A stretch of DNA of 60,287 nt, filler included, from Globobulimina sp. (taxonomy: Eukaryota), in the NCBI GenBank assembly GCA_003354225.1. It is 7 parts of 7 records of this genome, joined end to end, with 100 filler letters (N's around TTAATTAATTAA, not from the genome) between each part and the next. Parts side by side here need not be neighbours in the genome. Positions count along the whole stretch, not along the records: positions 1 to 8,582 come from PIVH01000075.1; 6 more parts are not named here. The stretch is one strand, 5' to 3'. The translations under genes were made by a program, and so were the position numbers. Positions within the stretch are counted from its first letter, which is position 1. Each line of letters starts with the position of its first letter. The notes under the pieces were generated by a model. That model searched no databases. It was given only the letters and a program-made list of their open reading frames with translations, and had not been told where the DNA came from. This document shows, in pieces, positions 1-60,287 of the stretch.

Positions 1-17
1 AACGCGGCTTTTCTTCA

Positions 18-108
18 ATTATGAAATTATGAAACGATTATGATGTGATTATGAAGATTTTTTGACTATATATAAATAGTCATATCTATTATTGTAAATT
101 GATTATGA
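18..108. repeat. Cluster of ATTATGA motifs
   Basis: ATTATGA at 18, 26, 37, 48 and 102. Its reverse complement TCATAA(T) recurs in the duplicated blocks at 3115 and 4354. Confidence 0.55.
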
Positions 109-222
109 ACTGTTTTGCATCATCATATTTAATAAAAAATGCTGTCATATTTCCATTAAACATAATATTTGGATATTTTTGTATCATAATATTAATATTT
201 GTCAATGTAACATATTGTATTT

Positions 223-480
223 CTATTGGTTGTATAATCTAAGCAAAGGAGCTTCCAATCTTTTGCAATATTTATCAATTTCATACTTTTCAACAAAGCC
301 ATCTATGCAATGACCAATGCATCGAACCGCAAACATAACAACGGCATTATTTGAATACCAAAACAAAGGAATAATGTGCTCACAAATGTGCTTTGTTTGT
401 CGTGTATTTGTTTTGAATTTGCTCAAAGATCCAATGTATAAACAACTCCAATGTATAAACAATAAATCCTCTTTCTTCAA
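223..480 (-). CDS. Small hypothetical ORF, possibly a 3' exon
   Basis: 85-codon open frame starting right after a TTAG acceptor-like site; no recognisable motif. Confidence 0.2.
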   Translation of the reverse strand: MKKEDLLFIHWSCLYIGSLSKFKTNTRQTKHICEHIIPLFWYSNNAVVMFAVRCIGHCIDGFVEKYEIDKYCKRLEAPLLRLYNQ

Positions 481-842
481 CTAAGTCATATGATATATTA
501 TGCAGTTTAGTAACACCCATTGCAGCCGTTTTAGTTTTTGAAAGACTGGCGAAAACTGTCCAAAATAAGAGATTTAATTCGAAGATGATAAGTTATATAC
601 ATTTAATTGAATTATCTAAGAAACTCTCAGTTTTCTATAAGTTTGTATTTGGTTTATTCTATGTACATAATAATAAAACAATAGAGCATGAATCTATAAA
701 ACATTCACAGTGTTAAATTTCAATAATAATTATATAAACACAAAGACAAAAATTTATAGCAATTACATGATTATGAATTTTTATTATTACTAAATTTGAC
801 TTTACAACACTAAAATTAGAATTTAGTATCAAGATACATACA

Positions 843-3062
843 TTGTTATTTATGAAACGCATAATAAATGATAATCAGTGTCATCAAAGATGTAAAAAAT
901 TTAAACACAACATTATAAATCAAAATAGTAAGACGTATCGATATTATTATGCAGATTGCTATCGCATTAAATATAATCCAAATTTTGAAAAAGAAATACA
1001 AAATGTAATAAATAATTCTAAATCAAAAATTATTATTCAAAAAACAAAATTTGGACAAATTGAAAATAATCATAATAACAAAAATATTAAACTCTATTAT
1101 GATGGATATGAATTTATTTCGAATGGATCTAATTTTATTTGCACAAAATGTAAATTTGGGTTACAATTATGCAGACAAAACAATATTGAATTGGTATTTA
1201 GCAATCAATCTGATCATAACTGCATTAACTTTAGAGATTCATCATTATTATCAAAATTATTTTCAGAAATAATTATAACAGAAATTGAATATAATATTAA
1301 GAATGACAGTTATACATCAATAACAAATCATTACGACAATGTGTATTTTAAATATTTAAATAAACATAAAGAAATGGATCTGGATATAGTTTTAAGGAAG
1401 AAACTGGTGGTGGAAAAAAGATTAAGAAAGCAGCGTGAATTTCAATCAGTTAGAGAAAGTAGTGTACAATCATTTATTAAAAAGGGAATTCATAAAAAAA
1501 TATTAAAATCAGTATTCAAAAGTGAAGAAACAGATATTTTAGTAATACCAAATAAAGACATAAATAATGATTCTGTATTTATTACAAGTATATTTCATTT
1601 GAAAATGTTAGGAGGTGGTAATGGTGCATTAGGTGATGGAACATTTGCTTTAAATGTGTCATGTTTGACAAAACATGAACAAATATTTAAGATAAATGTA
1701 ACATATTATTCAAAAACTGCAGCAAATAATCATTCAAAACGAAATAAAAACCATTTCAAAAGAGCTGCTGTTTATTTTTGTGGCATTGCGATTTTACAAA
1801 AGAAAGATATACCTCAATATGAATGGTTGTTTGGGGTAATTAATAATTTGTTTATACAAAATGGTATAAAAATAAAATTTACAACATACATTAGCGATTT
1901 TGAATGGGCACAAAGAAAAGCTTGGAAGAAGATATTTCCGTTAATTTTAACACAAGGTGAAACATTTCATTGGAATGGATGTATTTGGAAAGCTATACAA
2001 AGATTTCATTTAAAATGTTTATATGAAGTTAAGAAATATAGTAAAGATAATCAAATCAAATATGATTTTCGTTTTAGAGCAATTATTGAAATAATTTGGA
2101 CATTTCCATATATTCCGAAACAAAGAATATTAATTGTTTGGAAAAATGTTGTTATGTTATTTCTCGAACTTAGTCTAGTACTAAATGATATTGATATATC
2201 CAAAGGTATTATTCAATTAATATGTTATATACAAAATCAATGGATGGAAATACATGTTCATGGTTGTAGAAAAAGTCAATGGAAATTTGATGATTGGATT
2301 ATATACCAATGTTTAATTACATCAAATAATGCAACAGAAGCATTAAACAGACACCATATGTCAAACATTGAAAAACATCCAGAAATATTTAAATTTTTTT
2401 ATTGGTCATTTCGTGAATTACAAAAATCCAAACATAATTTTATACAAGATCAACAACATCCAAACAGTGTTTCTTTGCAACGAGAAAAAATTATTATCAA
2501 AAACGAAAGAGCCAATAAAATGGCAGAAACAATATTAAATACTAACGATGAAAAAGTAATAATGGATGAGGTGTTAAAATTTAGTTTTGTATTAACAGAG
2601 TATAGAGGAAAAATAAATATATATAATAGATATAAAACTACAACTTATAATATTGAAACAAATACAAATAATTCGGATATAAACTTAGATTTGAAACAAT
2701 TTTGTAACAGTAAAGAAATTAAAATAATTGGACAATATGATGGGAAATCTATTGAAGTTGAAGGACAAAATTGTGATAAACAACTAAATGTCAATTATAT
2801 ATATACAATGAATATTGATAAAAAATTATATACTAAATTAGAATTAGGTACAACATGGGTGGTCACAAAAAGTATAAACAAAAATTGGCCAAAAATGAGA
2901 AAGAATATGATAATTAAATTTAAAAATGGAAATAATATCATCGAAAGAAAAGTATTTAAAATTACAATCATACCTGGATATAATCACAATAAAAATAAGA
3001 ATGATAAATTTGCTTTAAAATTTGAGTTGACACCAATATTACCAAAATTTGATTTATCCTAA
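843..3062 (+). CDS. Mutator/MULE-family DDE transposase
   Basis: Catalytic motifs GDGTF (D1), ISDFE (D2), GETFHW (CxxH position) and TSNNATEALN (E). FLYWCH/WRKY-like zinc finger upstream (YDGYEF...CTKC...HNC). First ATG at 852. Confidence 0.85.
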   Translation: MLFMKRIINDNQCHQRCKKFKHNIINQNSKTYRYYYADCYRIKYNPNFEKEIQNVINNSKSKIIIQKTKFGQIENNHNNKNIKLYYDGYEFISNGSNFICTKCKFGLQLCRQNNIELVFSNQSDHNCINFRDSSLLSKLFSEIIITEIEYNIKNDSYTSITNHYDNVYFKYLNKHKEMDLDIVLRKKLVVEKRLRKQREFQSVRESSVQSFIKKGIHKKILKSVFKSEETDILVIPNKDINNDSVFITSIFHLKMLGGGNGALGDGTFALNVSCLTKHEQIFKINVTYYSKTAANNHSKRNKNHFKRAAVYFCGIAILQKKDIPQYEWLFGVINNLFIQNGIKIKFTTYISDFEWAQRKAWKKIFPLILTQGETFHWNGCIWKAIQRFHLKCLYEVKKYSKDNQIKYDFRFRAIIEIIWTFPYIPKQRILIVWKNVVMLFLELSLVLNDIDISKGIIQLICYIQNQWMEIHVHGCRKSQWKFDDWIIYQCLITSNNATEALNRHHMSNIEKHPEIFKFFYWSFRELQKSKHNFIQDQQHPNSVSLQREKIIIKNERANKMAETILNTNDEKVIMDEVLKFSFVLTEYRGKINIYNRYKTTTYNIETNTNNSDINLDLKQFCNSKEIKIIGQYDGKSIEVEGQNCDKQLNVNYIYTMNIDKKLYTKLELGTTWVVTKSINKNWPKMRKNMIIKFKNGNNIIERKVFKITIIPGYNHNKNKNDKFALKFELTPILPKFDLS

Positions 3063-3114
3063 ATATGATTGTCATTGTTGAAATTGTATTTCATTTAAAA
3101 TGTTTAACAAATAA

Positions 3115-3184
3115 ACTCATAATTTCTTCTTTTTTTAGAATCCATTTATAACTTTTCTCTATTATTACATATAAACTCATAACT
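3115..3184 (+). promoter_or_regulatory. Duplicated ~70-bp upstream block, copy 1
   Basis: Closely matches 4354..4423; ends about 60 bp before the ATG at 3243. Confidence 0.7.
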
Positions 3185-3242
3185 TTAATTTACTTATACT
3201 AATAATTTAACTCGATTAGAGTCACAGTTTCACAACAATAAA

Positions 3243-4322
3243 ATGGAGATATTGCCAGATGTAATTATTCAAATGATATTGTCATTCGATGAATATTGTA
3301 TAGAATATAGATTTGTAAGTAAAGTATTCAAAAACGCATCAGATAAAAATAATAGAATGAAATTAAAACAAAGAAAACAAACAATTAATGATGATCATGA
3401 AGCAAATATACATATTAAAAATACATATTTTGTTGATGGTGTTGATGCGGAATATTGGATTATTGATAAAAAACGTACTCAATTAAAAGATAAAGAAATT
3501 ACATTAGGATATAAAGGTCCAATTAATAATATTATGGATGCGATCGAGAATTGTAAATCTGGAGATACATTGCTGATTTATGATGGAAAATACAAAATTA
3601 AACATAAATTTGTCGGAGCAATCAGCCAATTAAATAAAATATCATTTATTGGAATGGGAGCAAATGTTATTTTTGAACAAATTCCGGCATTAATTTTTGA
3701 AGAAAATAATAATCATAGTACTATTTTTGTGAAAAATGATGTATATTTCAAAAACATTCGTTTTGATTGTGAAGATACCGGTCAGCTTGGATTAATCTGT
3801 GTAGTAGATAACGGTAACCTTTGGATGGAAAATTGTAAAATGTCATTTACTGGTTGCCCATTTGACAGGTATTGTAATGGAATTGTTATGCATGAATCGA
3901 TGGGGAAAAAACAGTCCATATACTTAAAACACTGTGAGTTTGAGGATCTATTGTGTGCTGTGTCTATATTTGCAGGAATAACTGGTGCGACTATCTTGGG
4001 ATGTAAATTTACAAATTGTGGATTCATGGAAGATGGATACGGAACACCAACTATTGCTGTACAAACATGGGAAGATGAATCTTCAATTTTTAAGAGCAAA
4101 ATTAGAATTATTGGTAATGAAGTGTTTGATGATGATATTGGGAAATGGATTGCATTTTGTTCTTATCAAAAGTTTAACGATTGGTTTAGTGAATTTGGCT
4201 CAAGATTTATATATGAAATAAAAAATAATTCAATCAAAGGGACAAATGCAATATTTACAAATGTAAACAATAAACCAGAAAAGCGTAATCCTAACAAGAT
4301 TTATTTGATGACATACTTTTAA
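3243..4322 (+). CDS. F-box-like plus right-handed beta-helix protein (FBXO10/11-like architecture)
   Basis: N-terminal ILPDVIIQMILSF...FVSKVF F-box-like motif. IMDAIENCKSGDTLLIYDGKY is a typical beta-helix entry, followed by repeated NC/HCEF-type coils. Confidence 0.65.
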   Translation: MEILPDVIIQMILSFDEYCIEYRFVSKVFKNASDKNNRMKLKQRKQTINDDHEANIHIKNTYFVDGVDAEYWIIDKKRTQLKDKEITLGYKGPINNIMDAIENCKSGDTLLIYDGKYKIKHKFVGAISQLNKISFIGMGANVIFEQIPALIFEENNNHSTIFVKNDVYFKNIRFDCEDTGQLGLICVVDNGNLWMENCKMSFTGCPFDRYCNGIVMHESMGKKQSIYLKHCEFEDLLCAVSIFAGITGATILGCKFTNCGFMEDGYGTPTIAVQTWEDESSIFKSKIRIIGNEVFDDDIGKWIAFCSYQKFNDWFSEFGSRFIYEIKNNSIKGTNAIFTNVNNKPEKRNPNKIYLMTYF

Positions 4323-4353
4323 TATACTATTTCTTCGTTGTGTACATCTGGTT

Positions 4354-4423
4354 ACTCATAATTCTATCTTTTTTTAGAATATATTTATACCTTTTCTCTA
4401 TTATTACAAATAAACTCATAATT
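4354..4423 (+). promoter_or_regulatory. Duplicated ~70-bp upstream block, copy 2
   Basis: Closely matches 3115..3184; ends about 70 bp before the ATG at 4493. Confidence 0.7.
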
Positions 4424-4492
4424 CCTTCCATTTTTAGACTTTAGTATTAGATTTATTTATCATTTCTTTAACAATCACAATAATAAATCAAA

Positions 4493-5704
4493 ATGTTATC
4501 AGTAGGAAAGAATCATGTACTTAATGGACAATTTAAGATTATAATGGAAGGTGATTACAAAGGAAAATGCGTCAGTTTGGTACAAAACACACGTACAGAA
4601 ATGTGTAGACTTATTTTAGAGATACCGTATGGTAATGTTGGTCAAATTATTACAATCACAAATGAAAGAGTTCTATCAACAAAGATTTGTTTACGCAAAT
4701 TGATGCAAGCAAACATTTATACCACATTTGTTTATCCTGAATCAGCAGCACAGACAATTACAATTGATGAAATTGATTATTCTAAATATGTAACATTATT
4801 TAATGAATATCCCAATAAAAAATTAGGATTATTATCAGCAAAAGAATTATTAGAAAACAAATCCAAACAACGATTCTGTTTCTTCGCAAAATTTATCGAA
4901 AGTGATATTCGTAATGGACATTTATTTATAAATGTTCTTGTAAATGATATTAAAGTATCGGTATTAAAATGGAATTATTCAGATACAATTAATTTTCCAG
5001 TTAATATATCATATTTATTATTTTTTAATGTAAGTGTTGGTGAACTTGGTGACAGAAAATTTATTCGTATGAATAAAGATTCCAGTGTATTTTATCAATT
5101 TGACACTGTTATTAAAAATAAAATTGTTGAGCATTGTGGAAGATGGAATTCATTACAAAGTGTTGATCAACGATTTTATAAGAAACAAAATTTGACACAG
5201 GTTAATGGTTTACAAGAAATGAAAATAACAGTAGAAGAGGAAGAAAAAGATTGTAAATTACCAGTAATTGATATCAAAGTGAATGCAGACAGATTAAAGT
5301 TTAGTATTTATACAAGACACAACACAAATGGATGTAACCAAGTGTCGATAGTTGGTGAAGAATGTAACAAATGTTATGAACCATTAGGTGATGTTGACAA
5401 ATCAAACTGGTGGCCATTTATGAACTTACAAATAAGTATTGGTGATGATGATATCAATGTAAAATTAAGTAATTCATCAATTAAACAAATATTAGAGAAA
5501 TGTGGTTATCTTGTTAATAAAAAATTAAATAAAATATTTAATGTATTATCAGATTCATTTTCAATGGAGTTAAGCAATGTAGAAGATAAAGTGTTTGAGT
5601 ATTTTGAAAATAATTCATCAATGAAAGCTGAATTGATTGCGAAACCAAGTGGTAATTCAAATTATCCAATGCAATATACAATTTCAAAATTTATATTCGT
5701 CTAA
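4493..5704 (+). CDS. Putative RPA70-like multi-OB-fold ssDNA-binding protein
   Basis: OB-like segment DIKVSVLKW...FFNVSVGELGDRKFIRMNKDSSV. Zinc-finger-like insert IYTRHNTNGC...CNKC followed by MNLQISIGD resembles RPA70 DBD-C. Confidence 0.55.
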   Translation: MLSVGKNHVLNGQFKIIMEGDYKGKCVSLVQNTRTEMCRLILEIPYGNVGQIITITNERVLSTKICLRKLMQANIYTTFVYPESAAQTITIDEIDYSKYVTLFNEYPNKKLGLLSAKELLENKSKQRFCFFAKFIESDIRNGHLFINVLVNDIKVSVLKWNYSDTINFPVNISYLLFFNVSVGELGDRKFIRMNKDSSVFYQFDTVIKNKIVEHCGRWNSLQSVDQRFYKKQNLTQVNGLQEMKITVEEEEKDCKLPVIDIKVNADRLKFSIYTRHNTNGCNQVSIVGEECNKCYEPLGDVDKSNWWPFMNLQISIGDDDINVKLSNSSIKQILEKCGYLVNKKLNKIFNVLSDSFSMELSNVEDKVFEYFENNSSMKAELIAKPSGNSNYPMQYTISKFIFV

Positions 5705-6196
5705 ATTAAAGCATGTAAAAGGGCATGCAAAGAAAATTTATATTATTTATTTTATGTTGTTTGTAGATTGAAATTAACTGCCAATATTTGATTGTAATAA
5801 ATTCGTTGGGTTTTCTATATTTCCCAACTTATTTGTTTTTTTGCTTTTTTAAATTTATTACATTCATTTTTTCATACAAAACATATGACTCACATAAGTG
5901 TTTATTGTGCATTCAAATTATTATTAATTATTTCATAGGCATAAAGAAGTATTCATGACAAAAGCTGAAATGCATGACGACGTTCTAAACAGTTATCATA
6001 TAGTATAGCAATAAACAACATACTATTACATTATAAATATAAATATCTAATATTTAATATTTGTATATTAACCATAATGATTATTATTATTGATAATCAG
6101 AAATTGATGGTTTGAATCCTGTAGCAACTCCAACACAAATAGGCATTCTCGCCCACCGGTAATAGACATTGTACTGCATTCTCCCTCTTCCTAAGA

Positions 6197-6367
6197 GCAA
6201 TTTAGCTGTGTTTGTTGTGAGATGCGCGATGCAATTTGGTTGTGTTTGCTGCCTAAGATTCGCGATGCAATTTGGCTGTGTTTGATGTGAGATTCACGGT
6301 GCAATTTGGCTGTGTTTGGTGTCTAAGATTCGCGATGCAATTTGGCTGTGTTTGATTCGCGATGCAA
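6197..6367. repeat. Tandem array of alternating 34/36-bp units (GCAATTTGGCTGTGTTTG core)
   Basis: Units start at 6197, 6231, 6267, 6301 and 6337 (34, 36, 34, 36, 27 bp), giving a 70-bp higher-order dimer. Confidence 0.95.
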
Positions 6368-6554
6368 GACAGTTTGCAGGTATTGATTTCACCGGTCAGC
6401 AATAGTGATTCAATGTGTATGTATGTTTGAGATATTTTATAGAAATACATCAACATAAATTTTATCTATTAAAATTTCATAATTATTGGTTGAGTGATAT
6501 TTATATCGTTATATTCAATTATGATTCTAATTTAAGATTATATTTTTAGTTTAA

Positions 6555-6773
6555 TTTTTCCAAATAACACCTCCATCACCTCCCAAACCTCCTCCTCAAC
6601 GACCAGGACCTCAACGACTAGGACCTGCACGACCTCCTCCATCTCCTCCTCAACGACCAGGTCCTCCACGACCTCCCAAACATCCTCCTCAACGAATTGA
6701 CACTGAAACAAATACAAAAGCCATAAAATATGAACAAGAAGAAGAAATTGGTGATTGTAGAAACAGATATTAA
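6555..6773 (+). pseudogene. Pro-rich coding-like segment, probable frameshifted N-terminus of the J-domain gene
   Basis: ATG-less open frame reading PPSPPKPPPQRPGP... Removing one A from the run at 6725-6728 joins it in frame to the ORF at 6730. Confidence 0.45.
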
Positions 6774-7148
6774 TGATGAGATACCAAGAAAAAGAAGAAA
6801 ACTCAATTCCTTGAATGTAGAATATTTTATGTCTGCAAATTTTTATGAAATGTTTGAATTAACAGAAAACAATTTTAACCAAACAATACTTAAAAAACAA
6901 TATCATGTTAAAGCAAAACTATTTCATCCAGATAAATGGGTAAATGGAACTGAAGAGCAACAAAAAAAAAGTGAACAAATATTTAAAATATTACAACAAG
7001 CATTTGATACATTAAGTGATGATAAAAAAAGAGCATATTATAATAATAATTCACATTTAAATGGAGATAAAGATAATAGTTTTACTTTATCTGAAGATGA
7101 AGATAGTATTGACAGATATGAGGATGAAGATAGTGATATTGATACTGT
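6730..7148 (+). CDS. DnaJ J-domain with basic NLS-like motif; probable N-terminal part of the helicase gene
   Basis: NFYEMF...KKQYHVKAKLFHPDK...FKILQQAFDTLSDDKKRAYYN with HPD intact; PRKRRK motif. The listed ORF turns into M/V/I nonsense after 7148 because the acidic tract is read out of frame. Confidence 0.85.
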
Positions 7149-8582
7149 GGTAATGATACATCTGAAAATAATGGTGATAATGATAATGATGGTGATAATG
7201 AAGATGAAGATGGTGATATTGATGACAATGATAATGGAGATGAAGACGGTGATAGTGATACATCTGAAAATAAAGAAAATGACATTGAATTTAAAAAAGA
7301 ATTAAATAAAATAATAAACAATGATTATACATTAACACAATTAAGAAATGGACCAATCGGTTTAGCAATATTAATTGGTAATTTAAGAAATGATATTTGT
7401 TTTCATGACAATGAATATATCGGGTTTAATGATGTTAGGCGTATTTATACTGCATTTTCAAAAGCAACATTAAGAGTTATCATATATAAATATGGAATTG
7501 ATATATGTGTACAAATGCTACAAAAATATCCTCAATTTAAAAGAGATGAATCACATGGCGTATTAAATATTCCATCATTAATTTCTCGTTTTAAAAACCC
7601 TCGAAGTTCAGTTGGTTTTATAAACAATATATTATCATGTATTGAAAAATGGCATGACAAAGAAAATGGACAAAAATTAAATGCAAAAATGAACAGAATT
7701 GACGGTGAATATCCAATTAAAGGTGGTCGTAAAATTAATATAAAAACAAAACAAATTACTGATAGAACAAAAAAAGATTATTTTAGTTATGAAATACCAT
7801 TGACATATTTACCGAATTTACAAGATTGTAATAACAAATATGGCAATTTTTTAAAGAATATCCATCGCAAACAAGAACATTTCGAATTTTTTAGAATGAT
7901 TTTAGGATATACATTTAAAGGTGGTATCAAAGCGTGGGAAATTATTTTTTGGTTTATAAATAATATGGGTGGCAATGGTAAATCATTAAATATCAAATGT
8001 TTAGAAATACCATTTGGGTTCTGGATAAGAGATATGGATCCACGTTTGATAAACAAAAAATCAAAAATTAATATTGGTGCGGAATTAAACAAATTAAAAA
8101 ATTGTTTGTTAGCAAAATTTGTTGAAACAAAAAATATTGAACCAGACGAAGAAGCATTGAAAAGATACAGTGGTGGTGATACTTTAAATCCAAGAGATTG
8201 TAATCAAAAAGGGTCGAAAACACAAGAACTTAAACCATCTCATTCATTGTGGATGATTGGACAAGACTTATCAAATTTCCAATTCGAAGATCAAGCTTTA
8301 CAAAGACGAAATTCTGTATTTCCATGTGTAACATATTTTAGATCACCTGGACAAAAAGGATATGATGCAAATGATCCAAATTGTATTATACCGGATAAAA
8401 ATATAAAGTCGGAAATTTTAGAACAAGGGGATCATATTTTAACATTTGTTATTAATTGCTGTAATGATGAACTCGGATGGGAACAATTAGGTAATGATTT
8501 TTGGAGTTGTCGACCAAAAGATTTTGATAACGATGATTTAAATGTAAACTCAAATGATTTACATAAATTTATTGCAGAGAAA
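7143..8582 (+). CDS. D5/P4-primase-type superfamily 3 helicase, 3' end cut by contig end
   Basis: D5_N-like motif KINIKTKQITDRTKKDYF, ILGYTFKG, Walker A GGNGKS, Walker B region LAKFVET, LKRYSGGDTLNPR, and DQALQRR arginine finger. The frame is open from 7143 with no ATG until 7515. Confidence 0.85.
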
Positions 8583-8682
8583 NNNNNNNNNNNNNNNNNN
8601 NNNNNNNNNNNNNNNNNNNNNNNNNNTTAATTAATTAANNNNNNNNNNNNNNNNNNNNNNNNNNNNNNNNNNNNNNNNNNNN
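8583..8682. other. Artificial contig spacer
   Basis: N-run, TTAATTAATTAA, N-run; 100 bp. Confidence 0.99.
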
Positions 8683-11361
8683 TGCGGAGGGAGATGGCGA
8701 CGGCGAGGTAGACAATGTGGATGTTAATATTTGTTTCTTTGCGTTGGAAAGCGGAGAGATTGGCGATTCGGGAGATATTGATTGGCTTATTCTGATTAAA
8801 GAGGACTGCTGCTCCTCCTCCGCCGATATCGATGGAGGCAGTGCCAACGGCAACGGCAAAGGCAAAGGCAATGGAGGTGGCGGCGGAGGAGTGTTGGTGC
8901 TGGTGGTCGATGACGATATTATCGGCTCAATCATTGGCGGTGCTATTTGTGCGATATTGTCCATTTTATGGTTATGGTTATGATGGTGATGGTGGCCATG
9001 ATGATGATGGCTATGATGATGACTATGATGATGGTGATGACTGCGATGTCGTTTAAGTGAGCGTGGATTATTAATTTTATTTAATAATAATATGGTCTTT
9101 GCTTGTATATTTAATCTGTTTTGATGTAATTTGTTGATCTGTTCAGTGGTAAATTGTATATGTTTCTGTTGATTTGTATATTCCAATCGTTTGTAGTCCA
9201 CAACGTGTTGGATCATTGACATTAAAAGTTTTGGATTTGGCGGTTTGCCAACAAAAGGATGGCTGATTAACTCTTTTAAAGATAATCGTTTTGTAAAAAT
9301 TTGATTTAATAAATCCAACGAATCGTTAGAGACATAATCCAATAAACAATTGGTTTGTAATAAATTAAATACGCCGCACTCTTGTAAAGATTTAAAATTT
9401 ATATCCAATTCTTTTTCATTTATATTTTTCCCCGTATTTATATCTTTCATTGTGCTCAAATCGATTTTACAATTTTTATTCCCGTTTAAATAGCCATACT
9501 GGCTCGGATTCTGTTGGTCCTTTTCAATATAAAATGGTGTGTCGTACGGCAAGGTGCAGGTTAACATGCAAAATAAGACGATGCCCAATGCGTAAATGTC
9601 TTCCTTCGAGGCATCATAAGCCTGCGCATATTTATATTTTAAAAATAATGCAGATTCAGGCGACATATATCGACATTTTCCCGGATAGGTTGAAACTGTA
9701 AAATCGTACTTTTCAAACTCATATTGATTCGGATTCGGATTCGGATTTTGATTCTGATTCTGATGTAATTTGCAGATGGTGGCGCGACCAAAATCAATTA
9801 GTTTGACCAGAAAATGACCGTTGGAATCAAAATGAAGAACAAAATTCTCGCATGAAATGTCTAAGTGTGCAATGCCTTGGCAATGCAAGATATAAATGGC
9901 CTGCACCATCTGTTGAAATACGAATTTCACCAATTCAATATATGCGTTACTGCCATCTTGAGAGAGGTGCAGCGAATCTCTATAAACATTGATTGACAAT
10001 TCACGCAATTTATTGTTTTTTATTTGATCAATTCGATAAATGTTTAATTTCTTATCTCTATAAATAATGCCATGATAGGCATCGATAAATAATAATAATT
10101 CGCCACAATTTGCAAATTCAGTCACCATAAAATAGCATTTCTTATCAACATCTTCCCAGTGCTCAATTAATTTTATTATATTCTTGTATGGTTCCTGCAG
10201 CCAGGCCAATAACGGCTTATTTAATAACAGGTTGTGATACGCATTCCGATAGATCAATTTTGTGATTTTTATTTCTTGGATGGCCTTCTCTTTCACCGGG
10301 ATGCCCGACAATGTTATGCCTAAATCGCAGCATTGCTTATCGTAATATTTTATTGCCAGTGTCGGTTTTGACGAGTAATTATTGATTAAATTGGTGACAT
10401 TGGGCCCGCCGTTGCCATTTATCACCTGTTCAATGAAACTGTCGCAATATTCGTAGCCAATGTATATGCATCCTTGCAACGTCTTGGCCTCCACTCCCAA
10501 ATTTAAATAATATTTGCCAGTTTTACACGAAAGGATGTATGAACCAATCGGTAAGCGGATCGAATCAAACTTGGAGACACTCTGATTATCCTCATTATGA
10601 TTATGCATATGATTGCAATTGTGATTATTGCGGTTTTTAGTGTATGTAATTAACCATTTTAAGTTTTTCTGCGCTTCGTGAACTTGCTGGGCCCACCGTT
10701 GCATTGTAAATAAAAATTGTAATCTCCGCGATAAGGTTGATATCTTTGTAGCAAATGAGATGTCGTTAATATTTGATTGGTTTAATAATTGTTTATATAT
10801 TTGTTGCTGTAATTGTTGGTCCGATACACTCAGTTTTTTCTCATCAATCAGAGCGTTTAACTGTTTTGTCGACACATGTAATAATTTCACGACATTCTCA
10901 TTCTCGTTATCATTGTCATTGTCATTGTCATCGTCATTCTCATTATCAAAGTCATCCTCAATGCCATACTCGTTATCATTATCATTATCATTATCATTTT
11001 CAATCTCTTGTTGAATATTAATATTATCCACATTTTTCCGACCCTGCTTTTTTGGGGGATTCGTCACAGAGATATTTGGTGAATTATTATTATTATTATT
11101 ATTATTTTGTTGTTGTCTTTGCATTTGTTCCATTTGCTGCATTTGCTGCAGTTGCATTTGTTGCAGTTGTTGAATTTGTTGAAGCCGTAATTGTTGGAGC
11201 TGTATTTGTTGTGCATATGTACTGCTTTGTTGGTATTGTTGCTGTGGCATTGCTTGCATTTGTTGCATTTGTTGCATTTGTCTTAGTTGCTCCATATACT
11301 GAAGTTCTTGCATGTATTGTTCATGCTGTTGTGGTGTCAATTGAGCCATTTGAGGATTCAT
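8683..11361 (-). CDS. Ser/Thr protein kinase with Gln-rich N-terminus and His/Pro-rich C-terminus, 3' truncated
   Basis: LAIKYY (beta-3 Lys), HLDISCEN catalytic loop, DFG, GKCRYMSPE, DIYALG. Confidence 0.9.
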
Positions 11362-11550
11362 TTTTTTCCTTTTTTTTTGTTTACGTATATGTTTTCACGA
11401 AATGAGAGCAATTTGAAGCTAAAGCTAAACGATGACTAGGTCACTTGGAAGGAAAATATAATGTTAAAAACGAAAACGATACTTAATCCTTAGATTTCTA
11501 AAAAAAACATGCTCGCAAGCATAATAATTGTATTTTGTCAGTAAAATCGA

Positions 11551-11586
11551 GGCTGGTAACGTGTTTTCAGAAACACGTTATCAGCC
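11551..11586. repeat. 16-bp inverted repeat (hairpin)
   Basis: GGCTGGTAACGTGTTT-TCAG-AAACACGTTATCAGCC with one G-T pair. Confidence 0.85.
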
Positions 11587-11870
11587 GAGATTATGTAACT
11601 GACTTTTGATACAATGTTTTACCAAAAAAAATGACCATACAGCGAATTTTGCCATAATTTATAATCTTCATATTTATGTTTTCGGCTTTTTGATTAGTTT
11701 CATGGGATAAATATATCACAATTTATTCACAAAACAAAACAACACAAAACAGATAATATATTCATAACTCGATGACATTAAAATACGAACGAGATCGACA
11801 TGCAACGGTCGATGACATTAACTCAAAGTCCAAAGCTTTTTTAAGCTTTACATCAAAAACAATGGATGCT

Positions 11871-12268
11871 GGCGGAGCGAAGCGACTCATCCATGGATAT
11901 ATGGTATTTATTAATGTATTTATGGCGGCGACGGAGTCGCCTCATCAATGGATATCGAATTTATTATGGTACATATGGGCGGCGACGGAGTCGCATCAAC
12001 GACCGATATAAAACGTATTTTTATGGTATCTATGGGCGGCGACGGAGTCGCCTCATTGGTCGAAACATATTTTATTATGGTATCTATGGATTATTGTATC
12101 TATGGCGGCGACGAAGTCGCCTTATCGGTTTCGCGAAACCGAATTTATTATGGTATCTATTGCGGCGACGGAGTCGCCTTATCGATAGAGGCGAATTTAT
12201 TATGTGATGAATAGCTATTATGGTATCTATGGGCGGCGACGAAGTCGCCTCAGCGGTCGAAACCGATT
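11871..12268. repeat. Degenerate tandem array with GGCGAC-G(G/A)A-GTCGCC hairpin cores
   Basis: Cores at 11927, 11981, 12038, 12107, 12164 and 12235, each preceded by TATGGTATCTATGG-like sequence. Periods 54-71 bp. A degenerate first unit lies near 11871. Confidence 0.92.
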
Positions 12269-12277
12269 TTTTCTATT

Positions 12278-12340
12278 GTGATGATAGCTCATTGGAGCAT
12301 CTTATTAAATAAGATTTGGGTTCAAATCCCAATCATCACA
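12278..12340 (+). ncRNA. Miniaturised tRNA-like element with Pol III A and B boxes
   Basis: Acceptor stem GTGATGA/TCATCAC, D stem GCTC/GAGC, anticodon-arm stem ATCTT/AAGAT, T stem TTGGG/CCCAA with TTCAAAT loop, followed directly by T6. Confidence 0.7.
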
Positions 12341-13609
12341 TTTTTTGTTTTTTATTTTGTGATGCAGCCAATGTGTGTTTTTTTCACGTACAAGTTGTGT
12401 TTTTCGTTTCTATTTTACTACATCTAGGGCTTTTGTAAGCTAAAGTTCGTTAACAATAAAACAGTTTTACTGGCGTTTTTTTTGGTAAAATGAATTATTC
12501 ACTTCAAATAATACTTGTTTCTGTTGACTATAATTTCGTTGTGTTGACTGTGTTTTCTTTTCGTGTCTTTTTGTTTACAAAAGGCACAAAATCGTACCGT
12601 TTCTGTGGAAAGAACTCTAATGTTTGTATATATTGCATTTCATCTGAAACACTTTGTTTCTTTCTGTTTTTATATGTGTCATACTGTCATTATTTATTAA
12701 ATATGGACATATGCCATAATTATGATTTTTTTTAATTTAATTTAATAGTTCGAAGGAGAATGAGTACAGTTTTACAAAACATAGCGTAACACAAAAATAC
12801 CACGTTTCAAACAACATAATTAAAGCACACAGCACAAAGGGAAAAGGAAAAGGGGAAAAAAAAGAGAAACTAAAATGAAGGCTGAATAGCTAGCAATTAT
12901 TGTAAAACAAACAAAAGTCAACAACTGAACACATACACACAACACAACAAACACAACAAGCAAAGGACACAAAGGCGAAAATATTACCGATTAAATGAGT
13001 AATACATTTAAATGTGTTTTCATTGAGTGACAATGTTACAATTTAAATTGCATTTTTTTTTAATATTAATATGCAAAAAAAACAAATATTTTTGAATAAA
13101 AAATAAAAAAAAGGGGGAAGGGGGACGTTGAACAAATTTTAATTATGTATAATTTTTATAACAATATCATAACTAATTAATTTTATTAATACAATATAAG
13201 CGATGCAGATTTAGAGTATACAGTTTTTTTTTTAATTTTTGTTGATGTTTCGCCCGCTTCCGTGCTAGTTTTAATCTGTACATCAACAAAAAATAGATGT
13301 CACATAAATATAAATATAAATAAACGATTATTAGAATTCGTGCATTAACTGAATCGAAAGCAAAGTCACTAATTCAGTACAATTTTATTCGTCCCAGCCA
13401 CGATATCAAGGTTTCTAAAAACTTTATGATATAAAAAATGGAGGTAATTATGTATTATATCCTTTTCAACATAAATATGATTGATATGATTAAACATTTA
13501 TTCGATTAGTCTAATAAATATAGACTGTAGACGGATAAAATAAACGTACTGAATTATCGACTTTGCTTTCAATTCAGTTAAATGCACTAATTCTATTCGC
13601 AATGATGTT

Positions 13610-14038
13610 TTAGGAAACATAATAGATTTTAACTGGAATTGGGAGAGTTTGTTGCTGCGAATCTGTATAAGTTGGTGATGGAGAGAATAATTCCTCAAAA
13701 TATGCAGAATCATCACGTTTCATGCTCGCAGGCTCAATGGTTGAGAAATCAACGCGTCGTAAATAGGCTGATCCCATTTGGATAGTCATCTTAAGAGAAG
13801 ACGGAGTTTCTTTTTTTTTGGATAATTTAGAGAGTGATTTTGATAAAGATTTTAATGAATTTGCACTTTTGGATAGCGATCGTGAGAGTTTTTTAATTTT
13901 GTATGCGAAATAATCACTGCAAGATGAACCCTCTGATTCTGAGTTTGTATCATCTGGGCGAGGCGCAGCAGTATCCATTGCGTCGTTGTTGCTGTTGCTG
14001 ACGGATTGTTGTCTGGAAGGCATTTGTCGCTTAAACAA
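13610..14038 (-). CDS. Hypothetical Ser-rich protein, possibly the first exon of a spliced gene
   Basis: 142-codon open frame divergent from the gene at 14114; no family motif. Confidence 0.35.
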   Translation of the reverse strand: MFKRQMPSRQQSVSNSNNDAMDTAAPRPDDTNSESEGSSCSDYFAYKIKKLSRSLSKSANSLKSLSKSLSKLSKKKETPSSLKMTIQMGSAYLRRVDFSTIEPASMKRDDSAYFEELFSPSPTYTDSQQQTLPIPVKIYYVS

Positions 14039-14113
14039 AGGTAACTTAGAAAATTGTCTTAAAAAAAAGAGTTTTAATTAAAAAAACTTTGAAACAAAAA
14101 AAACGCCCAAACC

Positions 14114-17100
14114 ATGGAGCTGGCTGTGATATTTGCAATTATTTTAGGACTCTCGTCATTTTCATGTGGTTTCATAACAATGGTTATATTTTATAAAAAA
14201 CGAAAAGAGAAATCAAGCAATGATTTAGCTGCCCGCTTACCCTCATTAGTAACAATTGAAATAATATTATTGTTGTGGTATTTAATGATCTGTACACCTT
14301 TAACGTTATATTTATACTTTTACTTTTCAGAGAATAATGTTGTGGCGTCCACCATATTCATTTTGTCATTCATCCCAATTTACACAACACATATTATCCG
14401 CATTTGGCTATTTCAACTGAAATATGTCATAACTTCATTGTCGATGTTAAATCAGTTAGGCATTGTAAAATGGAAAGACATTAGAAACCAAATATGGACG
14501 AAAATATATTATAAACATAAATGGCTACACAGCATATCCATTTTACTCATAATATCCATGATATTGGATATAATATTAACTATCATATATTTATCATTGT
14601 CATTAATTAACATCCAATATGGATTATACTTAAATATTATCATATTCACTCTGTTAACATTATGCATAGTTATCGGTGCTTTTTCTATCAAATCGTTCAA
14701 CGATCCATTCAATATATTTCAGGAAGAAGTTACGTGCATTGTTCTACATCATATACACAATAAAAATAAAAAAATAACCAACACAGATCATGGTACTCTT
14801 CATATGGTTCATTGCATTGATAATCCTCGCCATATTTGCTATTTTTTTATGGAGCAATTTGCTAACACATAAATCGTGGACAATCACAGTGACATTCCTC
14901 AGCGATATAGCTGCCACACTGTCCATTTTAATCCATTTCCATTTCAATCATAAATCCATTGAAGCCGCACAAAAAAATCTGCCATCGCTGGGCATAATAG
15001 TTTCAACCAAGGAAGGATTAGAAAAATTTCTCAGGTTTCTTGTGGCTGAATTAAGTGTTGAAAACCTCGAATTTTTCACATTATCCATGCGATGGCGACA
15101 CCGCTTGGTATTACGTGATAAGCGCAGAGCGCGTAAGCGAGCCAGTAAAATATCGAAATCTGCATTGATTCCAACCCAAAGCAAAGCAAATACTCAGAAT
15201 AGTAATCACCAGCTATGTGTATCAGATCTTTTACACGCTGCAAACAATAGAAATGTCCCAGACAGCCCAGAAAGTCCAAACAGTCCAAATACTGCAACAT
15301 TCACATATACACCACGCGAACAGTTAAAAATTAACATTTTTTATTGTATTAATACATTTTAACGATTTCGTAATGAATTTGCACAGAACATCACCGGTTG
15401 GAGAGGCGTTGAAGAAAATGAAAAGACGCAGCAAATTGGGAGATATATCTGAGATGATATCGATATTTACATCGCCAACCTCAACCAACAGCAAATCAGC
15501 AAATACACCAAAAAAAAGAGTAACAAACACCAGTCTCGGTTTGCTAGCATTTCAAAAACAAAATCCTGGCAATGAAGCACAGACTCATTTGGAACAATTA
15601 CCGTTTCCAATATTGACCTTTGGTATATATGTGCTGCTACTTTTTTTTTTTTATATGTTTTTTATTGTTAACAGAGTTTTTGGACCGAGATGTTATCAAA
15701 AATGGAGAGCAAACAGCACAAAAGTCCAACAATTCAAATTTGAAACCGTCGCTGCAAAAAAAGAAAAATACAATGAGTGAAACGTACGTGCTGGAATTCA
15801 GCAAAACGCGCACAAAAACATTGACAGCGCAGCCACCGTTAACAAAGAAGGGAACCACGACAGAAACAGTCGTGTCTCTGTTTTTTGAGCAATATGATGT
15901 GATGCAAATAAATAAACGCCGCATGACTGAAATAAGCAAAACCAACACAGCTCACACACTTACAAGGAACACCCGTACCAATACAAATCAGTCCAATATC
16001 TCGAAAACTGTGTTCACAAAAACTGGAGCAAACATATCCAATTTAACATTACAGACACAAACCGAAAGCAATGTGAAATCAGCTACCATCACCGGTGTGT
16101 AACATGTGTACTTATATGTGATTCGACAACGGCGCAATGTATACAATCTAAAATGTTTGCACATTTTAGTAAACAAACATATACACAGTTTTATTGTATA
16201 TGTAAACGCTCAGTTTTCACGATATGTACAAACATTTTATATTGAATGGTCACAAAAAAATATTGCATTTTTTTGGAATGAACCACAATTAACTTTTCAG
16301 AAAACGTTATTGTCCATGTTTCGTTTCTGTTATTAAGCTAAATCATCGACGCTTGAAACGTTTCTACAATCTACGATAACATAAAGCGGTGTCAACTGCA
16401 TGATATTAATACGTTTCTCATGTAACAATATGTTATATGTACTATGTAGGTACACCTGGCACCAACACAGGAACAGGAACCATCACAATCAGTGTCAAAA
16501 AGAAATCTATTCATTTGAATGTAACCCCCGCTCAGGAACCACTACAACCGGACGACAATTCGTTGAGTTTCAAAGAAATTGATTTGCAAACACCTGTTCC
16601 TGACACACCTATTCCTGCAATAAAACGACAAAAACGGTCCTCATCCACGTTGACGAAAAGCCAAAACAAAGTTGTGCCGATTACGCCATTCTTCTCTGCC
16701 TCGGGCAGTGGTTCGCTACACAATAATTTGGACTATTCTGGGGAGTTTATATTAACTCCAAATAATATGGAACCGGTTAAGGAAGAGCTTGAATTGGACG
16801 CTGATGGCAATGTCAACATTGTCAACTTGCCCAAACAGAAAAGTATTACTGTGACAATACAGAAAGTTGATGAGGACAGAAAAGGTCCACGTACTTCGCG
16901 CTCAGCGCGCACTGCGACTCCCTCAACTTTTGGTAGTGAAAGAAAATCGAAATCTGGATCCATTGTTGAGGAAGAAAAAAAATCTGGACATCAACTGCAG
17001 GATTCTGATCATAATCAGATTCAAAATACTTTGTCCAACATACAAGTGGATGAAGTGGTGACTGCCAATAATAAAAATATGTTAATAAACAGATTAAGTG

Positions 17101-17243
17101 TGTGGAAAATGGACGATTCCAATGAAGAAAAAAAAGGTAATATTAATGCTGATGTTGGTGGTAGCGGTAAGGAGAGGAATACAGTGACTTTTGGTGGTTG
17201 GTTTGACGATGATGCAGCATTTGAAGTGTATGACGAAGAGTGG
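14114..17243 (+). CDS. Multi-exon multi-TM protein with RGS domain (7TM-RGS-like), 3' truncated; exon borders not resolved
   Basis: About seven hydrophobic helices across ORFs 14114 and 14790, then the RGS N-terminal motif GLEKFLRFLVAELSVENLEFF. Successive Ser/Thr-rich frames are separated by short AT-rich intron-like gaps. Confidence 0.65.
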
Positions 17244-17343
17244 NNNNNNNNNNNNNNNNNNNNNNNNNNNNNNNNNNNNNNNNNNNNTTAATTAATTAAN
17301 NNNNNNNNNNNNNNNNNNNNNNNNNNNNNNNNNNNNNNNNNNN
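17244..17343. other. Artificial contig spacer
   Basis: N-run, TTAATTAATTAA, N-run; 100 bp. Confidence 0.99.
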
Positions 17344-17876
17344 TTTGTCTTGCGAGAAGCTCTCAATTTGCACATGTTGTTGTTTTTTCTTTGCAGAAAA
17401 AAGTTCTTAAATAATAATTCATCTTCGCTGTCATCATCTGAATCGTTACTTAATTCCGATTTAGTTTTATAATTAATATTACTTTTTATATTTGTATTTT
17501 TAATTTGATTGTTACGACAGCTTCGAATCATCATCTGTTTTAACATAGTTTTTTCTTCAGAAACTGTATCGGAAATATCATTAATATTCAAATCAAAAGT
17601 ATTCACTCTATTTTTTAAAATATTTGGTTCGGAATCTGTGACTGTACCACTTTTGCGTTTATTAATTATTTTTTCTTTAGTTGAATTTAAATAATTTTTA
17701 AATAATAACTCATCGTCACTCTCATCTTGACCTTGTGAACTGCCATTGACATTAATCACATTATTATCACCAATATTAAACAGTAACAGTTCTGATTCCA
17801 TTTTACTCAATTCATTATTGATGTATTTGGTCAATACATTGTTCGCGTTAATCAATTGAGCAACTGGTGACGACAT
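17344..17876 (-). CDS. Hypothetical protein, 3' truncated
   Basis: Open frame to the contig end with an internal repeat DDELLFKN/EDELLFKN. Head-to-head with MAD1, 75 bp apart. Confidence 0.55.
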
Positions 17877-17951
17877 TATTGCGTTTTTTAGCTGTTTGTT
17901 GTTGAGCTCTTACCCTTTATTAAAAACTTTAATCTAATCAACGTTCTCATC

Positions 17952-20056
17952 ATGTCATCGTCATCGGCATCAACGTCACCGTCCGCCAGCAATCCGCGTA
18001 AACGGCGTAGATTGAACAGCAACCTCGCAACCTCAGATAGAATGCAAGTAATGGTAGGTATTGAAAAAAGAAAAGTAGAGAAATTAAAACAGGAATTATC
18101 TGAAGCAATGACTGCAAAAGATACTGCATTAAAAGAATTAGGACAAATCAAATCCGATACAATCTGTGAAATACAGAATAAAAATAAAGAAATTAACAAT
18201 TTCCAAACAAAATTACAAATATTATATCATGAAAATCAACAATCGAAACAACGAGAAAACACATTAACGCATAAAATAGAAATCATTCAATCTCAAACTG
18301 ATCAATTACAAAAAGAAAATTTTAATTTGAGAGCTAAAGTATATAATAAAAATGGCACGGAGTCCAACAATAAAAATGGCACAAATACGACGCAAAATGG
18401 TCACAAACCAATGAAAAATAATAAAAATTCTGAAATTGAATGCATAAAATTGAAGAAAGAGATTAAAATTAATAATGTAACCATAACATCACAGAATGAG
18501 GAAATAATGCGCTTAGAGGCGCGAATAAAAGAAATGGGAAATAACAACAAACAGTTTCAAGAGTCATTAAACAGAGCATCAAAACATATCGACACATTAC
18601 AAAAACAGTTAAACAAAAAAACAGAAAATCAATCCAATCACGCAAAATCTGGTATTTTTCCTGTTCTTTTTTTATTTTTATATCCTTGCACTCATTGTTT
18701 GCAAATAATTTATTGAATAATAAAGAAATGGAAGATATTATCCAATCATATGAGAGGAAAATAAGATTATTATCATCCTCGTTGGCTGATTATAAAAAGG
18801 AGCGGTTAAAATTAGTGATAATTAGTGAGGAATATGAATTAAATAAGAATAAACATTCAGAATTGAAGCGGAAATATGTATCATTACAGGAATTAAATAC
18901 AAAATATGAGCCAGTTTATAATGAATTGAATGAATGGAAGAATATAATCCGTGATATGTGCAGTAATATGAATGGAGAATGCATCGAAAATGAGTACGAA
19001 TTAAAAATGTGTTTAAAAGAAATGAATGAAAAATATATACTAATCATAAAAGAGAGAGATGAGTATAAGTCAAATATGGTAATAATGAAAAATAAATTCA
19101 ATGATTGTAATAAACAATTATTTAATATTAAACTGGAAAATCAAAGTAATATAAAAGTAAAAGACGATTTAATATCAAAAACGGATAAAATAAACAAGGA
19201 ATTGCTAGAATATAAGAATGAATGTCAAAGTTATAAGAATATAATGAGTACATACAATGTTATGAGTCCATCGACCAATAATCAACAAAAACAAATAAAC
19301 AAATTATATCAAGAAAAGGACAAATTAAATTCGAAAATAAAAGAATTAAACCAAAAAATAAATGCATTAAATCGAAAAATTGAAAATATTTCAAATGAAA
19401 ATATGAAATTACAACAAAATTCCAATGCATTAAATGAGGATTCATTGAATTCAAAAATATTGAGTATGAAAAATAATCCTTTAAAACTAGCGATGGATAA
19501 AAAGAGAAATAAAGAAAAAGAAAAAATTATATTTTATAAGGCCAAAATACATGATTTGGAAACTAAATTAAATAAAAATAAAAAGAACAACAATGATAAC
19601 AACGTTAACGCAGTGGATTTGAGAGTGAATGAGAAATATTACGAATTAGAGAATAAATATAATATTTTAATTAAGAAAAATAGTTTTTTATCAGAAGAGA
19701 TTTTTAATATTTCCAAAGAACTGGGATCATCAAAGAAAATCAATGAAAGAATGAAGACATTATTTGGTAAAAAAGCAGGTGAATATCGGGAGAGAATATA
19801 TCAAATGACAGGATATAATATCTGCCTTCTTGGCGATGGCAAACATTATCGGCTGCAACATTTGTGGATGAACCATGAAAATGATGAAATTATATTACAA
19901 ATTAATAAATTGGGTCAATTACAGTTAAAAGACACAGATTTTATCAGAAATAAAATCGCTAAAGCTTTGCTAAATGAATTACAGAAAAGTCGCTCTCTGC
20001 CCATTTTTTTAAGTAAATTGACCTTGTGTTTGTATAAGGATTCATCTGATGATTGA
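17952..20056 (+). CDS. MAD1: Spindle checkpoint protein MAD1, two exons (intron 18652..18725)
   Basis: Long coiled coil, Mad2-interaction-like motif KILSMKNNP, C-terminal ERMKTLF...YRERIYQMTGY...SLPIFLSKLTLCLY. A GT-AG intron joins the two ORFs in phase. Confidence 0.85.
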
Positions 20057-20247
20057 CATTTTGTATAAGTTTTAATACCTAGTGTTTTATTTAATATTTA
20101 GACATTATGTCATTAACGCAATATTAAAACAAAGACGACTGTACAAGGATAAACTTAGATAACTTCGTTTAAAAGCTGTTTAGCAAAACCAACCAATTCA
20201 AATTAACAATAAATTAAAGTAGATACTCATCAGTCGTCATAAACATT

Positions 20248-21284
20248 TTATAACTTTGAAGGTATTTTTTTCATAATATCAACAGCATCGTTAACAATTC
20301 TTTGTATTAATTGATCGCAAGTTGGGATGTCATTGATCAAAGCCATAGACTGTCCACAAGACCATACAGAACTTTGTGCATCACCCGTTTCTTGAAATGA
20401 TTTCCTGTAATTTTCACCACGAACATATTGATAAATAGCACCAATGTTTCCTGGCTTCTCTTTCTCTATTTTTTGTATAATATCAGAGGTTTTATTTTTA
20501 AACACACGTTCCGTATTTCGCAATGTCTGCATAATGTGTGTAGTGGATCTCTCATCGCCATCAACCAACGCTTGTTTAATGCCCATATGAATGGGCGCCT
20601 CCACTGTTGCCATGAAGCGCGTTCCCATATTTATGCCTTCTGCACCCAATGCAAGTGCTGCTGCCAATTGTTGTCCATTTGCGCAGCCTCCAGATGCTAT
20701 AAAAGGTATCTTTAACTTAGCGGATGCTGCTGGCAATAAAACCCAATTCCCGACAATCTCCTCTCCTAAATATGATTTATATTAATAATATATATTTAAT
20801 AATGCAGCTATTTAATACCTGGGTGACCTCCACATTCGAAGCCGTCCATACTAATAATGTCAGCGCCGACTCTTTCTGCAGTCAATGCATGTCTTATTGC
20901 AACACATTTGTGTATAACTATTCGCCCATTTTTTTTGAATAATTCGATCCATTCTTTTGGATTCCGGCCCGCAGTTTCAATGACTTGGACACCTTCGTCA
21001 ATGATTACTTTTGCAATGCCTGCGTAATCCGGTGGGGTTCCGATAGGCAATAATGTCAAATTTACACCAATCGGCGTATCTGGCGATTTTAACATTGATT
21101 TACATTTTCGTATTTCTTGTCGTAAATCTTCGGCGGATTTCTGAGTTAGAGCTGTTATTACACCTAATCCGCCTGCATTTGATACTGCTGCTGCTAAACG
21201 AGCATATCCGACATAATGCATACCACCGCATATGATCGGATATTTTATATTTAATAATTTTGTTACCCGATTAGTAAGTGCCAT
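20248..21284 (-). CDS. Nitronate monooxygenase / 2-nitropropane dioxygenase family, two exons (intron 20766..20818)
   Basis: YPIICGGM, VSNAGGLG, DGFECGGHPG|EE across the intron, FIASGG, GINMGTRF. Confidence 0.92.
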
Positions 21285-21546
21285 GACTATTGACTACTAG
21301 CTCAGCTGTGTTAGTTTTTGATCGATATTATTCTAAATTCTCAATTCCGGAAATATTTCAACCAGACGAGAATTTCATTATAGGGACTCTGGGTTATGCT
21401 TGTTTTTATTTTATTGGAGATATCACGGATGCAATGGATCCAGTCCTTTCACTATGTTTTAATCAATATAAAAATTATTATTTAAAGTTTTGAAGAAGTC
21501 GTCAGATATAACTGACGTAGATAAGTAGTATGGCCTCAAGTATGTA

Positions 21547-22778
21547 TTAAGAAATGGTGAGCATAAAATTAAATAAATTATTTATTTGCTGAGAATTTCT
21601 ATCTACAAATTCACACAAATCAATAGGATACATTCTGTCTTTAATAAATTGCAGATAAATAATGAAACAATATTCATTATATCTAATATACCAATATTCG
21701 AATTGTTCATGAATGAACTTGCAACAATTTATTTTATCATTAATCCTTACACTAAGCGATAATTTATAATCATGATCATTCTCCAAATGCTGTATGGCCA
21801 ATTTCAAATATTCAAACTTGTCATTTGGTTGAAATTCATATTTTAATAATGGATACATTTCAATTTTCTTTACTTTACATAAACAACAAAGCAAATGCTT
21901 GCAAATTGAGTTGTAACCAAATTCCGTTTCTGCAACTTTTCTGCTACGTTTTGGTTCCTTGTAATCATGACACAATGCATCAAATTCATGTTCTTCATCG
22001 TCAGCATTAAGTGCCATCAGTTCATTATCCTATGTACATTGCTGTTGCATATATTCGATCACAAATTTACAAAAAAAAGAAACCTCAGTAACTTTTACGA
22101 TGTTGGTATATTTGTGATTGGCATCAATAAAATTAAAATATTTCTCATCGCAAAAAATCCAACAATTTAGGACTGCTCTCAATGTTTTTGTCATCAGATT
22201 AGCTACGATTTCGTTGAATAATTCTGTAACATTTATGTGGATGCTTTGCATAAATCTATTTATTATCAACTATATGTCTCTAGTCACAAGATAACAAAAT
22301 TCCGATGGATTTTTCTTAACTGTTTTAATAATTGAAACCTCTGGTTCTCATCTTCAACGTTTAATATTTTGCTTATGAAGTACTCTTCAAATTTGTTGGA
22401 GAGCATTTCAATCATTTTGCATGATATTTGGTAGGATATTTTGGTGGAATGTATGGTGCATAAAATGTACGGAAGATCGGCAATTGAATGAAATAAGATT
22501 AACAGCTCTTTGTTCAATGTAATCGAACGGATTGAATTATTCTCAGATTCCGGTGATTTCTTTTCTTTGTTGATAGTGTGTAGTTTTGGTGGAAGATATG
22601 TAATAAAAACTAAACTTGAATAAAGTTAGCATTGCAATATAAACTAAATAGCATTGTGGACAAATACAAGACATCATAACTTTCCTTCACATCAGATGCA
22701 AAACCAAAACGATCAGTGTATTTTTTATGTAATAATAATGTGCCATCATCATTGTTGAAAATTATTAAACCATTCATT
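21547..22778 (-). CDS. Multi-exon hypothetical protein with possible N-terminal longin-like fold
   Basis: Four successive minus-strand ORFs separated by short gaps. MNGLIIFNNDDGTLLLHKKY resembles a longin-domain start. Confidence 0.4.
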
Positions 22779-23496
22779 TTGCAAATTTCTGAGTGGTGGG
22801 CAGTGAGCACAAACATATCCAAAATGAAAACAAGTTGTATCATGTCAGAGATAGGACAATAGTCTTAAGCGAGATATCACACAATAAGTGATAATGTCAG
22901 GCGATACACATCAGTCCATTAAAAATTCAACTCAAATATTAATATCTGTCGCAAATATATTTTAAATAATATGCAATAACATTTAAAAGTTTTTTTAACA
23001 TTGAATAAAATCAAGAAAAACACATGAATAAATCAAACTAAATTATTTCTGAATTCCAAGCTTTTTCTCAGGTAATTTTTTTTTATTGGATAAATAATTT
23101 TGGTTTATTTTGTATTAAATGTCTCCATATTTCTTCATCACGTATTATTTGAATATATTGTCCCGTCAGACAGCTTGTATTATAAACAAGATATATCCAT
23201 TCTGTGCCGCAAACTTAACCGCAGATTGTTGTACATACCAGAATTACTGTGCAATAAGTCCCAAGTCACATTTATTGACAATTACAATCACAAACACATC
23301 GTACGGTTCTTCAAAACACTAAGAAATCAATTTTTTTTAATTCGATGTTGGTTGTAGTTTTACCCGGCCACAGTATGTTGATACGCTGGTTTTAGCAAAT
23401 CCATGTCCATGATTAAGGTGCCATGTTTAGAGTAGGTGTGGTTTGAAAGGAAAACTTTGACAAGATATAACATTATAATTAGTCATTACTCATTAC

Positions 23497-24600
23497 TCAC
23501 TTACCACGAAGATCAGTTGAGCTTTTCTCCAACTGCAATTCAACAGCAGTCGTAGCAATCTTGCTTTCTTCCCTTGATCCCCATTCCGACCATGAGCCAT
23601 CATATAAGCGTAATGGTTGGAAATCAGGATCTAACTCATCATTATAATCTTCATATTGAATGCAAGCAATAGCAAAATTTATAATGGCCGCAGATACACC
23701 ACTCCCACATGTCGATACAATGGGTTGTGAAATATTAATCCGTCTCTCTCGGAAGAGATCCCTTAATTCCTTCACACTCTTAAAATGTAATCCATTCTCT
23801 TTTAATAAATGTTTATAACATAAACTAACAGAGGTTGGAATATGACCATTCACAAATCTCTCCAATGAGCGCGCATCAACAATTAAGATATCATCACCTT
23901 CGACACCGGCAATAATCCTATTCATATCCCGATAATTGGCAAAGGATTGTTTGTTAAATTTAGCTGAAAACGCTTTCTGTTCTTTTTGATAACCGCCAGT
24001 CATCGGCCCTTCCTCAAGTACTCTGCCTTCTCTTTTCCATGCTGGGAATCCACCATCTAACACACTCACATTCTTAGCACCCATCGATTTCAGCATGTAC
24101 CATGCACGCGGAGATCTAAATATTTTTATTATCCTTAAGATAAAGATAAAGATAAGATATCATAACGAGAATATTCCAACACAATCATAAACAATTATAA
24201 TATCGTCGTGTTTTACACCAATTTGAGACATCGCCACTTCAAAGTCTTGCTGAGATGGCATCATTCGCGGCCATTTAGATGACTTATCTCGGATTTCATT
24301 AATATCAAAAAACGTAGCACCGGGAATTCGTTGCTGAGAGAACTCTTTGGCTGCATCGCGTTGAGTGTCCGCCAAATGAAACGAGCCATCAAGAATTTTT
24401 ACATTTTCACGTTCTAATTGGGTTTGCAACCATTCGCCAGTGACTAATGGTGGTAATTCTGTCTGTGCTGGAATTAAAAATAAAGGGATAACCATAACGA
24501 ATGTTTAAAAACATACCCTGGTTGAATAGAATGGACGTATGTTGGTTAATTTCAACGCCGATTGGTTTTTAAAAGCTTTCCGTGTGACTCGTGCAAGCAT
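23497..24600 (-). CDS. MPST: 3-mercaptopyruvate/thiosulfate sulfurtransferase (tandem rhodanese), three exons, with probable mitochondrial presequence
   Basis: RIPGATFFDI, active-site loop CGSGVSA, LYDGSWSEWG. Introns at about 24463..24516 and 24116..24166. Basic N-terminus MLARVTRKAF. Confidence 0.9.
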
Positions 24601-24652
24601 TATAAATTAAGTTAAAGTTTTTCAACTGAAAACATTATTATAACAATACAAA

Positions 24653-25738
24653 TTACGTTGTTAACAATAACGCACTGACACCATCAAATTTGCGAAACAC
24701 AGCAAGGTAAGATAAAATATAAATTTCTTGAAGGATCAATGCCAATAATTCACATACCGATGACAAAGCAGATAAATCCAATTTGCCAAACGTAATAATG
24801 CCTGCAAATGAGATCCAATACGCAAAGCAACAGCCTCTTCGTGTTAACATGCAATAATGAATACTGTTGGAGGTGCTGTCAATCCAAAATACTTCTGTAA
24901 CCATATAAGCTCCAAAAACAAAAAACATTAATCCTGTGAAGATATAATGTGTCAATGGGAATTTTTTAACAGGAAATGTTGGGACACCAGAAGCAAATGC
25001 ACGAGTGAATAGTCCTAAAAATAGCGCCACTTTAGCCGCAGTATAATCGATATCGATATCTGATCTTTCTCCCTCTGTTATTAACATATAATTATCTGGC
25101 AATAACGATTGATACCGCATCAATATCTGTACACATAACATGCATATTGTATTATTTTATGGAAAACACTATAATGACTTAACTATCAAAGCAAATAAGA
25201 TATTTGATACAGAAACGCCGAGGGTGGCAATCTGATGTCCAGGACCATCATTTATTGAATATGAATAATAAAATTTTTGTTGAGCCATAGATGTTTCTGA
25301 TCCATCTTTATGTAATCTGTCCATTGGCAATTGCTCGGAATTTGTATCGATGTCATTTGAGTTTGTAGAAATATGCAATTTCTTTTTGAGATAAGATTTA
25401 TACCAAACAAAATATGGGGCGCTAAATATTAACACATTAATTAAACCATGTAACAGAATTAATGTTGCTCTGAAGCCAGTTCTTGATTTAGGACCACATG
25501 CCATGCAATTGCGTTTTTTACAGTTGATATAAGGAATCAGCGCAAATAATATTGAAAAAACAATGCCTCCAATGAAGAATAATGTTATTATCAGTAAATG
25601 AATTTTTGTCATCCAGTCTGGCCATGTTTTGTGGAAACGTTTGCTTGATTGTGTTGTTGCTGTTTCTGTTGAAGATATTGAGTCTTTTGATGGATTCTCA
25701 ATGTCAAGTGATGAATGATTGGACATAGTCGACATACA
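24653..25738 (-). CDS. Multi-TM protein, possibly Frag1/DRAM/Sfk1-like, two exons
   Basis: Two adjacent hydrophobic ORFs with YSYSINDGPGHQI, THYIFTGLMF and CELLAL motifs. Confidence 0.45.
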
Positions 25739-25899
25739 GTAATGAATTATAATTTTTAAATTATAATGTATAAAAATCTGATTATGAGTTGAAAGCAATA
25801 CTATTTGCTCGGATTATGACGAGTATATATGGCATCTGCATCTGCATCTGCTTAAACAAGTGCAAGTTGATAAAACAATCCCTAATAATTAATTATAAA

Positions 25900-25999
25900 N
25901 NNNNNNNNNNNNNNNNNNNNNNNNNNNNNNNNNNNNNNNNNNNTTAATTAATTAANNNNNNNNNNNNNNNNNNNNNNNNNNNNNNNNNNNNNNNNNNNN
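25900..25999. other. Artificial contig spacer
   Basis: N-run, TTAATTAATTAA, N-run; 100 bp. Confidence 0.99.
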
Positions 26000-26200
26000 A
26001 GTCGTTAAAACGTTTCTGAGTTTTATCAGTCAGCAATTAATTACGAAATAAGAGTTTACAAGTTGCAAATGCATAAAGTATTTATTATTTGCAGCTGCGC
26101 CGAGCAGACTGTCGATTATGAATTATTATGATCATAATTGAATATATACCGCATTAATTTCAACTACTTATCAATCAAAAAGGTAAAGTAAGCAATAGGA

Positions 26201-27238
26201 ATGTCGATGTATTTAAAAAGCCCACTAAAAAAGACATTTTATCCACGGACTCCCAGCAAATCGCCCATTGCATCAAAAGCAAAGATTAAATCACCAGAGA
26301 GACTCAGAAACAATTTATTGAAACGGTTTGCAAATTGCGAGAAAGACGAAATCGTTTCTTTCCATAACGTGCAGAATAAACAATTGTTTTCGCCGAAGTA
26401 CGTTGATATTAATACCACTCAGCACGTCCAAGATGACAAGGTATTGCACTCTCAGTCTCCGCCGGCTTCGCCATTAAAGAAACGGGAAACTTTGGATCAA
26501 CAATGTGCGGAATCCGTCCTTTCCATAAAACGTTCATTGTGGAGTTCCACCGGCGATGAGATTGACAGTTTTTTGTTCATGAAATACGCTCCGGAATTAC
26601 CAACAAACTATTTTGCCAACAAAGAGCCTGTATTACCGCCGCAAATCAAAACTAAATATCGTGGCAGATACACATTGGTCTTAGATTTGGACGAGACTTT
26701 GGTGCATTGTTCGGTCAACAAAGTGGAAAATCAAAAATGTGACACAGTGTTCCCAGTCGTGTTTAATGGCCAAACCTATAGCGTGTACATGAAGAAACGG
26801 CCGTTTTTCGCAGAGTTTCTGGAAGCAGTTTCGCAGATATTTGAAGTTGTAGTTTTCACCGCGTCTCAACAGTGTTACGCCGATAAATTATTAAATTTGG
26901 TGGATGCGGAGGGGAAGTTGGTGCATCATCGCTTATTTCGGCAGCATTGTATCAATGTGGAAGGCAATTTTGTGAAAGATTTGCGTGTTTTAGGCAGAGA
27001 TTTAAAAAAGACCATAATTGTCGACAATTCGCCAGCGGCCTTTACCTATCAAATGGATAATGGCGTTCCAATTGTTTCATGGCACGATGATGAATATGAC
27101 GACCAATTGTTGAAAATGATACCCTTATTACAGAAATTAGCCACTTTGCCTGATGTTACATCCGCCATTAAGAAATATTTCGAGATGAAGAAGCTGTTGA
27201 ACTCTTTAAATAATTATAATACAATCAGACAAGATTAA
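26201..27238 (+). CDS. CTD small phosphatase-like (NIF/FCP1 HAD family, CTDSPL2-like)
   Basis: TLVLDLDETLVH, KKRPF, VVFTAS, VKDLRVLGRDL, IIVDNSP. Confidence 0.93.
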   Translation: MSMYLKSPLKKTFYPRTPSKSPIASKAKIKSPERLRNNLLKRFANCEKDEIVSFHNVQNKQLFSPKYVDINTTQHVQDDKVLHSQSPPASPLKKRETLDQQCAESVLSIKRSLWSSTGDEIDSFLFMKYAPELPTNYFANKEPVLPPQIKTKYRGRYTLVLDLDETLVHCSVNKVENQKCDTVFPVVFNGQTYSVYMKKRPFFAEFLEAVSQIFEVVVFTASQQCYADKLLNLVDAEGKLVHHRLFRQHCINVEGNFVKDLRVLGRDLKKTIIVDNSPAAFTYQMDNGVPIVSWHDDEYDDQLLKMIPLLQKLATLPDVTSAIKKYFEMKKLLNSLNNYNTIRQD

Positions 27239-27332
27239 CATTTGGAATCAATTCAAGTCACTTAAATACGCTGTTTAATTAACAGAAATTACAACCAATA
27301 GTAATCAAACAAAACAACAATCCATAGACACA

Positions 27333-29228
27333 TTAATTGAGTTTCAGTATTTGTCCGATATTCCCACCAGGATGATTCACCTTAAATCCATCCATTGTTT
27401 CTTTTTGTTGTTCATCATGCAATACAGTGATAACTGCATTTATAAAAGCTTCCTGAACAATAATTGATCGCGATGGGACACATCCCATTACTTCTTTTTT
27501 CTCATGATTTCCTAAATAAATAACATTATCTACAATATGACCCATCCAATTATCGCTGGTTCCATATTGTTTGACATCCTCTTTATTAATACAAAAAACA
27601 CCAAATATATTTGCATTATCCACGCAAACTCTCTCCTTTGCTATCCATTTTATCGCAGCATACAACTCCATGGTCCTCCCGCTGGAACTAAATGCAATCA
27701 ATACACTCTTTGAATTATTATCTTTTAACTTTAATTTACCAAAATCGCCATGAACCCACTCGCTACCATTTACATATTCAGCTGGATAGCCAATAGAACT
27801 CAGACTGGCAGCCATCCGTTGGGCCATTATTCCTGATTTGCCAATCCCACTCACAAATATTTTATCTACTTTCAATATCTCGGCCACCAATCCATTAATC
27901 TGTTGCTCAAATTCATTCATATTAAATAATTCCGTCAATGTCTCACAATCTGTCAATATACTGCTCATCGCCGATGATACCTCATATTCCATTGCAATAT
28001 TTGGAATTGGATTAGCTTTTATCATATCAATCAAACTTGCATTCAATTGCAACAATCTATTTTCTGAATGCCTATCAGTCAAAATTGGCAAAGCACCCAA
28101 GATCTCCACACAAGCGGCACCGGCACACTTTGCAATGTTGCCAATTCTTTCCAATTCTTGATAGGTTTCTGGCATTCCATAATGATAAATACCGGCAATA
28201 ATTCCACCAAAAAATGCATCGCCTGCACCTGAAACACAATTGAATAATTGACAAAAAATAGCATAACACAGAAAGTATTCAATTGTAACCTGTACTGTCT
28301 ATTTGTTGAATGTTTGGCAATGGCTCAATTTCTACAATTTCATCATTATTCAAAATAACAGCACCTTTCTTACCGTTTGTAATAGCAATGAATTTGCTGT
28401 CTTTAAATCGTGATTTTAATTCTTTGGAAATGTCACGCAATCCCTCCATAGCCATGTTTGCCACATCCTTTTCATTCATATTTATTTGTAATAATTGAAT
28501 TTCTGCTTCTAATGTTGGTTTAATAATTGTTGATTTCGACAGTGATTCAAATATTTCATCCATACTTCCCAGATTTGCATCGCTTATCGCTACCGATGGC
28601 GGTACATCAACATCGATTATTGACGGAATTCCGTATTTTTGGCACAAGTTTAACATTGCAATCACACAATTTAATGGTACTTGCGATATTTCTGTGGAGA
28701 ATAAACAAGTGTTTTTATCTTGGAAATGTGTAGAAAATATATCATTTACAATGTCTTTGTTAATCAGAGAAGTGGAACCTGGTGCCATCATAATGCATCT
28801 TTCACCATTTGCATCTAAGAAAATATGTGACACAGAGGTGCAATAAGTGGAAGAAATATCAATTTTTTGGGTGTCAATGTCTAATTCTTTGAGTTTGTTT
28901 CGAATTAATATGCCATGTTCAGCATCATCTTCAAGCGCTAATAATGACGTTGGTGCACCTAACAAACGAGCCCAACAAAGATGATTCAATGTGACACCAC
29001 CAACTAACTTAGCACTGATTGGTTCTGTTGGGTTTTGAAAAAAGCCTTTTTGGCCAGCAAGTGGTAATGACTCCACTTTATGGAATATGTCAACTACATT
29101 GCTAGATATATATTTAATGTGTGTATATATTCCAGGTTTGTGCAATTGAATGGATATACAAAATACCTTCCACAACCTACAACGTGTCGTGGATTGCACG
29201 TTCGCTGTAAATTGTGCAAAAGTGTCAT
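27333..29228 (-). CDS. PfkB-family sugar kinase fused to a KpsF/GutQ-like SIS isomerase domain, three exons (introns 29102..29166 and 28229..28289)
   Basis: Splicing rebuilds VVGCGS|NVVD and the PfkB signature IDSTG|AGDAFFGG. The same frame continues into GIGKSG, EWVHGDFG, FSSSGRT and FKVNHPGGNIG. Confidence 0.85.
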
Positions 29229-29273
29229 GCCTCTTTTTTTAGTAAGTCAGTAAGTCAGTGTCATGCCTCTTTT
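29221..29273. repeat. 17-bp direct repeat around a short tandem duplication
   Basis: AGTGTCATGCCTCTTTT at 29221 and 29257, flanking two copies of AGTAAGTC. Confidence 0.8.
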
Positions 29274-29274
29274 A

Positions 29275-31673
29275 TTAGACTTTACATTTTTTACAAAACT
29301 GAACAATCAGTCTTAGAATATCTCGAGGAACCGTGAGTGTACAATGCCTTTGCCGAATATAACCCGACATAAAGAGCTTGAGGTTTCTATATTTTAATAG
29401 TTTGACAGCTTCATGTATTCCATAACCAGATAATTGCAGTTGCACTACATCTTTATTCCAGATTGATGCTGATTTTTCATGATTTGGATTAATACAAAAT
29501 ATGAAATATGGTTCCGAGTTTGCTATATTTTCAAATAAATTTCTCATCATCAAAGTAAAAACACGAGTTCTTGATTTTTTTCTTCTGCTCTTTCGTCTAA
29601 AACCAACTGTTCCTTTCAATATCTCATTGGTTGATTTTTTCATCATTGTACCTGTGTCACAATGCATTAATTCCATGTTTTTATAGAGAAATTGCGATAA
29701 ATCATAAGTAATATCAGCATTGAAATGATTCACTATCATGCCATTAAACCGTACGCGTGAACCCTTCTTTTTCTTTTTAGACTTTTTGGGCATTGCCCCT
29801 CTGCACTGTCCAGATGCTCTACGTGTAACTTTGCCAAATATGTCACGCTTTGCATGTCGTTTAAAGAATTCCTGTAAAAACGCTGCAATGTCAGGTTTTG
29901 GTGCCTTACACGCCCCATCTAACAGTGCAAAAAAACCAGTGTTTTTAGCATCCATTAATTCAACATATTTTGTATCCATTTCAAAACACTCTGATTTCCA
30001 TTTTATAGCTTCATCCTCGACATCGCCAACAATATAATAATTAAAGTATTCTTGCAATTTTTCATTGCAGTGATTAGCGCACAAATGATACAAATTATTA
30101 ACATTAAAATTCTGATAACCCATTGCATCTAAAATGGAAATAAAACTTATGTCTTTCACATTAAATTCAGCAGAAAAATCTAACTCCGCATTGATTCTCT
30201 CACAAATCCATAAAAATAGATTTTCATAAAGACCGCGAGCCATATAATCTCTGTTTGATACGGCATCCGATTCCGATCCGCAACAGCCACTGTAAGCAGT
30301 GCGGTCATATACTAATTTCCTACGAATCCTTTTTCCGATGAAAATCGTTTGAGTGCTTAATCTTTCTTCCAATGCTCGTGTTGTAATACCCCACAAAGAT
30401 GATACAGTTTGAACAAATTGCATCGAATTTGCATCAATTTCAGCAAACCCATCACCGCGTCGTTTGAATGTAATATTACCCAAATGCATTATTCCTGATA
30501 CTATGTCAAATATCATTTCCTGCGCAGACTCGTCAATTTGTAACACTTTGAATGAATGTTTTAATTTTTCAAACCTTTCTTTGTCATCACTGCAACACAT
30601 TGAATCGAAACCGTTGTTGAGATAATTAAACTGCTCAACAGATTGCGAAGCATCATATGTATGGAGCATATAAAATATATGAAAACTACGTTGATGGAGT
30701 GCTTGATGTGTTACTCTTGATTTTTCCAATAAATATGTGTCCAAATACATACCTAAAATATCTGCTGTTTTGTCTGAATTTTGTGGCACCGCATATAATA
30801 ATTTTATATATTGACTGAAGCGCGAAGAGTTATTATTTCTCATTGTTTTTGCATTACCAAACGCTTCCAATACAGACACAAACTCAAGAATCTGTTCCTT
30901 CATTTTAAGGTTATTCCATGATGATGGAGGGGATGCCGTTGATGCCAGATATTTGATCAATAATTTTGCTGTTTCAGTCTAAGTATAGAATAAAAACTAT
31001 ATAGTTAATTGCAAAGTAATTGTACAGTTTTAACTTTTCCTGATCCTGATTCACCACAAATAATGATAGATTGGTTGGATTTTGATTGGACCATTTTGGT
31101 AAACGCATCGGCAGCAATAGAATATGGGTGTAATGTATTGGATAATATGCCTTTTTTAGACTGATTATTAAATTTAATGATCATATCTTGCCCATAAATG
31201 GATAATTTGTTGTAAGGATTAACTGATAATAAAACATTTATATCTTTGATTGAAGTATAATATGATTTGCTTGGTTGGCTATATCTGCACAGCATATTAT
31301 GATCAATGTTTTCTACGCCAAAATGTATTAATTGGGACAGATCATCAACGCCATCCAAGCATTTTGAATTGCCAATATATTGCGTGTTTTCTTTGCAATC
31401 ACTTCTATTTCTGCTTATTTTATTGTCTGCTTCTTTTGGAACATTAAGTTTAATAACTTGATGAATTTGCTTCAATTGCAACTGTGTCAATACATATTCA
31501 TTGCGGTAGTTTGTAGATAAACAGTGACTTAATATCGTATCGATGCCACCGAGTATGCTCACTAATTGTTCAGCTTTTTGTGCATTGTTTGCGCCAACAG
31601 ATAATTGTTGGTCATGCAGACTTTTCAAATCTGATTTGCTAAGCACCGCAGCTACTTCTTGGTCGAAGCTCAT
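29275..31673 (-). CDS. Truncated, degenerate myosin motor-domain protein, two exons (intron 30979..31034)
   Basis: LLSVNPY, P-loop GESGSGK|TE across the intron, LEAFGNAKTMRNNNSSRF, NEKLQ, FCINPN. Ends before the converter and IQ region. Confidence 0.85.
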
Positions 31674-31739
31674 TGACAGAAAACGCTTAGCAACATCACA
31701 AAAAACAATTGAACAAAACATGTACAAACAATAAATTAT

Positions 31740-34549
31740 TTAATTTGCCACTTTTAGCTCAGCAATTACAATATGGTTTGACGTTGATCCCCAATATTCG
31801 CGATCATATTCTCTAAATTCATCGATATCATCCTCATCATCGCTTTGATTGTTTGAGAATCCCGATGACAAATCATCACTGCATGAATTTTTACAAATGG
31901 TTAAGATGGCCACAAAGCCAATGAGTATAATCAATACCCACCACACAAAAAAAAAGAAAAAATAGCACGAAACAATGTCCGCCAAAGCCCAAAAGGGTGT
32001 AATTAATTGGTTCTCCATATGTTCTTTATCAAACGGCCGATAACAGTATTGACAAAACAATGTATTGATAGTCAAATGTTTCAATAAATTCTTATCCAAT
32101 GCATCCAACTTGGTTTTTCTTTGAGTTTCGTAAATGTTGAAATATTGATTCATCGCAATGCCGTGAAAAGCATGCGACTCAAAATTGTTGTTCTTGATCC
32201 TCTGCTTTGCGATGCAATTATAACAAGCGTCGTGATATACATTCCATTGCACCGAAGCACCGCAAGCAAAATAGTACGACAGCACCAACTTACTCGTACT
32301 CATCAAAAACGTATCACTCTTTTTCTTCCGCGAAGCATGCCATAACCGGCATTTTTTCGAACAAAATTTGCTAAAAAAACCGCACGAATTATAACACTTA
32401 AACCAACAGAATATTCTCCCAAAACATCGGTCGATACACGTCGACGAATCGTGGTTGTTATTCTGCGCCATATCCTCCTCAAATATTATTTTCTTCGCTC
32501 TTTTCTTCTTTGTACTGCTCCGGAAACAATTTAACACATTAAAACTGCGCAAGAAATGATAGTGTCCCGTCGCTAAATAATAATAAATATTCACTGTATC
32601 CGGGAAGAAGAGCGCCGGCAGAAAATTAGCAATGTGGATCATAACCGTGATAATGATGACAAATATGTTGAGCGGCGGCGCCATAAATCTGTTGCGATGC
32701 GACAAATCATACGTGAATTCAGCGCGGGCGTAGGCATATTCTGTATTTGCGCGGGACCGCACCCGTTCAAACTCCGCAGTCATCAAAGCAATCAACAAAT
32801 TCATGCTCAAAATGGTGCCAAACACAATAAAAAAGATGGAGTAAACTTGTGCGACCACCTTCATTGGGTCAGCCTCGTCCTCTTCGTCCCCGACTTTCAA
32901 ATGAGTCTCGACCTCGGCCATTCCCACCAACGACGTGAATAAAAACAGAAAGTGGTCGTAGACACTGTCGTTGTCACTGCCCGGATCGAGCAGATACGGT
33001 ATATTGTCGATGTAATACAAACCAAACAGAAAACCGATGAGAATTGTACCAATAAAGAAGCCGAAACGTACAATTTGTCCCATCATTAGCTCCAACATTC
33101 GGAATAAAATACCAATGTACTGCGCGGATAGAAAGACGCCTAACGAGCGCACGCAGAGTAATACCAACTGGATGGCCCAGAATGTAGTATAAATGCGGGA
33201 CAAATTCCAATTACTTTCCCCATCCAAACCGCCCTGTTTGTAAGGCGATATCCATTCAGCTTCGCCAGCTTTGTCGGTGATCCATTCGCCGACAATGACG
33301 GAATGGATCCGGATGCCTAATAACAGCATCCATAGGAAAGAAATGATGATATCAAAGTAATTCAGCAAGCCGTTGACAGCAAAGTATTGCCTGCCTTGGT
33401 CCGCAAACTCCAGCACTTCGTTGAGTATATAACCGATGTTACCAATCCACAAAATCCACTCCGAATAAGTGATGGGGTCTTGCGGGTAAACGGGCGAATG
33501 CAAAATGTGAATCGCGATGTAAATCAGATATGCCATGTAACATAAACCCGTGGTCCAATTGAAGCCCATCGGCGTCAAATAGAATTGAAAGGGTCTCTGG
33601 AATAACAATGTAAACACTTTCACCCAGTTTTGGTTCCCTTTTTCAATGTCTTCCGTGGGGTCTAAGAAGGCCGAGGCGTACCACACATGGCTCATTACTC
33701 CGTTTATTCTCTCATTGTTCAAAAACTGGATCCGGTCCTGTTCCAAGGCCAACTGCAACAGATTCAAATCTTTGATATAAATCGGAATATCCAACAACGC
33801 ACTCAGCAAATGGTCCGATTCGATGCTATTTATCTGTGATTGGGCAATGCGTTCATAATATTTGCTATACGCTCTCCACTCCATCTCCCGCGCCAGATCT
33901 TCATTTGCGTTCTTCTCCATAAACTCTGCCAAATACAAGGCAGCGGGGACCAAGAAATTCGATCCATCCATCACTTCCCGACACACCTTGGCCACATCCA
34001 CGGGGTCGCCATGTCTCAGTTCGCCGCGGCTTTCGTGCAAGATCTGCAACGCCAACTTATACGGCACGATCCGCAGCAAAATGCCCAATGCCTGCCACAG
34101 CGACGGCAGCTGCTTTGTTTTCAGTAATTGTATAATAAAATGTGCCATCAACTCGCCGTGTAACAGTAAGTTAAACGACTGGGCCACTTCTTGGAACTCG
34201 CGGGTTAAGTCCCGCGGTAAAAACGGGTCTCGTCTGCGCTTGATCGCATTCTTCACGTTCAAATTGGTGCGCGTTGCAGTACGCGACATACCGTGCCCTC
34301 TCCGCGGATTATCGTCAATGATCTTCAACGACACTTGCGACATTTTCGACATCTGCGGACTCAGCACACCGCCGAGGCCAATGGCGGAGTGCGAGTTATA
34401 AGCCAAAGGACTCATGGCATTGTTCGGCGGTATCCCTTTCAGAACATCTCGCATCGTCTGCTGATACGCTCGCGCAGTCTTTGAAATCAACAGTCCCTTT
34501 TCACGCGATTTGGTCCTGCGGGCTGCCGGTATTTGTGAGGCGTGCTGCG
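31740..34549 (-). CDS. TRP-family cation channel, 5' truncated
   Basis: Six-TM block, S6 motif SMNLLIALMTAEFERV, TRP-box-like EYAYARA, MAPPLNIF. Confidence 0.8.
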
Positions 34550-34649
34550 NNNNNNNNNNNNNNNNNNNNNNNNNNNNNNNNNNNNNNNNNNNNTTAATTA
34601 ATTAANNNNNNNNNNNNNNNNNNNNNNNNNNNNNNNNNNNNNNNNNNNN
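34550..34649. other. Artificial contig spacer
   Basis: N-run, TTAATTAATTAA, N-run; 100 bp. Confidence 0.99.
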
Positions 34650-34673
34650 TTACTCTGTAATTATCAAAATTTA

Positions 34674-35415
34674 GTGCGACGAGCAAAAGAAGAGACCAAT
34701 GCATTGACATTAGATCCGGATATTGGTTGTACGCAGAGAGAAACCAAAATAATTAAAATTTGCGACGATGCAATCAATAACATCAACGAGCAACAAATGA
34801 ATATTAAACCGGATGGTGTGTCATTGAAATTTTCTAATGACGCTATCTATGAATATATAGCACAGATTGGGGAGGTTGCTGTTGAGAGACCATTACTTTT
34901 ATTAGAATGTAAAGAAAATGAGACTCAAAATGTAACAAAGTTTGATTCACAATATAAAGGAAAAGATCTGGTGTTGTCTGACTCTGATACTGTTGTCACA
35001 AAGTCAAATTACTCAAATACAACTGATTCTCATCAGAGTGCATTGTTATTAATGACAATGAAGGATAGAAATAAGTATCATTATAAATTTGAAATATTAT
35101 CAGTTGTGTGTTATGATATTTGTGAGCCAATCATTGGAATTGTAAATGTTGCTGCAGTCAATGTTAACACGTTTGTTGGTTCTAGTGACTCCTCATATGG
35201 ATATTATTCATATAAAGCTAGGAAAGGGGAATTTATGCTCATCACGAACAGGTCCTAATTACGGGCAGGAGATGAAAAAAGGAGATGTAATTGATATGTT
35301 TGTGGATATGGATGCATTGACAGTGTCTTATCATCACAATGCAAGGGGTAAATATAAAGCTGCTGTTAGTTTTTATAAACCTGGAAATAGTATTCGATTG
35401 TTGCATACTGTATGA
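34674..35415 (+). pseudogene. Coiled-coil plus SPRY/B30.2-like gene fragment with a frameshift near 35225
   Basis: LVLSDSDTVVTK, IIGIV, SYGYYS in one frame, then YGQEMKKGDVIDMFVDMDALTVSY and YKAAVSF in the next frame. Confidence 0.55.
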
Positions 35416-35670
35416 TTGCCTTGAAACTGAATGTTTGATTTTTGTAGGTCTTGCAATAATGCCTACTCAAATCGTAAATATGTTTGATATTGCGTCTCCG
35501 TAATCATCATGGTATTGAATATTTAATATTATCTTAATTAAATATACTTATTGTTTCTTGTGTCTTTTTTAGAATTCGTTCTTAAAAAACCTCAAGTCCT
35601 TAGTCAATACCACTCAGCCAAGAGAACAAACCAACAAACTCAAAGAGAAACACTCTTAGATTTAGTCGCG

Positions 35671-37281
35671 ATGAGTGATAATTCAGACGATGACGATAAA
35701 ACCTTTGTCAATGGAACACATGTTCCGGATGACAAATTTCATTATCCACCCAACCATCAATTCACACCACATTATTTGATTATAAAAAGGGTGAAATCTG
35801 CAGCAAATCGTGGTGATTTAGCATGTGAAACCGTCGCTGCTATAGCAGCAATGGTTAAAACCAAAGTCATTTTTCCATATGGAAACAGAAAAGGTTGGAA
35901 TGAGGAATTGATTGGTTTAAATGATGCATATTATAAAGCATCACGTTATGAAGCAGCTCATCAAGACATATCCCCACCAATTCATCACAATATCATTGAT
36001 TTATTATCAAACAATCTATGGTTCGATAATGATTTACCTACACAACGTAAGAAAAATTACGATCGACGTTGTGAATTATTCGATGTTGACACTGCTTTGG
36101 ATTCGTGGCAATTCCCAGAACCACCACAAGAAGCAAGTGTTCATGGTAGAGATGAAAATCCGTCGGAGTCGGACAACGAAAACGAGAATGACAACAATGA
36201 TAATATTGAAGATGCAGAGGACAATGAGAGTGACATTAAGAGTGATGAAAAGAAGAATGATTATTACGCAATTCAAGAAGAAACAATTGAAATTGTTTCG
36301 GATGATGAAAATCCGGAAAATAAAAATATTCGGACATTATTCAAGAATTCAAAATATGTAAAAAAGCGGAAATCCGCTGACTATGAAAAGAAATTCATGG
36401 ATCGATTAAAAAATGTGATCGATTATCGTTCACATTTAATACGCAATATCGCAAAAGAAAGAAATTTAAAAAAAGTGACGTATTCACAAGTCCGTGGAGA
36501 ATTTAATGCATTCAATCATCGAATGCTTCAATTTTTAATTGTTTTTCGCGTATTTTTTCATTTGGCACCATCGTCGCAAAAATTTAGCCGTTTATTAAAT
36601 CTAAAAAACGATAAATTAAGAAAAATGGTTGTTTCTGTTTATGAAAAACAGTTTAAATTTTTATGTGACAAGAAATTTATTGATAAAAAAGGAAAAAGAG
36701 TGAAAGGATTTGATTCATTGGATATTATCCCAAAAGAAACATTTATTTTTCGAGATGGAAAAATTAAATTAAATGAAAAAAAGAGAAAAAGAAAGAAATC
36801 GTTTTCTGAATGGGATGAAATAGAATCCTCAAATCCGAAAAAGAAACGAAAAATACATGTTATTGATGATTCTGAGGATTCTGATGACGACAAACCACCA
36901 CAAACGCCCCCACCAAAAAAAAAGAGCAATGACAGCAAATTGGATGAAATCATAAGAGTTCAGAACAATTTAGCATTCAGTGTCGGTGTTTTAACGTCGA
37001 AATCGGAGAAATATAACAAATCTCCGCAAATACAATCCGTTGAAGATATGCTCAATTCGAATAAAAGAGGACTCGGACGGTGGAGCCATGAATACCATGT
37101 TAATAAAACAACGGTTGGCTTTGAATTAATTGCGTCAGAAACAAGAAACAATCAAAGAAACTCAAGTCATCAGCAATTATATCAAAAATTAATGAATAAA
37201 AAGAAGAAATCGCGAGAAATTGTGAGTGATATACAAGGTAAGTGGGTCTGTATCCATTTATCATGTGAGTCGCGTAAATAA
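35671..37281 (+). CDS. Element ORF1, unknown function, with acidic and basic/NLS-like tracts; probable exon ending at 37237
   Basis: Long open frame with first ATG at 35671. Consensus donor CAAG|GTAAGT at 37237/37238 just before the stop. Confidence 0.7.
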   Translation: MSDNSDDDDKTFVNGTHVPDDKFHYPPNHQFTPHYLIIKRVKSAANRGDLACETVAAIAAMVKTKVIFPYGNRKGWNEELIGLNDAYYKASRYEAAHQDISPPIHHNIIDLLSNNLWFDNDLPTQRKKNYDRRCELFDVDTALDSWQFPEPPQEASVHGRDENPSESDNENENDNNDNIEDAEDNESDIKSDEKKNDYYAIQEETIEIVSDDENPENKNIRTLFKNSKYVKKRKSADYEKKFMDRLKNVIDYRSHLIRNIAKERNLKKVTYSQVRGEFNAFNHRMLQFLIVFRVFFHLAPSSQKFSRLLNLKNDKLRKMVVSVYEKQFKFLCDKKFIDKKGKRVKGFDSLDIIPKETFIFRDGKIKLNEKKRKRKKSFSEWDEIESSNPKKKRKIHVIDDSEDSDDDKPPQTPPPKKKSNDSKLDEIIRVQNNLAFSVGVLTSKSEKYNKSPQIQSVEDMLNSNKRGLGRWSHEYHVNKTTVGFELIASETRNNQRNSSHQQLYQKLMNKKKKSREIVSDIQGKWVCIHLSCESRK

Positions 37282-37611
37282 TTAGTTTATTTACAATCTA
37301 TTGTATGACTTTGGATTTTTACCATGTATAAAATTTAAATATGCAAACGTTTCTGTGGAGAGTAACGTTTTTATATTATTATTTCTCTGTGTTTTTGGAT
37401 TTTTATAACAATATTAATTTTAAATATAATATGATCAATTTGTGAAGTGAGTGAACGTAAATTTGTGAGGTAACCACTTCAACATAGATCAAATATTGTC
37501 TGTACAGATATAATTTATATTGCACCATAAATTAATGTACAAACAGTAATGACCAAATACTGATTGGTCCCTTATAACAATGCAATTTATGTGAATCTGT
37601 GTGATATTTAG

Positions 37612-38636
37612 ATGGTGATTCCAATGACAGTGACTCCTCAAATTCAGATAAGAAAAAGAAGAGAACTAAATCAACCAAATTGGATAAAAGATATCAATCT
37701 GAATCAGAATTTTTATTCTTTATTTGGCGAATTAATCCCAAATCATTCACAGATATAATTTTAGAAATTATTCGTTATGCACATGATACTCAAATATTAA
37801 CCAGAGTCGATATCAACGCGACAATAAATAATATTTTCAAAGACAAATCAAATATTTTTAAATTCATTATCGAAGTTAAAAGACTATTAAATTTATGGTC
37901 TATTTATTTAACAACATATCGGAATGAAGTTATTATAAAATTGCGAGCTGTATACACAAAAAAGAAAATTCAATGTAAAGCAACGCGAGAATTTGAATGT
38001 TATGAAAGAATGATGTCGGTTGCCATTAATGATTGGACTGCATTTGGAACAATTATTAAAACTTTGGTGGATGATCCACATTTAGATGAACAATTATTTT
38101 TCATTTTTATTAATAAATCATTTGAAAAATCATACAAACAAAAGACATCGATTATTGTTGATATTCAAGATACCCATTTAAGGCAACAATTGAATATTGA
38201 AAAAATGAATGATGCGAATTGTGATGAATTGTGGATGCAACGTGTTTTTGGTGAATATGACCATTTAAAATTTATAAAAACACAGAAACGATTTGAGGAA
38301 AATTCAAGCAACAATCGGATAAAAACAAAGAATAAATTGACTGTTGATAAGATACCGAAATATCAACAACAATCAAAACGATCTGGCTTAAATCAACAAG
38401 AAAGGAAGGTACGATCCAAAAGAATACATACATGGATGAATCAAACACGCCAAAATATCAAAGATGAATATAAATCCGTCTTTAATGGTGTTTGTGCCGC
38501 CCATCATATGAATGAGGAAACATGTTCAGTTAAAAATGGATTAAAATGTAGAGCAGGCAATAAAGAGAGAAGTCATAAATGTGTTTGCGGTGATTCAACA
38601 CATACAATTCCACAATGTCATAAAATATTTGTTTAA
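37612..38636 (+). CDS. Gag-like ORF with C-terminal Cys/His knuckle region
   Basis: CAAHH...C...C...HKCVCGDSTHTIPQC pattern typical of DIRS gag C-termini. The frame opens at 37605, next to a TTTAG acceptor at 37611. Confidence 0.7.
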
Positions 38637-38767
38637 TGTAACAATTATTTATGTCAGCGAAACTATTGAGACTTTAATTATTTTCTTGTTTCTGACTTTT
38701 AATTTAAACTGTTTGTTTGCAATTATTTGGATTGATTTTATTTATTTCAAAAATAATTCAGCTGCAG

Positions 38768-38799
38768 AGACATGACATTTTGAACAAAATGTCATGTCT
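38768..38799. repeat. Perfect 15-bp inverted repeat
   Basis: AGACATGACATTTTG-AA-CAAAATGTCATGTCT. Confidence 0.95.
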
Positions 38800-38878
38800 T
38801 TCAGACTCATAATTGTCTGATTATGAATTATAAAACGAGAATTTCTTAGTCCCTAATTATTCTGCTTACTATATACAG

Positions 38879-40614
38879 ATAATATAATTCCAAATCTGAA
38901 AGAAATAGACTCAGAGTGTGCTGATTTACTCCAAGAATTAGTTCAATTATGGGAAAATCCGCCAGAAATTAAACAACATTTCAATATTAGTTTATTCCGT
39001 GAATATTTAAGTGATCATCCTAATGGTGAAATAGAAATTAAATTCATTGAGGATGGATATCCATTACATTTAAGAAATCGTGATCCAACAAAATTATGCA
39101 AAGTAGTATCAAATATAGTCAGAGACAAACGTGATTTAAAAGAAATATTAACAAGGATAGTAAAGGAAGCAAAAAAAGCATACATAACACGAACAGATTG
39201 TCAATTACATTATAATTTGAATGTTTTATGTGTTCCTAAAAAGAATAATGATACAAATTTAATGACTGAGATACGTGTAGCTAGACATGGTTCTTTTGCC
39301 ACACAAAGATCAGTTCCCATCAATAAATTAATATCAAAAGAAAAATGCAAAATACCAACACTTCCCAATATCCGTAAATATATAACCTTGCTTTTGAAAT
39401 ATAATTACGTGTCTCTTCGTGACTTAAAAGATGCTTTCAGACAATTGAATGTTGCATCAATTGATGCAAACTATATACAATATTGCATTTTTGGATTATC
39501 TTTCAGAGATCTCAGACAAGCGTATGGTATCGCTTCAGCAGCAGCAAATTGTCAACAATTTGCTCAAATTCTAATATGGATTTTACAAAATAAATATTTA
39601 AATACTCATCAAAGGGACAGAATACTTGTCCATATTGATGATTTTATTTTAGCTGCAGATTCCGAAGAAGAAGCCTTATTTCTTGCAAATAAATTTGATG
39701 AGATGTGTGATCAGTTAAATGTAACAGTGTCACATGCCAAGGATGAAAATGCGATCTGTGAAGGTGTGGTACATGGAATAGGTTTTAATTTAAAAACAAA
39801 ACATGTACACATACCTCCTCATAAATATAATGAACTATTAAAAGGGATAAAACTAATAATTAAATATCGATATGCAACGGGACGAGCGCTTGAATCTATT
39901 TGTGGGAAAATAATGCATTGGTCTCAACTAAGGAAACCTGCGAAGATTCTTTGTTATCGATTATTACGTTTAATTCACGAGAAAATCAGAGCAAATTCAA
40001 AATTAAAGAATAAAGTATTTTGGATACCTGATCCTATAATTCGTGATTTAAAATTCTAGCTACAATATGCGACATTTATGCGCAAAGTAACCATGAAATC
40101 AGTGATTCAACAACCTTCAATAACAATTTCAGGAGCGACAGATGCGAGCAATCTCGGTGGTGGTTTTATTGTTGGTTCACATTATGGTGCATATAAATTT
40201 TGTGATGAATCAAATGAATACGGTATCAATCATAGACGAATGCATATAAATTATCAGGAAGCGCACGCTGTGATAATGCTATTGTATAATTATCGTCACA
40301 TACTTTCAGGTCGTCAACTATTACTATACATTGATAATACATCAGTAATGTATAGCATTTACAAACATTGGGCCGGAAGTATAGATTTAATGGAATATGT
40401 ACAGGAAATTGTATTGTTAATGTGTGTTTATTCAATAGGTTTGAGAGTTGAATTTATACCATCAACCTTTAATGGATTGGCTGATTCTTTGTCACGTTTT
40501 GATTGGAAACGATTCTATGATGAAATTGATCTTTATAATTTACCAATGAATAACAAACAGACATTGCTTGAATACTATCCAATTTTGAAATTATTGCGTA
40601 AATATGACTTATAA
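38879..40614 (+). pseudogene. DIRS-type reverse transcriptase plus RNase H, interrupted by TAG at 40057
   Basis: VPKK, DLKDAFRQL, YGIASA and HIDDF (RT). ATDAS, HINYQE, IDNTS and NGLADSLSR (RNase H) in the same frame. The stop falls where Trp is expected (DLKF*LQY). Confidence 0.88.
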
Positions 40615-40823
40615 TGATTGACAGAATGTCTTGAAACAATTCAAATTCTCAATGTCTTTCTACGTAAATTGTACAATACACGTTTATGAGCCTGTATAGT
40701 AACACAAACTCAGTTGCCCATGATACACAGTAACACTTTGTGTAACACTCGCAGAAAAACCTTACACAAATATCAAAAACCTCTTCTTTTGTGTAACAAA
40801 CCAGGATCAACTTATAATAGATT

Positions 40824-42148
40824 ATGCGAATTCATATATTGTTAATCATATTATGTTGTTTCTTGTATTTAGAATTGCAAAGAATTTCAGTATGGAACCG
40901 CCCCTTTGCAAAACAAGATATTCGGATATCCAAAAGGATTATCGATGATATGTTTAGATCAAGACGTATAACCACCAAAGTTAACTATGTATCAGTATTA
41001 AAAGATTGGTGGGGTTACTGTATTGAAAATGGAGCAAATCCATTTACCCCATATATTAATCCTACAATTGCAATATATTGGCAATATGATAGAACATTAC
41101 GTTTAGGTTCGTGCAACTCACATTCAACGTGGTCATCAGCATTATCATGGTGGGTCAAAGCACATGGCTGCACACCAAAATATTATACGGATTTCTTCTA
41201 TCACACAATTCATGAAAATATGGTAAAATTATATTCAAAACAGAGAAAAGAACGGAAACCGTTCAGAATTCAATGGCTAATTCGATATCTCAAATTGAAG
41301 AATATATTACCGGACACATGGAAATATTGTACATTGGATGAATTGACATCAGCTTATTTATTAATTATGGCATTTTTTACGATAAGCCGCCCAGCGGAGT
41401 TGTTATATACGAATAGCACTGAAAATCCGGCATGGGAAGTAATTACAACTGGTTTACGATGGGGCGATATTTCATTACATAACATGGACAAACCATATCA
41501 TCGGAGATATAAAAAAATATTAATACATTGGTATAAAAATCAAGAATTTCGTGAGCAACCAAAGGAAATTTATATGGCTCCTCCAATTTGTAATAATATA
41601 AATTGTCATTGTCAAATTTTAGATTATTTTCAATTATATTTCTTTATTTTAAAAAAGCGAAAATTATTAATTCAGAATTTGAAATCTCAAAATTCAAAAC
41701 AATCAAAAACGAAATCATTTCAAAACGATTATTGAATTTGGATACAGATACAAATAATTACATTTTTGTAGGATCAAATGGAGCGATTTGGAGACCATCA
41801 AAACTTTCAAATTTATTGAAAGAATTGGTGTTATTGTTAAAGATTCCCAATCCTCAATTTTATCCAGCTTACAGTTTCCGCATTGGATCAACATCATTAT
41901 GTCATTTACAAGAAATTGATTTATTAAAATTAATTCGATTCGTAGTATGGTCAATTAAAGATTTACCTCATGTTTCAAATAGATATATAAATTTCACCAT
42001 TCAGCAACTTAGAATCATACCATTTGAAATGATACATGGTCGGAATCGACCTGGTGGTATGAACATAGATAAAAGCAAAGGGAAATTAACGACTTATAAC
42101 CTATGGGAAGGTAAAGTATGTGAAGATTTATTCATGTCAATTAATTGA
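40824..42148 (+). pseudogene. DIRS-type tyrosine recombinase with a -1 frameshift at about 41650-41700
   Basis: SRPAEL (catalytic Arg), LRWGDI, WYKNQ, then in the second frame YSFRIG, VVWS and NRYI (catalytic Tyr). Confidence 0.82.
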
Positions 42149-42685
42149 TTTATTTAAGGGAGTAAATGATAAATGATTTATGAAATCACAATTTTCTTAG
42201 AAGACTAACAAACTTATTATTCCAACTAAACTTTGTTTGGTTGTAATAATCTTGTCTGGATTACCAAAGCACAATATCATAATATGGCACTTATTTACAC
42301 AACACTCAGGGCACACAGGGAGTAGATCTTTATAGAAACGATTTGTTTATATACAAAAACACAGAGTTTCTACATTGATCAAACCGGAGAATAAAGATCC
42401 TAACAACTTCGTTTTCCGGATATTTACCCGTATGAGTCAAATCATTGAGTTTGTGAAATGAGTGGCCTTTTGTTGAGTAGAGTTCAATTCTCTCCCTTTT
42501 CCAAAATATATTTTTATGCATATTTAAATTTTAATATACTAGAAAGGTTTATAGCGTTGTTGAGCGAGTTGTTATTATTCTACGTCAGTGAAAATGAAAA
42601 AGAGAAAATTGAAGTGGAAGTTTTGCAAGTTTTTTTTTTTTAATGTGGTCTTGTTTTTAGTGCCAAACGTAACAAAATATCGATC

Positions 42686-43006
42686 ATGTTATTACTTGTA
42701 TTCTTATCCATGCTTTTTATGTGTATTGGCAATGGTGGCCCTATTATTGGATCGTTAATAGATTCGGATAGTTATAGTATGACAGTCACAGTATCATCAT
42801 ATTTAGTAGAAGATGAATGTAGTCAATGTACTATTAATGGCTTAGAATCATTGGACCATTTTTCAAATTTATGTAATCAGACATATGGATCACATAATTA
42901 CCAAAAAATGGTAACGTCGGACATTAAAAATGAATTTATGAACAGTCGGTTCATTGCAATATGTTTACATATTATTGGTTACGCATTTGTTTTGTTGCAT
43001 AAATAG
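42686..43006 (+). CDS. Probable first exon of a secreted or membrane host protein
   Basis: Signal-peptide-like N-terminus MLLLVFLSMLFMCIG. Confidence 0.35.
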   Translation: MLLLVFLSMLFMCIGNGGPIIGSLIDSDSYSMTVTVSSYLVEDECSQCTINGLESLDHFSNLCNQTYGSHNYQKMVTSDIKNEFMNSRFIAICLHIIGYAFVLLHK

Positions 43007-43172
43007 TTTACATATATAAATAATTTACGTTTATTAAAAGCCATATTTTTGTTGTTATTGTGATGTAATTCTATTTTTTTGATTTCAATGCGGCAAATGT
43101 TTAGCCATTGAGATGAAAATAGCTCTGGTCATTATACCCCACGGCGTAACCAATATCTGTACAGCTCATATC

Positions 43173-43272
43173 NNNNNNNNNNNNNNNNNNNNNNNNNNNN
43201 NNNNNNNNNNNNNNNNTTAATTAATTAANNNNNNNNNNNNNNNNNNNNNNNNNNNNNNNNNNNNNNNNNNNN
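43173..43272. other. Artificial contig spacer
   Basis: N-run, TTAATTAATTAA, N-run; 100 bp. Confidence 0.99.
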
Positions 43273-43432
43273 CTTGATAATCTGTCTCAGAAATTTGTTT
43301 ACAACCGGTAAAATTGAAGCTGTTATAGGTCATATCTTTAACAGAGGCCATATATCTACCAGTTGCAACTTCTTTTGGAGAAAAATGGGAACCATCTGTG
43401 ACTAATTCAGATATATCTTCTAATGCTTTCAT
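43273..43432 (-). CDS. hsdS: Bacterial type I restriction-modification specificity subunit, N-terminal fragment
   Basis: MKALEDISELVTDGSHFSPK...MASVKDM...FNFTGCKQISETDY matches the start of an HsdS target-recognition domain. The ATG overlaps an upstream stop (TAATG). Confidence 0.7.
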
Positions 43433-43474
43433 TATAGTGTACTGAAGGTTTTTATTCTGACATTTAATATTAGC

Positions 43475-45316
43475 ATGTCTTCAGCTCAAATTGTACCGTG
43501 GCTAAGATGTAGACATTTACTACAAGAGTATGGTGATAATATTGATGATATTCTTTGTGACTATGAGGCAGATATCCTTCAAGTTGTAGGTGGAATTGGA
43601 ACCATTTTGAAAGAATTCTTAAAACAAAAACCAGAAAATATGTCATTTGTATTATTAAATAATTTATGGAATTTACTATCATCAACGAAGCAGGAAACAT
43701 TAGCATATGATCCAACGTCGTTATTAACTTTACCCGATGATGTATTATCGTCAATAGCTACGTTTTTAAACTTAAATGATTTAAATAATTTAAATCAAGT
43801 TTGTTATATAACATCAATTGCAGTGCGAATGCCACACAGTCATAAATTAGCTGTAAATCAACTTAATTCAATCAACCATAATCTATTAAAACCACTTTCA
43901 AAAATAATTATTTTCTCACCTTATCCATCGCAGCAATATGATGCAATTTCATCATTTCAACACATATTACTTACACATAAAAATAGTAAGTATGAACTAC
44001 AAAGCCCTGTAAATTCCGCATTAAACATTGGAATCGTTTCTCGTTTAACACAATGTATATCCAATAATTATAAAAATAAATATGATCAACATTTTAGATT
44101 TTCAGCAACTCAGTTTTTATGCGATTATTTATTGTCTGTTGATTCAATTTATTTCCGCAAAATATTAAACATCGAAATTATGCAACGATTTGATGAAATA
44201 ATTCGAGATAAAAAAGAAGAAAATGAGCAGATTATTTGTATCATTGTAAAACAAATTGAATGTATAATTATTGAAGATTGTACATTGTTAATTAACTGTA
44301 ATATTTTCTCCTTTATATTCGAATGGATTGCAGTTTATTGTTTAGTTGAAACAGAAAAATACCAATTTGGCATTGGCTGTCATATAATTAATTCACTGAT
44401 GACGTTAATTGCAACAGCAAAAAATGATGTTATTAAACATTTATTGACAAACAAAAAATCAATATTCATTTTATTTAAATTGCTTAACATTGCAAATGGT
44501 CGCAGTAGAAACAGGACATTTTTTAAGAAAATACGAGATTATTTAGTATGTTTTGTGTTATATTTAATAAAGACATGCCATTCAGACTCAGTTGTAATGG
44601 ATGCGAATTGTATTGCAATTGAATGTATTTTATCAGTGATTGATGAATTAAATAAAACAGAGCGAGATATGGAAGATATGAACACATTGTCGCTCTCCAT
44701 TCAAATTATTAATTCAGTTTTATTGTGTGATGATGTTGAAGTTATTAAACAATTAAAGATATCGATATGGTGTTACACTAAACAAATACGACAATACATT
44801 AATAGAGACACTGTCGGATGTTATGTATTGTTGTCGTTTGCTTTGATGCTGCGGTATTCACAATGTATTGATACAATATTGAATGGTACAAAAGGCACAA
44901 AAGGATTAATGGATGAAATTATTGATATTATTATTTGTGGAAAATATGTGCATGCGAATACTGTCAAAAATGGAGCTTTATGTATTTTTAATATTGTTGA
45001 ATATGGAAATGATAAACATTTGCAAATATTATATGAAAATCATGGTGTAATGGCTGCATTATTTGGTTTAATGGATACTGAGAGTCAAAATGATCAACAA
45101 TTAATGATAGATGCTTTAAATTGTATTGATGTATTATTGGAAACGAAAATTATGAAAACTGGGTCAAATTATTCACAAAAAATGTATAAAAGAAAATTAC
45201 AGAATTTGCAATATGAATTAATTGATGATAATAAAGATAATCTATTCATAATTACTGATTCTCTCAAATCTTGTATTCAAACAATATCTGAAAAGTATGC
45301 TACATTGACTACATAG
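43475..45316 (+). CDS. F-box plus ARM-repeat (importin-alpha-like) protein
   Basis: LLTLPDDVLSSIATFL...LNQVC F-box. ARM-like helices such as ALNIGIVSRLTQCI and VKNGALCIFNIVEYG. Confidence 0.7.
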   Translation: MSSAQIVPWLRCRHLLQEYGDNIDDILCDYEADILQVVGGIGTILKEFLKQKPENMSFVLLNNLWNLLSSTKQETLAYDPTSLLTLPDDVLSSIATFLNLNDLNNLNQVCYITSIAVRMPHSHKLAVNQLNSINHNLLKPLSKIIIFSPYPSQQYDAISSFQHILLTHKNSKYELQSPVNSALNIGIVSRLTQCISNNYKNKYDQHFRFSATQFLCDYLLSVDSIYFRKILNIEIMQRFDEIIRDKKEENEQIICIIVKQIECIIIEDCTLLINCNIFSFIFEWIAVYCLVETEKYQFGIGCHIINSLMTLIATAKNDVIKHLLTNKKSIFILFKLLNIANGRSRNRTFFKKIRDYLVCFVLYLIKTCHSDSVVMDANCIAIECILSVIDELNKTERDMEDMNTLSLSIQIINSVLLCDDVEVIKQLKISIWCYTKQIRQYINRDTVGCYVLLSFALMLRYSQCIDTILNGTKGTKGLMDEIIDIIICGKYVHANTVKNGALCIFNIVEYGNDKHLQILYENHGVMAALFGLMDTESQNDQQLMIDALNCIDVLLETKIMKTGSNYSQKMYKRKLQNLQYELIDDNKDNLFIITDSLKSCIQTISEKYATLTT

Positions 45317-45797
45317 CAATATATAGAAACTAGTTTAAACGTATAACCAGATTTAGACCCTCGTTGAATATTTCTCTATTACATATTACATTCTTTCAGA
45401 TCAATTGTTTCATTTATGCTAAAAGACATATTGACATACTTTAGAACCTGAATAATTTGAAACATGAATACGTTTGAAACTGTATACATTATCCTCGCAC
45501 ACACGGAAGATGGCGATCTCTTCAAAATTTTCAAATAAATTATGTTAATTACATGTTTCGGTTGTCAGTACAAATTATTCTTTTTTTTTTTCTTCTTCAA
45601 AACTTTAAGAAATCAATTAAAGATTTCACCTGCAAACACAAGAGGAACACTAAATAAATAGTAAACACAAACATGGATACAAGTCCTTTTATTTGGGGAT
45701 GAATTCGAAACCAATGAACAAAGGTAAATATATAAAATATTTGGATAAGAGTCCGAGAGAACTCTATAATCCTAGATCTGGGATGACTGGGCATATA

Positions 45798-47057
45798 TTA
45801 CTTAGGTTCACTTGATACAGGTAATTGAATCTTTTTGTTTCTTTTACGTATTGAAGAATGTTTTTCCAGATTTTTATTTGAAGACAAATTATTCTTTTCT
45901 ATATCTTGCCATTGTTTATATGTCATTGCTGTTAGCTTGTAATGATAGTTTGTAATGGATAAGATGGAAACTTTTACATTTATTATCAACGAGTCCAATT
46001 CCAATAATTTGTTTGATGGAAATAACGGTGATATGAAGCGATAGGCACAAATCGCTGAATAGTCAACAATGTTTCTAGTAACACAGTTAAAATTATTATA
46101 ACTATTTCGAACATTACATTCAACACTCACATTATTGACATCGTGCGGTCGTTTGAATAAAACCAATGCGAGACCAACTTGGCATTTTTCCTCATCATAT
46201 TCCGTATGTTTATGATCTTTGGGAAATATATACAAACCCCAATTATTATTCATTTCATCAAACGAATCACTTAAAAATAATTGTCTCGGACTTGCCACTT
46301 TTAATTTGCGCATCAATGATGCTCCAATGTTCCATGTAAATTCTACCTCTTTGGGCAATGATACTGGCTTAAAATAGGCGCTTGACTCGGAATCCCCACT
46401 GTATTCAATTGATAATATCTCAAAATGATAACAAATCAATAGTTGCTCCAATGTTGTACAATCTAAATGCATTAATACCATATATTGACGGCTTTGCCAG
46501 CCACTCTCATCCAGGTTTTGCAGCGGCCATCGAGGCTTTGCATAGAAATCTAAACTTTGCTTAAAATGAGCATCGTTTTGTTGACAAAACATTTCGGAAT
46601 ATACCACTGCTTTTGTTACTTGTTCATCTAAAAAATAATGTATATATAATATAGAATCATTCTCTTTATTTACGCTTGGCACAAATACAAATTGCAGTTT
46701 TATATCATGCGTATGACATGAATCGAATATCGGTGCTGCTATTTGCTTATCTGAAGTAAAAAATGTTTGCAGTTGTTTAGCTTTAATAATCCAATAAGTT
46801 GCTTCATCATAAAACCGAGTGCATAATGTAACAATATCTTGCGGGATAATGGATGTTGTGGTGGTGGTGCTACATTCCTTGAAGTATCCATAAATAACCA
46901 ATTGTTTTAGCTGTTGTGATTCTGGAGTTAATTTATGATGCAATCCTGTGTTTGTTTTTTGTTGCATGTTGTTTTCATATAAATATATAATGATATAAAC
47001 ATATATATACTGGAAGGAGGTTGTTTTGGTTTTGATTGGAAGCATGCTTGACAACAT
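45798..47057 (-). CDS. F-box-like motif plus MATH/TRAF-like domain protein
   Basis: LVIYGYFKE...IPQDIVTLCTRFY motif. EFTWNI...LSDSF...WGLYIFP MATH-like pattern. The true start may be a downstream Met. Confidence 0.55.
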   Translation of the reverse strand: MLSSMLPIKTKTTSFQYIYVYIIIYLYENNMQQKTNTGLHHKLTPESQQLKQLVIYGYFKECSTTTTTSIIPQDIVTLCTRFYDEATYWIIKAKQLQTFFTSDKQIAAPIFDSCHTHDIKLQFVFVPSVNKENDSILYIHYFLDEQVTKAVVYSEMFCQQNDAHFKQSLDFYAKPRWPLQNLDESGWQSRQYMVLMHLDCTTLEQLLICYHFEILSIEYSGDSESSAYFKPVSLPKEVEFTWNIGASLMRKLKVASPRQLFLSDSFDEMNNNWGLYIFPKDHKHTEYDEEKCQVGLALVLFKRPHDVNNVSVECNVRNSYNNFNCVTRNIVDYSAICAYRFISPLFPSNKLLELDSLIINVKVSILSITNYHYKLTAMTYKQWQDIEKNNLSSNKNLEKHSSIRKRNKKIQLPVSSEPK

Positions 47058-47363
47058 CTACGTTGGCATGAATTTGATAACAAACAAGACGTACAATTCC
47101 AAGATGTAGACATGGATAGTTGGTCTCCTTTTTTCACATTTTAGTTGAACTGCATTTTTTATTTTTGACAGACACATTATTTTTTTTGACGAATCAATTG
47201 CGGATTGAGGTTATCTGCATTTAGTAGTAGGACAAAATTCAATCAGGACGTAAGTCCGATTCCAGACTCACCGATTGCATTTCTATACAAAATAGTAACA
47301 AAAAGTTTTTTCTTACTAAATTCAACTTTGAATTATAGCATCCACACGTAGTCTATCAACAAA

Positions 47364-50300
47364 ATGACATTTTACGAGAACGAAGAATCAAATCAATCCA
47401 TTCCTTTAACCACAACACACGATGGGAGTCAAGGGGATGAATCAATGTACGATTACATCGCAGGATACAACGACGACAACGACGAAAACTTATCATTATT
47501 TGATTTCGAAGAGTCACAATTAATGGTTGATCCTGACAACAACAGCAACATTGCATACTATGACGAATTTGATCAAGATTTTGATCAAGAATCCTTTGAT
47601 CAAGAATCTTTTTTCGACGATGGATTGACTCAACAATCGCAAGAATCGCAGATCCAAATTAATTTCGATGATTTCCCCATTTCAGCGCCGCCTTCACCGA
47701 CACCAAAATCAGTCAAATCGCCCACACCACAAACTAACACCAAAAACATGCCAAATGACAACAACACGCAAACCAACACTGACAGCAACAACACAAACAC
47801 CTTAACCATCCCCACGCAAATAATCAACGACAACATGAACAAATTAGTCGAACGGCAGCATCATTACCACCTCGCTGTGGTTGCCGCCTCGCCACAACTA
47901 TCCACCGAGAAGAAAACACCCGACATCGCGCCATTGACACTATCATCAAACCTGAACCCCATAAATCTGAACAACAACCACCTAAACAGCGGTACCTACC
48001 ATCATTACCATAACAACAACCATCACCAAAACAATTACAACAGCAACTACATGACGCAAAACTGGCAAAAATCAATGTGGAAATCGCACGGCGGCGCCCG
48101 CAGATTCTTCATGCCTTTACCAAACCGGCGCTTTACACTAATGCATCACCACGAAATCGAGCAAGTTCTACGCAAACAATTGTCGCATATGATGTTGCCC
48201 GACCCTTTGAAGGCGGATTTTTACTGCGGTACCACCCAAGCGCGCGAAGGCAAATCGTGGGAAGGTTTCGGAGTTCCCGGTTTGAACCATGTGTACATCA
48301 AAAAATCGCACAAATATCCACGTAACAACGATGGTTCACCCATCCTCCCACCGGGCACTTTGGGCAAGACTGCCGGTTTTGTGTCGGTGCACGCGCCCAA
48401 ATCCATGATTTCTTTCCGGCAACAAATCGCCAAATCGCACAGTGAGAGCAAACCGAAGCAGCATGAGATTGATTTCCATAAATTCGATGAGTTGGTGCTG
48501 TTTAACAGCGATAAAATCGATTTTGAATGCATTGGAGACGGAGATTTGCGCGATTATGCCAGCGGCGTCTATGTGGATAAAGAGCTTAGTCTGCAAATCG
48601 AGATTGGCTTCGATTTGTGCGGATCCTTTGAACGTTGCAATATGAGTGTTTTTTATGTGCATCAGGAGAGTGAATGCCGTATGTTATACAACACTGCGAA
48701 CGGACTCATAAACTCTCGCTCGCAGCGCGACGATATGAACACATTTAATATCTGTCTGCGATCACGCGATCAGACCATGAAGAATCTCATCAATTTCATG
48801 GATTTGTTGTATCCAAACAACACGTTTTACAAATTGTTGTCTATCGACAAAGGGAGGAAACTGATCTACCGTATTTTTATGTTGTTTGAGGCGGATAATT
48901 TAGTGTTTATTGCCATGTTAAAATTATTGTGCGCCAAAATCTATTTATTTGCCACCATACAGCAAGGAAAGAAAATATCTGCGCAAGATATTGAGTTTGC
49001 GGATAAATTGATATCTGTATTGAATCCGAAAGAATATCACCATCATCACAATAATTATCATAATTTATACACACAATATATACACAAAAAAAAACAACTG
49101 CAATGTATACAGAAACAGTCTGTTTCTGATGATCAGGAAACGAATGACGACAATTCTGAGAAAAAAAAGGAGAAATTGAGCCAGGAATTAGTGGCAATGG
49201 AGAATCAGTTGCATTATTTAAAGGAGTTAATCCCGCCGCGTTTGTCCAGCGTGAATGTGCTGATAATCTTTAAATTAATCATCAAAAATATAGAGAGTTT
49301 TACACATCTTTCAGACAGGAAATTATTGTTCAAATCGAGGTTGGTTTGCAGCATTTTATCGGTTTGTGTCAAAGTTTCGAAACCCAATCAAGAAGAATGG
49401 ATACAATGTTTTAATAAATTATTCAATTTGCTAGGCAATGATTTGACGTTTATAGTGCCGGGATTGACCCGTTTGCAATCCGCACAATCCCAGCCGCCGC
49501 AATCTGACTTATCTGAGCCGCAATGCACTAACAACAACAACCCATTTTGTGACAGTGTCATAATACCATCGGTGATGAATGAGGCCGAATTGGAGAGATT
49601 GTATAATCCAAATGTACACGAACGAGGTAATGTATTTTTAGGCGCAGAATATTACAAATTGACGGGGAAGAATCTAACTCAATGGAGCGTATTGATGGCA
49701 TCGCCGCGGATTCGCTGGGAATTGATCTGTGATATTTGCATTGGCTGCGACGAGAATACGAGTGCGAAAATCTACGATCTGAAGAATTTCTGGCAAGCGG
49801 TGAAAGAGGGAATGTTTTACTATCCGCCGGCGAGGTTTCTGGCGCATAATCATAGCCAATTAAAGCGCGAATTGTATGGCTATTTTGACAAAATTAAGGA
49901 AAAAGCGCGTGTTCAAATGGCTGCGTTGAAGAAATCGCAGAGTCAGAGCCAGAGCCATAGTCACAGTCAGGATGAGAGTAAGGAGGAAACTGAAAATGTG
50001 ACAGTGTCGCCGATAAAAAGGGCACAATCGGATCCATTGACGAGCATCAATATGAATATCAATATCAACGGCAACAATAATCCGATATCCATTAATAATC
50101 CGCATCCGTACTCGCATCCGCAATCTATGCACCATTATGTCCACCAAATGCGAGGATGGCTGGCCGCCTTCGAAAGGAACGAATTGAAGCAGTTAGAGAA
50201 GGAGCGGCAGCATCGCATCAATATGGAGAAACAGAGTAAGCGGCAGAGGGAATATGAGAAGATGTTGCAGCAGAAAAAGGATGCACAGAATGAGCGATTT

Positions 50301-51665
50301 AAACAGCAGTTTTTCAAACAATTGAAAGAAAAAGGCATCAACAAGGAAAGCGAGCAAATATCAGAGACAAATGTCGAATCTGTGCAGGTCGCACACATTG
50401 CGATGCCGTCACGGAAAAAGACAATGGATACAAAGCTAGCAAACATAGCGCAGTCTGCGACGGAAACTGTCGTCGAAGCAGTGCCGGTGGAAAAGGACAA
50501 AGTTGTGATAAACTCCACGACGCCGAGTTTGGAGACGGATTTTAAGTTTGTGTTTGAAATAAATAATATAAAAAATGAAATGCAAGCCAAAGGAAACAAA
50601 TTTGTATTAAAAAAAATCGAGATTGAGGATGAGACTCTAAATTTAAATGAAACTGATGATTTGAATATAAATATGAATATAAATGATAATATCTCATCTT
50701 GTTCGAGTTCAGACAATGGCTCGTTTGTATCATTGGGTATTGGCGTTGACCCATTTGCATTAAACAACCGATATTATCAAAATATAATTAATACGAACAG
50801 CAATACAGAAAAGGAAGAGAAGAATACAGAATTTGCACTGCCGCAGAAAAGTGTAATTGTGAAGAAAGCAGAGGAGAAACAGAGGAAAATGGCAGAGACC
50901 GCCATGATGTTAGCACACGGCATGCAGGAAATTGGTGTGACGCAACGCAACGAATCGCGTATAAATAACCATAATTATAACAATAACAATAATGTAATAA
51001 GACATGGACATAATAATAATAACAATGCGCAAAATGAAGAGAGCCACGTAATATCGCCAGGAGTGCACGTGAACCGATCGAGGAATAGATACTATGGACA
51101 TAACCACCATTATTATGATTATAATTATCAGACACAAATGTCGCGGCGGAGAGAGCATTATCAATATAACAGATATAATCGGCGGGATAGAGACAGGAAT
51201 AAGAAATATAGAGAAGAATATTCGTTATCAGCAGCAAAGAAATATAAAATATACAATGGATATTATGACGCATCGTCATCGCATGCGGATGATTATTATG
51301 CGGCGAATCGTAATGGAAATGGGATACCGCCGCGGATGAGAGGTTCAAATGGGATGTTGTCATCGTTGGGGATTCGAGAAAAGCATAAAAAGAATCGCGA
51401 GAAATATAGTAAATATCGGGATAAATATAGCAAGAAAAGGGAAAATAATATTAACTCATTGTCGTATAACAAAGGAAAATCGAATCGGAATAAGAATAGC
51501 TTATATTATGATGACCGGGCACATCTAAGTGAGAGGGGGAGAGATGTCAGAGATCGATATAGAACTCGCGATAATCATACCAATGCATCACGGTATTATC
51601 AATATAAAAGTAGTCCATATTCGTCAAATTCAAAATATAATTATTCTCGGAAAACACGAAGGTAA
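47364..51665 (+). CDS. PAT1: PAT1-like mRNA decapping activator with long low-complexity C-terminal extension
   Basis: LMHHHEIEQVLRKQL...DPLKADFY, LGKTAGFVSVHAPK and FYKLLSIDKGRKLIYR match Pat1 Mid and C-domain motifs. Acidic N-terminus with FDF. Confidence 0.7.
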   Translation: MTFYENEESNQSIPLTTTHDGSQGDESMYDYIAGYNDDNDENLSLFDFEESQLMVDPDNNSNIAYYDEFDQDFDQESFDQESFFDDGLTQQSQESQIQINFDDFPISAPPSPTPKSVKSPTPQTNTKNMPNDNNTQTNTDSNNTNTLTIPTQIINDNMNKLVERQHHYHLAVVAASPQLSTEKKTPDIAPLTLSSNLNPINLNNNHLNSGTYHHYHNNNHHQNNYNSNYMTQNWQKSMWKSHGGARRFFMPLPNRRFTLMHHHEIEQVLRKQLSHMMLPDPLKADFYCGTTQAREGKSWEGFGVPGLNHVYIKKSHKYPRNNDGSPILPPGTLGKTAGFVSVHAPKSMISFRQQIAKSHSESKPKQHEIDFHKFDELVLFNSDKIDFECIGDGDLRDYASGVYVDKELSLQIEIGFDLCGSFERCNMSVFYVHQESECRMLYNTANGLINSRSQRDDMNTFNICLRSRDQTMKNLINFMDLLYPNNTFYKLLSIDKGRKLIYRIFMLFEADNLVFIAMLKLLCAKIYLFATIQQGKKISAQDIEFADKLISVLNPKEYHHHHNNYHNLYTQYIHKKKQLQCIQKQSVSDDQETNDDNSEKKKEKLSQELVAMENQLHYLKELIPPRLSSVNVLIIFKLIIKNIESFTHLSDRKLLFKSRLVCSILSVCVKVSKPNQEEWIQCFNKLFNLLGNDLTFIVPGLTRLQSAQSQPPQSDLSEPQCTNNNNPFCDSVIIPSVMNEAELERLYNPNVHERGNVFLGAEYYKLTGKNLTQWSVLMASPRIRWELICDICIGCDENTSAKIYDLKNFWQAVKEGMFYYPPARFLAHNHSQLKRELYGYFDKIKEKARVQMAALKKSQSQSQSHSHSQDESKEETENVTVSPIKRAQSDPLTSINMNININGNNNPISINNPHPYSHPQSMHHYVHQMRGWLAAFERNELKQLEKERQHRINMEKQSKRQREYEKMLQQKKDAQNERFKQQFFKQLKEKGINKESEQISETNVESVQVAHIAMPSRKKTMDTKLANIAQSATETVVEAVPVEKDKVVINSTTPSLETDFKFVFEINNIKNEMQAKGNKFVLKKIEIEDETLNLNETDDLNINMNINDNISSCSSSDNGSFVSLGIGVDPFALNNRYYQNIINTNSNTEKEEKNTEFALPQKSVIVKKAEEKQRKMAETAMMLAHGMQEIGVTQRNESRINNHNYNNNNNVIRHGHNNNNNAQNEESHVISPGVHVNRSRNRYYGHNHHYYDYNYQTQMSRRREHYQYNRYNRRDRDRNKKYREEYSLSAAKKYKIYNGYYDASSSHADDYYAANRNGNGIPPRMRGSNGMLSSLGIREKHKKNREKYSKYRDKYSKKRENNINSLSYNKGKSNRNKNSLYYDDRAHLSERGRDVRDRYRTRDNHTNASRYYQYKSSPYSSNSKYNYSRKTRR

Positions 51666-51751
51666 TAATTAAGATAATTTAAGTAATAATTAAGATGTTA
51701 TTCATGCACATATTATATATATATATATCATATATTTGTGTTTATTGTATA

Positions 51752-51851
51752 NNNNNNNNNNNNNNNNNNNNNNNNNNNNNNNNNNNNNNNNNNNNTTAAT
51801 TAATTAANNNNNNNNNNNNNNNNNNNNNNNNNNNNNNNNNNNNNNNNNNNN
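51752..51851. other. Artificial contig spacer
   Basis: N-run, TTAATTAATTAA, N-run; 100 bp. Confidence 0.99.
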
Positions 51852-51932
51852 TTAAAACACCTTCTTCTGTAAGAGTCGCTGATTTCGATTTTTCATCAAC
51901 TTTATAATCAGTATCTATTTTTAATGATGGTA

Positions 51933-54900
51933 TTACTGCGGATCATCATCATCTGCAGATTCTAATTGGTCGCCAAATTCGTTTCTATAATCCAGTGGTT
52001 TATCATTGGCTTTTTTACATTTTCCATCTTTGTACATTCGGATTAGGTCATTTCTTGTACATTTAATAAATTTTACGATCGCTTTGATGATTCTTACACG
52101 TAATTTTATTTCTAATTTGAACGGCGGGAAGAATAGCGACCTTTGGATGTGATTTATTGTGCCATTCTCGTCAAACTTACGTTTATCTGTTTCCTTTACT
52201 GCCAATTCATTGTGCGAGTTATAAATGTTATTAATTTCACCAAATAATAGTTTACGAGGTGCCAAATAGTGCACAGCTTGGCACTCAACAAAATAATGCA
52301 TTATAGTTTCATCATATTGGTTCATATCACATTCGCTATGTTGTTGGCAGTAAGGATGGAATGAATGGTTATTTGCTTTGTATGCCATATATGTATTCAA
52401 TGGCAACTGGTCCGCCATACACATGACTCTGACGTCGTTTTCTATGGCTGATAAGAATGGGATTATTTGTGCGTATTTCTTTGGTTCCCATCTAATATTT
52501 AGCTCATAATAATGTCGTCCCCATCCATATGGATAGTTACTGTAAAATAGCTCAAATTTGTTTTGATTCCATATGTTTTCATCGTATTTGTTGGCTAAAT
52601 ACTTAATCTCCGATTTTATTGTTTTATAAGCTATCATATTATTTGGGTTGAGCCACGTTGATTGGTCATCAATTAAAATGTGTTGATTATTATTATAAAA
52701 TAAATCTTTCTCAATTTCCGGTTGGTTGGCCAATTTTACTTTATTTCTCGTCTTACTTTCAATGATTTTATCCTTTTCAGTTATTTCTTTTGTAAAACAT
52801 AACCTGGCCATTCCAGCCGCACATTTTGCCAATTCATCCACCAAATTATTCATCTCAGATTCAGAGTGACTATGAACCCAATAAAATTTGATGAAATTGA
52901 CAATATATTCAAAGTCCGATATCTTTCTGATCTCTGCATTTAATTTAATATACAGATTTATTATCACGTCGTCCTTTGGTGTGTGTTTTTGGGATATTAT
53001 ATTAAGACAGTTTTGACTGTCTGTTATTATCGCCACGCTCTCCGCTTTCATCACATATTTCTCTCTATTTCTTGGGTCATTTAGCCATATTAGCGATTGC
53101 CATATGACATAAAATTCCATTACATTTATGTGAGTGCGGATTGACAGCGGCAATGTTATGGTGTCTATCACATCAAATCCGTAGTATATCACCACGGCAC
53201 ATCCCCCAATTCCAAAAATTGAACTTTTCGGATCATTGTCATATGGATAGACAGATCCGTCGGGAACAAAGCATAGCATCTTTGCTTTCAACATACCATC
53301 TTTCCACATATTGTCATAGCTAATAAATTGGATTGAATTTGGTATTGGGTCCGGGATGAATTTGTATACGAATCTGCTTACATAATTGCCACAAATATAC
53401 GTTTTTGTGTCCATTGACCCCAATTCTATTGAGTCACTGTACCATTTCCATAGTGCATTTTTAGATCTCTTGTCTTTGGGAATATGCCTAAGTTTATCAC
53501 GGATATTATAGCCATTTTGGATTTTATTATAAAGCGGCCTTATTTCATTAATAAATTGACATTTTTTATCGTAAAGTCCATTATTTTCATTGCAACGTAA
53601 TAGTTTCGAGAACGATTTGGCATTTAATCTCTTCATAAATGAGTCGAATGTATTAAATCCATTGAAATTATTTCTTTCCATTATAGACAATGTATACAAT
53701 TTGTTATTGAATATTCGTATTAGTTTATTGTATTCAACTCTTATTTTATTATCATTTATCATATTAATATACGTAGATCCCGCATAATTTAGCAACGATA
53801 TCGCCGTTGCATCAATAAAATACTTTGTAACGCCTGCACTTATTTTGTTGTGTTTACTACTTAATAATTTGTAGCAGCTTCGCCTTATTACTCGCATATC
53901 ACTCAATATTTTGTTTGTATGCTGCTTAAATGTCCAAAGATTATCTAATTCCATGCCGAGTATAACAAAGCTATCGGAATGGTCATGATTGGTATTTCCG
54001 TCCATCGTAAATTCATATTTTCTGTATATACTTAACCAATCAATTAATTTTAATTCAATTTTTTTTTGATTGTTTACGAATTGCAAATATTCGCATTTAT
54101 TCATAACAACTATGCATTTTTCGTCATCTTCGTTAGTTACATAATGCCATATTTGTTCCCTTACTGCGTAATTTACTATATTTTCTGCATTGCAATTTGC
54201 GAATTTCTGATTTAATACATTTATAATTATTCGCTTTGTGAATACGTACATTGGTTTGGAGTTTTTTTGGATCTTTTTTTGATTTTTTTGGACGATTGTT
54301 TTCTGCAATTTGCTTATTATTGGAATGCATTCATCAAATTCACCCCTAAGTTGCTCAAATTTTTGATAATAATAATCTTTAAATATAACAATATGCGATT
54401 TATCATCATTTGTCGGTATGTTATTTACGTTAAAATACTCTCTAATAAAATTCATTGCTTTTTGTATCATCGGATACATTTTTGATAAAATAAACATATA
54501 CTTTTTGTTTGACTGCAATTGGATGAATTTATTAATCGATATTTCTTTGTTCATAATAGATTCTTTATATTCATCGGTTGCGTCTCTTTTAATAGTATTA
54601 TTATTATTTATTTTTATGTAAAAATTTACATCATCCATTAATACTTTCGGCTGGATTTTTGCTAATTGGTTGCCATTATTTTCATCAAATAATATATAAT
54701 TTCTATCCAAATGCAGACCGCCAGGATTTATATAAATGCACCAAGCAAATCCCGCCGGTATAAATCCCTGCGAAAATAATGAATTTAATGGCTTGAATAC
54801 ATCAGAATTTTGATTATTTACTCTACAAATTGATCGGACGTTACTTGTAAACGACTTAAACATTACGATGGCTGCTTCATTAAATCCGCAATGATATCGC

Positions 54901-57335
54901 ATTTTATCTTCAATAATCGCCGGAAACATAGAGTTATATGCACTGCTCGAGTCGTTTGAGACTAATACAGTCGGAAAACCATTACAAATCATATCATCAA
55001 TGTCCGTAATCATATTTGTTAGACAGTCTTCGGAGCCCGATGCCATTTTTGATGCGAACTGGTGCACCATTAATAATTTATATTTCTCCGCATATACAGC
55101 AATTCTATTAAACACCATAATTGTATACACTTTTAATATAATGACGCCATATTCGAGCGGCCGTAGTGACCCAATCAATCTCTTATCTTTGCCACCTTTA
55201 ACTAATGGGTTCATGAGGCGTTCATTCATGTTATTGGTTACAACGCCGTTATCTTTCCACCAATCATATACTAATAGCAATATATCAGCAATTTGGTGTT
55301 CAGCGTGTACCAATAATAGCAGATGGATGTCACCATGGAATGCCTTATTTGGATCTGCTGTGTTGAGTGCGTAATGCAATTCTGATTTTGTGAATGGTTC
55401 AACTAAGCGGTTTGCTGCCAGTTTCCATTTTGCAACTTCATCAATTTGATAATCTGATAAAGTGTTTCTATCCGCTTCGGACCATATTTTTGGTCGGAAA
55501 TCATACGGTGAGTCAAGTTCACGTGCTCTGCTTCGTGACCTTTTAACCTTTGTATCATACAAAGGGTTTGATTTATGGCCAATTGTGTTCATAAATTTTG
55601 CGATTACATTTGCTTTTTCTTTATCATCATAGATAAAATCATCGTATTTCAGGTTTGCATCTACTTTTTTTGTGATTTTTTTTATTGCTTTTGATAATTT
55701 CACTAATTTGCCTATTGTCCGGGTACTATTTTTATCATTGTCGCCATCTAATTTCTTTACTAAACTGTACCATGACTTTGATTTGTATTCATTTATAGTT
55801 TTCATATCTTGTTTTTTCTTTATTTTGCGTTTTTCATTTCGGACTTTTCGGCCTTTCATTCTATCCATAACCTTCCAATTCTGATAAATATTCCATCGCT
55901 TATACCCAATTTTATCGATAATAAATTGTTTTGGGCACTTTCTTATGAGTTCGCTACGCTTTTTATACCACTTTTTTTTGATGTTTACCACTGATTTAAT
56001 GATAGATTTGTATTTTCTGCGGTAATCTCGCGTACGTTGTATAATTTGCTTTATTTCCTTACTTAATACCAATACTCGCCCAACGCGGTTTGTTTTTTTT
56101 CCAAAGTGAAATTCCGCGGAGTTTGTCATTAAATTCTTTGCGTGTTTCATAATCATCGATATCTGCTCAATTGGTCTGGAATTTGATGGGTTGTAACTAC
56201 CATAGCTATCAATTATACCTTTCATTGATAACATTTTTATATCCAAATCATTCTGATATTTCTGGATGTTTTGCTTTGTCATATTATTCAGTTTCCATGT
56301 CGTTTTTGTAAAACGTTTTCGTTGTTTGATTGTATTGACATTCATTAAAAACATATGATTTGGATAATGGTCGGAGATATTTTCGGGGATATAATTGTTA
56401 ATGATTTGAATACGTCCTTTTTTGTTTATATTTGTCCAAATTGTATCTATTATCGATTCATTTTTCATGCCATACTTATCGATTACAAATCTGGTATTTT
56501 GTCCATATTTATTTATATTATTTAGACCGATTTTGTTCATTGCCACAAATAACTTGTCGCCATCGCAATATTTTCGTATTAAATTATGCCGTTTCTCCTC
56601 ATTTCTATCAATCGATCCTATTAATTCTGAACGTATATTATAGTCGCCACCATTTATAATTGTTGGCGTCTTATCATTCATGTAATTTGCAATGTAATTA
56701 TGGATTATTTTAATGTTTTTTGGGTTCGTCGCATTAATATTTGGTGATCTATAGGCATTCCACAGAATTATTTTGTCGCGGTTTCTGTATTTTTTTCGGA
56801 GTTTTAGCACCACAGCACATGAATGGATGTTATTTTGTGGGTCTACGTCAATTAAATCATGCGGTATGTCGATAGAACTTACGTTATTTACCATATTATT
56901 TCTTATATATATTGATGTAATGCCAATTTTATCATTTGCAATGCGTGTCATCCCAATCAATTTTGCGAATTCATCTTCTTTCGCTAATTTATAGCCCCTA
57001 TAATTTTTGAATCCAACCGTTTCTTGGAACATACAAATATGCGGATTTTTATCATTTATGTACATAGTTACTTCATCTTTTTTGATTGAATTTGCGTTCA
57101 TTCCTCCATCAACGTTCCATGTTATTATCTTGATTTTATTTGATTTGCATACTAGCGGATTTATTATTCGCCGTTTAGCGTTTCTGGTAGGTACCGTACC
57201 ATGTTTTTTATGTGATTTTTTGTTATTGTTTATTTTGTGTGGTACGTTAATGGGTTTTGGTCTTATTTCAAATGGATACCTTGCATACCATTCCGGTGTA
57301 TTTCTCTTTAATGGTTTTTGTTTACTTCTTGGCAT
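51933..57335 (-). CDS. LINE ORF2: AP endonuclease, reverse transcriptase, RNase H and C-terminal Cys/His motif
   Basis: APE: ITWNVDG, FQET, GGDYN, IIDTIW, SDHYP. RT: LRPL, NDSSSAYN, SQG, LMDD, ILGMELD. RNase H: PDGS, VMEF, ITDSQ, WVHSH, NNLVDELAK. C-terminus: C...ETIMHYFVEC. Confidence 0.92.
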   Translation of the reverse strand: MPRSKQKPLKRNTPEWYARYPFEIRPKPINVPHKINNNKKSHKKHGTVPTRNAKRRIINPLVCKSNKIKIITWNVDGGMNANSIKKDEVTMYINDKNPHICMFQETVGFKNYRGYKLAKEDEFAKLIGMTRIANDKIGITSIYIRNNMVNNVSSIDIPHDLIDVDPQNNIHSCAVVLKLRKKYRNRDKIILWNAYRSPNINATNPKNIKIIHNYIANYMNDKTPTIINGGDYNIRSELIGSIDRNEEKRHNLIRKYCDGDKLFVAMNKIGLNNINKYGQNTRFVIDKYGMKNESIIDTIWTNINKKGRIQIINNYIPENISDHYPNHMFLMNVNTIKQRKRFTKTTWKLNNMTKQNIQKYQNDLDIKMLSMKGIIDSYGSYNPSNSRPIEQISMIMKHAKNLMTNSAEFHFGKKTNRVGRVLVLSKEIKQIIQRTRDYRRKYKSIIKSVVNIKKKWYKKRSELIRKCPKQFIIDKIGYKRWNIYQNWKVMDRMKGRKVRNEKRKIKKKQDMKTINEYKSKSWYSLVKKLDGDNDKNSTRTIGKLVKLSKAIKKITKKVDANLKYDDFIYDDKEKANVIAKFMNTIGHKSNPLYDTKVKRSRSRARELDSPYDFRPKIWSEADRNTLSDYQIDEVAKWKLAANRLVEPFTKSELHYALNTADPNKAFHGDIHLLLLVHAEHQIADILLLVYDWWKDNGVVTNNMNERLMNPLVKGGKDKRLIGSLRPLEYGVIILKVYTIMVFNRIAVYAEKYKLLMVHQFASKMASGSEDCLTNMITDIDDMICNGFPTVLVSNDSSSAYNSMFPAIIEDKMRYHCGFNEAAIVMFKSFTSNVRSICRVNNQNSDVFKPLNSLFSQGFIPAGFAWCIYINPGGLHLDRNYILFDENNGNQLAKIQPKVLMDDVNFYIKINNNNTIKRDATDEYKESIMNKEISINKFIQLQSNKKYMFILSKMYPMIQKAMNFIREYFNVNNIPTNDDKSHIVIFKDYYYQKFEQLRGEFDECIPIISKLQKTIVQKNQKKIQKNSKPMYVFTKRIIINVLNQKFANCNAENIVNYAVREQIWHYVTNEDDEKCIVVMNKCEYLQFVNNQKKIELKLIDWLSIYRKYEFTMDGNTNHDHSDSFVILGMELDNLWTFKQHTNKILSDMRVIRRSCYKLLSSKHNKISAGVTKYFIDATAISLLNYAGSTYINMINDNKIRVEYNKLIRIFNNKLYTLSIMERNNFNGFNTFDSFMKRLNAKSFSKLLRCNENNGLYDKKCQFINEIRPLYNKIQNGYNIRDKLRHIPKDKRSKNALWKWYSDSIELGSMDTKTYICGNYVSRFVYKFIPDPIPNSIQFISYDNMWKDGMLKAKMLCFVPDGSVYPYDNDPKSSIFGIGGCAVVIYYGFDVIDTITLPLSIRTHINVMEFYVIWQSLIWLNDPRNREKYVMKAESVAIITDSQNCLNIISQKHTPKDDVIINLYIKLNAEIRKISDFEYIVNFIKFYWVHSHSESEMNNLVDELAKCAAGMARLCFTKEITEKDKIIESKTRNKVKLANQPEIEKDLFYNNNQHILIDDQSTWLNPNNMIAYKTIKSEIKYLANKYDENIWNQNKFELFYSNYPYGWGRHYYELNIRWEPKKYAQIIPFLSAIENDVRVMCMADQLPLNTYMAYKANNHSFHPYCQQHSECDMNQYDETIMHYFVECQAVHYLAPRKLLFGEINNIYNSHNELAVKETDKRKFDENGTINHIQRSLFFPPFKLEIKLRVRIIKAIVKFIKCTRNDLIRMYKDGKCKKANDKPLDYRNEFGDQLESADDDDPQ

Positions 57336-57747
57336 TTATTATTATTAAATAACTGTTTAAATTAAATTGAATCAACTTTTACTTAAAACAAAATAAAAAC
57401 GAATTTATGGATTGAAAAAATGTGCGAATATATTAATATTATGGATAATTTAACGGAAAAAAAGGTTTAATGTCACAGTAACGATTAAAAATAAAAATAC
57501 AGTGACTTCAAACAACAAAAATAAAAGGAATTTACTGTTATTTCTTAAACGTAATCAAAAATTAAACTCACTCAATAACAATATCAATATAAAATCGATA
57601 TTATTCTATAACTGCGTTATTTTACCAATAAAATTGCAAAATAAGCGTATATAATTTGAATACAAATAACACACACAAAAATATCACACAATTTACGGGG
57701 ACTAACACAGTTTTAACACACCACTAAAAAGTGGCGGTTGAGCAGTT

Positions 57748-59037
57748 TTAGAAGTCTTGGTGGCTCCCTTTATTTTGTGGGCCACCAAAATTTAATGAAC
57801 TAAAATTTACATTGTAATTATTGTTATTTTCCTGATTATTTATCATATCTGAGTCAATATCATTATTTTGCTCCATTTCATCATTGCTTTCATAGTCTTT
57901 ACAGCAACGATCAAAAGAAACATTTGCCCCATTTATTGACCATAATTTGTGTTCGATTGCATAACTAATCGTTTCTCGCGGTGTAATGTTACCAGATTTA
58001 TAATTAAATATTCTTGTTATTGCATCAATTAATAATGGTAACGCAATCTGATATTTATTCATTTTTCTCGCCTGTTTGTGGATGGCCTCAATGACAGGTT
58101 TGTGAGTACAAAGACTGTCCATTTTTTGCTGAAATTCAGATTTTTGAACTTCGTTATTAATCAACAATTTTTTATTCACGGCCTTGTCAATTCTGCCTAA
58201 ACGCTTTATTGTTATATCTAAGCCGCACGGAAGACCATTAATTGTGTAATCTGTCGGTCTGAATTCACGTTCGTCATCATCCAGATCTTCAATTCTTGTG
58301 TTAGATGACAATTCAAATGATTTTGGCTTAAATCTTTTTCCTATGTCGTCAAAAGAGATAAAAAATTCCCATTGCTTTGGTTTTAATTGTTTCATATTGA
58401 TTGTAAACCAAATTGCTAACTGTTGTAACGATGCTAATTCCTTAATGCTACACGAGAAAAAATTGGGTCTCATGCCAAATATTCTGTATTTATAGAGATA
58501 TGCAGCATTTTTATTTGTTGTAAGGTGACAAACGGAATCTATCCCATTTCCACCTAACAACCGTACTAATTTTTCATTTGTTATTAGATTTTCTTTGATG
58601 AGGTTGATTGTCGCATTTAGTGTTTGCGCATCTTCCTCTTTTACGATAAAAATCACTTTGGCGTACTTTACAAATTCTTGTTTATCTGCGCTGAAATTAC
58701 GGACCACCGAAACATCACTGACTCGCTTATTTATTTTAATTGCAATGCTAATCGGTACGACTTCTTTGAGGATGTCGGTGAATCCATATTGGCTCATATG
58801 CCTCGCCGTAATTGCTTTAATTATTAATTGAATTTCATGCATTGTTTGTGTCGAATCACGATAATTAGGATATTTTCTTACATAAATTGCATTTGGTCCA
58901 TACAAATCGATGATGTCATCGATGTTTCGCGCTGTAAATCCAACTAAAGTTTCACCAATTTTGTAATTTGATGTATCTTTAATGTATTCTAATTGCTCTC
59001 GATTTAATTGTTTATTCGCTTCAACAAAATCTGCCAT
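57748..59037 (-). CDS. LINE ORF1-like protein
   Basis: 429-aa intact ORF directly upstream of ORF2 on the same strand; no CCHC knuckle seen. Confidence 0.65.
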   Translation of the reverse strand: MADFVEANKQLNREQLEYIKDTSNYKIGETLVGFTARNIDDIIDLYGPNAIYVRKYPNYRDSTQTMHEIQLIIKAITARHMSQYGFTDILKEVVPISIAIKINKRVSDVSVVRNFSADKQEFVKYAKVIFIVKEEDAQTLNATINLIKENLITNEKLVRLLGGNGIDSVCHLTTNKNAAYLYKYRIFGMRPNFFSCSIKELASLQQLAIWFTINMKQLKPKQWEFFISFDDIGKRFKPKSFELSSNTRIEDLDDDEREFRPTDYTINGLPCGLDITIKRLGRIDKAVNKKLLINNEVQKSEFQQKMDSLCTHKPVIEAIHKQARKMNKYQIALPLLIDAITRIFNYKSGNITPRETISYAIEHKLWSINGANVSFDRCCKDYESNDEMEQNNDIDSDMINNQENNNNYNVNFSSLNFGGPQNKGSHQDF

Positions 59038-59297
59038 TTTTAATGTGCGAAAATGCGTATGTTATTCACAAAAAAATTGATTGCTACCTATATAATCAAA
59101 TAATACTACCACAAATTGGTTTGTTTGGATAATGCCAACGTTTAGTAACCAACTTGTAACAAATAATCGCTACGTAAACTGCAACTTTATACTGGTTAAT
59201 ACCAATTGATTGTAATGACTGACGCCCGCTCTGTAATGGGAGGACTATTGCGACTGGTGCTACGACAATCAGCTAAATCAACTTACGGTACTTTAAA

Positions 59298-59765
59298 CTA
59301 GCAACAAGGTGCCATTATGGTAGTGAGGTAGTGAGGTAGTGAGGTAGTGAGGTAGTGAGGTTCCTTTCCACAGTCATCACATTCAATATAATGCATTGCT
59401 ATATTCGTCGAATCCGCTTTCTTTTGCCATCGCGTAACTTGTTTATGCTTACATGTATTTATTGAATCTAATGAATTCTGCACATTACTTAATGCAGTGT
59501 TAATTGATACATTTTTATACGTAATTGGTATATTTCTGTATCCCGATGTCGTGGGTGTCTGGCTGGCAGATTTGGGTGTTACTGATACTGACTGCAAATC
59601 TGAGCGTGGTGTTACTGAATCCGAGCGCGGTGTGCTTACCACTGAGCCAAATGACTGCTTCTCTGCAAACATCAACATATTGTTGCCATACACAACCGAT
59701 TGAAACGTTGCAAGAGCTGATAAATCATTGCAAGTGATATTATCCACATTTTCTGATTTGAACAT
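59298..59765 (-). CDS. Small ORF with zinc-ribbon-like motif, possibly an extra ORF of the LINE
   Basis: Repeated SVTP(R/K)S motifs and CKH...YIECDDCGK. ATG at 59765. Confidence 0.4.
   Translation of the reverse strand: MFKSENVDNITCNDLSALATFQSVVYGNNMLMFAEKQSFGSVVSTPRSDSVTPRSDLQSVSVTPKSASQTPTTSGYRNIPITYKNVSINTALSNVQNSLDSINTCKHKQVTRWQKKADSTNIAMHYIECDDCGKEPHYLTTSLPHYLTTIMAPCC
59319..59360. repeat. Microsatellite (GGTAGTGA)x5
   Basis: Five perfect 8-bp copies. Confidence 0.95.
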
Positions 59766-59989
59766 GGTCGTACTACTAACTACTAACAAAAATCCCAAAT
59801 TTTTCTCCTTTCTCCATGACAACTTGTAGCAGCGGTTTGCAATCGCGACATCGCAAAAGGTCATTAACCACTGCCTTCCAAGGAATAGATGTTGGAGAGT
59901 TCGAGACACCGTCCAAGAAAGCCAGAGTAAGGATAGATAAAACAGTCAAAAACAAACAACCAATCTCGGTATCGGATGCAAAAAATCAT

Positions 59990-60287
59990 ATGGATGATAC
60001 CAGCGACATCACATTTATTGTCGGTACAGATAAGAATAAAAAAGCATTTTATGTCCGTGGCGAATTATTTTGTAATCAATCCAAAGCATTAAAAAACTTA
60101 ATTGAAACCAATACAAATCGAGTTATTTGTATGAACGATATTTCCATAGAAACATTTGAATTTATTACAGATTATATCTACGATCACAAACATCCATTGT
60201 TAACATTTACAAATATTGTTCCCGTCTTATACTTTGCACAGAAATATGACATATTCCTTTTGATTGAAAATTGCCAACAAAAATTAA
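59990..60287 (+). CDS. BTB/POZ-domain protein, 3' truncated; not in the supplied ORF track
   Basis: Hand translation gives MDDTSDITFIVG...FYVRGELFCNQSKALKNLI...DISIETFEFITDYIY...VLYFAQKYDIFLLIENC. Confidence 0.8.
   Translation, partial: MDDTSDITFIVGTDKNKKAFYVRGELFCNQSKALKNLIETNTNRVICMNDISIETFEFITDYIYDHKHPLLTFTNIVPVLYFAQKYDIFLLIENCQQKL

Follow-up and report, generated by a model that had tools for sequence, protein, structure and literature searches.

The polyomavirus large T antigen combines an N-terminal J domain carrying an HPD motif, a basic NLS-like stretch and a superfamily 3 (SF3) helicase, and repeated DNA elements lie nearby. Among transposons, the idea of joining DDE integration to replication genes of one's own is known from Teratorn (a piggyBac transposase with a herpesvirus) and from Polintons, or Mavericks (an rve integrase with a protein-primed PolB), while Helitrons are mobile elements with both a helicase and an RPA-like ssDNA-binding protein (PMC6431247). 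Pack-MULEs are described in the available part of the same source as non-autonomous, 1–2 kb long, TIR-bounded and holding gene fragments rather than full replication genes (PMC6431247). In Halocafeteria seosinensis, MULEs are nested in endogenous polinton-like viruses and virophages, and MULE insertions that lack TIRs are also present, according to the part of that study available to us (10.64898/2026.07.28.741278).

The window analysed here is a 60,287-nucleotide stretch of Globobulimina sp. DNA made of seven unrelated contigs of ~8.5 kb, with N44 + TTAATTAATTAA + N44 spacers at the joints; the region that we studied is the first of these (contig 1, positions 1–8582). Its GC content is 26.5%, vs 30.9–38.2% in the other six contigs, and its plus strand carries five long ORFs in an intron-free arrangement. 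GC3 is 0.14–0.21 in all five genes, and a GC3 below 0.21 occurs in only 2 of the 31 long frames of the other six contigs, which hold no paralogues of the contig 1 genes. The features are as follows.

92–520, minus strand: broken adaptin-like gene fragment (stop-to-stop frames; Pfam Adaptin_N match of one piece)
852–3062, plus strand: DDE transposase of the MULE (Mutator-like) type, 736 aa, its N-terminal zinc finger FLYWCH-like (Pfam and Atlas features)
3107–3182, plus strand: shared intergenic block, copy 1 (self-comparison repeats, 68 nt at 90% and 33 nt at 91%)
3243–4322, plus strand: ORF2, 359 aa, N-terminus F-box-like by eye only (ORF)
4354–4438, plus strand: shared intergenic block, copy 2 (self-comparison repeats)
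4493–5704, plus strand: ORF3, 403 aa, candidate multi-OB single-stranded-DNA-binding protein (Atlas features)
6186–6367, no strand: five direct repeats of 34–36 nt each (self-comparison and tandem-repeat detection, score 214–264)
6569–6711, no strand: GC-rich 15/39-nt minisatellite (self-comparison and tandem-repeat detection)
6730–7134, plus strand: J-domain section of the predicted J-helicase gene, containing HPD and preceded by the basic stretch PRKRRKL (Pfam DnaJ)
7143–8582, plus strand: acidic linker, D5_N-like region and D5-type SF3 helicase core (translation, PHROG and HMMER relatives)

We lean towards reading contig 1 as a fragment, truncated on either side, of a virus-derived gene island that is AT-rich and free of introns and contains a replication module; the island would either have integrated into the genome of the eukaryote or have been co-assembled with that genome. 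The module would have three parts: a J-domain helicase gene, the five 35-nt repeats as a candidate origin, and ORF3 as a candidate single-stranded-DNA-binding protein (SSB).

The fourth ORF (6730–7305) matches DnaJ (PF00226) over residues 37–105 with an E-value of 6.6e-12 (45.8 bits). Each of the 20 PDB sequences that it hits at E ≤ 0.001 belongs to a cellular J-domain protein (DnaJ homologues, HscB and zuotin; best E 3.3e-7). This domain is missing from the sequence-only reading, an account made earlier from the DNA without database searches. Downstream, the helicase reading frame is free of stops from 7143 on; its first ATG is at 7515, and it runs off the end of the contig. That reading had named a D5-type SF3 helicase here, and the searches bore it out: the ORF at 7515–8582 matches four PHROG families described as 'DNA primase' or 'DNA polymerase/primase' (best E 3.7e-14), and HMMER returned 1223 relatives (100 at E ≤ 1e-10, best identity 39%). 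In helicase alignments, the Walker-A residues G152/G153/G155/K156 as well as E204 and R264/R265 are invariant columns. Among the best 10 of the 1223 relatives, D5_N is found in two and DUF5906 in four, with only one D5_N match above the Pfam cut-off. The query itself has no Pfam match, and gave none in a word-based protein search, a single-protein scan of viral contigs or a PDB sequence search, where neither T antigen nor E1 was matched. A scan of prokaryote genomes with the helicase alignment found nothing, and a profile of the helicase subfamily run against PDB sequences returned no D5 structure and one spurious row.

Several observations bear on how the two ORFs are related. Past about position 7150 the J-domain frame reads as hydrophobic nonsense, while in the helicase frame 124 codons ahead of the first ATG are free of stops in DNA of 26% GC, and the stretch ahead of Met-7515 aligns with the N-terminal module of the helicase relatives. 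The two frames differ by a one-base offset inside an acidic repeat. At 7135–7143 the Logan contig from the same run, the sole Logan contig there (depth 18.1 of 18.1), has 8 + 1 + 3 + 4 = 16 extra letters; 16 is 1 mod 3, exactly the frame offset, in support of a single frame through both domains. The J domain is most likely the N-terminus of the helicase gene, forming one predicted polypeptide (J domain, acidic linker, D5_N-like region, D5-type SF3 helicase) that would appear as two ORFs only through an offset that Logan's contig does not have. A J domain was found in 0 of 155 helicase relatives, which makes this sequence the only known instance of the putative fusion, and our literature search found no fusion of a J domain to a superfamily 3 helicase.

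This predicted protein would share with large T antigen a J domain with its HPD motif, a basic NLS-like stretch, an SF3 helicase and nearby repeats that may serve as an origin. It differs in that its helicase belongs to the D5/primase-helicase branch, with a D5_N-like region, in that its J domain matches cellular DnaJ proteins and no T antigens among the 20 PDB matches, and in that no origin-binding domain was identified in it. By analogy, the large-T-antigen layout seems to have been re-invented convergently on a different SF3 branch. With the D5- or C962R-type primase-helicases of NCLDVs and PLVs it has in common a homologous helicase core and the D5_N-like region, whereas no AEP primase domain was found in the window (no Pfam match; tblastn with two viral primase-helicases matches the helicase part only) and a J domain stands at the N-terminus instead.

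The repeat array lies 363 nt ahead of the J-domain ATG, in a non-coding gap of 1 kb. The iteron-like repeat of the earlier account is present as about five tandem units of ~35 nt; tandem-repeat detection placed it at 6197–6356, with either a period of 36 in 4.6 copies or a period of 70 in 2.3 copies at 91%. The array contains no ORF of at least 35 aa with a start codon and matches no tRNA or Rfam family, and the 18-mer of the repeat unit is absent from the viral contigs searched. We treat it as a candidate origin or iteron array. The neighbouring minisatellite at 6569–6711 is proline-rich in one frame, with no start codon and no Pfam match. A tRNA-like appearance at 6100–6170 was rejected. Contig 1 as a whole has no tRNA and no Rfam family.

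ORF3 is probably a multi-OB protein and a candidate SSB, judging from its predicted features. Its Atlas features lie at 0.95/0.94 to the POT1, MEIOB and REPA_OB_2 clusters, with 9 of the 10 best matches in one family or clan. An RPA70-like OB protein had been proposed for this gene; the OB part of that proposal agrees with the POT1/MEIOB/RPA-type clusters, but Atlas recognition is 2126, under the mark of 2300, and ORF3 has no Pfam or PHROG match and no meaningful match in the PDB, where its sole row (E 0.33, to an unrelated 65-residue chain) is at chance level. Neither the word-based protein search nor the viral contigs yielded relatives of ORF3, and a single-sequence AlphaFold model (pLDDT 30) was unusable and discarded. 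The adjacent ORF2 had been described as an F-box gene, an assignment that our searches do not support: ORF2 matches no Pfam family even at E ≤ 10, and the likeness is at motif level, by eye only. It also has no PHROG match and no relatives in viral contigs, and its AlphaFold model made without an alignment (pLDDT 30.6) was likewise discarded.

ORF2 and ORF3 do have the common upstream block previously ascribed to two of the genes. The copies at 3107–3182 and 4354–4438 are 90% alike over ~70 nt and are similarly spaced: the first begins 45 nt past the MULE stop and ends 61 nt ahead of the ORF2 ATG, and the second begins 32 nt past the ORF2 stop and ends 55 nt ahead of the ORF3 ATG. In the 60 kb, the 18-mer core of the block is confined to these two sites, vs 0.15 expected. 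The motif AAACTCATAA was considered as a specific signal and rejected, since it is not enriched in the window (13 matches vs 13.8 expected), and specificity lies only in the longer block. The two genes may share a promoter-like element.

The transposase was counted as 736 aa from the first ATG and has an extra C-terminal region. Its identification as a MULE transposase is supported: the Atlas protein-language-model features lie at 0.95 to the MULE and MULE+FLYWCH clusters (10 of the 10 best matches in one family or clan; recognition 2614), and residues 309–376 match PF10551 at profile positions 28–95 of 99 with an E-value of 8.9e-5 and 23.3 bits, below the cut-off of 27.6. By eye, against the consensus, the putative catalytic triad would be D (GDGTF), D (ISDFEW) and E (NNATEALN), and the ORF looks intact. 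No relatives of the transposase were found by the word-based protein search, in viral contigs or in metagenomes, and it has no PDB match by sequence. As no relatives were detectable in the searches made, nothing shows the MULE, ORF2 or ORF3 to be viral.

Overall, in the assembly as it stands, the MULE, the helicase and the candidate SSB are physically linked on one contig. In the island that we favour, the J-helicase would assemble at the 35-nt repeats, its J domain would recruit host Hsp70, as that of polyomavirus large T antigen does, and the ORF3 OB protein would coat the unwound strands; priming and synthesis would be supplied by genes beyond the contig or by the host. The MULE is a same-strand neighbour of the same composition; unless it is the island's integrase, it would be a resident or nested transposon gene. 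Against this reading count the low Atlas recognition of the OB protein, a J–helicase fusion known from a single sequence, the uneven read depth with loose ends at 5803–5849, the lack of a D5 structure among the PDB rows of the helicase profile, the broken host-type adaptin fragment, the orphan status of the MULE, ORF2 and ORF3, and the lack of a polymerase, primase or capsid gene in 8.6 kb. On this last point our searches agree with the earlier account, which had seen no polymerase or capsid gene: among the Pfam and PHROG matches of the five ORFs of this truncated contig there is no pPolB, capsid protein, packaging ATPase, protease, or rve or tyrosine integrase.

The closest relatives of the helicase, of 500–650 aa, come from metagenomes and a foraminifer transcriptome and have no Pfam primase domain. 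More distant ones were found by helicase alignments in seven IMG/VR contigs, of which one bears a giant-virus MAG label, and include AEP_C962R primase-helicase fusions; the viral-contig relatives with AEP_C962R and DUF5906 are 24–27% identical to the query.

A bolder reading, which we consider unlikely, is that contig 1 is one mobile element in which a MULE integrase travels with its own replication module, so that it would be either a Mutator-type transposon able to replicate itself or a DNA virus using a MULE for integration. All the genes share a strand and are tightly spaced (170–180 nt), GC3 is equally low in all five, and the shared block, starting so close behind the MULE stop, places the MULE inside the same regulatory layout. 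The transposase, intact-looking by eye, is near the left edge beside a host-like fragment, like a terminal integrase gene. The sequence-only reading had named TIRs of the transposase's own, excluding the other genes, as evidence against such an element; these were not seen, as contig 1 has no inverted repeats around the transposase or around any other feature, and the best reverse self-match (29 nt at 86%) is low-complexity sequence. Teratorn offers a precedent, with its piggyBac transposase and herpesvirus, and the idea is shared with Polintons, although the contig 1 transposase is of the Mutator superfamily, no polymerase or capsid was found and the unity of the element is putative (compared with the available part of PMC6431247). 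Helitrons resemble contig 1 in carrying an RPA-like protein and a helicase, but the contig 1 helicase is of SF3, and no HUH Rep endonuclease or PIF1-type helicase was matched by Pfam in any contig 1 ORF (same part of PMC6431247).

Several points weigh against a single element. Only one truncated copy is known, and no TIRs or TSDs were seen within contig 1, both ends of which are open, so that a larger element would have its termini outside the contig. The other contig 1 genes are absent from the seven viral and four metagenome loci with helicase relatives (24–37% identity; metagenome loci of 1.2–2.3 kb), the fused form occurs in none of the 155 relatives, and the literature search found no element joining a Mutator transposase to an SF3/D5-like helicase. 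In addition, nested MULEs, some with TIRs and some lacking them, are known from endogenous viral elements, as the available part of the Halocafeteria study describes (10.64898/2026.07.28.741278). Nesting of this kind provides a mundane alternative for the MULE–helicase neighbourhood, as there too a MULE gene adjoins virus-type replication genes in a protist-type genome. In that part of the study, however, the nested MULEs differ in GC from their surroundings and the viral elements have a capsid and an integrase, whereas the contig 1 MULE matches the genes beside it in composition, and neither a capsid nor a polymerase nor an rve integrase was found in 8.6 kb (10.64898/2026.07.28.741278). If the island is one unit, we consider it possible, though doubtful, that the MULE is its integrase; that it is the integrase of the replication module is unlikely.

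The next alternative, which we rate as rather improbable, is a transposon-rich, AT-rich host region with no functional unit, where a resident MULE, a viral or plasmid helicase relic and lineage-specific orphans happen to lie side by side. The adaptin-like fragment at the left end bears on this. It consists of three successive frames (383–520, 226–480 and 92–238), of which the piece at 92–238 matches Pfam Adaptin_N at profile positions 279–314 of 524 (E 5.8e-4, 19 bits, cut-off 37). Logan depth is 63–85 across 1–574 vs about 24 further inward, and the Logan contigs of the same run have several variant letters at 293–428. The fragment is missing from the sequence-only reading, which placed all genes on one strand; that holds for the five long ORFs and not for everything on the contig, because the fragment is on the minus strand. 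By its sequence the fragment appears host-type and suits a host or transposon-rich setting, and as a multi-variant, higher-depth piece it fits a repeat family. It also recalls Pack-MULEs in that a captured-looking host gene fragment, here adaptin-like, lies in a MULE setting; Pack-MULEs differ in being TIR-bounded, as the available part of the source has it (PMC6431247), while no TIRs were seen in contig 1. The presence of minisatellites, the orphan status of three of the five proteins and the similarly low GC3 in 2 of 31 frames of the other contigs likewise fit a host region. Such a region accounts poorly for ORFs that are long and open (359–736 aa and more) despite stop-rich 26%-GC DNA, for the common regulatory block of ORF2 and ORF3, and for the intron-free, one-strand arrangement.

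Read support bears on the assembly itself. One sequencing run, X1, contains contig 1 (0.92 share of words), covering 30 of 30 bins, and no RNA run is listed as containing it; one Logan contig of X1 extends 554 nt beyond the right end. Two further runs from the same sample, X2 and X3, give almost no cover, which is neither evidence of absence nor a measure of copy number. Logan depth along the contig is very uneven (3 to 85, reaching 124 at 5844). Two apparent joints (1007 to 6932 and 1867 to 6049), whose sides measure 24 and 21 letters, were dismissed as repeat matches. An assembly chimera, in which a short repeat would bridge a MULE/ORF2/ORF3 half and a J-helicase half of separate molecular origin, is very improbable: the loose ends before 5803 and behind 5849, on either side of a 47-nt stretch that includes the depth peak, the depth of 3–6 across 6028–6888 vs 12–38 on the flanks and the one local error already present at 7135–7143 would fit it, but the run covers every bin, both halves have the same extreme GC3, and loose ends number 26 along the whole contig, as expected of short unitig-like contigs.

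The favoured reading of contig 1 as a virus-derived island leaves room for a larger claim, namely a new class of eukaryotic mobile replicon, a virus–transposon hybrid with Mutator-type integration, an iteron origin, a large-T-antigen-like J-domain/D5-type SF3 helicase and its own RPA-like SSB, which we regard as quite unlikely. If true, it would be a third case, independent of Polintons and Teratorn, in which a cut-and-paste transposase has been united with viral replication genes. Were the MULE the integrase, Mutator would become one of the few transposase superfamilies that DNA viruses or self-replicating transposons have recruited, and the locus would bear on the exchange of modules between large DNA viruses and transposons. 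Regardless of the role of the MULE, the J–D5-helicase gene is of interest in itself, with the hypothesis that it recruits Hsp70 to a replicative helicase.

The window joins seven contigs of 8.4–8.6 kb in order of decreasing size (8582 to 8436 bases), with N44 + TTAATTAATTAA + N44 at each junction; ORFs running across these spacers were rejected as artefacts of concatenation. Contig 1 (positions 1–8582) has 26.5% GC, compared with 30.9–38.2% in the other six contigs, and no above-chance nucleotide or protein similarity to them was found. Its plus strand carries five long ORFs, and GC3 is 0.14–0.21 in all five genes, whereas just two of the 31 long frames on the other six contigs lie below 0.21. 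Those contigs carry host-type genes split over several frames as if by introns (for example, a myosin-like frame at 29278–30978) and, on the minus strand of contig 2, a 908-aa protein-kinase-like ORF with long poly-Q, poly-N and His-rich runs (8635–11361). We favour, with some reservation, the reading that contig 1 is part of a replication island of viral origin, in which a J-domain–D5-helicase would act as the initiator alongside a putative origin and SSB, with the MULE gene as a neighbour. The following features were identified.

Features of contig 1 and the spacers
92–520, minus strand, broken gene piece in three successive frames
852–3062, plus strand, MULE-type transposase (Pfam PF10551 and Atlas features)
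3243–4322, plus strand, ORF2, no family match
4493–5704, plus strand, ORF3, candidate SSB (Atlas OB-fold clusters)
6186–6367, direct-repeat array of five 34–36-nt units, between ORF3 and the J-helicase gene
6569–6711, GC-rich minisatellite (15/39-nt), in the same gap
6730–7305, plus strand, ORF with a DnaJ J domain
7515–8582, plus strand, D5-type SF3 helicase (PHROG and HMMER relatives)
8583–8682 and five further places, spacers

The sequence-only reading had named the transposase, the helicase, the repeat array and a block shared by the upstream regions of two genes, each of which proved real, together with an OB protein that is plausible and an F-box that found no support. The helicase frame matches four PHROG families (DNA-primase or polymerase/primase, best E 3.7e-14) and a HMMER search of 1.84 billion representatives gave 1223 relatives at E ≤ 0.001 (top identity 39%), with Walker-A and arginine columns invariant among the aligned relatives. 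It runs off the right end of contig 1, and one contig in Logan (contigs assembled from sequencing runs) extends 554 nt further. The J domain (Pfam E 6.6e-12, HPD motif) was absent from the earlier account; its PDB matches are all cellular DnaJ-type proteins (20/20, with no T antigens). Directly before it, a basic PRKRRKL stretch (6784–6804) resembles, by eye, a nuclear localisation signal.

The J domain and the helicase most likely belong to one gene. No stop interrupts the helicase frame from 7143 onwards, so that it stays open over the 124 codons before its first start codon; with stops expected at roughly 9% of codons in random sequence of 26% GC (our own estimate), this is very unlikely by chance. 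This stretch encodes an acidic D/E/N linker and then the region before the helicase core, which aligns with the N-terminal module preceding the core in all close relatives. Past ~7150 the J-domain frame turns into hydrophobic nonsense, and the two frames are offset by one base. At 7135–7143, the sole Logan contig from X1, the run that contains contig 1, has 8 + 1 + 3 + 4 = 16 extra letters (depth 18.1/18.1), which is 1 mod 3 and the exact offset between the frames. Most likely, then, the acidic repeat (repeats D3, D7, D9, D11) collapsed locally in the window's assembly and so split the gene, and the predicted order, judged from sequence, is most likely J domain, acidic linker, D5_N-like region and SF3 helicase.

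The gap upstream of this gene is 1 kb. TRF scores of the direct-repeat array are 214–264, and its 70-nt double unit is 91% alike. The minisatellite, read in the helicase frame, is proline-rich (PPxPP/QRPGP units), with stops on either side and no start codon; the J-domain ATG follows immediately, and Logan depth over the minisatellite is at its minimum (3–6). No tRNA or Rfam family was found on contig 1. The shared block, ~70 nt and 90% alike between the MULE–ORF2 and ORF2–ORF3 spacers, lies upstream of both genes, its end 61 nt from the ATG of ORF2 and 55 nt from that of ORF3, and its core has no third occurrence in the window. Given this placement before both start codons, ORF2 and ORF3 probably share a promoter.

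ORF2 has no Pfam or PHROG match, the F-box having been a likeness by eye. For ORF3, no Pfam, PHROG or meaningful PDB match was found. Atlas, which compares protein-language-model features with protein clusters, places it with POT1, MEIOB and REPA_OB_2-type OB-fold clusters (0.95/0.94; 9 of the 10 best matches from one family or clan), a lead rather than proof since recognition (2126) is under the 2300 mark. Single-sequence AlphaFold models of ORF2 and ORF3 were unusable (pLDDT 30.6 and 30.0, respectively). The transposase matches PF10551 at E 8.9e-5 (23.3 bits, under the gathering score of 27.6) and, independently of Pfam, Atlas groups it with MULE and MULE+FLYWCH clusters (0.95, recognition 2614; 10/10 best matches from one family or clan). 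Compared by eye with the consensus, it shows a FLYWCH-like finger and candidate motifs for the three catalytic residues: GDGTF (D), ISDFEW (D) and NNATEALN (E).

The sequence-only reading had proposed that the transposase and the replication genes could form a single element. Their common strand, the 170–180-nt spacers, the uniformly low GC3, the start of the shared block 45 nt past the MULE stop codon and the lack of an inverted repeat bracketing the transposase in a self-comparison of contig 1 are consistent with this. However, we consider it unlikely, as no relatives were detectable for the transposase (word-based protein search, viral contigs, metagenomes), ORF2 (viral contigs) or ORF3 (word-based protein search, viral contigs), and seven IMG/VR loci with helicase relatives (24–27% identity) lack relatives of the other four proteins. 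Two helicase ORFs from these loci were checked, one being an AEP_C962R primase–helicase fusion. Four metagenome loci with helicase relatives span 1.2–2.3 kb, too short to tell. In addition, no primase domain was found in the window and no MULE-integrating virus-like element in the literature, and the ordinary alternative, with a precedent in 10.64898/2026.07.28.741278, is a MULE nested in an endogenous viral element. That contig 1 is a host transposon-rich region is likewise improbable. A chimera of two wrongly joined halves would fit the uneven Logan depth (3 to 85) and the loose ends on both sides of a 47-nt T-rich stretch at 5803–5849 (depth 124 at 5844 in X1), but is unlikely because the halves share composition. 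The T-rich stretch is a short repeat common to other places in the sample. Single-letter mismatches between contig 1 and the Logan contigs of X1 occur at 1405, 2861, 3306 and 4573, each at full Logan depth, and three fall in MULE or ORF2 coding sequence.

At the left end (1–574), one part of the broken gene piece matches Adaptin_N under the cut-off (E 5.8e-4). Depth in X1 over the first ~570 bases is two to three times that of the rest of the contig, and at least four Logan contigs cover this segment, with variant letters at 293–428, which implies several diverged copies in X1 and a small repeat family. The piece may represent host DNA at the flank, a fragment that was captured or the element's edge.

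Returning to the replication island, its predicted initiator appears to be new. No J domain was found among 155 helicase relatives (phmmer) or the best 10 of the 1223 (Pfam), and we found no description of a J-domain–SF3 helicase fusion in the literature. Metagenomes and a foraminifer transcriptome are the sources of the closest helicase relatives; two of the ten closest (P0003 and P0005) belong to the transcriptome set, so at least one protist, or something sequenced along with it, transcribes this primase-less D5_N+SF3 subfamily.

Follow-up and report, generated by a model that had tools for sequence, protein, structure and literature searches.

The window, the whole stretch of DNA analysed here (60,287 bases), is made up of seven contigs, each about 8.5 kb long, with linkers of the form N44 + TTAATTAATTAA + N44 between them. 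A locus that combines a J domain with a helicase lies inside the first contig (1-8582), whose long open frames are all on the plus strand and without obvious introns, and whose GC content is 26.5% against 30.9-38.2% in the six other contigs of the window. Because position 8582 is a contig end, the helicase only seems to stop here; the assembly breaks, but the gene does not end. The following features are distinguished.

852..3062, plus strand: ORF of 736 aa, counted from the first Met, that weakly matches the MULE transposase family (Pfam)
4493..5704, plus strand: ORF of 403 aa, possibly an OB-fold ssDNA-binding protein (ESM Atlas)
6555..6726, plus strand: degenerate tandem repeat rich in proline codons (15- and 39-nt repeats), probably non-coding for the J-helicase protein
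6730..7148, plus strand, codon starts at 1 mod 3: ATG, NLS-like basic stretches, J domain and start of the acidic linker
about 6841-7047, plus strand: J domain (Pfam DnaJ, PF00226; residues 38-106)
7057..7268, plus strand: Asp/Glu/Asn-rich low-complexity acidic linker, recognised by composition, which runs across the frame change
7135..7143, plus strand: site 16 nt shorter than a read-derived contig of run X1, causing the apparent frameshift
7269..7835, plus strand: D5_N-like collar, helical with small sheets, preceding the ATPase (AlphaFold, Foldseek, D5_N in relatives)
7836..8582, plus strand: putative SF3 ATPase core of the D5/P4 type (conserved columns of alignment A1, PHROG 6088)
8583..8682, no strand: scaffold linker (N44, TTAATTAATTAA, N44), which marks a contig end and not a gene end

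The MULE match of the 736-aa ORF (E 9.4e-5, 23.2 bits) falls under the Pfam cut-off of 27.6, and no family was found for the plus-strand ORF at 3240-4322. For the ORF at 4493-5704, the closest ESM Atlas clusters are POT1/MEIOB/RPA-like (0.91-0.95), with a recognition value of 2123 (<2300). The same ORF has no Pfam match, and its AlphaFold model, built without an alignment, is unusable (pLDDT 30); a role as an OB-fold ssDNA-binding protein is possible, and is treated here as a lead only. When five ORFs were compared with the window by tblastn, only self-matches were returned. A 68-nt repeat occurs upstream of ORF2 and ORF3 and is absent upstream of the J gene and ORF1; its scores do not exceed those of shuffles. 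The adjacent contig carries a 919-aa ORF with poly-Gln/Asn/His runs; together with the base composition, these runs might point to a dictyostelid-like amoeba as host.

The J-domain frame and the acidic linker

The J-domain frame (1 mod 3) is open from 6727 to 7305, with an ATG at 6730 in an A-rich context and a stop of its own at 7303-7305. Two basic motifs precede the J domain in this frame, KKKK at 6736-6747 and KRRK at 6790-6801. Classical nuclear localization signals (NLSs) follow the pattern K-K/R-x-K/R; both motifs fit this pattern and can be described as NLS-like. Downstream of them, the Pfam DnaJ profile is matched over its full length (positions 1-63 of 63) with an E value of 6.7e-12 and 45.8 bits, against a cut-off of 27.8. 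The HPD motif is intact (residue 66, nt 6925-6933) and aligns to the HPD of DNAJB8. A sequence search of the PDB matches 20 distinct J-domain sequences at E <= 1e-3, with DNAJB8 at the top (2dmx, E 3.6e-7). The initial annotation of this DNA had described an NLS and a J domain with an intact HPD in this frame, and all of these elements are found where it had placed them.

Beyond the J domain, the protein becomes acidic. The tail of the J-domain frame holds 13 Asp or Glu residues in its final 30, the start of the helicase frame holds 23 in its first 50, and by these counts the acidic tract is continuous across the frame break, as had been described. The linker as a whole is about 70-80 residues long and includes tandem 6/12/18-nt repeats at 7163-7259.

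Upstream of the J-domain frame, a Pro-rich frame (0 mod 3) extends over 6555-6773. It was earlier thought that a 1-nt shift near 6727 would add this frame to the protein as a Pro-rich N-terminus. The frame has no Met and begins directly after a TAA (6552-6554). Record 5 of the contigs derived from the public sequencing run X1 is identical to the window over 6643-6961, with no sign of an indel near 6727. The N-terminal extension is rejected on these three grounds.

The helicase half and its relatives

The helicase frame (0 mod 3) begins directly after a TGA at 7140-7142 and stays open from 7143, the position already given in the initial annotation, to the contig end at 8582, a run of 480 codons without a stop. 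Searched directly, the frame matches no Pfam family even at E 10 (D5_N, DUF5906 and Pox_D5 do not reach it) and finds no sequence match in the PDB. Four PHROG families annotated as "DNA primase" or "DNA polymerase/primase" do match, through their C-terminal helicase halves, with E values of 7.8e-14 (PHROG 6088), 2.8e-10 (PHROG 1156), 3e-5 and 5.3e-5. The closest ESM Atlas clusters are DUF5906/D5_N (0.97). Modelled by AlphaFold from an alignment of 25 sequences, the helicase half reaches a mean pLDDT of 85.2 and a pTM of 0.83, and with this model Foldseek returns 211 matches in the PDB at E <= 1e-3. The top match is the African swine fever virus (ASFV) PrimPol C962R (8iqi, E 1e-16, TMq 0.68); vaccinia D5 (8hwf, E 1.8e-13, TMt 0.70) and mpox E5 (8xj7, E 2.5e-13) are also found, and the alignments to these three proteins span 390-450 columns. 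Judged by the PHROG matches, the homologues and the predicted fold, the helicase half is a D5/P4-type collar followed by an SF3 ATPase. The earlier assignment to the D5 type is thus backed by these three lines of evidence and not by Pfam directly.

The main catalytic residues of the ATPase are in place. The Walker A motif reads GGNGKS, and its Lys (7980-7982, K238) is invariant in alignment A1; the Walker B Glu (8124-8126, E286) is near-invariant. An Arg-Arg pair lies at 8304-8309, and R347, the putative arginine finger, is invariant in A1. Across the alignment, the window protein retains all seven invariant and all eight near-invariant columns. Two positions depart from the usual pattern. The first Gly of the canonical P-loop, GxxxxGK[ST], is Asn here, and it is likewise not Gly in the nearest relative, P0001. 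At motif C (sensor 1), G-N is found in most relatives, against G-Q-D in the window protein and T-Q-N in P0001, and the alignment may be one column off at this motif. Relatives extend past the aligned end, and some 90-110 C-terminal residues are missing from the window protein at the contig end.

An exhaustive phmmer search of the helicase against 1.84 billion representative proteins gives 1081 matches at E <= 1e-3, with 94 at E <= 1e-10 and two at E <= 1e-30. The best match is a protein of 830 aa with 36% identity (E 2.7e-40). The closest relatives in sequence (P0001-P0027) are D5-like helicases of 490-830 aa that share 27-36% identity with the window protein over about 250-330 residues; their sources are metagenome contigs of 2.8-19 kb and the transcriptome of the foraminiferan Bolivina argentea. 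One cluster of relatives is labelled "P4 family phage/plasmid primase-like" by its source. The best 150 of the 1081 matches were scanned with Pfam in sets of 40, 77 and 33, and DUF5906 is found in 103 of these 150 and D5_N in 54. Among the 40 top relatives (ranks 1-42 minus P0016 and P0025), 22 have no Pfam family at all, which marks the nearest clade as divergent.

The N-termini of these relatives bear on where the J domain came to sit. The initial annotation had placed it where a primase domain usually lies. The N-terminus of the window protein is indeed a J domain with an acidic linker and has no primase; the comparison itself does not carry over to the relatives, in that a primase domain (Prim-Pol, AEP_C962R or PPL4) is found in at most 28 of the best 150 of the 1081 and is absent from at least 122 of them. 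Pfam detects none in the 25 closest relatives scanned (ranks 1-27 minus the short fragments P0016 and P0025). Like the window protein, many of P0001-P0027 show no recognisable primase, and in several the N-terminal tail is acidic; other close relatives have short N-termini, and unlike the window protein, none has a J domain. To judge from these sequences, the acidic tail may be older than the acquisition of the J domain.

A single protein or two genes

In the window, J domain and helicase are encoded in different frames, and the reading of the locus turns on the few nucleotides between them. Record 6 of run X1 is a contig of 1068 nt over a window span of 1052 nt (6932-7983); the run is possibly the sample behind the assembly, so that the record is not independent support. 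Its alignments at 6932-7164 and 7261-7983 contain one differing letter and none, respectively, and the repeat at 7165-7260, compared by length only, has 96 letters in both and could hold a stop in the record. The extra letters of record 6 stand behind 7135 (8), 7139 (1), 7140 (3) and 7143 (4). Their net sum of +16 holds however the gaps are placed and equals +1 in frame, which brings the J-domain and helicase frames into register. A manual reading of the added letters meets no stop and leads on into the helicase frame. Record 6 alone among the listed contigs covers the junction, and it explains all the depth of bin 7102-7194. Runs X2 and X3, from the same sample, contain next to no matching words, with one and zero contig records placed. 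The frame break looks like a local 16-nt deficit, either of the window's copy or of the assembly.

This result refines what had been proposed for the junction. The initial annotation held that one base restored near 7148 joins the frames; a +1 shift does join them, but the actual difference is +16 nt at 7135-7143. Of the two sites singled out earlier for indel errors, 7140-7150 overlaps this length difference and 6720-6730 shows no indel. The helicase frame also lacks a plausible start of its own: no ATG occurs before codon 125 (nt 7515), which falls within a predicted helix of the collar. With the TGA at 7140-7142 upstream and the first ATG inside the folded collar, the helicase frame is not a self-standing gene. 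Together, the +16-nt contig and the lack of a helicase ATG before codon 125 make a single J-linker-helicase protein the best reading, in agreement with the view that the J domain and the D5-type helicase belong to one protein.

Three other accounts of the junction have been weighed. Two separate genes, a small nuclear J protein ending in the acidic tract and an independently translated helicase, would accommodate the stop of the J-domain frame within the window and the placement of the helicase in another frame, and there is precedent in the stand-alone J proteins of large DNA viruses (PMC4542343). Such an arrangement is nonetheless quite improbable: translation of the helicase would have to begin within the folded collar, the 52 residues that the J-domain frame gains past the break are hydrophobic nonsense from the acidic repeat read out of frame, and the X1 contig brings the two frames together. 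The position of the junction inside the tandem 6/12/18-nt repeat, the short unplaced contigs of which the window is composed and the unequal depth on the two sides of the junction are all compatible with an assembly chimera, in which a J domain and a helicase from different loci were joined through the low-complexity acidic repeat. A chimera is extremely improbable, however, given that a second read assembly (record 6) runs from the J domain at 6932 through the tract to 7983 as one contig, and that record 5 (6643-6961) overlaps record 6 by 30 nt with no differences. It is scarcely credible that a short intron or programmed frameshifting joins the frames in the window's copy. Within 7079-7365, 21 GT..AG pairs would yield an open joined frame, but no donor among the 21 resembles the consensus, and at 68-73% AT all of them are like the surrounding coding sequence; the +16-nt contig makes either device needless, and both are rejected.

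Another question is whether the single J-helicase protein is still functional. Along the gene, the contigs of run X1 increase in mean word depth, from 3.4 (6359-6628) and 6.6 (6643-6961) to 18.1 (6932-7983) and 32.6 (7954 onward); these values are per-contig means and not copy counts, and that of 18.1 may be inflated by the low-complexity tract. Record 7 (1183 nt) places its first 629 letters on 7954-8582 and then continues for about 554 nt past the contig end. Such a rise is compatible with a repeated element of which additional partial copies exist, and these would account for the assembly break within the gene. Just before 6932, inside the HPD codon, 24 letters hang loose; they were considered as a divergent copy without the N-terminus of the J domain and set aside, being the window's own 985-1008, spuriously placed. 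The stepwise climb in depth is also what many partial copies of a dead element predict, and the locus could be read as a decaying remnant, its window copy a frameshifted and truncated pseudogene with no present function. The out-of-frame window copy, the assembly break inside the gene and the motif-C Asn that is not conserved point in the same direction. Decay to this extent appears unlikely all the same, in view of a 480-codon helicase frame without a stop, the retention of all invariant and near-invariant columns of A1, the high-confidence AlphaFold model of the helicase and a read-derived contig that is in frame.

Taken together, the region probably codes for a single replication protein of an AT-rich element, multi-copy and without introns, of mobile or virus-like nature; this protein would have an NLS-like stretch, a J domain, an acidic linker, a D5_N-type collar and a D5/P4-type SF3 ATPase in that order, its C-terminus lost at the contig end and its frame break local. 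A mobile or foreign nature agrees with the low GC content of the contig, with its long ORFs on one strand and no obvious introns, with the increasing depth and with the metagenome and foraminiferan sources of the closest relatives. The domains follow one another in this order along the DNA, and the catalytic and HPD motifs are intact. The reading as a fusion draws on one truncated locus and one read set.

The fusion has so far been seen at this locus only. Pfam finds DnaJ in none of the best 150 of the 1081 helicase relatives, and a phmmer search with the window's J domain has no match among 155 stored proteins. In IMG/VR, alignment A2 retrieves seven distant loci, none with a J domain in six-frame ORFs, and a single protein used as query retrieves no related locus; a metagenome scan with alignment A3 likewise gives no related locus. 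Word-index protein searches, which are weak evidence, give seven matches with profile A1, none with DnaJ, and none with the helicase or for longer relatives of the J ORF. A literature search found no published J domain fused to a D5-type helicase. An intact fusion was found in no other organism covered by these searches. With no J domain in the relatives examined, the J-D5 helicase fusion stands alone for now; it could have arisen recently by chance in an element that is decaying.

Comparison with large T antigen and proposed function

The layout of the protein recalls that of polyomavirus large T antigen (SV40, MCPyV), which likewise unites in one polypeptide a J domain with HPD at the N-terminus, a basic motif of the NLS type and an SF3 ring-helicase ATPase at the C-terminus. 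The differences lie in the parts. The helicase of the window protein belongs to the D5/P4 clade, with a D5_N collar, and not to the LT/E1 type; no origin-binding or zinc domain is detected in the window protein, nor any Pfam large T domain. Its NLS-like motif precedes the J domain, its linker is strongly acidic, and no LxCxE occurs in this linker or elsewhere in the J-domain frame. The sole LxCxE match, LSCIE at 7632-7646 (helicase-frame residue 164), lies within a predicted collar helix and is judged to be a chance occurrence. Given its D5-clade helicase, and with no origin-binding domain seen, the window protein is, on sequence and model grounds, convergent with large T in layout and not homologous to it. 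An independent origin of a large T-like layout had been suggested at the outset, and it agrees with the fold matches to C962R, D5 and E5 and with the D5_N and DUF5906 domains of the relatives.

Compared with D5, E5 and C962R of the Nucleocytoviricota and with the P4-type primase-helicases of phages and plasmids, the window protein shares the predicted collar and SF3 fold (Foldseek E 1e-13 to 1e-16), the GK[ST] P-loop, the Walker B Glu and the Arg pair. It differs from them in lacking an AEP/Prim-Pol domain, in place of which it has the J domain and acidic linker. What appears to be new is therefore a D5-type helicase with an N-terminal J domain, in a layout already known from large T.

J domains themselves recur in DNA viruses. 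According to one paper, stand-alone J domains occur in mimiviruses, some phycodnaviruses, molluscum contagiosum virus, salmon gill poxvirus and polyomaviruses (PMC4542343). The stand-alone viral J proteins share with the window protein that a DNA virus or element took up a J domain, presumably to exploit host Hsp70 (PMC4542343); they differ from it in being separate genes, not fused to a replicative helicase. In large T, according to portions of a further source, the J domain binds Hsc70 and is required for large T-driven replication (PMC4190541).

A comparable role can be proposed for the protein encoded here. Its expression and its import into the nucleus are presumed. The SF3 part would form a ring helicase that unwinds the DNA of the element, and the tethered J domain would dock host Hsp70/Hsc70 through its HPD and trigger the ATPase of the chaperone beside the helicase. 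In the nucleus, the recruited chaperone might then assist the assembly, loading or recycling of the helicase complex, much as the J domain of large T is reported to do in viral DNA replication. Chaperones assist the loading of papillomavirus E1 and the release of the phage lambda helicase. By analogy with these two systems, a role in loading or recycling seems the most likely one. A wider proposal is that the contig is part of a new self-replicating element of a social-amoeba-like protist, equipped with a Mutator-like transposase, an OB-fold ssDNA-binding protein and a J-domain-D5 helicase whose independently evolved recruitment of Hsp70 is needed to load or recycle the helicase; as a whole, this proposal is rather doubtful.

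Should the fusion prove real and active, an N-terminal J domain would have been acquired in each of two unrelated SF3 lineages, the LT type and the D5/P4 type. The tethering of Hsp70 to a replicative helicase would then look like a general answer to a shared problem of nuclear DNA replicons and not like a polyomavirus oddity, and a non-pathogenic protist would offer a system in which to study the action of chaperones on an SF3 helicase. The locus also suggests that this protist group harbours a family of repeated, virus-like elements that is still uncharacterised.

A putative ssDNA-binding protein upstream of the J gene

The open frame directly upstream of the J gene (the J-domain frame read with the helicase frame as one protein) and the repeats of the first contig are as follows:

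4493-5704, + strand: ORF3, 403 aa, directly upstream of the J gene
3115-3182 and 4354-4421: 68-nt repeated sequence, 90% identity between the two sites
6197-6356: a 35/70-nt unit repeated in tandem (4.6 and 2.3 copies), within the 1-kb spacer 5' of the J gene

The closest language-model clusters to ORF3 are OB-fold ssDNA-binding proteins (POT1, MEIOB and RPA-like; 0.91-0.95), with recognition below threshold. ORF3 also contains a Cys-x-x-Cys pair, and its single-sequence AlphaFold model has a pLDDT of 30 and no usable fold. ORF3 may be an SSB belonging to the J-helicase replication module.

The 68-nt sequence sits ~60-70 nt 5' of the start codons of ORF2 (3240-4322) and ORF3, resembling a promoter common to both. 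Searches of the regions upstream of the J gene and of ORF1 did not recover it. The tandem repeat is a possible origin or terminal repeat.

An LxCxE-like match in the collar domain

LxCxE, the linker motif of large T, has one match in the D5_N-like collar domain of the helicase frame:

7632-7646: LSCIE, fitting the LxCxE pattern, within a predicted collar-domain helix

LSCIE is not kept among relatives, and the match is probably due to chance.

Contig joints and the next contig

Seven contigs of ~8.4-8.6 kb each are chained in the window by falling size, and each joint consists of N44, TTAATTAATTAA and N44:

8583-8682, 17244-17343, 25900-25999, 34550-34649, 43173-43272 and 51752-51851: linkers

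Because these are separate contigs joined by linkers, 'genes' flanking a linker are not genomic neighbours. On the next contig (PIVH01000076.1), a 919-aa open frame (8635-11394, - strand) has a kinase-like central portion and carries long tracts of Gln, Asn and His. It extends into the linker and is therefore likewise cut by the contig end. Four to five related 47-53-nt repeats, spaced 54-197 nt apart at 11906-12270, centre on a GC-rich palindrome-like core, GGCGGCGACGGAGTCGCC.

ORF1 and a sub-threshold transposase match

852-3062, + strand: ORF1, 736 aa, MULE transposase match below cut-off

The MULE transposase match to ORF1 scores 23.2 bits (E 9.4e-5), short of the 27.6-bit cut-off. A transposase would share its strand with the replication genes if this match is real.

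Follow-up and report, generated by a model that had tools for sequence, protein, structure and literature searches.

In canonical cytosolic tRNAs the D loop measures about 7-11 nt and contains G18G19, the variable region has 4 nt or more, and each body goes with one anticodon; the Leu and Ser tRNAs carry a long variable arm. Among tRNA-derived SINEs, the "simple" ones in SINEBase are said to be little more than a tRNA-related head. The family described here resembles tRNA-derived SINEs in its tRNA-related head, its A- and B-box-like strings, its high copy number, its dispersal, its drifting anticodon region and its restriction to one lineage. Unlike them, it has no body, no LINE-derived or A-rich tail and no target-site duplications, it ends in oligo-T, and many of its copies are coupled to a hairpin minisatellite upstream and to a conserved composite of about 0.95 kb. 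The family is also similar to the miniaturised mitochondrial tRNAs of animals (the ARWEN / ARAGORN -mt class), in that it is 63-65 nt long, has a short D loop lacking G18G19 and a minimal variable region, makes no D-loop/T-loop contact and is called as mt-Leu(UAA). It differs from them in its presumed host group, whose mitogenomes lack tRNA genes according to the portion of PMC10127745 drawn on here. Further differences are that the family is nuclear with oligo-T, that its T loop is mostly canonical and that it comprises numerous copies whose anticodons differ.

The mascRNA of MALAT1 and the tRNA-like element of NEAT1 are 3'-end modules and RNase P/Z substrates with an upstream A-rich/U-rich triple helix. 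By description, our family shares with them a conserved acceptor/T domain, a degenerate anticodon arm and a location at the 3' end of a longer non-coding unit, and a family member would putatively be an RNase P/Z substrate and a non-decoder. In contrast to mascRNA, the family is multi-copy, has Pol III-stopping T runs between array and cloverleaf, and lacks a triple-helix element. In Entamoeba, the whole unit of tRNA and short tandem repeat is repeated and the tRNAs are canonical. The excerpt of PMC3079666 used here describes these as tRNA gene arrays with short tandem repeats between the genes. At our locus, too, short tandem repeats are physically linked to a tRNA-type gene, and the protist genome is AT-rich, but here the hairpin unit alone repeats and the array is closed by one miniature tRNA-like element. 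The gammaherpesvirus MHV68 has tRNA-like/pre-miRNA Pol III units, whose hairpins form part of the Pol III transcript, downstream of the tRNA-like element. The coupling of a non-decoding tRNA-like element to small hairpins is, by description, common to both, whereas here the hairpins lie upstream and a terminator-like T run directly follows the cloverleaf.

The cloverleaf studied here lies in the window, i.e., the whole 60,287-nt stretch of DNA that was analysed, where it forms the 3' module of a composite non-coding repeat that is conserved and spans about 0.95 kb (about 11545-12490); the arrangement recurs in a whole subfamily. Its features are as follows.

11545-11592, plus strand: 5' boundary hairpin with arms at 11545-11566 / 11571-11592, 22 nt, 86% complementary (I2)
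11609-11717, plus strand: conserved 5' blocks (…ATACAATG.TTTA…AAAAATGACCATACAG… and …TTTCGGCTTTTTGATT.GTTTCATGGGA), from alignment with L012, L015 and L016
11790-11869, plus strand: conserved pre-array block ending in the 19-mer CATCAAAAACAATGGATGC (11851-11869), from alignment and a 19-mer search
11870-12277, plus strand: tandem array of a degenerate unit (11870-11897) followed by six units of 54-71 nt, from a pattern search and inverted repeats
12203-12216, plus strand: TGTGATGAATAGCT, a partial copy of the 5' end of the mini-tRNA within array unit 5, read directly
12278-12340, plus strand: 63-nt mini tRNA-like cloverleaf, from fold, Rfam tRNA model, ARAGORN -mt and family model R1
12341-12346, plus strand: T6 run, a Pol III-terminator-like string directly 3' of the discriminator base
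12397-12417, plus strand: conserved T-rich tail motif GTGTTTTTCGTTTCTATTTTA, common to L012, L014 and L016 and looser in L017
12465-12490, plus strand: right arm of the long-range inverted repeat (TTTTACTGGCGTTTTTTTTGGTAAAA) (I7), with counterparts in L012 and L014

Sequence and fold of the miniature cloverleaf

The cloverleaf reads GTGATGA-TA-GCTC-ATTG-GAGC-A-TCTT-ATTAAAT-AAGA-T-TTGGG-TTCAAAT-CCCAA-TCATCAC-A. As the sequence-only reading had it, every stem pairs by Watson-Crick rules (acceptor 7/7, D 4/4, anticodon 5/5 with ATCTT/AAGAT, T 5/5), the D loop has 4 nt (ATTG), the variable region is 0-1 nt and the box strings and the T6 run are in place, all of which can be read directly in the sequence. 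The A-box-like string TAGCTCATTGG (12285-12295) and the B-box-like string GGTTCAAATCC (12319-12329) occupy the positions expected of A and B boxes. The minimum free energy (MFE) of the fold is -23 kcal/mol against a shuffle mean of -9.57 (z -5.27), a value equalled by 0 of 200 shuffles. The box-like strings and the T run are consistent with the proposal of a putative Pol III module or tRNA mimic.

Scoring with tRNA finders and models, suggested as a check, gave a divided answer. The unit has the stem pattern of a canonical tRNA (7/4/5/5 bp) and passes the covariance model, with 42.3 bits for Rfam RF00005 against a gathering score of 29 (E 1.2e-5 across the whole window), and it is the only RF00005 match in the 60-kb window. 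ARAGORN -mt/-mtmam, the metazoan-mitochondrial mode, calls a 65-nt mtRNA-Leu(taa). On the other hand, standard ARAGORN made no call on the cloverleaf, lowered thresholds included, and the fast "gathering" run of Rfam over the window missed it. The window cloverleaf lacks G18G19 as well as a D loop of canonical size, and its variable region falls short of 4 nt. The anticodon UAA in a 7-nt loop, which had been claimed for this copy, is drawn by ARAGORN -mt but not by the MFE fold, which gives a 7-bp anticodon stem; as the MFE structure closes the loop to 3 nt, UAA is just one possible reading of the window copy. In most other family copies G38 keeps the anticodon loop open.

Copies and conservation of the family

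That the unit might be single copy, as the same note had allowed, is rejected by the recovery of 15 further copies from public contigs, giving 16 with the window copy. Seven are exact T-arm/acceptor pattern matches in metagenome contigs, three lie in contigs (32-33% G+C) of an assembly labelled as a gammaproteobacterial MAG, and five more were recovered from the assembly so labelled with covariance model R1 (79.6-90.4 bits); the T-arm/acceptor pattern gave 0 matches in viral contigs. Small, probably foraminiferan contigs with these elements have been binned into a bacterial MAG. The window copy scores 87.9 bits with R1 and is 95% identical to L012 and 94% to L017.

The family consensus is 64 nt long, and every copy retains the 7-bp acceptor stem GTGATGA/TCATCAC, which is invariant, together with the T stem TTGGG/CCCAA. 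Since 11 of the 16 copies were found by a pattern that fixes the T arm and the 3' acceptor strand, their invariance in these two parts is partly by construction; the 5' strand GTGATGA, constrained by no search pattern, is kept in 16/16 copies. The D loop measures 4-5 nt without GG, the variable region is again 0-1 nt, and the anticodon arm drifts, with anticodons UAA, UGA, CGA, UCA and UAU. Bodies are 84-98% identical, except for the insertion-laden L010 at 72-80%. Across the family 95.2% of cells are paired, and a D-stem pair shows a compensatory change from C-G to U-A in three copies. Covariation is thin, with a compensatory change in 1 of 21 pairs and whole-structure measures barely above shuffles (13/500). 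A run of at least four T begins within 3 nt of the unit end in 11/16 copies, compared with 5-8% of random positions.

Most copies have the canonical T loop GGTTCAAATCC, and five composite copies carry changes (TCCAAAT, TCTAAAT) at positions 55/56, in the B-box core. C56 is critical for TFIIIC binding, and the putative Pol III activity of these five copies is therefore doubtful. The earlier argument that a decaying pseudogene breaks stems, while here only loops are trimmed, fails family-wide in view of these T-loop changes and of anticodon-stem mismatches, which occur at one pair in 4 of 11 copies and at another in 3 of 11. Derivation from a host tRNA by simple deletions did not find support either: related contig L020 holds a canonical 84-nt tRNA-Leu(taa) and five other normal tRNAs, and the cloverleaf could not be aligned to any of the six in this way. 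Its nearest relatives in the tRNA comparison are other short-D-loop tRNA-like elements.

The host of the family is an AT-rich, intron-poor eukaryote, probably a foraminiferan, the one named match being that of a NIF phosphatase ORF to Reticulomyxa filosa at 51% identity. At least 16 copies lie in unrelated contexts adjoining eukaryotic coding sequence. In contigs of X1, the sequencing run in which this sequence is best represented, the bin 12288-12361 has a depth of 16,054, summed over assembled contigs and so not a copy number, versus typically 4-5 (range 3-15) for unique flanks. Variants in this run include T>G at 12310 (35 contigs) and A>G at 12307 (5 contigs), and loose contig ends diverge just outside the unit, at 12276/12296 and 12344-12346.

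The hairpin array and its composite repeat

Each array unit consists of an A/T-rich leader (TTTATTATGGTATCTATGG) and a hairpin GGCGAC-GRA-GTCGCC. The pattern GGCGACGRAGTCGCC finds six hairpins at 11927-12249, every one on the plus strand, where chance would give 0.01; in 5/6 the 6-bp stem is perfect and the loop is GNA. Co-variation is seen among the hairpin stems (GGCGAC/GTCGCC, GGCGGC/GCCGCC, GCGAGC/GCTCGC), all with GNA loops and all on the strand of the tRNA-like element. Another T6 (12267-12272) stands at the end of the array, just before the cloverleaf.

The partial copy of the mini-tRNA 5' end that had been reported inside the array is present at 12203-12216. It carries an inserted base, was seen by eye only, and is preceded by AATTTATTA, the leader that also precedes the array units; array and mini-tRNA share no more than this leader and the initial 13 nt of the mini-tRNA. 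Apart from this stretch, a mismatch search and model R1 found no second full or partial copy in the window. We discarded the idea that the units are degenerate whole tRNAs, with no array match to R1 at E 1 or better. Helitrons are marked by a CTRR end and hammerheads by a GAAA core; the units contain neither, and both readings were rejected. ORFs within the arrays are repeat artefacts.

The composite runs from the 5' block through the hairpin minisatellite, the mini-tRNA and the oligo-T to a T-rich tail, the end of which is the inverted repeat of part of the 5' block: the left arm at 11617-11631 has a perfect 15-nt partner at 12476-12490 (I7). Contigs L012 and L016 contain a block homologous to the 5' boundary hairpin, and similarity to both begins there, at 11561; 12465-12490 is the probable 3' limit. 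The 19-mer CATCAAAAACAATGGATGC occurs once in the window and is found upstream of the array, with 0-1 mismatch, in 4/4 array-bearing contigs of assembly G001. Rfam searches of the composite loci returned nothing besides tRNA and sub-threshold noise.

An array of leader and G+C hairpin units precedes the mini-cloverleaf in 9 of the 14 copies with enough upstream sequence. In the reciprocal test, made in one 3.1-Mb assembly, all 23 hairpin-pattern matches (23/23, in 4 contigs) had a mini-tRNA downstream on the same strand. Each array has a single cloverleaf, and repetition is limited to the hairpin units. Together with the conserved 5' block and 3' tail, these counts bear out the sequence-only reading of a composite array-plus-tRNA-like element. 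The stronger expectation that copies always follow an array holds for the nine copies above but not for all, L004 and L008 being solo copies without one.

Origin, possible function and meaning of the family

We think it probable, though far from certain, that the family is a lineage-specific, multi-copy, tRNA-derived, Pol III-type repeat, as opposed to a decoding tRNA, a lone pseudogene or an insert of mitochondrial DNA. The mini-tRNA would then work as an independent Pol III-type unit that carries its own internal promoter and terminator, and its product would be a tRNA-shaped, non-decoding small RNA that tRNA end-processing enzymes may recognise through the conserved acceptor/T minihelix. 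Because the leader is common to array units and mini-tRNA, the array may have grown by slippage or unequal exchange between units, and the hybrid unit at 12203-12216 could be a trace of exchange between an array unit and the mini-tRNA. Spread would occur at the DNA level, whether or not the composite is attached, and the family would be a selfish or neutral repeat, not a classical retroposed SINE. Two other ideas were dropped. For a MITE with the 8-bp terminal inverted repeat TGTGATGA...TCATCACA, no flanking duplication recurs consistently; for an LTR primer-binding site, the complement of the 3' end plus CCA matches the element alone at up to 3 mismatches in the window.

Given the invariant acceptor stem and the conserved composite blocks, the family could have a host function instead of being a selfish repeat. 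We regard it as rather unlikely that the cloverleaf is a host-functional tRNA-shaped RNA/DNA module, whose acceptor/T minihelix serves as a processing, 3'-end-forming or protein-binding signal. The composite would in that case be a non-coding gene, conserved and present in many copies, and the module might act through RNase P/Z cleavage of an array-bearing longer transcript or as a TFIIIC-bound boundary element. The 5' acceptor strand is invariant in all 16 copies though their bodies differ by 5-25%, and the blocks and the long-range inverted repeat are kept between copies that are about 70-77% identical overall. Both arms of this repeat change together between subfamilies, as seen in L014/L016, and the fold of the whole element pairs 12465-12490 with 11617-11640 and keeps the cloverleaf (z -4.9, on 20 shuffles only). 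In addition, a run X6 contig, putatively RNA, joins 11869 to 12143, which corresponds to a shorter-array version of the 5' block and array. However, the T runs of 4-6 in the array and at 12267-12272 would stop upstream Pol III read-through, and solo array-less copies exist. A MALAT1-type A-rich tract is also missing upstream of the cloverleaf, where the 20 nt examined are T-rich or mixed (window, L012-L017).

It is tempting to speculate further, at what we consider long odds, on a new foraminiferan class of Pol III small RNAs with a functional acceptor/T minihelix. In the boldest version these would be nuclear-encoded miniature adaptors or tRNA mimics for mitochondria that have lost all tRNA genes, the GNA hairpins would be a cis-module (e.g., an ssDNA hairpin signal controlling transcription or copy number), and the composite would be a new kind of gene and no repeat.

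A classical tRNA-derived SINE, in which Pol III transcripts of a master copy are reverse-transcribed by a LINE and re-inserted, appears improbable. The high abundance, the many dispersed copies with unrelated flanks and the tRNA-like head with box-like strings would suit such an origin, as would the reverse-transcriptase and RNase H ORFs in the window (39217-40059 and 51933-57335) and the pair L004 and L003, which share only the cloverleaf (from about -4) and about 36 nt downstream. Against this, the unit ends in oligo-T with no body and no LINE-type, A-rich or simple-repeat tail, and no sequence after the oligo-T is common across subfamilies. Target-site duplications exceeded shuffled controls in 0/12 assessable copies, and subfamilies share upstream sequence that would lie outside any Pol III transcript (at least 38 nt in L001, L005 and L007).

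The cloverleaf is very unlikely to be a working tRNA, and we give little credence to any non-canonical form of one, such as a nuclear-encoded miniature adaptor imported into mitochondria. Its shape is like that of metazoan mitochondrial tRNAs, with the Leu(UAA) call of ARAGORN -mt, it retains U33 and A37 in the 7-nt-loop reading, and the retarian mitogenomes covered in the consulted portion of PMC10127745 are without tRNA genes. The anticodon UCA of L007 would read UGA; for a planktonic foraminiferan, the relevant part of PMC13421374 gives a mitogenome with one trnK, annotated with code 4. But five different anticodons sit on near-identical bodies, which makes specific charging impossible, the anticodon stem is mismatched in many copies, and the anticodon loop closes to 3 nt in L012 and in the MFE fold of the window copy. 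The thousands-fold depth is also unlike that of a tRNA isoacceptor gene, and canonical tRNAs, Leu(UAA) included, exist in related contig L020.

An organellar origin of the window cloverleaf is unlikely, and least credible of all is a nuclear insert of organellar DNA with tRNA-Leu(UAA) or a solitary decaying nuclear tRNA pseudogene: the ARAGORN -mt call, a diverged copy in a 2,580-nt run X6 contig at depth 385 and the nuclear copies of mitochondrial sequences that a section of PMC3079666 reports in the foraminiferan Astrammina speak for it, but the flanks are a nuclear-type composite repeat with oligo-T and not organellar genes, the published retarian mitogenomes, so far as the excerpts used here extend, have none or one tRNA gene, the copies, at least 16 of them, are found beside eukaryotic coding sequence in contexts unrelated to one another, and the six canonical tRNAs of related contigs are not alignable by simple deletions.

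For genome annotation, the family means that standard tRNA finders and the fast filters of Rfam miss these elements. Of the five copies found with model R1, Rfam detected one at E 0.1 or better, and ARAGORN mislabelled one family copy as tRNA-Ile. Foraminiferan genomes are almost unexplored, and the literature searched yielded no account of either tRNA-like repeats or Pol III elements from them. If the family is indeed a tRNA-derived Pol III-type repeat, a tRNA gene can shrink to a 64-nt four-armed nuclear form and multiply greatly while keeping the acceptor/T "top half" alone. A further trait of the family is its fixed association with hyper-stable GNA-loop hairpins arranged as a minisatellite; we know of no counterpart to this. 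Should the RNA be made and be functional, it would bear on how the tRNA-gene-less mitochondria of Retaria are served.

Structure and copies of the miniature tRNA-like element

The 63-nt tRNA-like cloverleaf (mini-tRNA) of the window is composed as follows.

From 12278 (+): 5' acceptor strand GTGATGA, TA, then D arm GCTC-ATTG-GAGC
Within 12278-12340 (+): anticodon arm (A)TCTT-ATTAAAT-AAGA(T)
To 12340 (+): T arm TTGGG-TTCAAAT-CCCAA, 3' acceptor strand TCATCAC and discriminator A
12341-12346 (+): T6 run directly after the discriminator

All stems are Watson-Crick, and RNA folding returned a cloverleaf of -23 kcal/mol versus -9.6 in shuffles (z -5.27; equalled by none of 200); with the T at 12310, the anticodon arm closes into 7 bp and leaves a 3-nt loop. 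The Rfam tRNA model gave 42.3 bits (gathering score 29), the sole match in the 60-kb window at E <=0.1. Scoring with ARAGORN and Infernal, among others, had been proposed in the sequence-only reading; standard ARAGORN found no tRNA in the whole window, relaxed thresholds included, and the metazoan-mitochondrial mode returned a 65-nt mtRNA-Leu(taa) without a variable loop. The earlier description of 12278-12346 proved correct in every checkable detail (the partial 5' copy at 12203-12216 included), and the observation is confirmed. Detection of the copies is fragile: the default gathering-mode Rfam scan lost the window element in its filters, yet E-value mode reported it; the latter recovered only L014 among five copies on other public contigs found by a covariance model (L012, L014-L017), and ARAGORN called the L006 copy tRNA-Ile(aat).

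To assess abundance, contigs of four public sequencing runs (X1, X4, X6 and X7) were aligned to window 11400-13600, which X1 represented best. Unique-flank contigs in X1 had a depth of 3-15 versus 16,054 summed in the bin 12288-12361, a sum over contigs that is not a copy number. Loose contig ends diverge right before 12276/12296 and just past 12344-12346. The unit is heavily repeated, and its limits match those of the cloverleaf with its T run. G replaces T at 12310 in thirty-five contigs and occupies 12307, the central base of the anticodon, in five; in some, the D loop is longer by an A or a C.

An exact 23-nt T-arm/acceptor pattern matched seven metagenome contigs (L001-L007), three contigs of the 3.1-Mb assembly G001 (L008-L010; 592-1,140 bp, 32-33% G+C) and no viral contig. 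The covariance model R1, built from the window and pattern-found copies (11 in all), gave at least eight strong matches in G001, at least five of them new (L012, L014-L017), with 150 of 6,449 first-look candidates scored. G001 is titled a gammaproteobacterial MAG and includes numerous small AT-rich contigs that bear eukaryotic tRNA genes, mini-tRNA composites and eukaryote-like ORFs; these look like mis-binned protist DNA. Most of the 16 copies are 64 nt long. GTGATGA, unconstrained by any search pattern, starts all 16; D loops are 4-5 nt (ATTG, AATGA, AAAGA, AAGAA, AATAC, AAAAC, AATA, AAAA) and never contain GG. The anticodon triplet is UAA in six copies, UGA in five, and CGA, UCA and UAU in one each; the loop is 6-nt or enlarged in two copies, and L010 is full of insertions. 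Nearest to the window copy are L012 (95%) and L017 (94%). The single-copy case that the sequence-only reading had set against itself thus falls away, given 16 copies and many-fold depth in X1, and it is near certain that the mini-tRNA derives from a tRNA, exists in many copies and sits within a composite repeat.

The structure is genuinely conserved, though to a modest degree. Of the cells in the 11-copy alignment 95.2% pair, a C-G pair of the D stem becomes U-A in three copies, two anticodon-stem pairs are mismatched (in four and three copies), and whole-structure measures exceed shuffles marginally (13/500). Invariance of the T arm and 3' acceptor in these copies was imposed by the search pattern; the stems are still invariant in the five model-found copies, whose T loops read TCCAAAT or TCTAAAT, with changes at positions 55/56 within the B-box core. 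The run contigs list no variant at >=10% for 12316-12381, versus four for 12307-12315. Altogether, the acceptor/T "top half" is conserved, the loops are free and the anticodon arm is loosely kept.

The hairpin array and the composite repeat

Upstream of the window mini-tRNA lies a tandem array of one degenerate and six clear units of 54-71 nt, each an A/T-rich leader (TTTATTATGGTATCTATGG) followed by a hairpin, GGCGAC-GRA-GTCGCC. The leader is common to array units and cloverleaf, and the partial 5' copy noted in the sequence-only reading is present at 12203-12216 as a hybrid unit that joins the leader to the first 13 nt of the cloverleaf. L003 has ~600 nt of leader and hairpin units with hairpin sequences different from those of the window, L001 two units with an AGCAGC/GCTGCT stem, and L007 a variant; arrays precede all five model-found copies, with hairpins GGCGGC-GAA-GCCGCC or GGCGAC-GCA-GTCGCC. 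Three stem types (GGCGAC/GTCGCC, GGCGGC/GCCGCC and GCGAGC/GCTCGC) pair without a mismatch, and on the cloverleaf's strand, where the motif TATTATGG also lies in these arrays, the loop is always GNA. GCGAAGC/GNA mini-hairpins have been described as exceptionally stable DNA hairpins (PMC13037366, PMC3201870).

Sequence upstream of the mini-tRNA in 14 copies with >=80 nt upstream (L002 and L005, with too little upstream sequence, left out)
Tandem array: 9/14 (window, L001, L003, L007, L012, L014-L017)
Single G+C hairpin and leader: 2/14 (L006, L009)
Other hairpin-like repeats: 1/14 (L010)
Nothing comparable: 2/14 (L004, L008)

As to the proposed check of whether copies always follow the array, nine do, and L004 and L008 do not. 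Conversely, all 23 hairpin-pattern matches in G001 fell within four contigs, each with a same-orientation mini-tRNA downstream, and a reversed control pattern gave none there. A lone array-type unit (leader and GGCGAC-GCA-GTCGCC) lies at L006:331-406 (-), ~330 nt downstream of the L006 mini-tRNA, so hairpin units can occur singly, away from the array position.

Homology between the window and L012 and L014-L017 reaches beyond the array.

From ~11545: 5' hairpin block
11609-11717 and 11790-11869: conserved blocks
11851-11869: invariant 19-mer directly before the array, in 4/4 array-bearing contigs
12397-12417: T-rich tail motif
12476-12490: right-hand arm, a perfect 15-nt inverted repeat of 11617-11631

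The inverted-repeat arms differ among subfamilies and match within each copy. From the conserved blocks, 19-mer, tail and arms, we conclude that the window holds one copy of a ~0.95-kb composite repeat, of which the mini-tRNA is the 3' module. Depth of the composite in X1 is 60-320 versus 4-5 for unique sequence; mini-tRNA copies greatly outnumber it. The earlier interpretation is thus partly supported: the array link and the conserved flanking blocks bear out a composite array-plus-tRNA-like element, and Pol III activity is putative.

Genomic setting and relation to canonical tRNAs

The window (25-43% G+C) is densely packed with long ORFs, encoding a protein kinase, an ion channel, a MAD checkpoint protein, an NLI/FCP1 phosphatase and a myosin motor interrupted by one short intron, together with MULE transposase and reverse-transcriptase/RNase H ORFs. 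This gene content and the long ORFs indicate a compact nuclear eukaryotic genome. The closest matches of the phosphatase are protist or environmental proteins (60-73% identity), the first named match being the foraminiferan Reticulomyxa filosa (51%). The host is probably a foraminiferan or closely related rhizarian. Mobile-element ORFs lie at 843-3062, 39217-40059 and 51933-57335, and include a weak MULE transposase domain (23.3 bits, under cut-off), a reverse-transcriptase fragment and a 1,800-aa ORF with an RNase H domain. The segment 12732-13323 has single-copy depth (2-6) in X1 versus 750-3,800 in X4, and parts of it about 85-390 in X6 and 45-136 in X7; it may be repeated or abundant in related organisms only, or reflect an AT-rich low-complexity effect. 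Also present are a MITE-like inverted repeat (13345-13389/13537-13581; 45 nt, 84% complementary, arms 147 nt apart), alternative joints at 13394-13514 in several runs, a tandem repeat at 6197-6356 (36/70 nt, 2.3-4.6 copies, 83-91% matches) and a perfect microsatellite, (GGTAGTGA) x5.4, at 59319-59361.

The mini-tRNA is not the cell's tRNA-Leu. On the G001 contig L020, standard ARAGORN called six tRNAs whose D loops are normal, among them an 84-nt type-II tRNA-Leu(taa). Derivation from a normal host tRNA by simple deletions, which would have counted against the sequence-only reading, finds no support in these six, none of which aligns to the mini-tRNA without many gaps. The L020:1-1339 tRNAs are Thr-tgt, Leu-taa, Ile-aat, Gln-ttg, an 86-nt Ile-aat call that may contain an intron, and Phe-gaa; the first ~130 bases recur at the end (1210-1339), and L020 looks like a single unit of a ~1.2-kb tRNA gene cluster repeated in tandem. 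The closest relatives found are short-D-loop tRNA-like elements, L007:1061-1127 (-) and L019:418-486 (+), which share the D arm and an AGAAGAT-plus-T-loop segment with the mini-tRNA. The two make up another tRNA-like family, scoring 37.7 and 31.1 bits against RF00005, with a 5-nt D loop, anticodon stem CTGGA/TCCAG, a 4-13-nt loop and variable region AAGAT; neither copy has oligo-T behind it.

Proposed working and alternatives

The mini-tRNA could act as a self-contained Pol III-type unit, with box-like strings 34 nt apart and an abutting terminator; four or more consecutive T begin no more than 3 nt from the discriminator in 11/16 copies versus 5-8% of random positions. Its product would be a tRNA-shaped small RNA, gripped by tRNA end-processing enzymes via the acceptor/T minihelix and not used in decoding. 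Slippage or unequal exchange, acting between similar leaders and highly stable hairpins, may make arrays grow and shrink. Spread would be at the DNA level; target-site duplications were found in none of 12 assessable copies and upstream flanks, which a Pol III transcript would not contain, are common to subfamily members. We consider this whole package, a tRNA-derived, composite-borne, non-decoding family with a predicted Pol III unit and DNA-level spread, somewhat probable; that the mini-tRNA is transcribed by Pol III and is selfish or neutral stands at about even odds.

The main rival gives the composite a function as a non-coding locus, in which the cloverleaf would signal processing or protein binding. 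It is unlikely, but draws on the invariance of the acceptor stem, the conservation of the blocks, the co-variation of the long-range inverted repeat and the fold of the whole element (z -4.9, 20 shuffles); T runs between array and cloverleaf, as well as solo mini-tRNA copies, argue against it. A classical SINE is improbable: the tRNA-related head of a SINE is what the mini-tRNA works most like, but the family lacks the tail and the target-site duplications. A working miniature tRNA, for instance for the mitochondria of Retaria, whose published mitogenomes lack tRNA genes (PMC10127745), is very improbable; the mini-tRNA looks like an animal mitochondrial tRNA, but is nuclear and multi-copy. Least probable is an organellar insert or lone pseudogene, and organellar origin is unlikely, the copies adjoining eukaryotic coding sequence, with oligo-T behind most of them, and a planktonic foraminiferan mitogenome having a single trnK (annotated under code 4; PMC13421374).

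The favoured tRNA-derived, composite-borne family is like mascRNA-type modules as regards the parts that are conserved, but has none of their upstream elements; unlike Entamoeba tRNA/STR arrays, its loci repeat the hairpin unit only. A 2011 Astrammina survey reports ordinary tRNA genes only (PMC3079666), and our search, which covered the main text of openly accessible papers, found no such elements for Foraminifera, so that "not described" is provisional. tRNA-derived repeats are a known kind; the tightly linked hairpin minisatellite is unusual.

Follow-up and report, generated by a model that had tools for sequence, protein, structure and literature searches.

A tyrosine recombinase retroelement from Globobulimina sp. 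that may express gag, RT-RNaseH and recombinase by alternative splicing from one donor in ORF1

Retroviruses and LTR retrotransposons link their enzymes to Gag by frameshifting, read-through or a single ORF. The retroelement described here raises the question of how pol and tyrosine recombinase (YR) are translated where the ORFs neither overlap nor begin with an ATG. It covers about 6.7-7 kb, at about 35478-42148 on the plus strand of the window (the whole 60,287-nucleotide stretch analysed, from Globobulimina sp., GCA_003354225.1, seven records joined with filler), and its layout is ORF1-gag, RT/RNaseH, YR, with no methyltransferase domain and no ORF overlap. An initial annotation had proposed that one ORF1 donor is joined to three alternative acceptors. 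In our assessment of the sequence, alternative splicing of this kind is probably the best explanation, and it would offer a testable idea for the translation of such ORFs. The features are as follows.

35478-35670, plus strand: 5′ end region and 5′ UTR (blastn, alignment)
35671-37237, plus strand: exon 1, ORF1, 522 codons plus one base, phase 1 (frame reading, 30 homologs)
37238-37243, plus strand: predicted 5′ splice donor GTAAGT, context CAAG/GTAAGT (identical donor in relative L001)
37238-37611, plus strand: predicted intron 1, 374 nt, ending TTTAG (last ~40 nt alignable with L001)
37612-38636, plus strand: gag exon, 341 codons including the split codon, stop TAA at 38634-38636 (aligned to residues 834-1168 of protein P0098)
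38637-38878, plus strand: gag-RT spacer, 3′ end of a proposed 1641-nt RT intron (not alignable with L001)
38768-38799, plus strand: perfect hairpin with a 14-bp stem, in the gag-RT spacer
38879-40614, plus strand: RT-RNaseH exon, 578 codons from the split codon, stop TAA at 40612-40614 (Pfam, 85 homologs, alignment)
40615-40872, plus strand: RNaseH-YR spacer, T-rich, 3′ end of a proposed 3635-nt YR intron (acceptor TTTAG ending at 40872)
40873-42148, plus strand: YR exon, about 424 codons, stop at 42146-42148 (fold match of the L002 homolog to Cre recombinase)
42149-42640, plus strand: 3′ region of the element (provisional end)

Domain analysis detected an RT domain (Pfam RVT_1, E 1.1e-6, 29.0 bits, just below the cut-off of 29.6) whose motifs are invariant in the alignment of relatives, and many of the 85 homologs carry a precomputed PF00078. 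RNase H follows (Pfam RT_RNaseH, E 3.2e-4, below cut-off; homologs carry PF17917 or PF13456), and its frame ends 184 codons past RT without a further Pfam domain, the RT-RNaseH of relatives being 570-600 aa long. Pfam found no domain in ORF1, gag or YR. For YR, an AlphaFold model of the L002 homolog (pLDDT 71.9) matched Cre recombinase over about 360 columns (E 3.7e-5, prob 1.00, TM 0.46/0.59), with Xer and lambda Int ranking after Cre, while a YR profile search against PDB sequences returned the integrase 3nkh alone (E 0.016). Aligned by eye, the SRPxE arginine, [H/Y]-x-x-[R/K], W and C-terminal Y line up. We take the window enzyme to be a tyrosine recombinase in place of a DDE integrase.

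The window copy is damaged. Its YR is broken by a frameshift at about 41650-41700, the same region being read in a single frame in L002, L004, L006, L011, L012 and L014, and an in-frame TAG at 40057-40059 divides RT from RNase H; the initial annotation noted neither defect. This stop is disputed: 22/22 aligned relatives have Trp there, and at position 40058 both covering contigs of sequencing run X1 read G, not A. The L001 copy is likewise damaged, by a frameshift in ORF1.

ORF1 begins with the ATG at 35671, and its last exon base, 37237, is the first base of a codon, so that recomputation agreed with the initial annotation on a phase-1 donor at 37237/37238. Among the phase-1 GTs of the coding segments (95 in the window, 87 in L001), the ORF1 donor alone matches AG/GTAAGT at 8/8 positions; the runners-up match 6/8, and no 6/8 site is common to the two copies. 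The donor is kept, in phase 1, in the DNA of L001 (CAAG/GTAAGT) and L003 (CAAG/GTACGT). Homology search returned 30 ORF1 hits, 17 of which were aligned: 15 close with [Q/H]-G and a short tail that is not conserved, one stops short of the site, and one, P0098, is fused to gag. We read this ending, present in all 15 unfused homologs, as the signature of read-through past the donor.

In L001, gag and RT are preceded by ORF1 homologs, and we therefore regard ORF1 as part of the element. In L003 the last ORF1 exon alone was detected (profile, E 7e-4); ORF1 of L013, which the ORF1 profile missed, was assigned from its position. Structure modelling predicts two confidently folded domains in ORF1 whose fold was not recognised: Foldseek against PDB gave no match at E <= 0.001, and VIA wide returned generic helical matches (best Z 4.5) to residues 223-391 only, barely covering the N-terminal domain.

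The join between ORF1 and gag is present in a protein. P0098 (1175 aa; EukProt label Nonionella stella, a foraminiferan data set) reads ...NDIQ-D-IDS... and is colinear with ORF1 (E 8e-21) and then with gag (E 8e-16), the two being joined exactly at the predicted junction. The EukProt set presumably derives from the published N. stella assemblies. In the relevant passages of PMC8153729, those data are described as Trinity de novo (meta)transcriptome assemblies. Intron 1 is bounded by a donor and an acceptor whose phase is conserved in L001 and L003, and in a diverged copy in run X1 the middle of the intron is replaced by 257 different nucleotides. On this comparison of sequences, the ORF1-gag intron is real. 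The gag product carries a C-terminal Cys/His knuckle-like motif, and a search of the ESM Atlas with gag gave no named lead.

The predicted acceptors are TTTAG ending at 37611, TACAG at 38878 (with CTAAT upstream at 38853-38857) and TTTAG at 40872, and the G of each AG is codon position 1 downstream. Joining the donor at 37237 to each keeps the gag, RT and YR frames, with junction codons GAT, GAT and GAA, as the initial annotation had stated. Its further claims, that the gag and RT frames open only 7 and 22 nt before their acceptors (at 37605 and 38857) and that RT has no ATG before its first conserved motif, were also borne out: the first ATG in the RT frame, at 39262, lies 128 codons past the acceptor and downstream of the conserved LNxLCVPKK motif. 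An ATG in the window's YR frame at 40824, 16 codons ahead of the acceptor, had gone unmentioned.

These sites were compared across 16 diverged relatives from metagenome contigs (30-79% amino acid identity, GC content 18-60%), which amount to about nine or ten independent lineages rather than 16 because L005, L006 and L011 are closely related to one another. Loci L017-L063 (24-30% RT identity; GC about 0.5 in the 24 inspected) were left out of every count. Members of the clade are widespread in metagenome contigs; scans of genome-contig and viral-contig collections with the RT alignment found no relatives.

A phase-1 YAG stands at or near the predicted place in 11/12 loci for RT and in 13/13 for YR, L015 being ambiguous, with no clean RT acceptor at the predicted position. 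For gag, alignment places it in 2/2 loci, and inspection by eye adds L003 and L013. Exon starts predicted from the alignments coincide exactly with a phase-1 YAG in 15 of 27 cases and lie within one codon of it in 22 of 27, and 24 of the 25 RT and YR frames have a phase-1 AG at the start of conservation. By comparison, 304 of 11339 codon junctions in the coding DNA of the family (2.7%) carry a pyrimidine-AG whose G falls on codon position 1. In 14/27 cases the distance from the opening of the frame to its acceptor is 0 to 8 codons (1-8 codons in 12/25 RT and YR frames), and an ATG lies near the 5′ end of 3/12 RT and 4/13 YR frames (7/25, window YR included). This conservation, reaching relatives at about 30% identity, supports the interpretation that the RT and YR frames begin at phase-1 splice acceptors. 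It is next to inconceivable that the in-phase AGs arose by chance in an AT-rich, decayed element: such sequence is indeed rich in TAG and CAG strings and the window copy is damaged, but the acceptors are kept across this range of identity and GC content against so low a background, and P0098 carries the predicted ORF1-gag joint.

The same counts bear on the idea that intron 1 alone is functional, RT-RNaseH and YR being expressed through internal promoters, non-AUG or internal initiation, or re-initiation on unspliced RNA. The minority of frames with a nearby ATG, the window YR among them, would fit it, and the surveys cited below, in the parts searched, do not say by what means Ngaro and VIPER elements express their non-overlapping ORFs. 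Yet it leaves unexplained both the nearly invariant phase-1 AG and the opening of so many frames just upstream of it; the window's first RT ATG falls past conserved motifs, and the spacers of the window and L001 hold no promoter-like conserved block. We consider it unlikely.

Comparison of the window with L001 revealed spacers that cannot be aligned between exons of 64-77% DNA identity, whereas a 48-nt block upstream of ORF1 (35475-35522) is 85% identical (blastn, alignment) and the sequence 5′ of it is unrelated. The loss of similarity in the spacers together with the retention of this block is consistent with intron-like spacers and one promoter upstream. The hairpin in the gag-RT spacer, where X1 contig depth peaks (38676-38909), was considered as a family feature and rejected, its counterparts elsewhere being weak or absent.

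Which donor serves the RT and YR acceptors is a separate matter. The ORF1 donor is the sole conserved, consensus-like phase-1 donor found, and it is the one feature kept in every unfused homolog, from which we infer that both acceptors pair with it. They might instead be used with a donor inside gag, a hidden spacer exon or a 5′ leader exon, in which case the products would share a different or much shorter N-terminal part. L003 lends this some substance, since its gag contains at least one further phase-1 intron (donor CAAG/GTTAAGT); some lineages thus have more than one phase-1 donor, and the upstream splice partner in L003 is ambiguous because of this extra donor. In the window and L001, however, gag is uninterrupted, and its best phase-1 GTs match 5/8 of the consensus at positions that are not shared. 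Inspected by eye, the window gag-RT spacer contains only short ATG-started ORFs and no good phase-1 donor, and the spacers are unconserved. Use of another donor therefore appears improbable.

Serial constitutive splicing into a giant ORF1-gag-RT-RNaseH-YR polyprotein would require donors just before the gag and RNaseH stops. The window does have C/GTAAAT five codons before the RNaseH stop, where L001, L005, L006 and L011 also have a CGT codon, but the final 22 codons of RNaseH contain no phase-1 GT in 6/15 cases, and in the others it stands at differing places. Toward the end of gag, the phase-1 GTs fall within ordinary Ser, Cys and Gly codons; the last Cys codon holds the GT closest to the stop, and L001 has TGC there. 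No conserved donor before either stop was found among the ends of relatives. Moreover, P0098 terminates with the gag C-terminus, a few residues past the knuckle motif. Such a polyprotein is highly improbable. Direct searches for other fused products gave no ORF1-RT or ORF1-YR protein among the 30 ORF1 hits, no fusion in a weak search of longer proteins with an RT query, and, in an equally weak search of proteins of 646-2057 aa with the ORF1 region of P0098, a match to P0098 itself only. Contigs from run X1, which is of unspecified kind, show no joint at the three predicted junctions, and this counts neither for nor against splicing.

Returning to the favoured model of one donor and three acceptors, a single 5′ promoter would yield a full-length RNA, which has to remain unspliced to be reverse-transcribed. 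Part of this RNA pool would be spliced from the phase-1 donor to one of the three phase-1 acceptors, giving three mRNAs that encode ORF1-gag (863 aa), ORF1-RT/RNaseH (about 1100 aa) and ORF1-YR (about 946 aa). The three proteins would have the 522-aa ORF1 module in common, which may act as the Gag part of a Gag-Pol, bringing the enzymes to the same particle or RNA; the choice of acceptor would set the ratio of structural protein to enzyme. Thus, of the proposal of one donor with three alternative C-termini, the ORF1-gag join and the conserved RT and YR acceptors stand, whereas the pairing of those two acceptors with the donor is the part we put forward as probable.

At 1.6 and 3.6 kb, the two putative introns would be long by the standard of the family, whose observed introns have 216-421 nt, and this counts against them.

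A broader generalisation seems to us evenly poised between true and false: that the whole protist YR-retroelement clade has exchanged frameshifting, read-through and overlapping ORFs for alternative choice of 3′ splice site. A module of ~520 aa would then be joined in turn to a nucleocapsid-like domain, RT-RNaseH and recombinase, and the host spliceosome would set the stoichiometry of the three proteins. Under this generalisation the introns would survive retrotransposition because only unspliced RNA is copied, and the extra phase-1 introns of L003 would imply that elements also gain or lose introns. If the model holds, selection would here be maintaining introns in an element whose replication passes through RNA, which is rare.

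The ends of the element were searched for repeats within the 8.5-kb piece 34650-43172. No terminal repeats, inverted or direct, linking the 5′ and 3′ regions were found there, and Smith-Waterman scores between the two regions lie at the shuffle median. Ngaro-type split direct repeats (A1-[ORFs]-B1A2B2) were not found within this piece either, and the number of related loci holding both element ends is 0. Part of the 3′ region (42186-42400) is multi-copy in run X1, with contig depths of 51 to about 150.

With RT, RNase H and YR all present, the assignment of the element to the YR retroelements, order DIRS in the broad sense, is supported. The label "DIRS-like" given initially therefore stands in this broad sense and falls in the strict one. 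DIRS1-like elements, as described in the pertinent sections of PMC3266345, have a methyltransferase after RNaseH, often overlapping pol/YR ORFs, and inverted terminal repeats with internal complementary regions. The window element resembles Dictyostelium DIRS-1 in its RT, RNaseH and use of a tyrosine recombinase rather than a DDE integrase, and in having no protease; it differs in having no methyltransferase and no ORF overlap, and no inverted terminal repeats were found in the piece searched.

Its layout resembles that of Ngaro, for which the sections consulted describe the order gag, RT/RNaseH, YR without methyltransferase or ORF overlap (PMC3266345, PMC8547959). Ngaro elements are, however, defined by the split direct repeats, and here an intron interrupts ORF1 plus gag (about 860 aa together), and the pol and YR frames appear to begin at splice acceptors. 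In the portions consulted of three DIRS, Ngaro and VIPER surveys (PMC3266345, PMC3783388, PMC6681497), "intron" and "splic" do not occur in reference to the elements, and a full-text search, judged on titles and abstract openings, found no paper on natural splicing of YR elements. A similar logic might account for the expression of the non-overlapping Ngaro and VIPER ORFs.

Splicing serves related ends in other retroelements. Foamy virus Pol comes from its own spliced mRNA and not from frameshifting or read-through, according to the pertinent text of PMC8003144. The likeness ends there, since foamy virus Pol is independent of Gag, whereas the donor here lies inside the coding region, so that a fusion of the enzyme with 522 aa of the structural ORF would result. 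In Ty1/copia elements (Arabidopsis EVD, and also BARE), the shGAG RNA is described in the relevant parts of PMC5580714 and PMC3735527 as setting the structural/catalytic ratio by alternative splicing, and the element here would likewise be a retrotransposon regulating that ratio in this way. In copia, however, it is part of pol that is spliced out, which leaves an RNA for Gag only, and Pol is still translated from the polyprotein ORF of the unspliced RNA, while here each module would need its own splice.

Retroviruses produce their subgenomic mRNAs from one major 5′ splice site and several 3′ sites, the unspliced RNA being the genome. The proposed scheme shares with them one donor, multiple alternative acceptors and an unspliced genomic RNA. 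Their major donor, in contrast, lies in a non-coding leader and the spliced products have their own start codons, whereas the conserved phase observed here implies fusion proteins. If the model is true, Gag-enzyme fusions made by alternative splicing from a donor within the coding region would represent a further, undescribed retroelement solution.

The element lies entirely within the piece at 34650-43172, where GC content is about 30% (AT-rich), and the window holds no second copy. The window consists of seven pieces of about 8.6 kb each, joined by linkers of the form N44, TTAATTAATTAA, N44, and genome adjacency is not implied for the pieces flanking a linker. With ORFs taken stop to stop under the standard code, the arrangement is as follows.

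Features of the element, its upstream neighbour and the linkers
8583-8682, 17244-17343, 25900-25999, 34550-34649, 43173-43272 and 51752-51851: linkers (N44, TTAATTAATTAA, N44)
34650-35415, +: 3' part of a SPRY-domain gene (Pfam SPRY, 2.2e-5)
35671, +: ATG of ORF1, 522 full codons
37237, +: last exon base at the donor CAAG-GTAAGT (cut after CAAG); first base of a codon, phase 1
37605-38636, +: gag frame, stop-to-stop ORF
38857-40059, +: RT frame, stop-to-stop ORF
40060-40614, +: RNaseH frame, stop-to-stop ORF
40821-41735 and 41597-42148, +: tyrosine recombinase (YR) frames, stop-to-stop ORFs

The acceptor AGs end at 37611, 38878 and 40872, and the G of each occupies codon position 1 downstream, so that joining 37237 to any of the three preserves the frame. 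The initial annotation had described just such a consensus phase-1 donor with three frame-restoring acceptors, and recomputation from the sequence bore this out, together with its observations that the gag and RT frames open 7 and 22 nt ahead of their acceptors, that CTAAT lies upstream of the RT acceptor (38853-38857) and that RT lacks an early ATG, the first being 128 codons past the acceptor. The YR frame also carries an ATG at 40824, upstream of the YR acceptor, which that annotation did not mention.

Upstream of the element, the SPRY gene ends about 60 nt short of the 5' homology boundary; it is split over two overlapping frames (34602-35258 and 35146-35415), a change that looks like a one-base frameshift, not an intron. 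Neighbouring pieces hold a long intron-less ORF for a 953-aa Ion_trans protein (31740-34601, -, 2.8e-10) and a 630-aa intron-less ORF with a weak F-box-like match (43424-45316, +, 1.2e-3). The first piece (1-8582) has 25% GC and a same-strand run of long ORFs (761, 377, 405 and 495 aa), and tblastn found no relation between it and the element.

Pfam searches matched RT to RVT_1 (1.1e-6) and RNaseH to RT_RNaseH (3.2e-4), both slightly below curated cut-offs, and 85 RT-RNaseH homologs were recovered with E-values down to 5e-188, mostly 570-600 aa and on short contigs. The last ORF had no match in Pfam, and its profile search against solved structures gave only a weak integrase match (E 0.016). 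We built an AlphaFold model of the intact YR homolog of the related locus L002 from the YR protein alignment (pLDDT 71.9); its top match was Cre recombinase (E 3.7e-5, probability 1.00, some 360 columns), with Xer and lambda integrases next, and the usual catalytic positions of tyrosine recombinases are visible in the alignment. Judged by this modelled fold, the last ORF is a tyrosine recombinase. No methyltransferase, protease or DDE integrase was found in the element. ORF1 has 30 homologs and two confidently modelled domains; its fold had no match in Foldseek or in the VIA wide search (best Z 4.5), which barely covered the N-terminal domain. The gag C-terminus is a Cys/His knuckle-like motif common to the related loci L001, L004, L005 and L013 and to P0098, a fused ORF1-gag protein homolog.

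This copy appears damaged at two places. An in-frame TAG at 40057-40059 stands where 22 of 22 aligned relatives have Trp; at 40058 both covering contigs of X1, the only sequencing run matching the stretch, have G, not A, leaving the stop unconfirmed by that run. YR is split by a frameshift, the region of which is confirmed by a contig identical to the window over 41096-41717. L001, the closest relative, is likewise damaged, its ORF1 shifting frame at about 1925-1931 (tblastn frames 3 then 2).

Homology between window and L001 begins at about 35478. Some 150 nt ahead of the ORF1 ATG lies a 48-nt block (35475-35522) that shares 85% identity with L001 between differing flanks, a candidate for a promoter or for a signal marking the 5' end. 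A search for repeats shared by the element's two ends, direct or inverted, found none, the 3' end being undefined. Contig depth in runs X1-X3 peaks at 35400-35633, 38676-38909 and 42186-42400; the last has a summed X1 depth of 51 that climbs to about 150 near 42362, against 8-30 in the coding interior, and may represent a terminal repeat or solo remnants. An imperfect 56-nt palindrome lies at 42325-42380. The gag-RT spacer contains a perfect hairpin (38768-38799; 14-bp stem, loop GAAC) 79 nt ahead of the RT acceptor, in the bin where summed X1 contig depth is greatest; L001 and L003 have only weak 9-bp counterparts.

The ORF1-gag intron leaves a signature in homologous proteins. We aligned 17 of the 30 ORF1 homologs, selected as long or reaching the C-terminus. 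Fifteen have Q or H followed by G at the window's Q-G position and then at most about 50 unconserved residues, the residue after G being K (7), L (6), T (1) or I (1); such tails match the read-through expected from a conserved CAR G-GT donor. One homolog stops short of the donor site. The remaining one, P0098 (1175 aa), runs from ORF1 into the gag homolog through ...NDIQ-D-IDSTASN... and ends with the knuckle motif, its junction residue D being that predicted from G plus AY. EukProt labels P0098 as the foraminiferan Nonionella stella, in a set presumably drawn from the published transcriptome assemblies. This set was left out of another study's searches, and we therefore hold the taxon label loosely. 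The published N. stella data, as far as the source's accessible text describes them, are Trinity de novo (meta)transcriptome assemblies (PMC8153729).

The intron is also visible in related loci. In L001 the donor is identical (CAAG-GTAAGT) and the gag acceptor is TTAAG; the A of its AG completes a TAA stop, which keeps the gag frame closed as far as the acceptor. L003 combines CAAG-GTACGT with ATTACAG-AC, its last ORF1 exon being confirmed by the ORF1 profile (E 7e-4), and L013 combines a phase-1 A-GTTAAT with TAATCAG-AT, ORF1 there being assigned from position only. In a diverged copy among X1-X3 contigs, 257 other letters replace intron 1 between retained flanking exons.

For the RT and YR acceptors, a metagenome scan yielded 63 loci, and relatives L001-L016 (30-79% amino acid identity) were mapped by tblastn. 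In loci holding a frame's 5' end, the window's split codon was placed by alignment and an AG with G at codon position 1 was sought. The initial annotation had called for a check of whether donor, acceptors and phase are conserved across relatives, and acceptors indeed occurred at the predicted place or nearby in 11 of 12 loci for RT (five exact, three one codon off, L016 four off, L009 and L013 eight off; in L015 the nearest AG is preceded by A and is ambiguous), in 13 of 13 for YR (eight exact, four one codon off, L010 five off) and in 2 of 2 for gag. Their contexts are typical (tatacag, tacatag, gttttag, cacacag). Of 11339 codon junctions in the family's coding DNA, 304 (2.7%) carry a pyrimidine-AG whose G takes codon position 1, giving a per-locus chance of 0.28 even at 12-codon tolerance; L005, L006 and L011 are closely related, and independent lineages number about nine or ten. 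For 14 of the 27 exon starts the frame opens 0-8 codons ahead of the acceptor, with the YR frame opening just 1-2 codons ahead in L014, L002, L001 and L003, and only 3 of 12 RT and 4 of 13 YR frames have an ATG anywhere from their opening to the tenth codon beyond the acceptor. Conserved phase implies that translation crosses the junction from an exon ending in phase 1, which argues against spliced-leader trans-splicing and independent initiation.

That exon could belong to a serially spliced polyprotein, with phase-1 donors needed ahead of the gag and RNaseH stops. However, 6 of 15 RNaseH ends lack any phase-1 GT within the last 22 codons and the remainder have it at differing places. At gag ends, phase-1 GTs belong to ordinary codons for Ser, Cys and Gly; the last Cys codon holds the one closest to the stop, and L001 has TGC there. 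A hidden exon within the spacers is unlikely, as these are unalignable between window and L001 although exons share 64-77% DNA identity, alignment restarting 8 nt ahead of the acceptor for RT and roughly 40 nt ahead of that for gag. The ORF1 donor is the best candidate partner of the RT and YR acceptors on sequence grounds: it is the only 8-of-8 AG-GTAAGT match among the phase-1 GTs of coding segments, which number 95 in the window and 87 in L001; the runners-up reach 6 of 8, and no 6-of-8 site is common to both. Its favour is increased by the constant position of intron 1 despite RTs only 54% identical, since a retroelement should lose its introns unless it is copied from unspliced RNA and requires the splice signals.

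L003 carries two extra short phase-1 introns absent from the window copy, at about 1080-1270 (ORF1 C-terminus) and 2020-2076 (inside gag). These suggest intron gain or loss within the family and qualify the ORF1 assignment, as other phase-1 donors exist in some lineages. No fused ORF1-RT or ORF1-YR protein emerged from searches that were weak for this purpose, with no transcriptome-derived RT of this family among the matches; none of the predicted junctions has a joint in X1-X3 contigs, a result that is uninformative either way. Collectively, the comparative evidence best supports alternative splicing from the ORF1 donor to gag, RT and YR, a reading we consider moderately probable and worth an RNA experiment.

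Among known systems, the element stands as a YR retroelement, in line with the initial annotation, but not as a DIRS1-like one in the strict sense: DIRS1-like hallmarks were not found, and the lack of a methyltransferase and of ORF overlaps matches the Ngaro/VIPER-type layout as outlined in the consulted sections of PMC3266345 and PMC8547959, although no Ngaro split direct repeats were detected in the element piece, where the 3' end is undefined. In the accessible text of YR retroelement surveys (PMC3266345, PMC3783388, PMC6681497), "intron" and "splic" are never tied to the elements, and the introns mentioned in the accessible text of DIRS-1 work are engineered markers (PMC7192593). No work on natural splicing of YR elements was found at the level of titles and abstract openings. 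Given this silence, joining a structural N-terminal module to RT and to the recombinase through alternative splicing appears to be undescribed so far. BARE reportedly makes a Gag-only RNA through alternative splicing. The same is described for plant Ty1/copia elements in the accessible text of PMC5580714, and foamy viruses, according to that of PMC8003144, use a singly spliced mRNA to express Pol separately from Gag.
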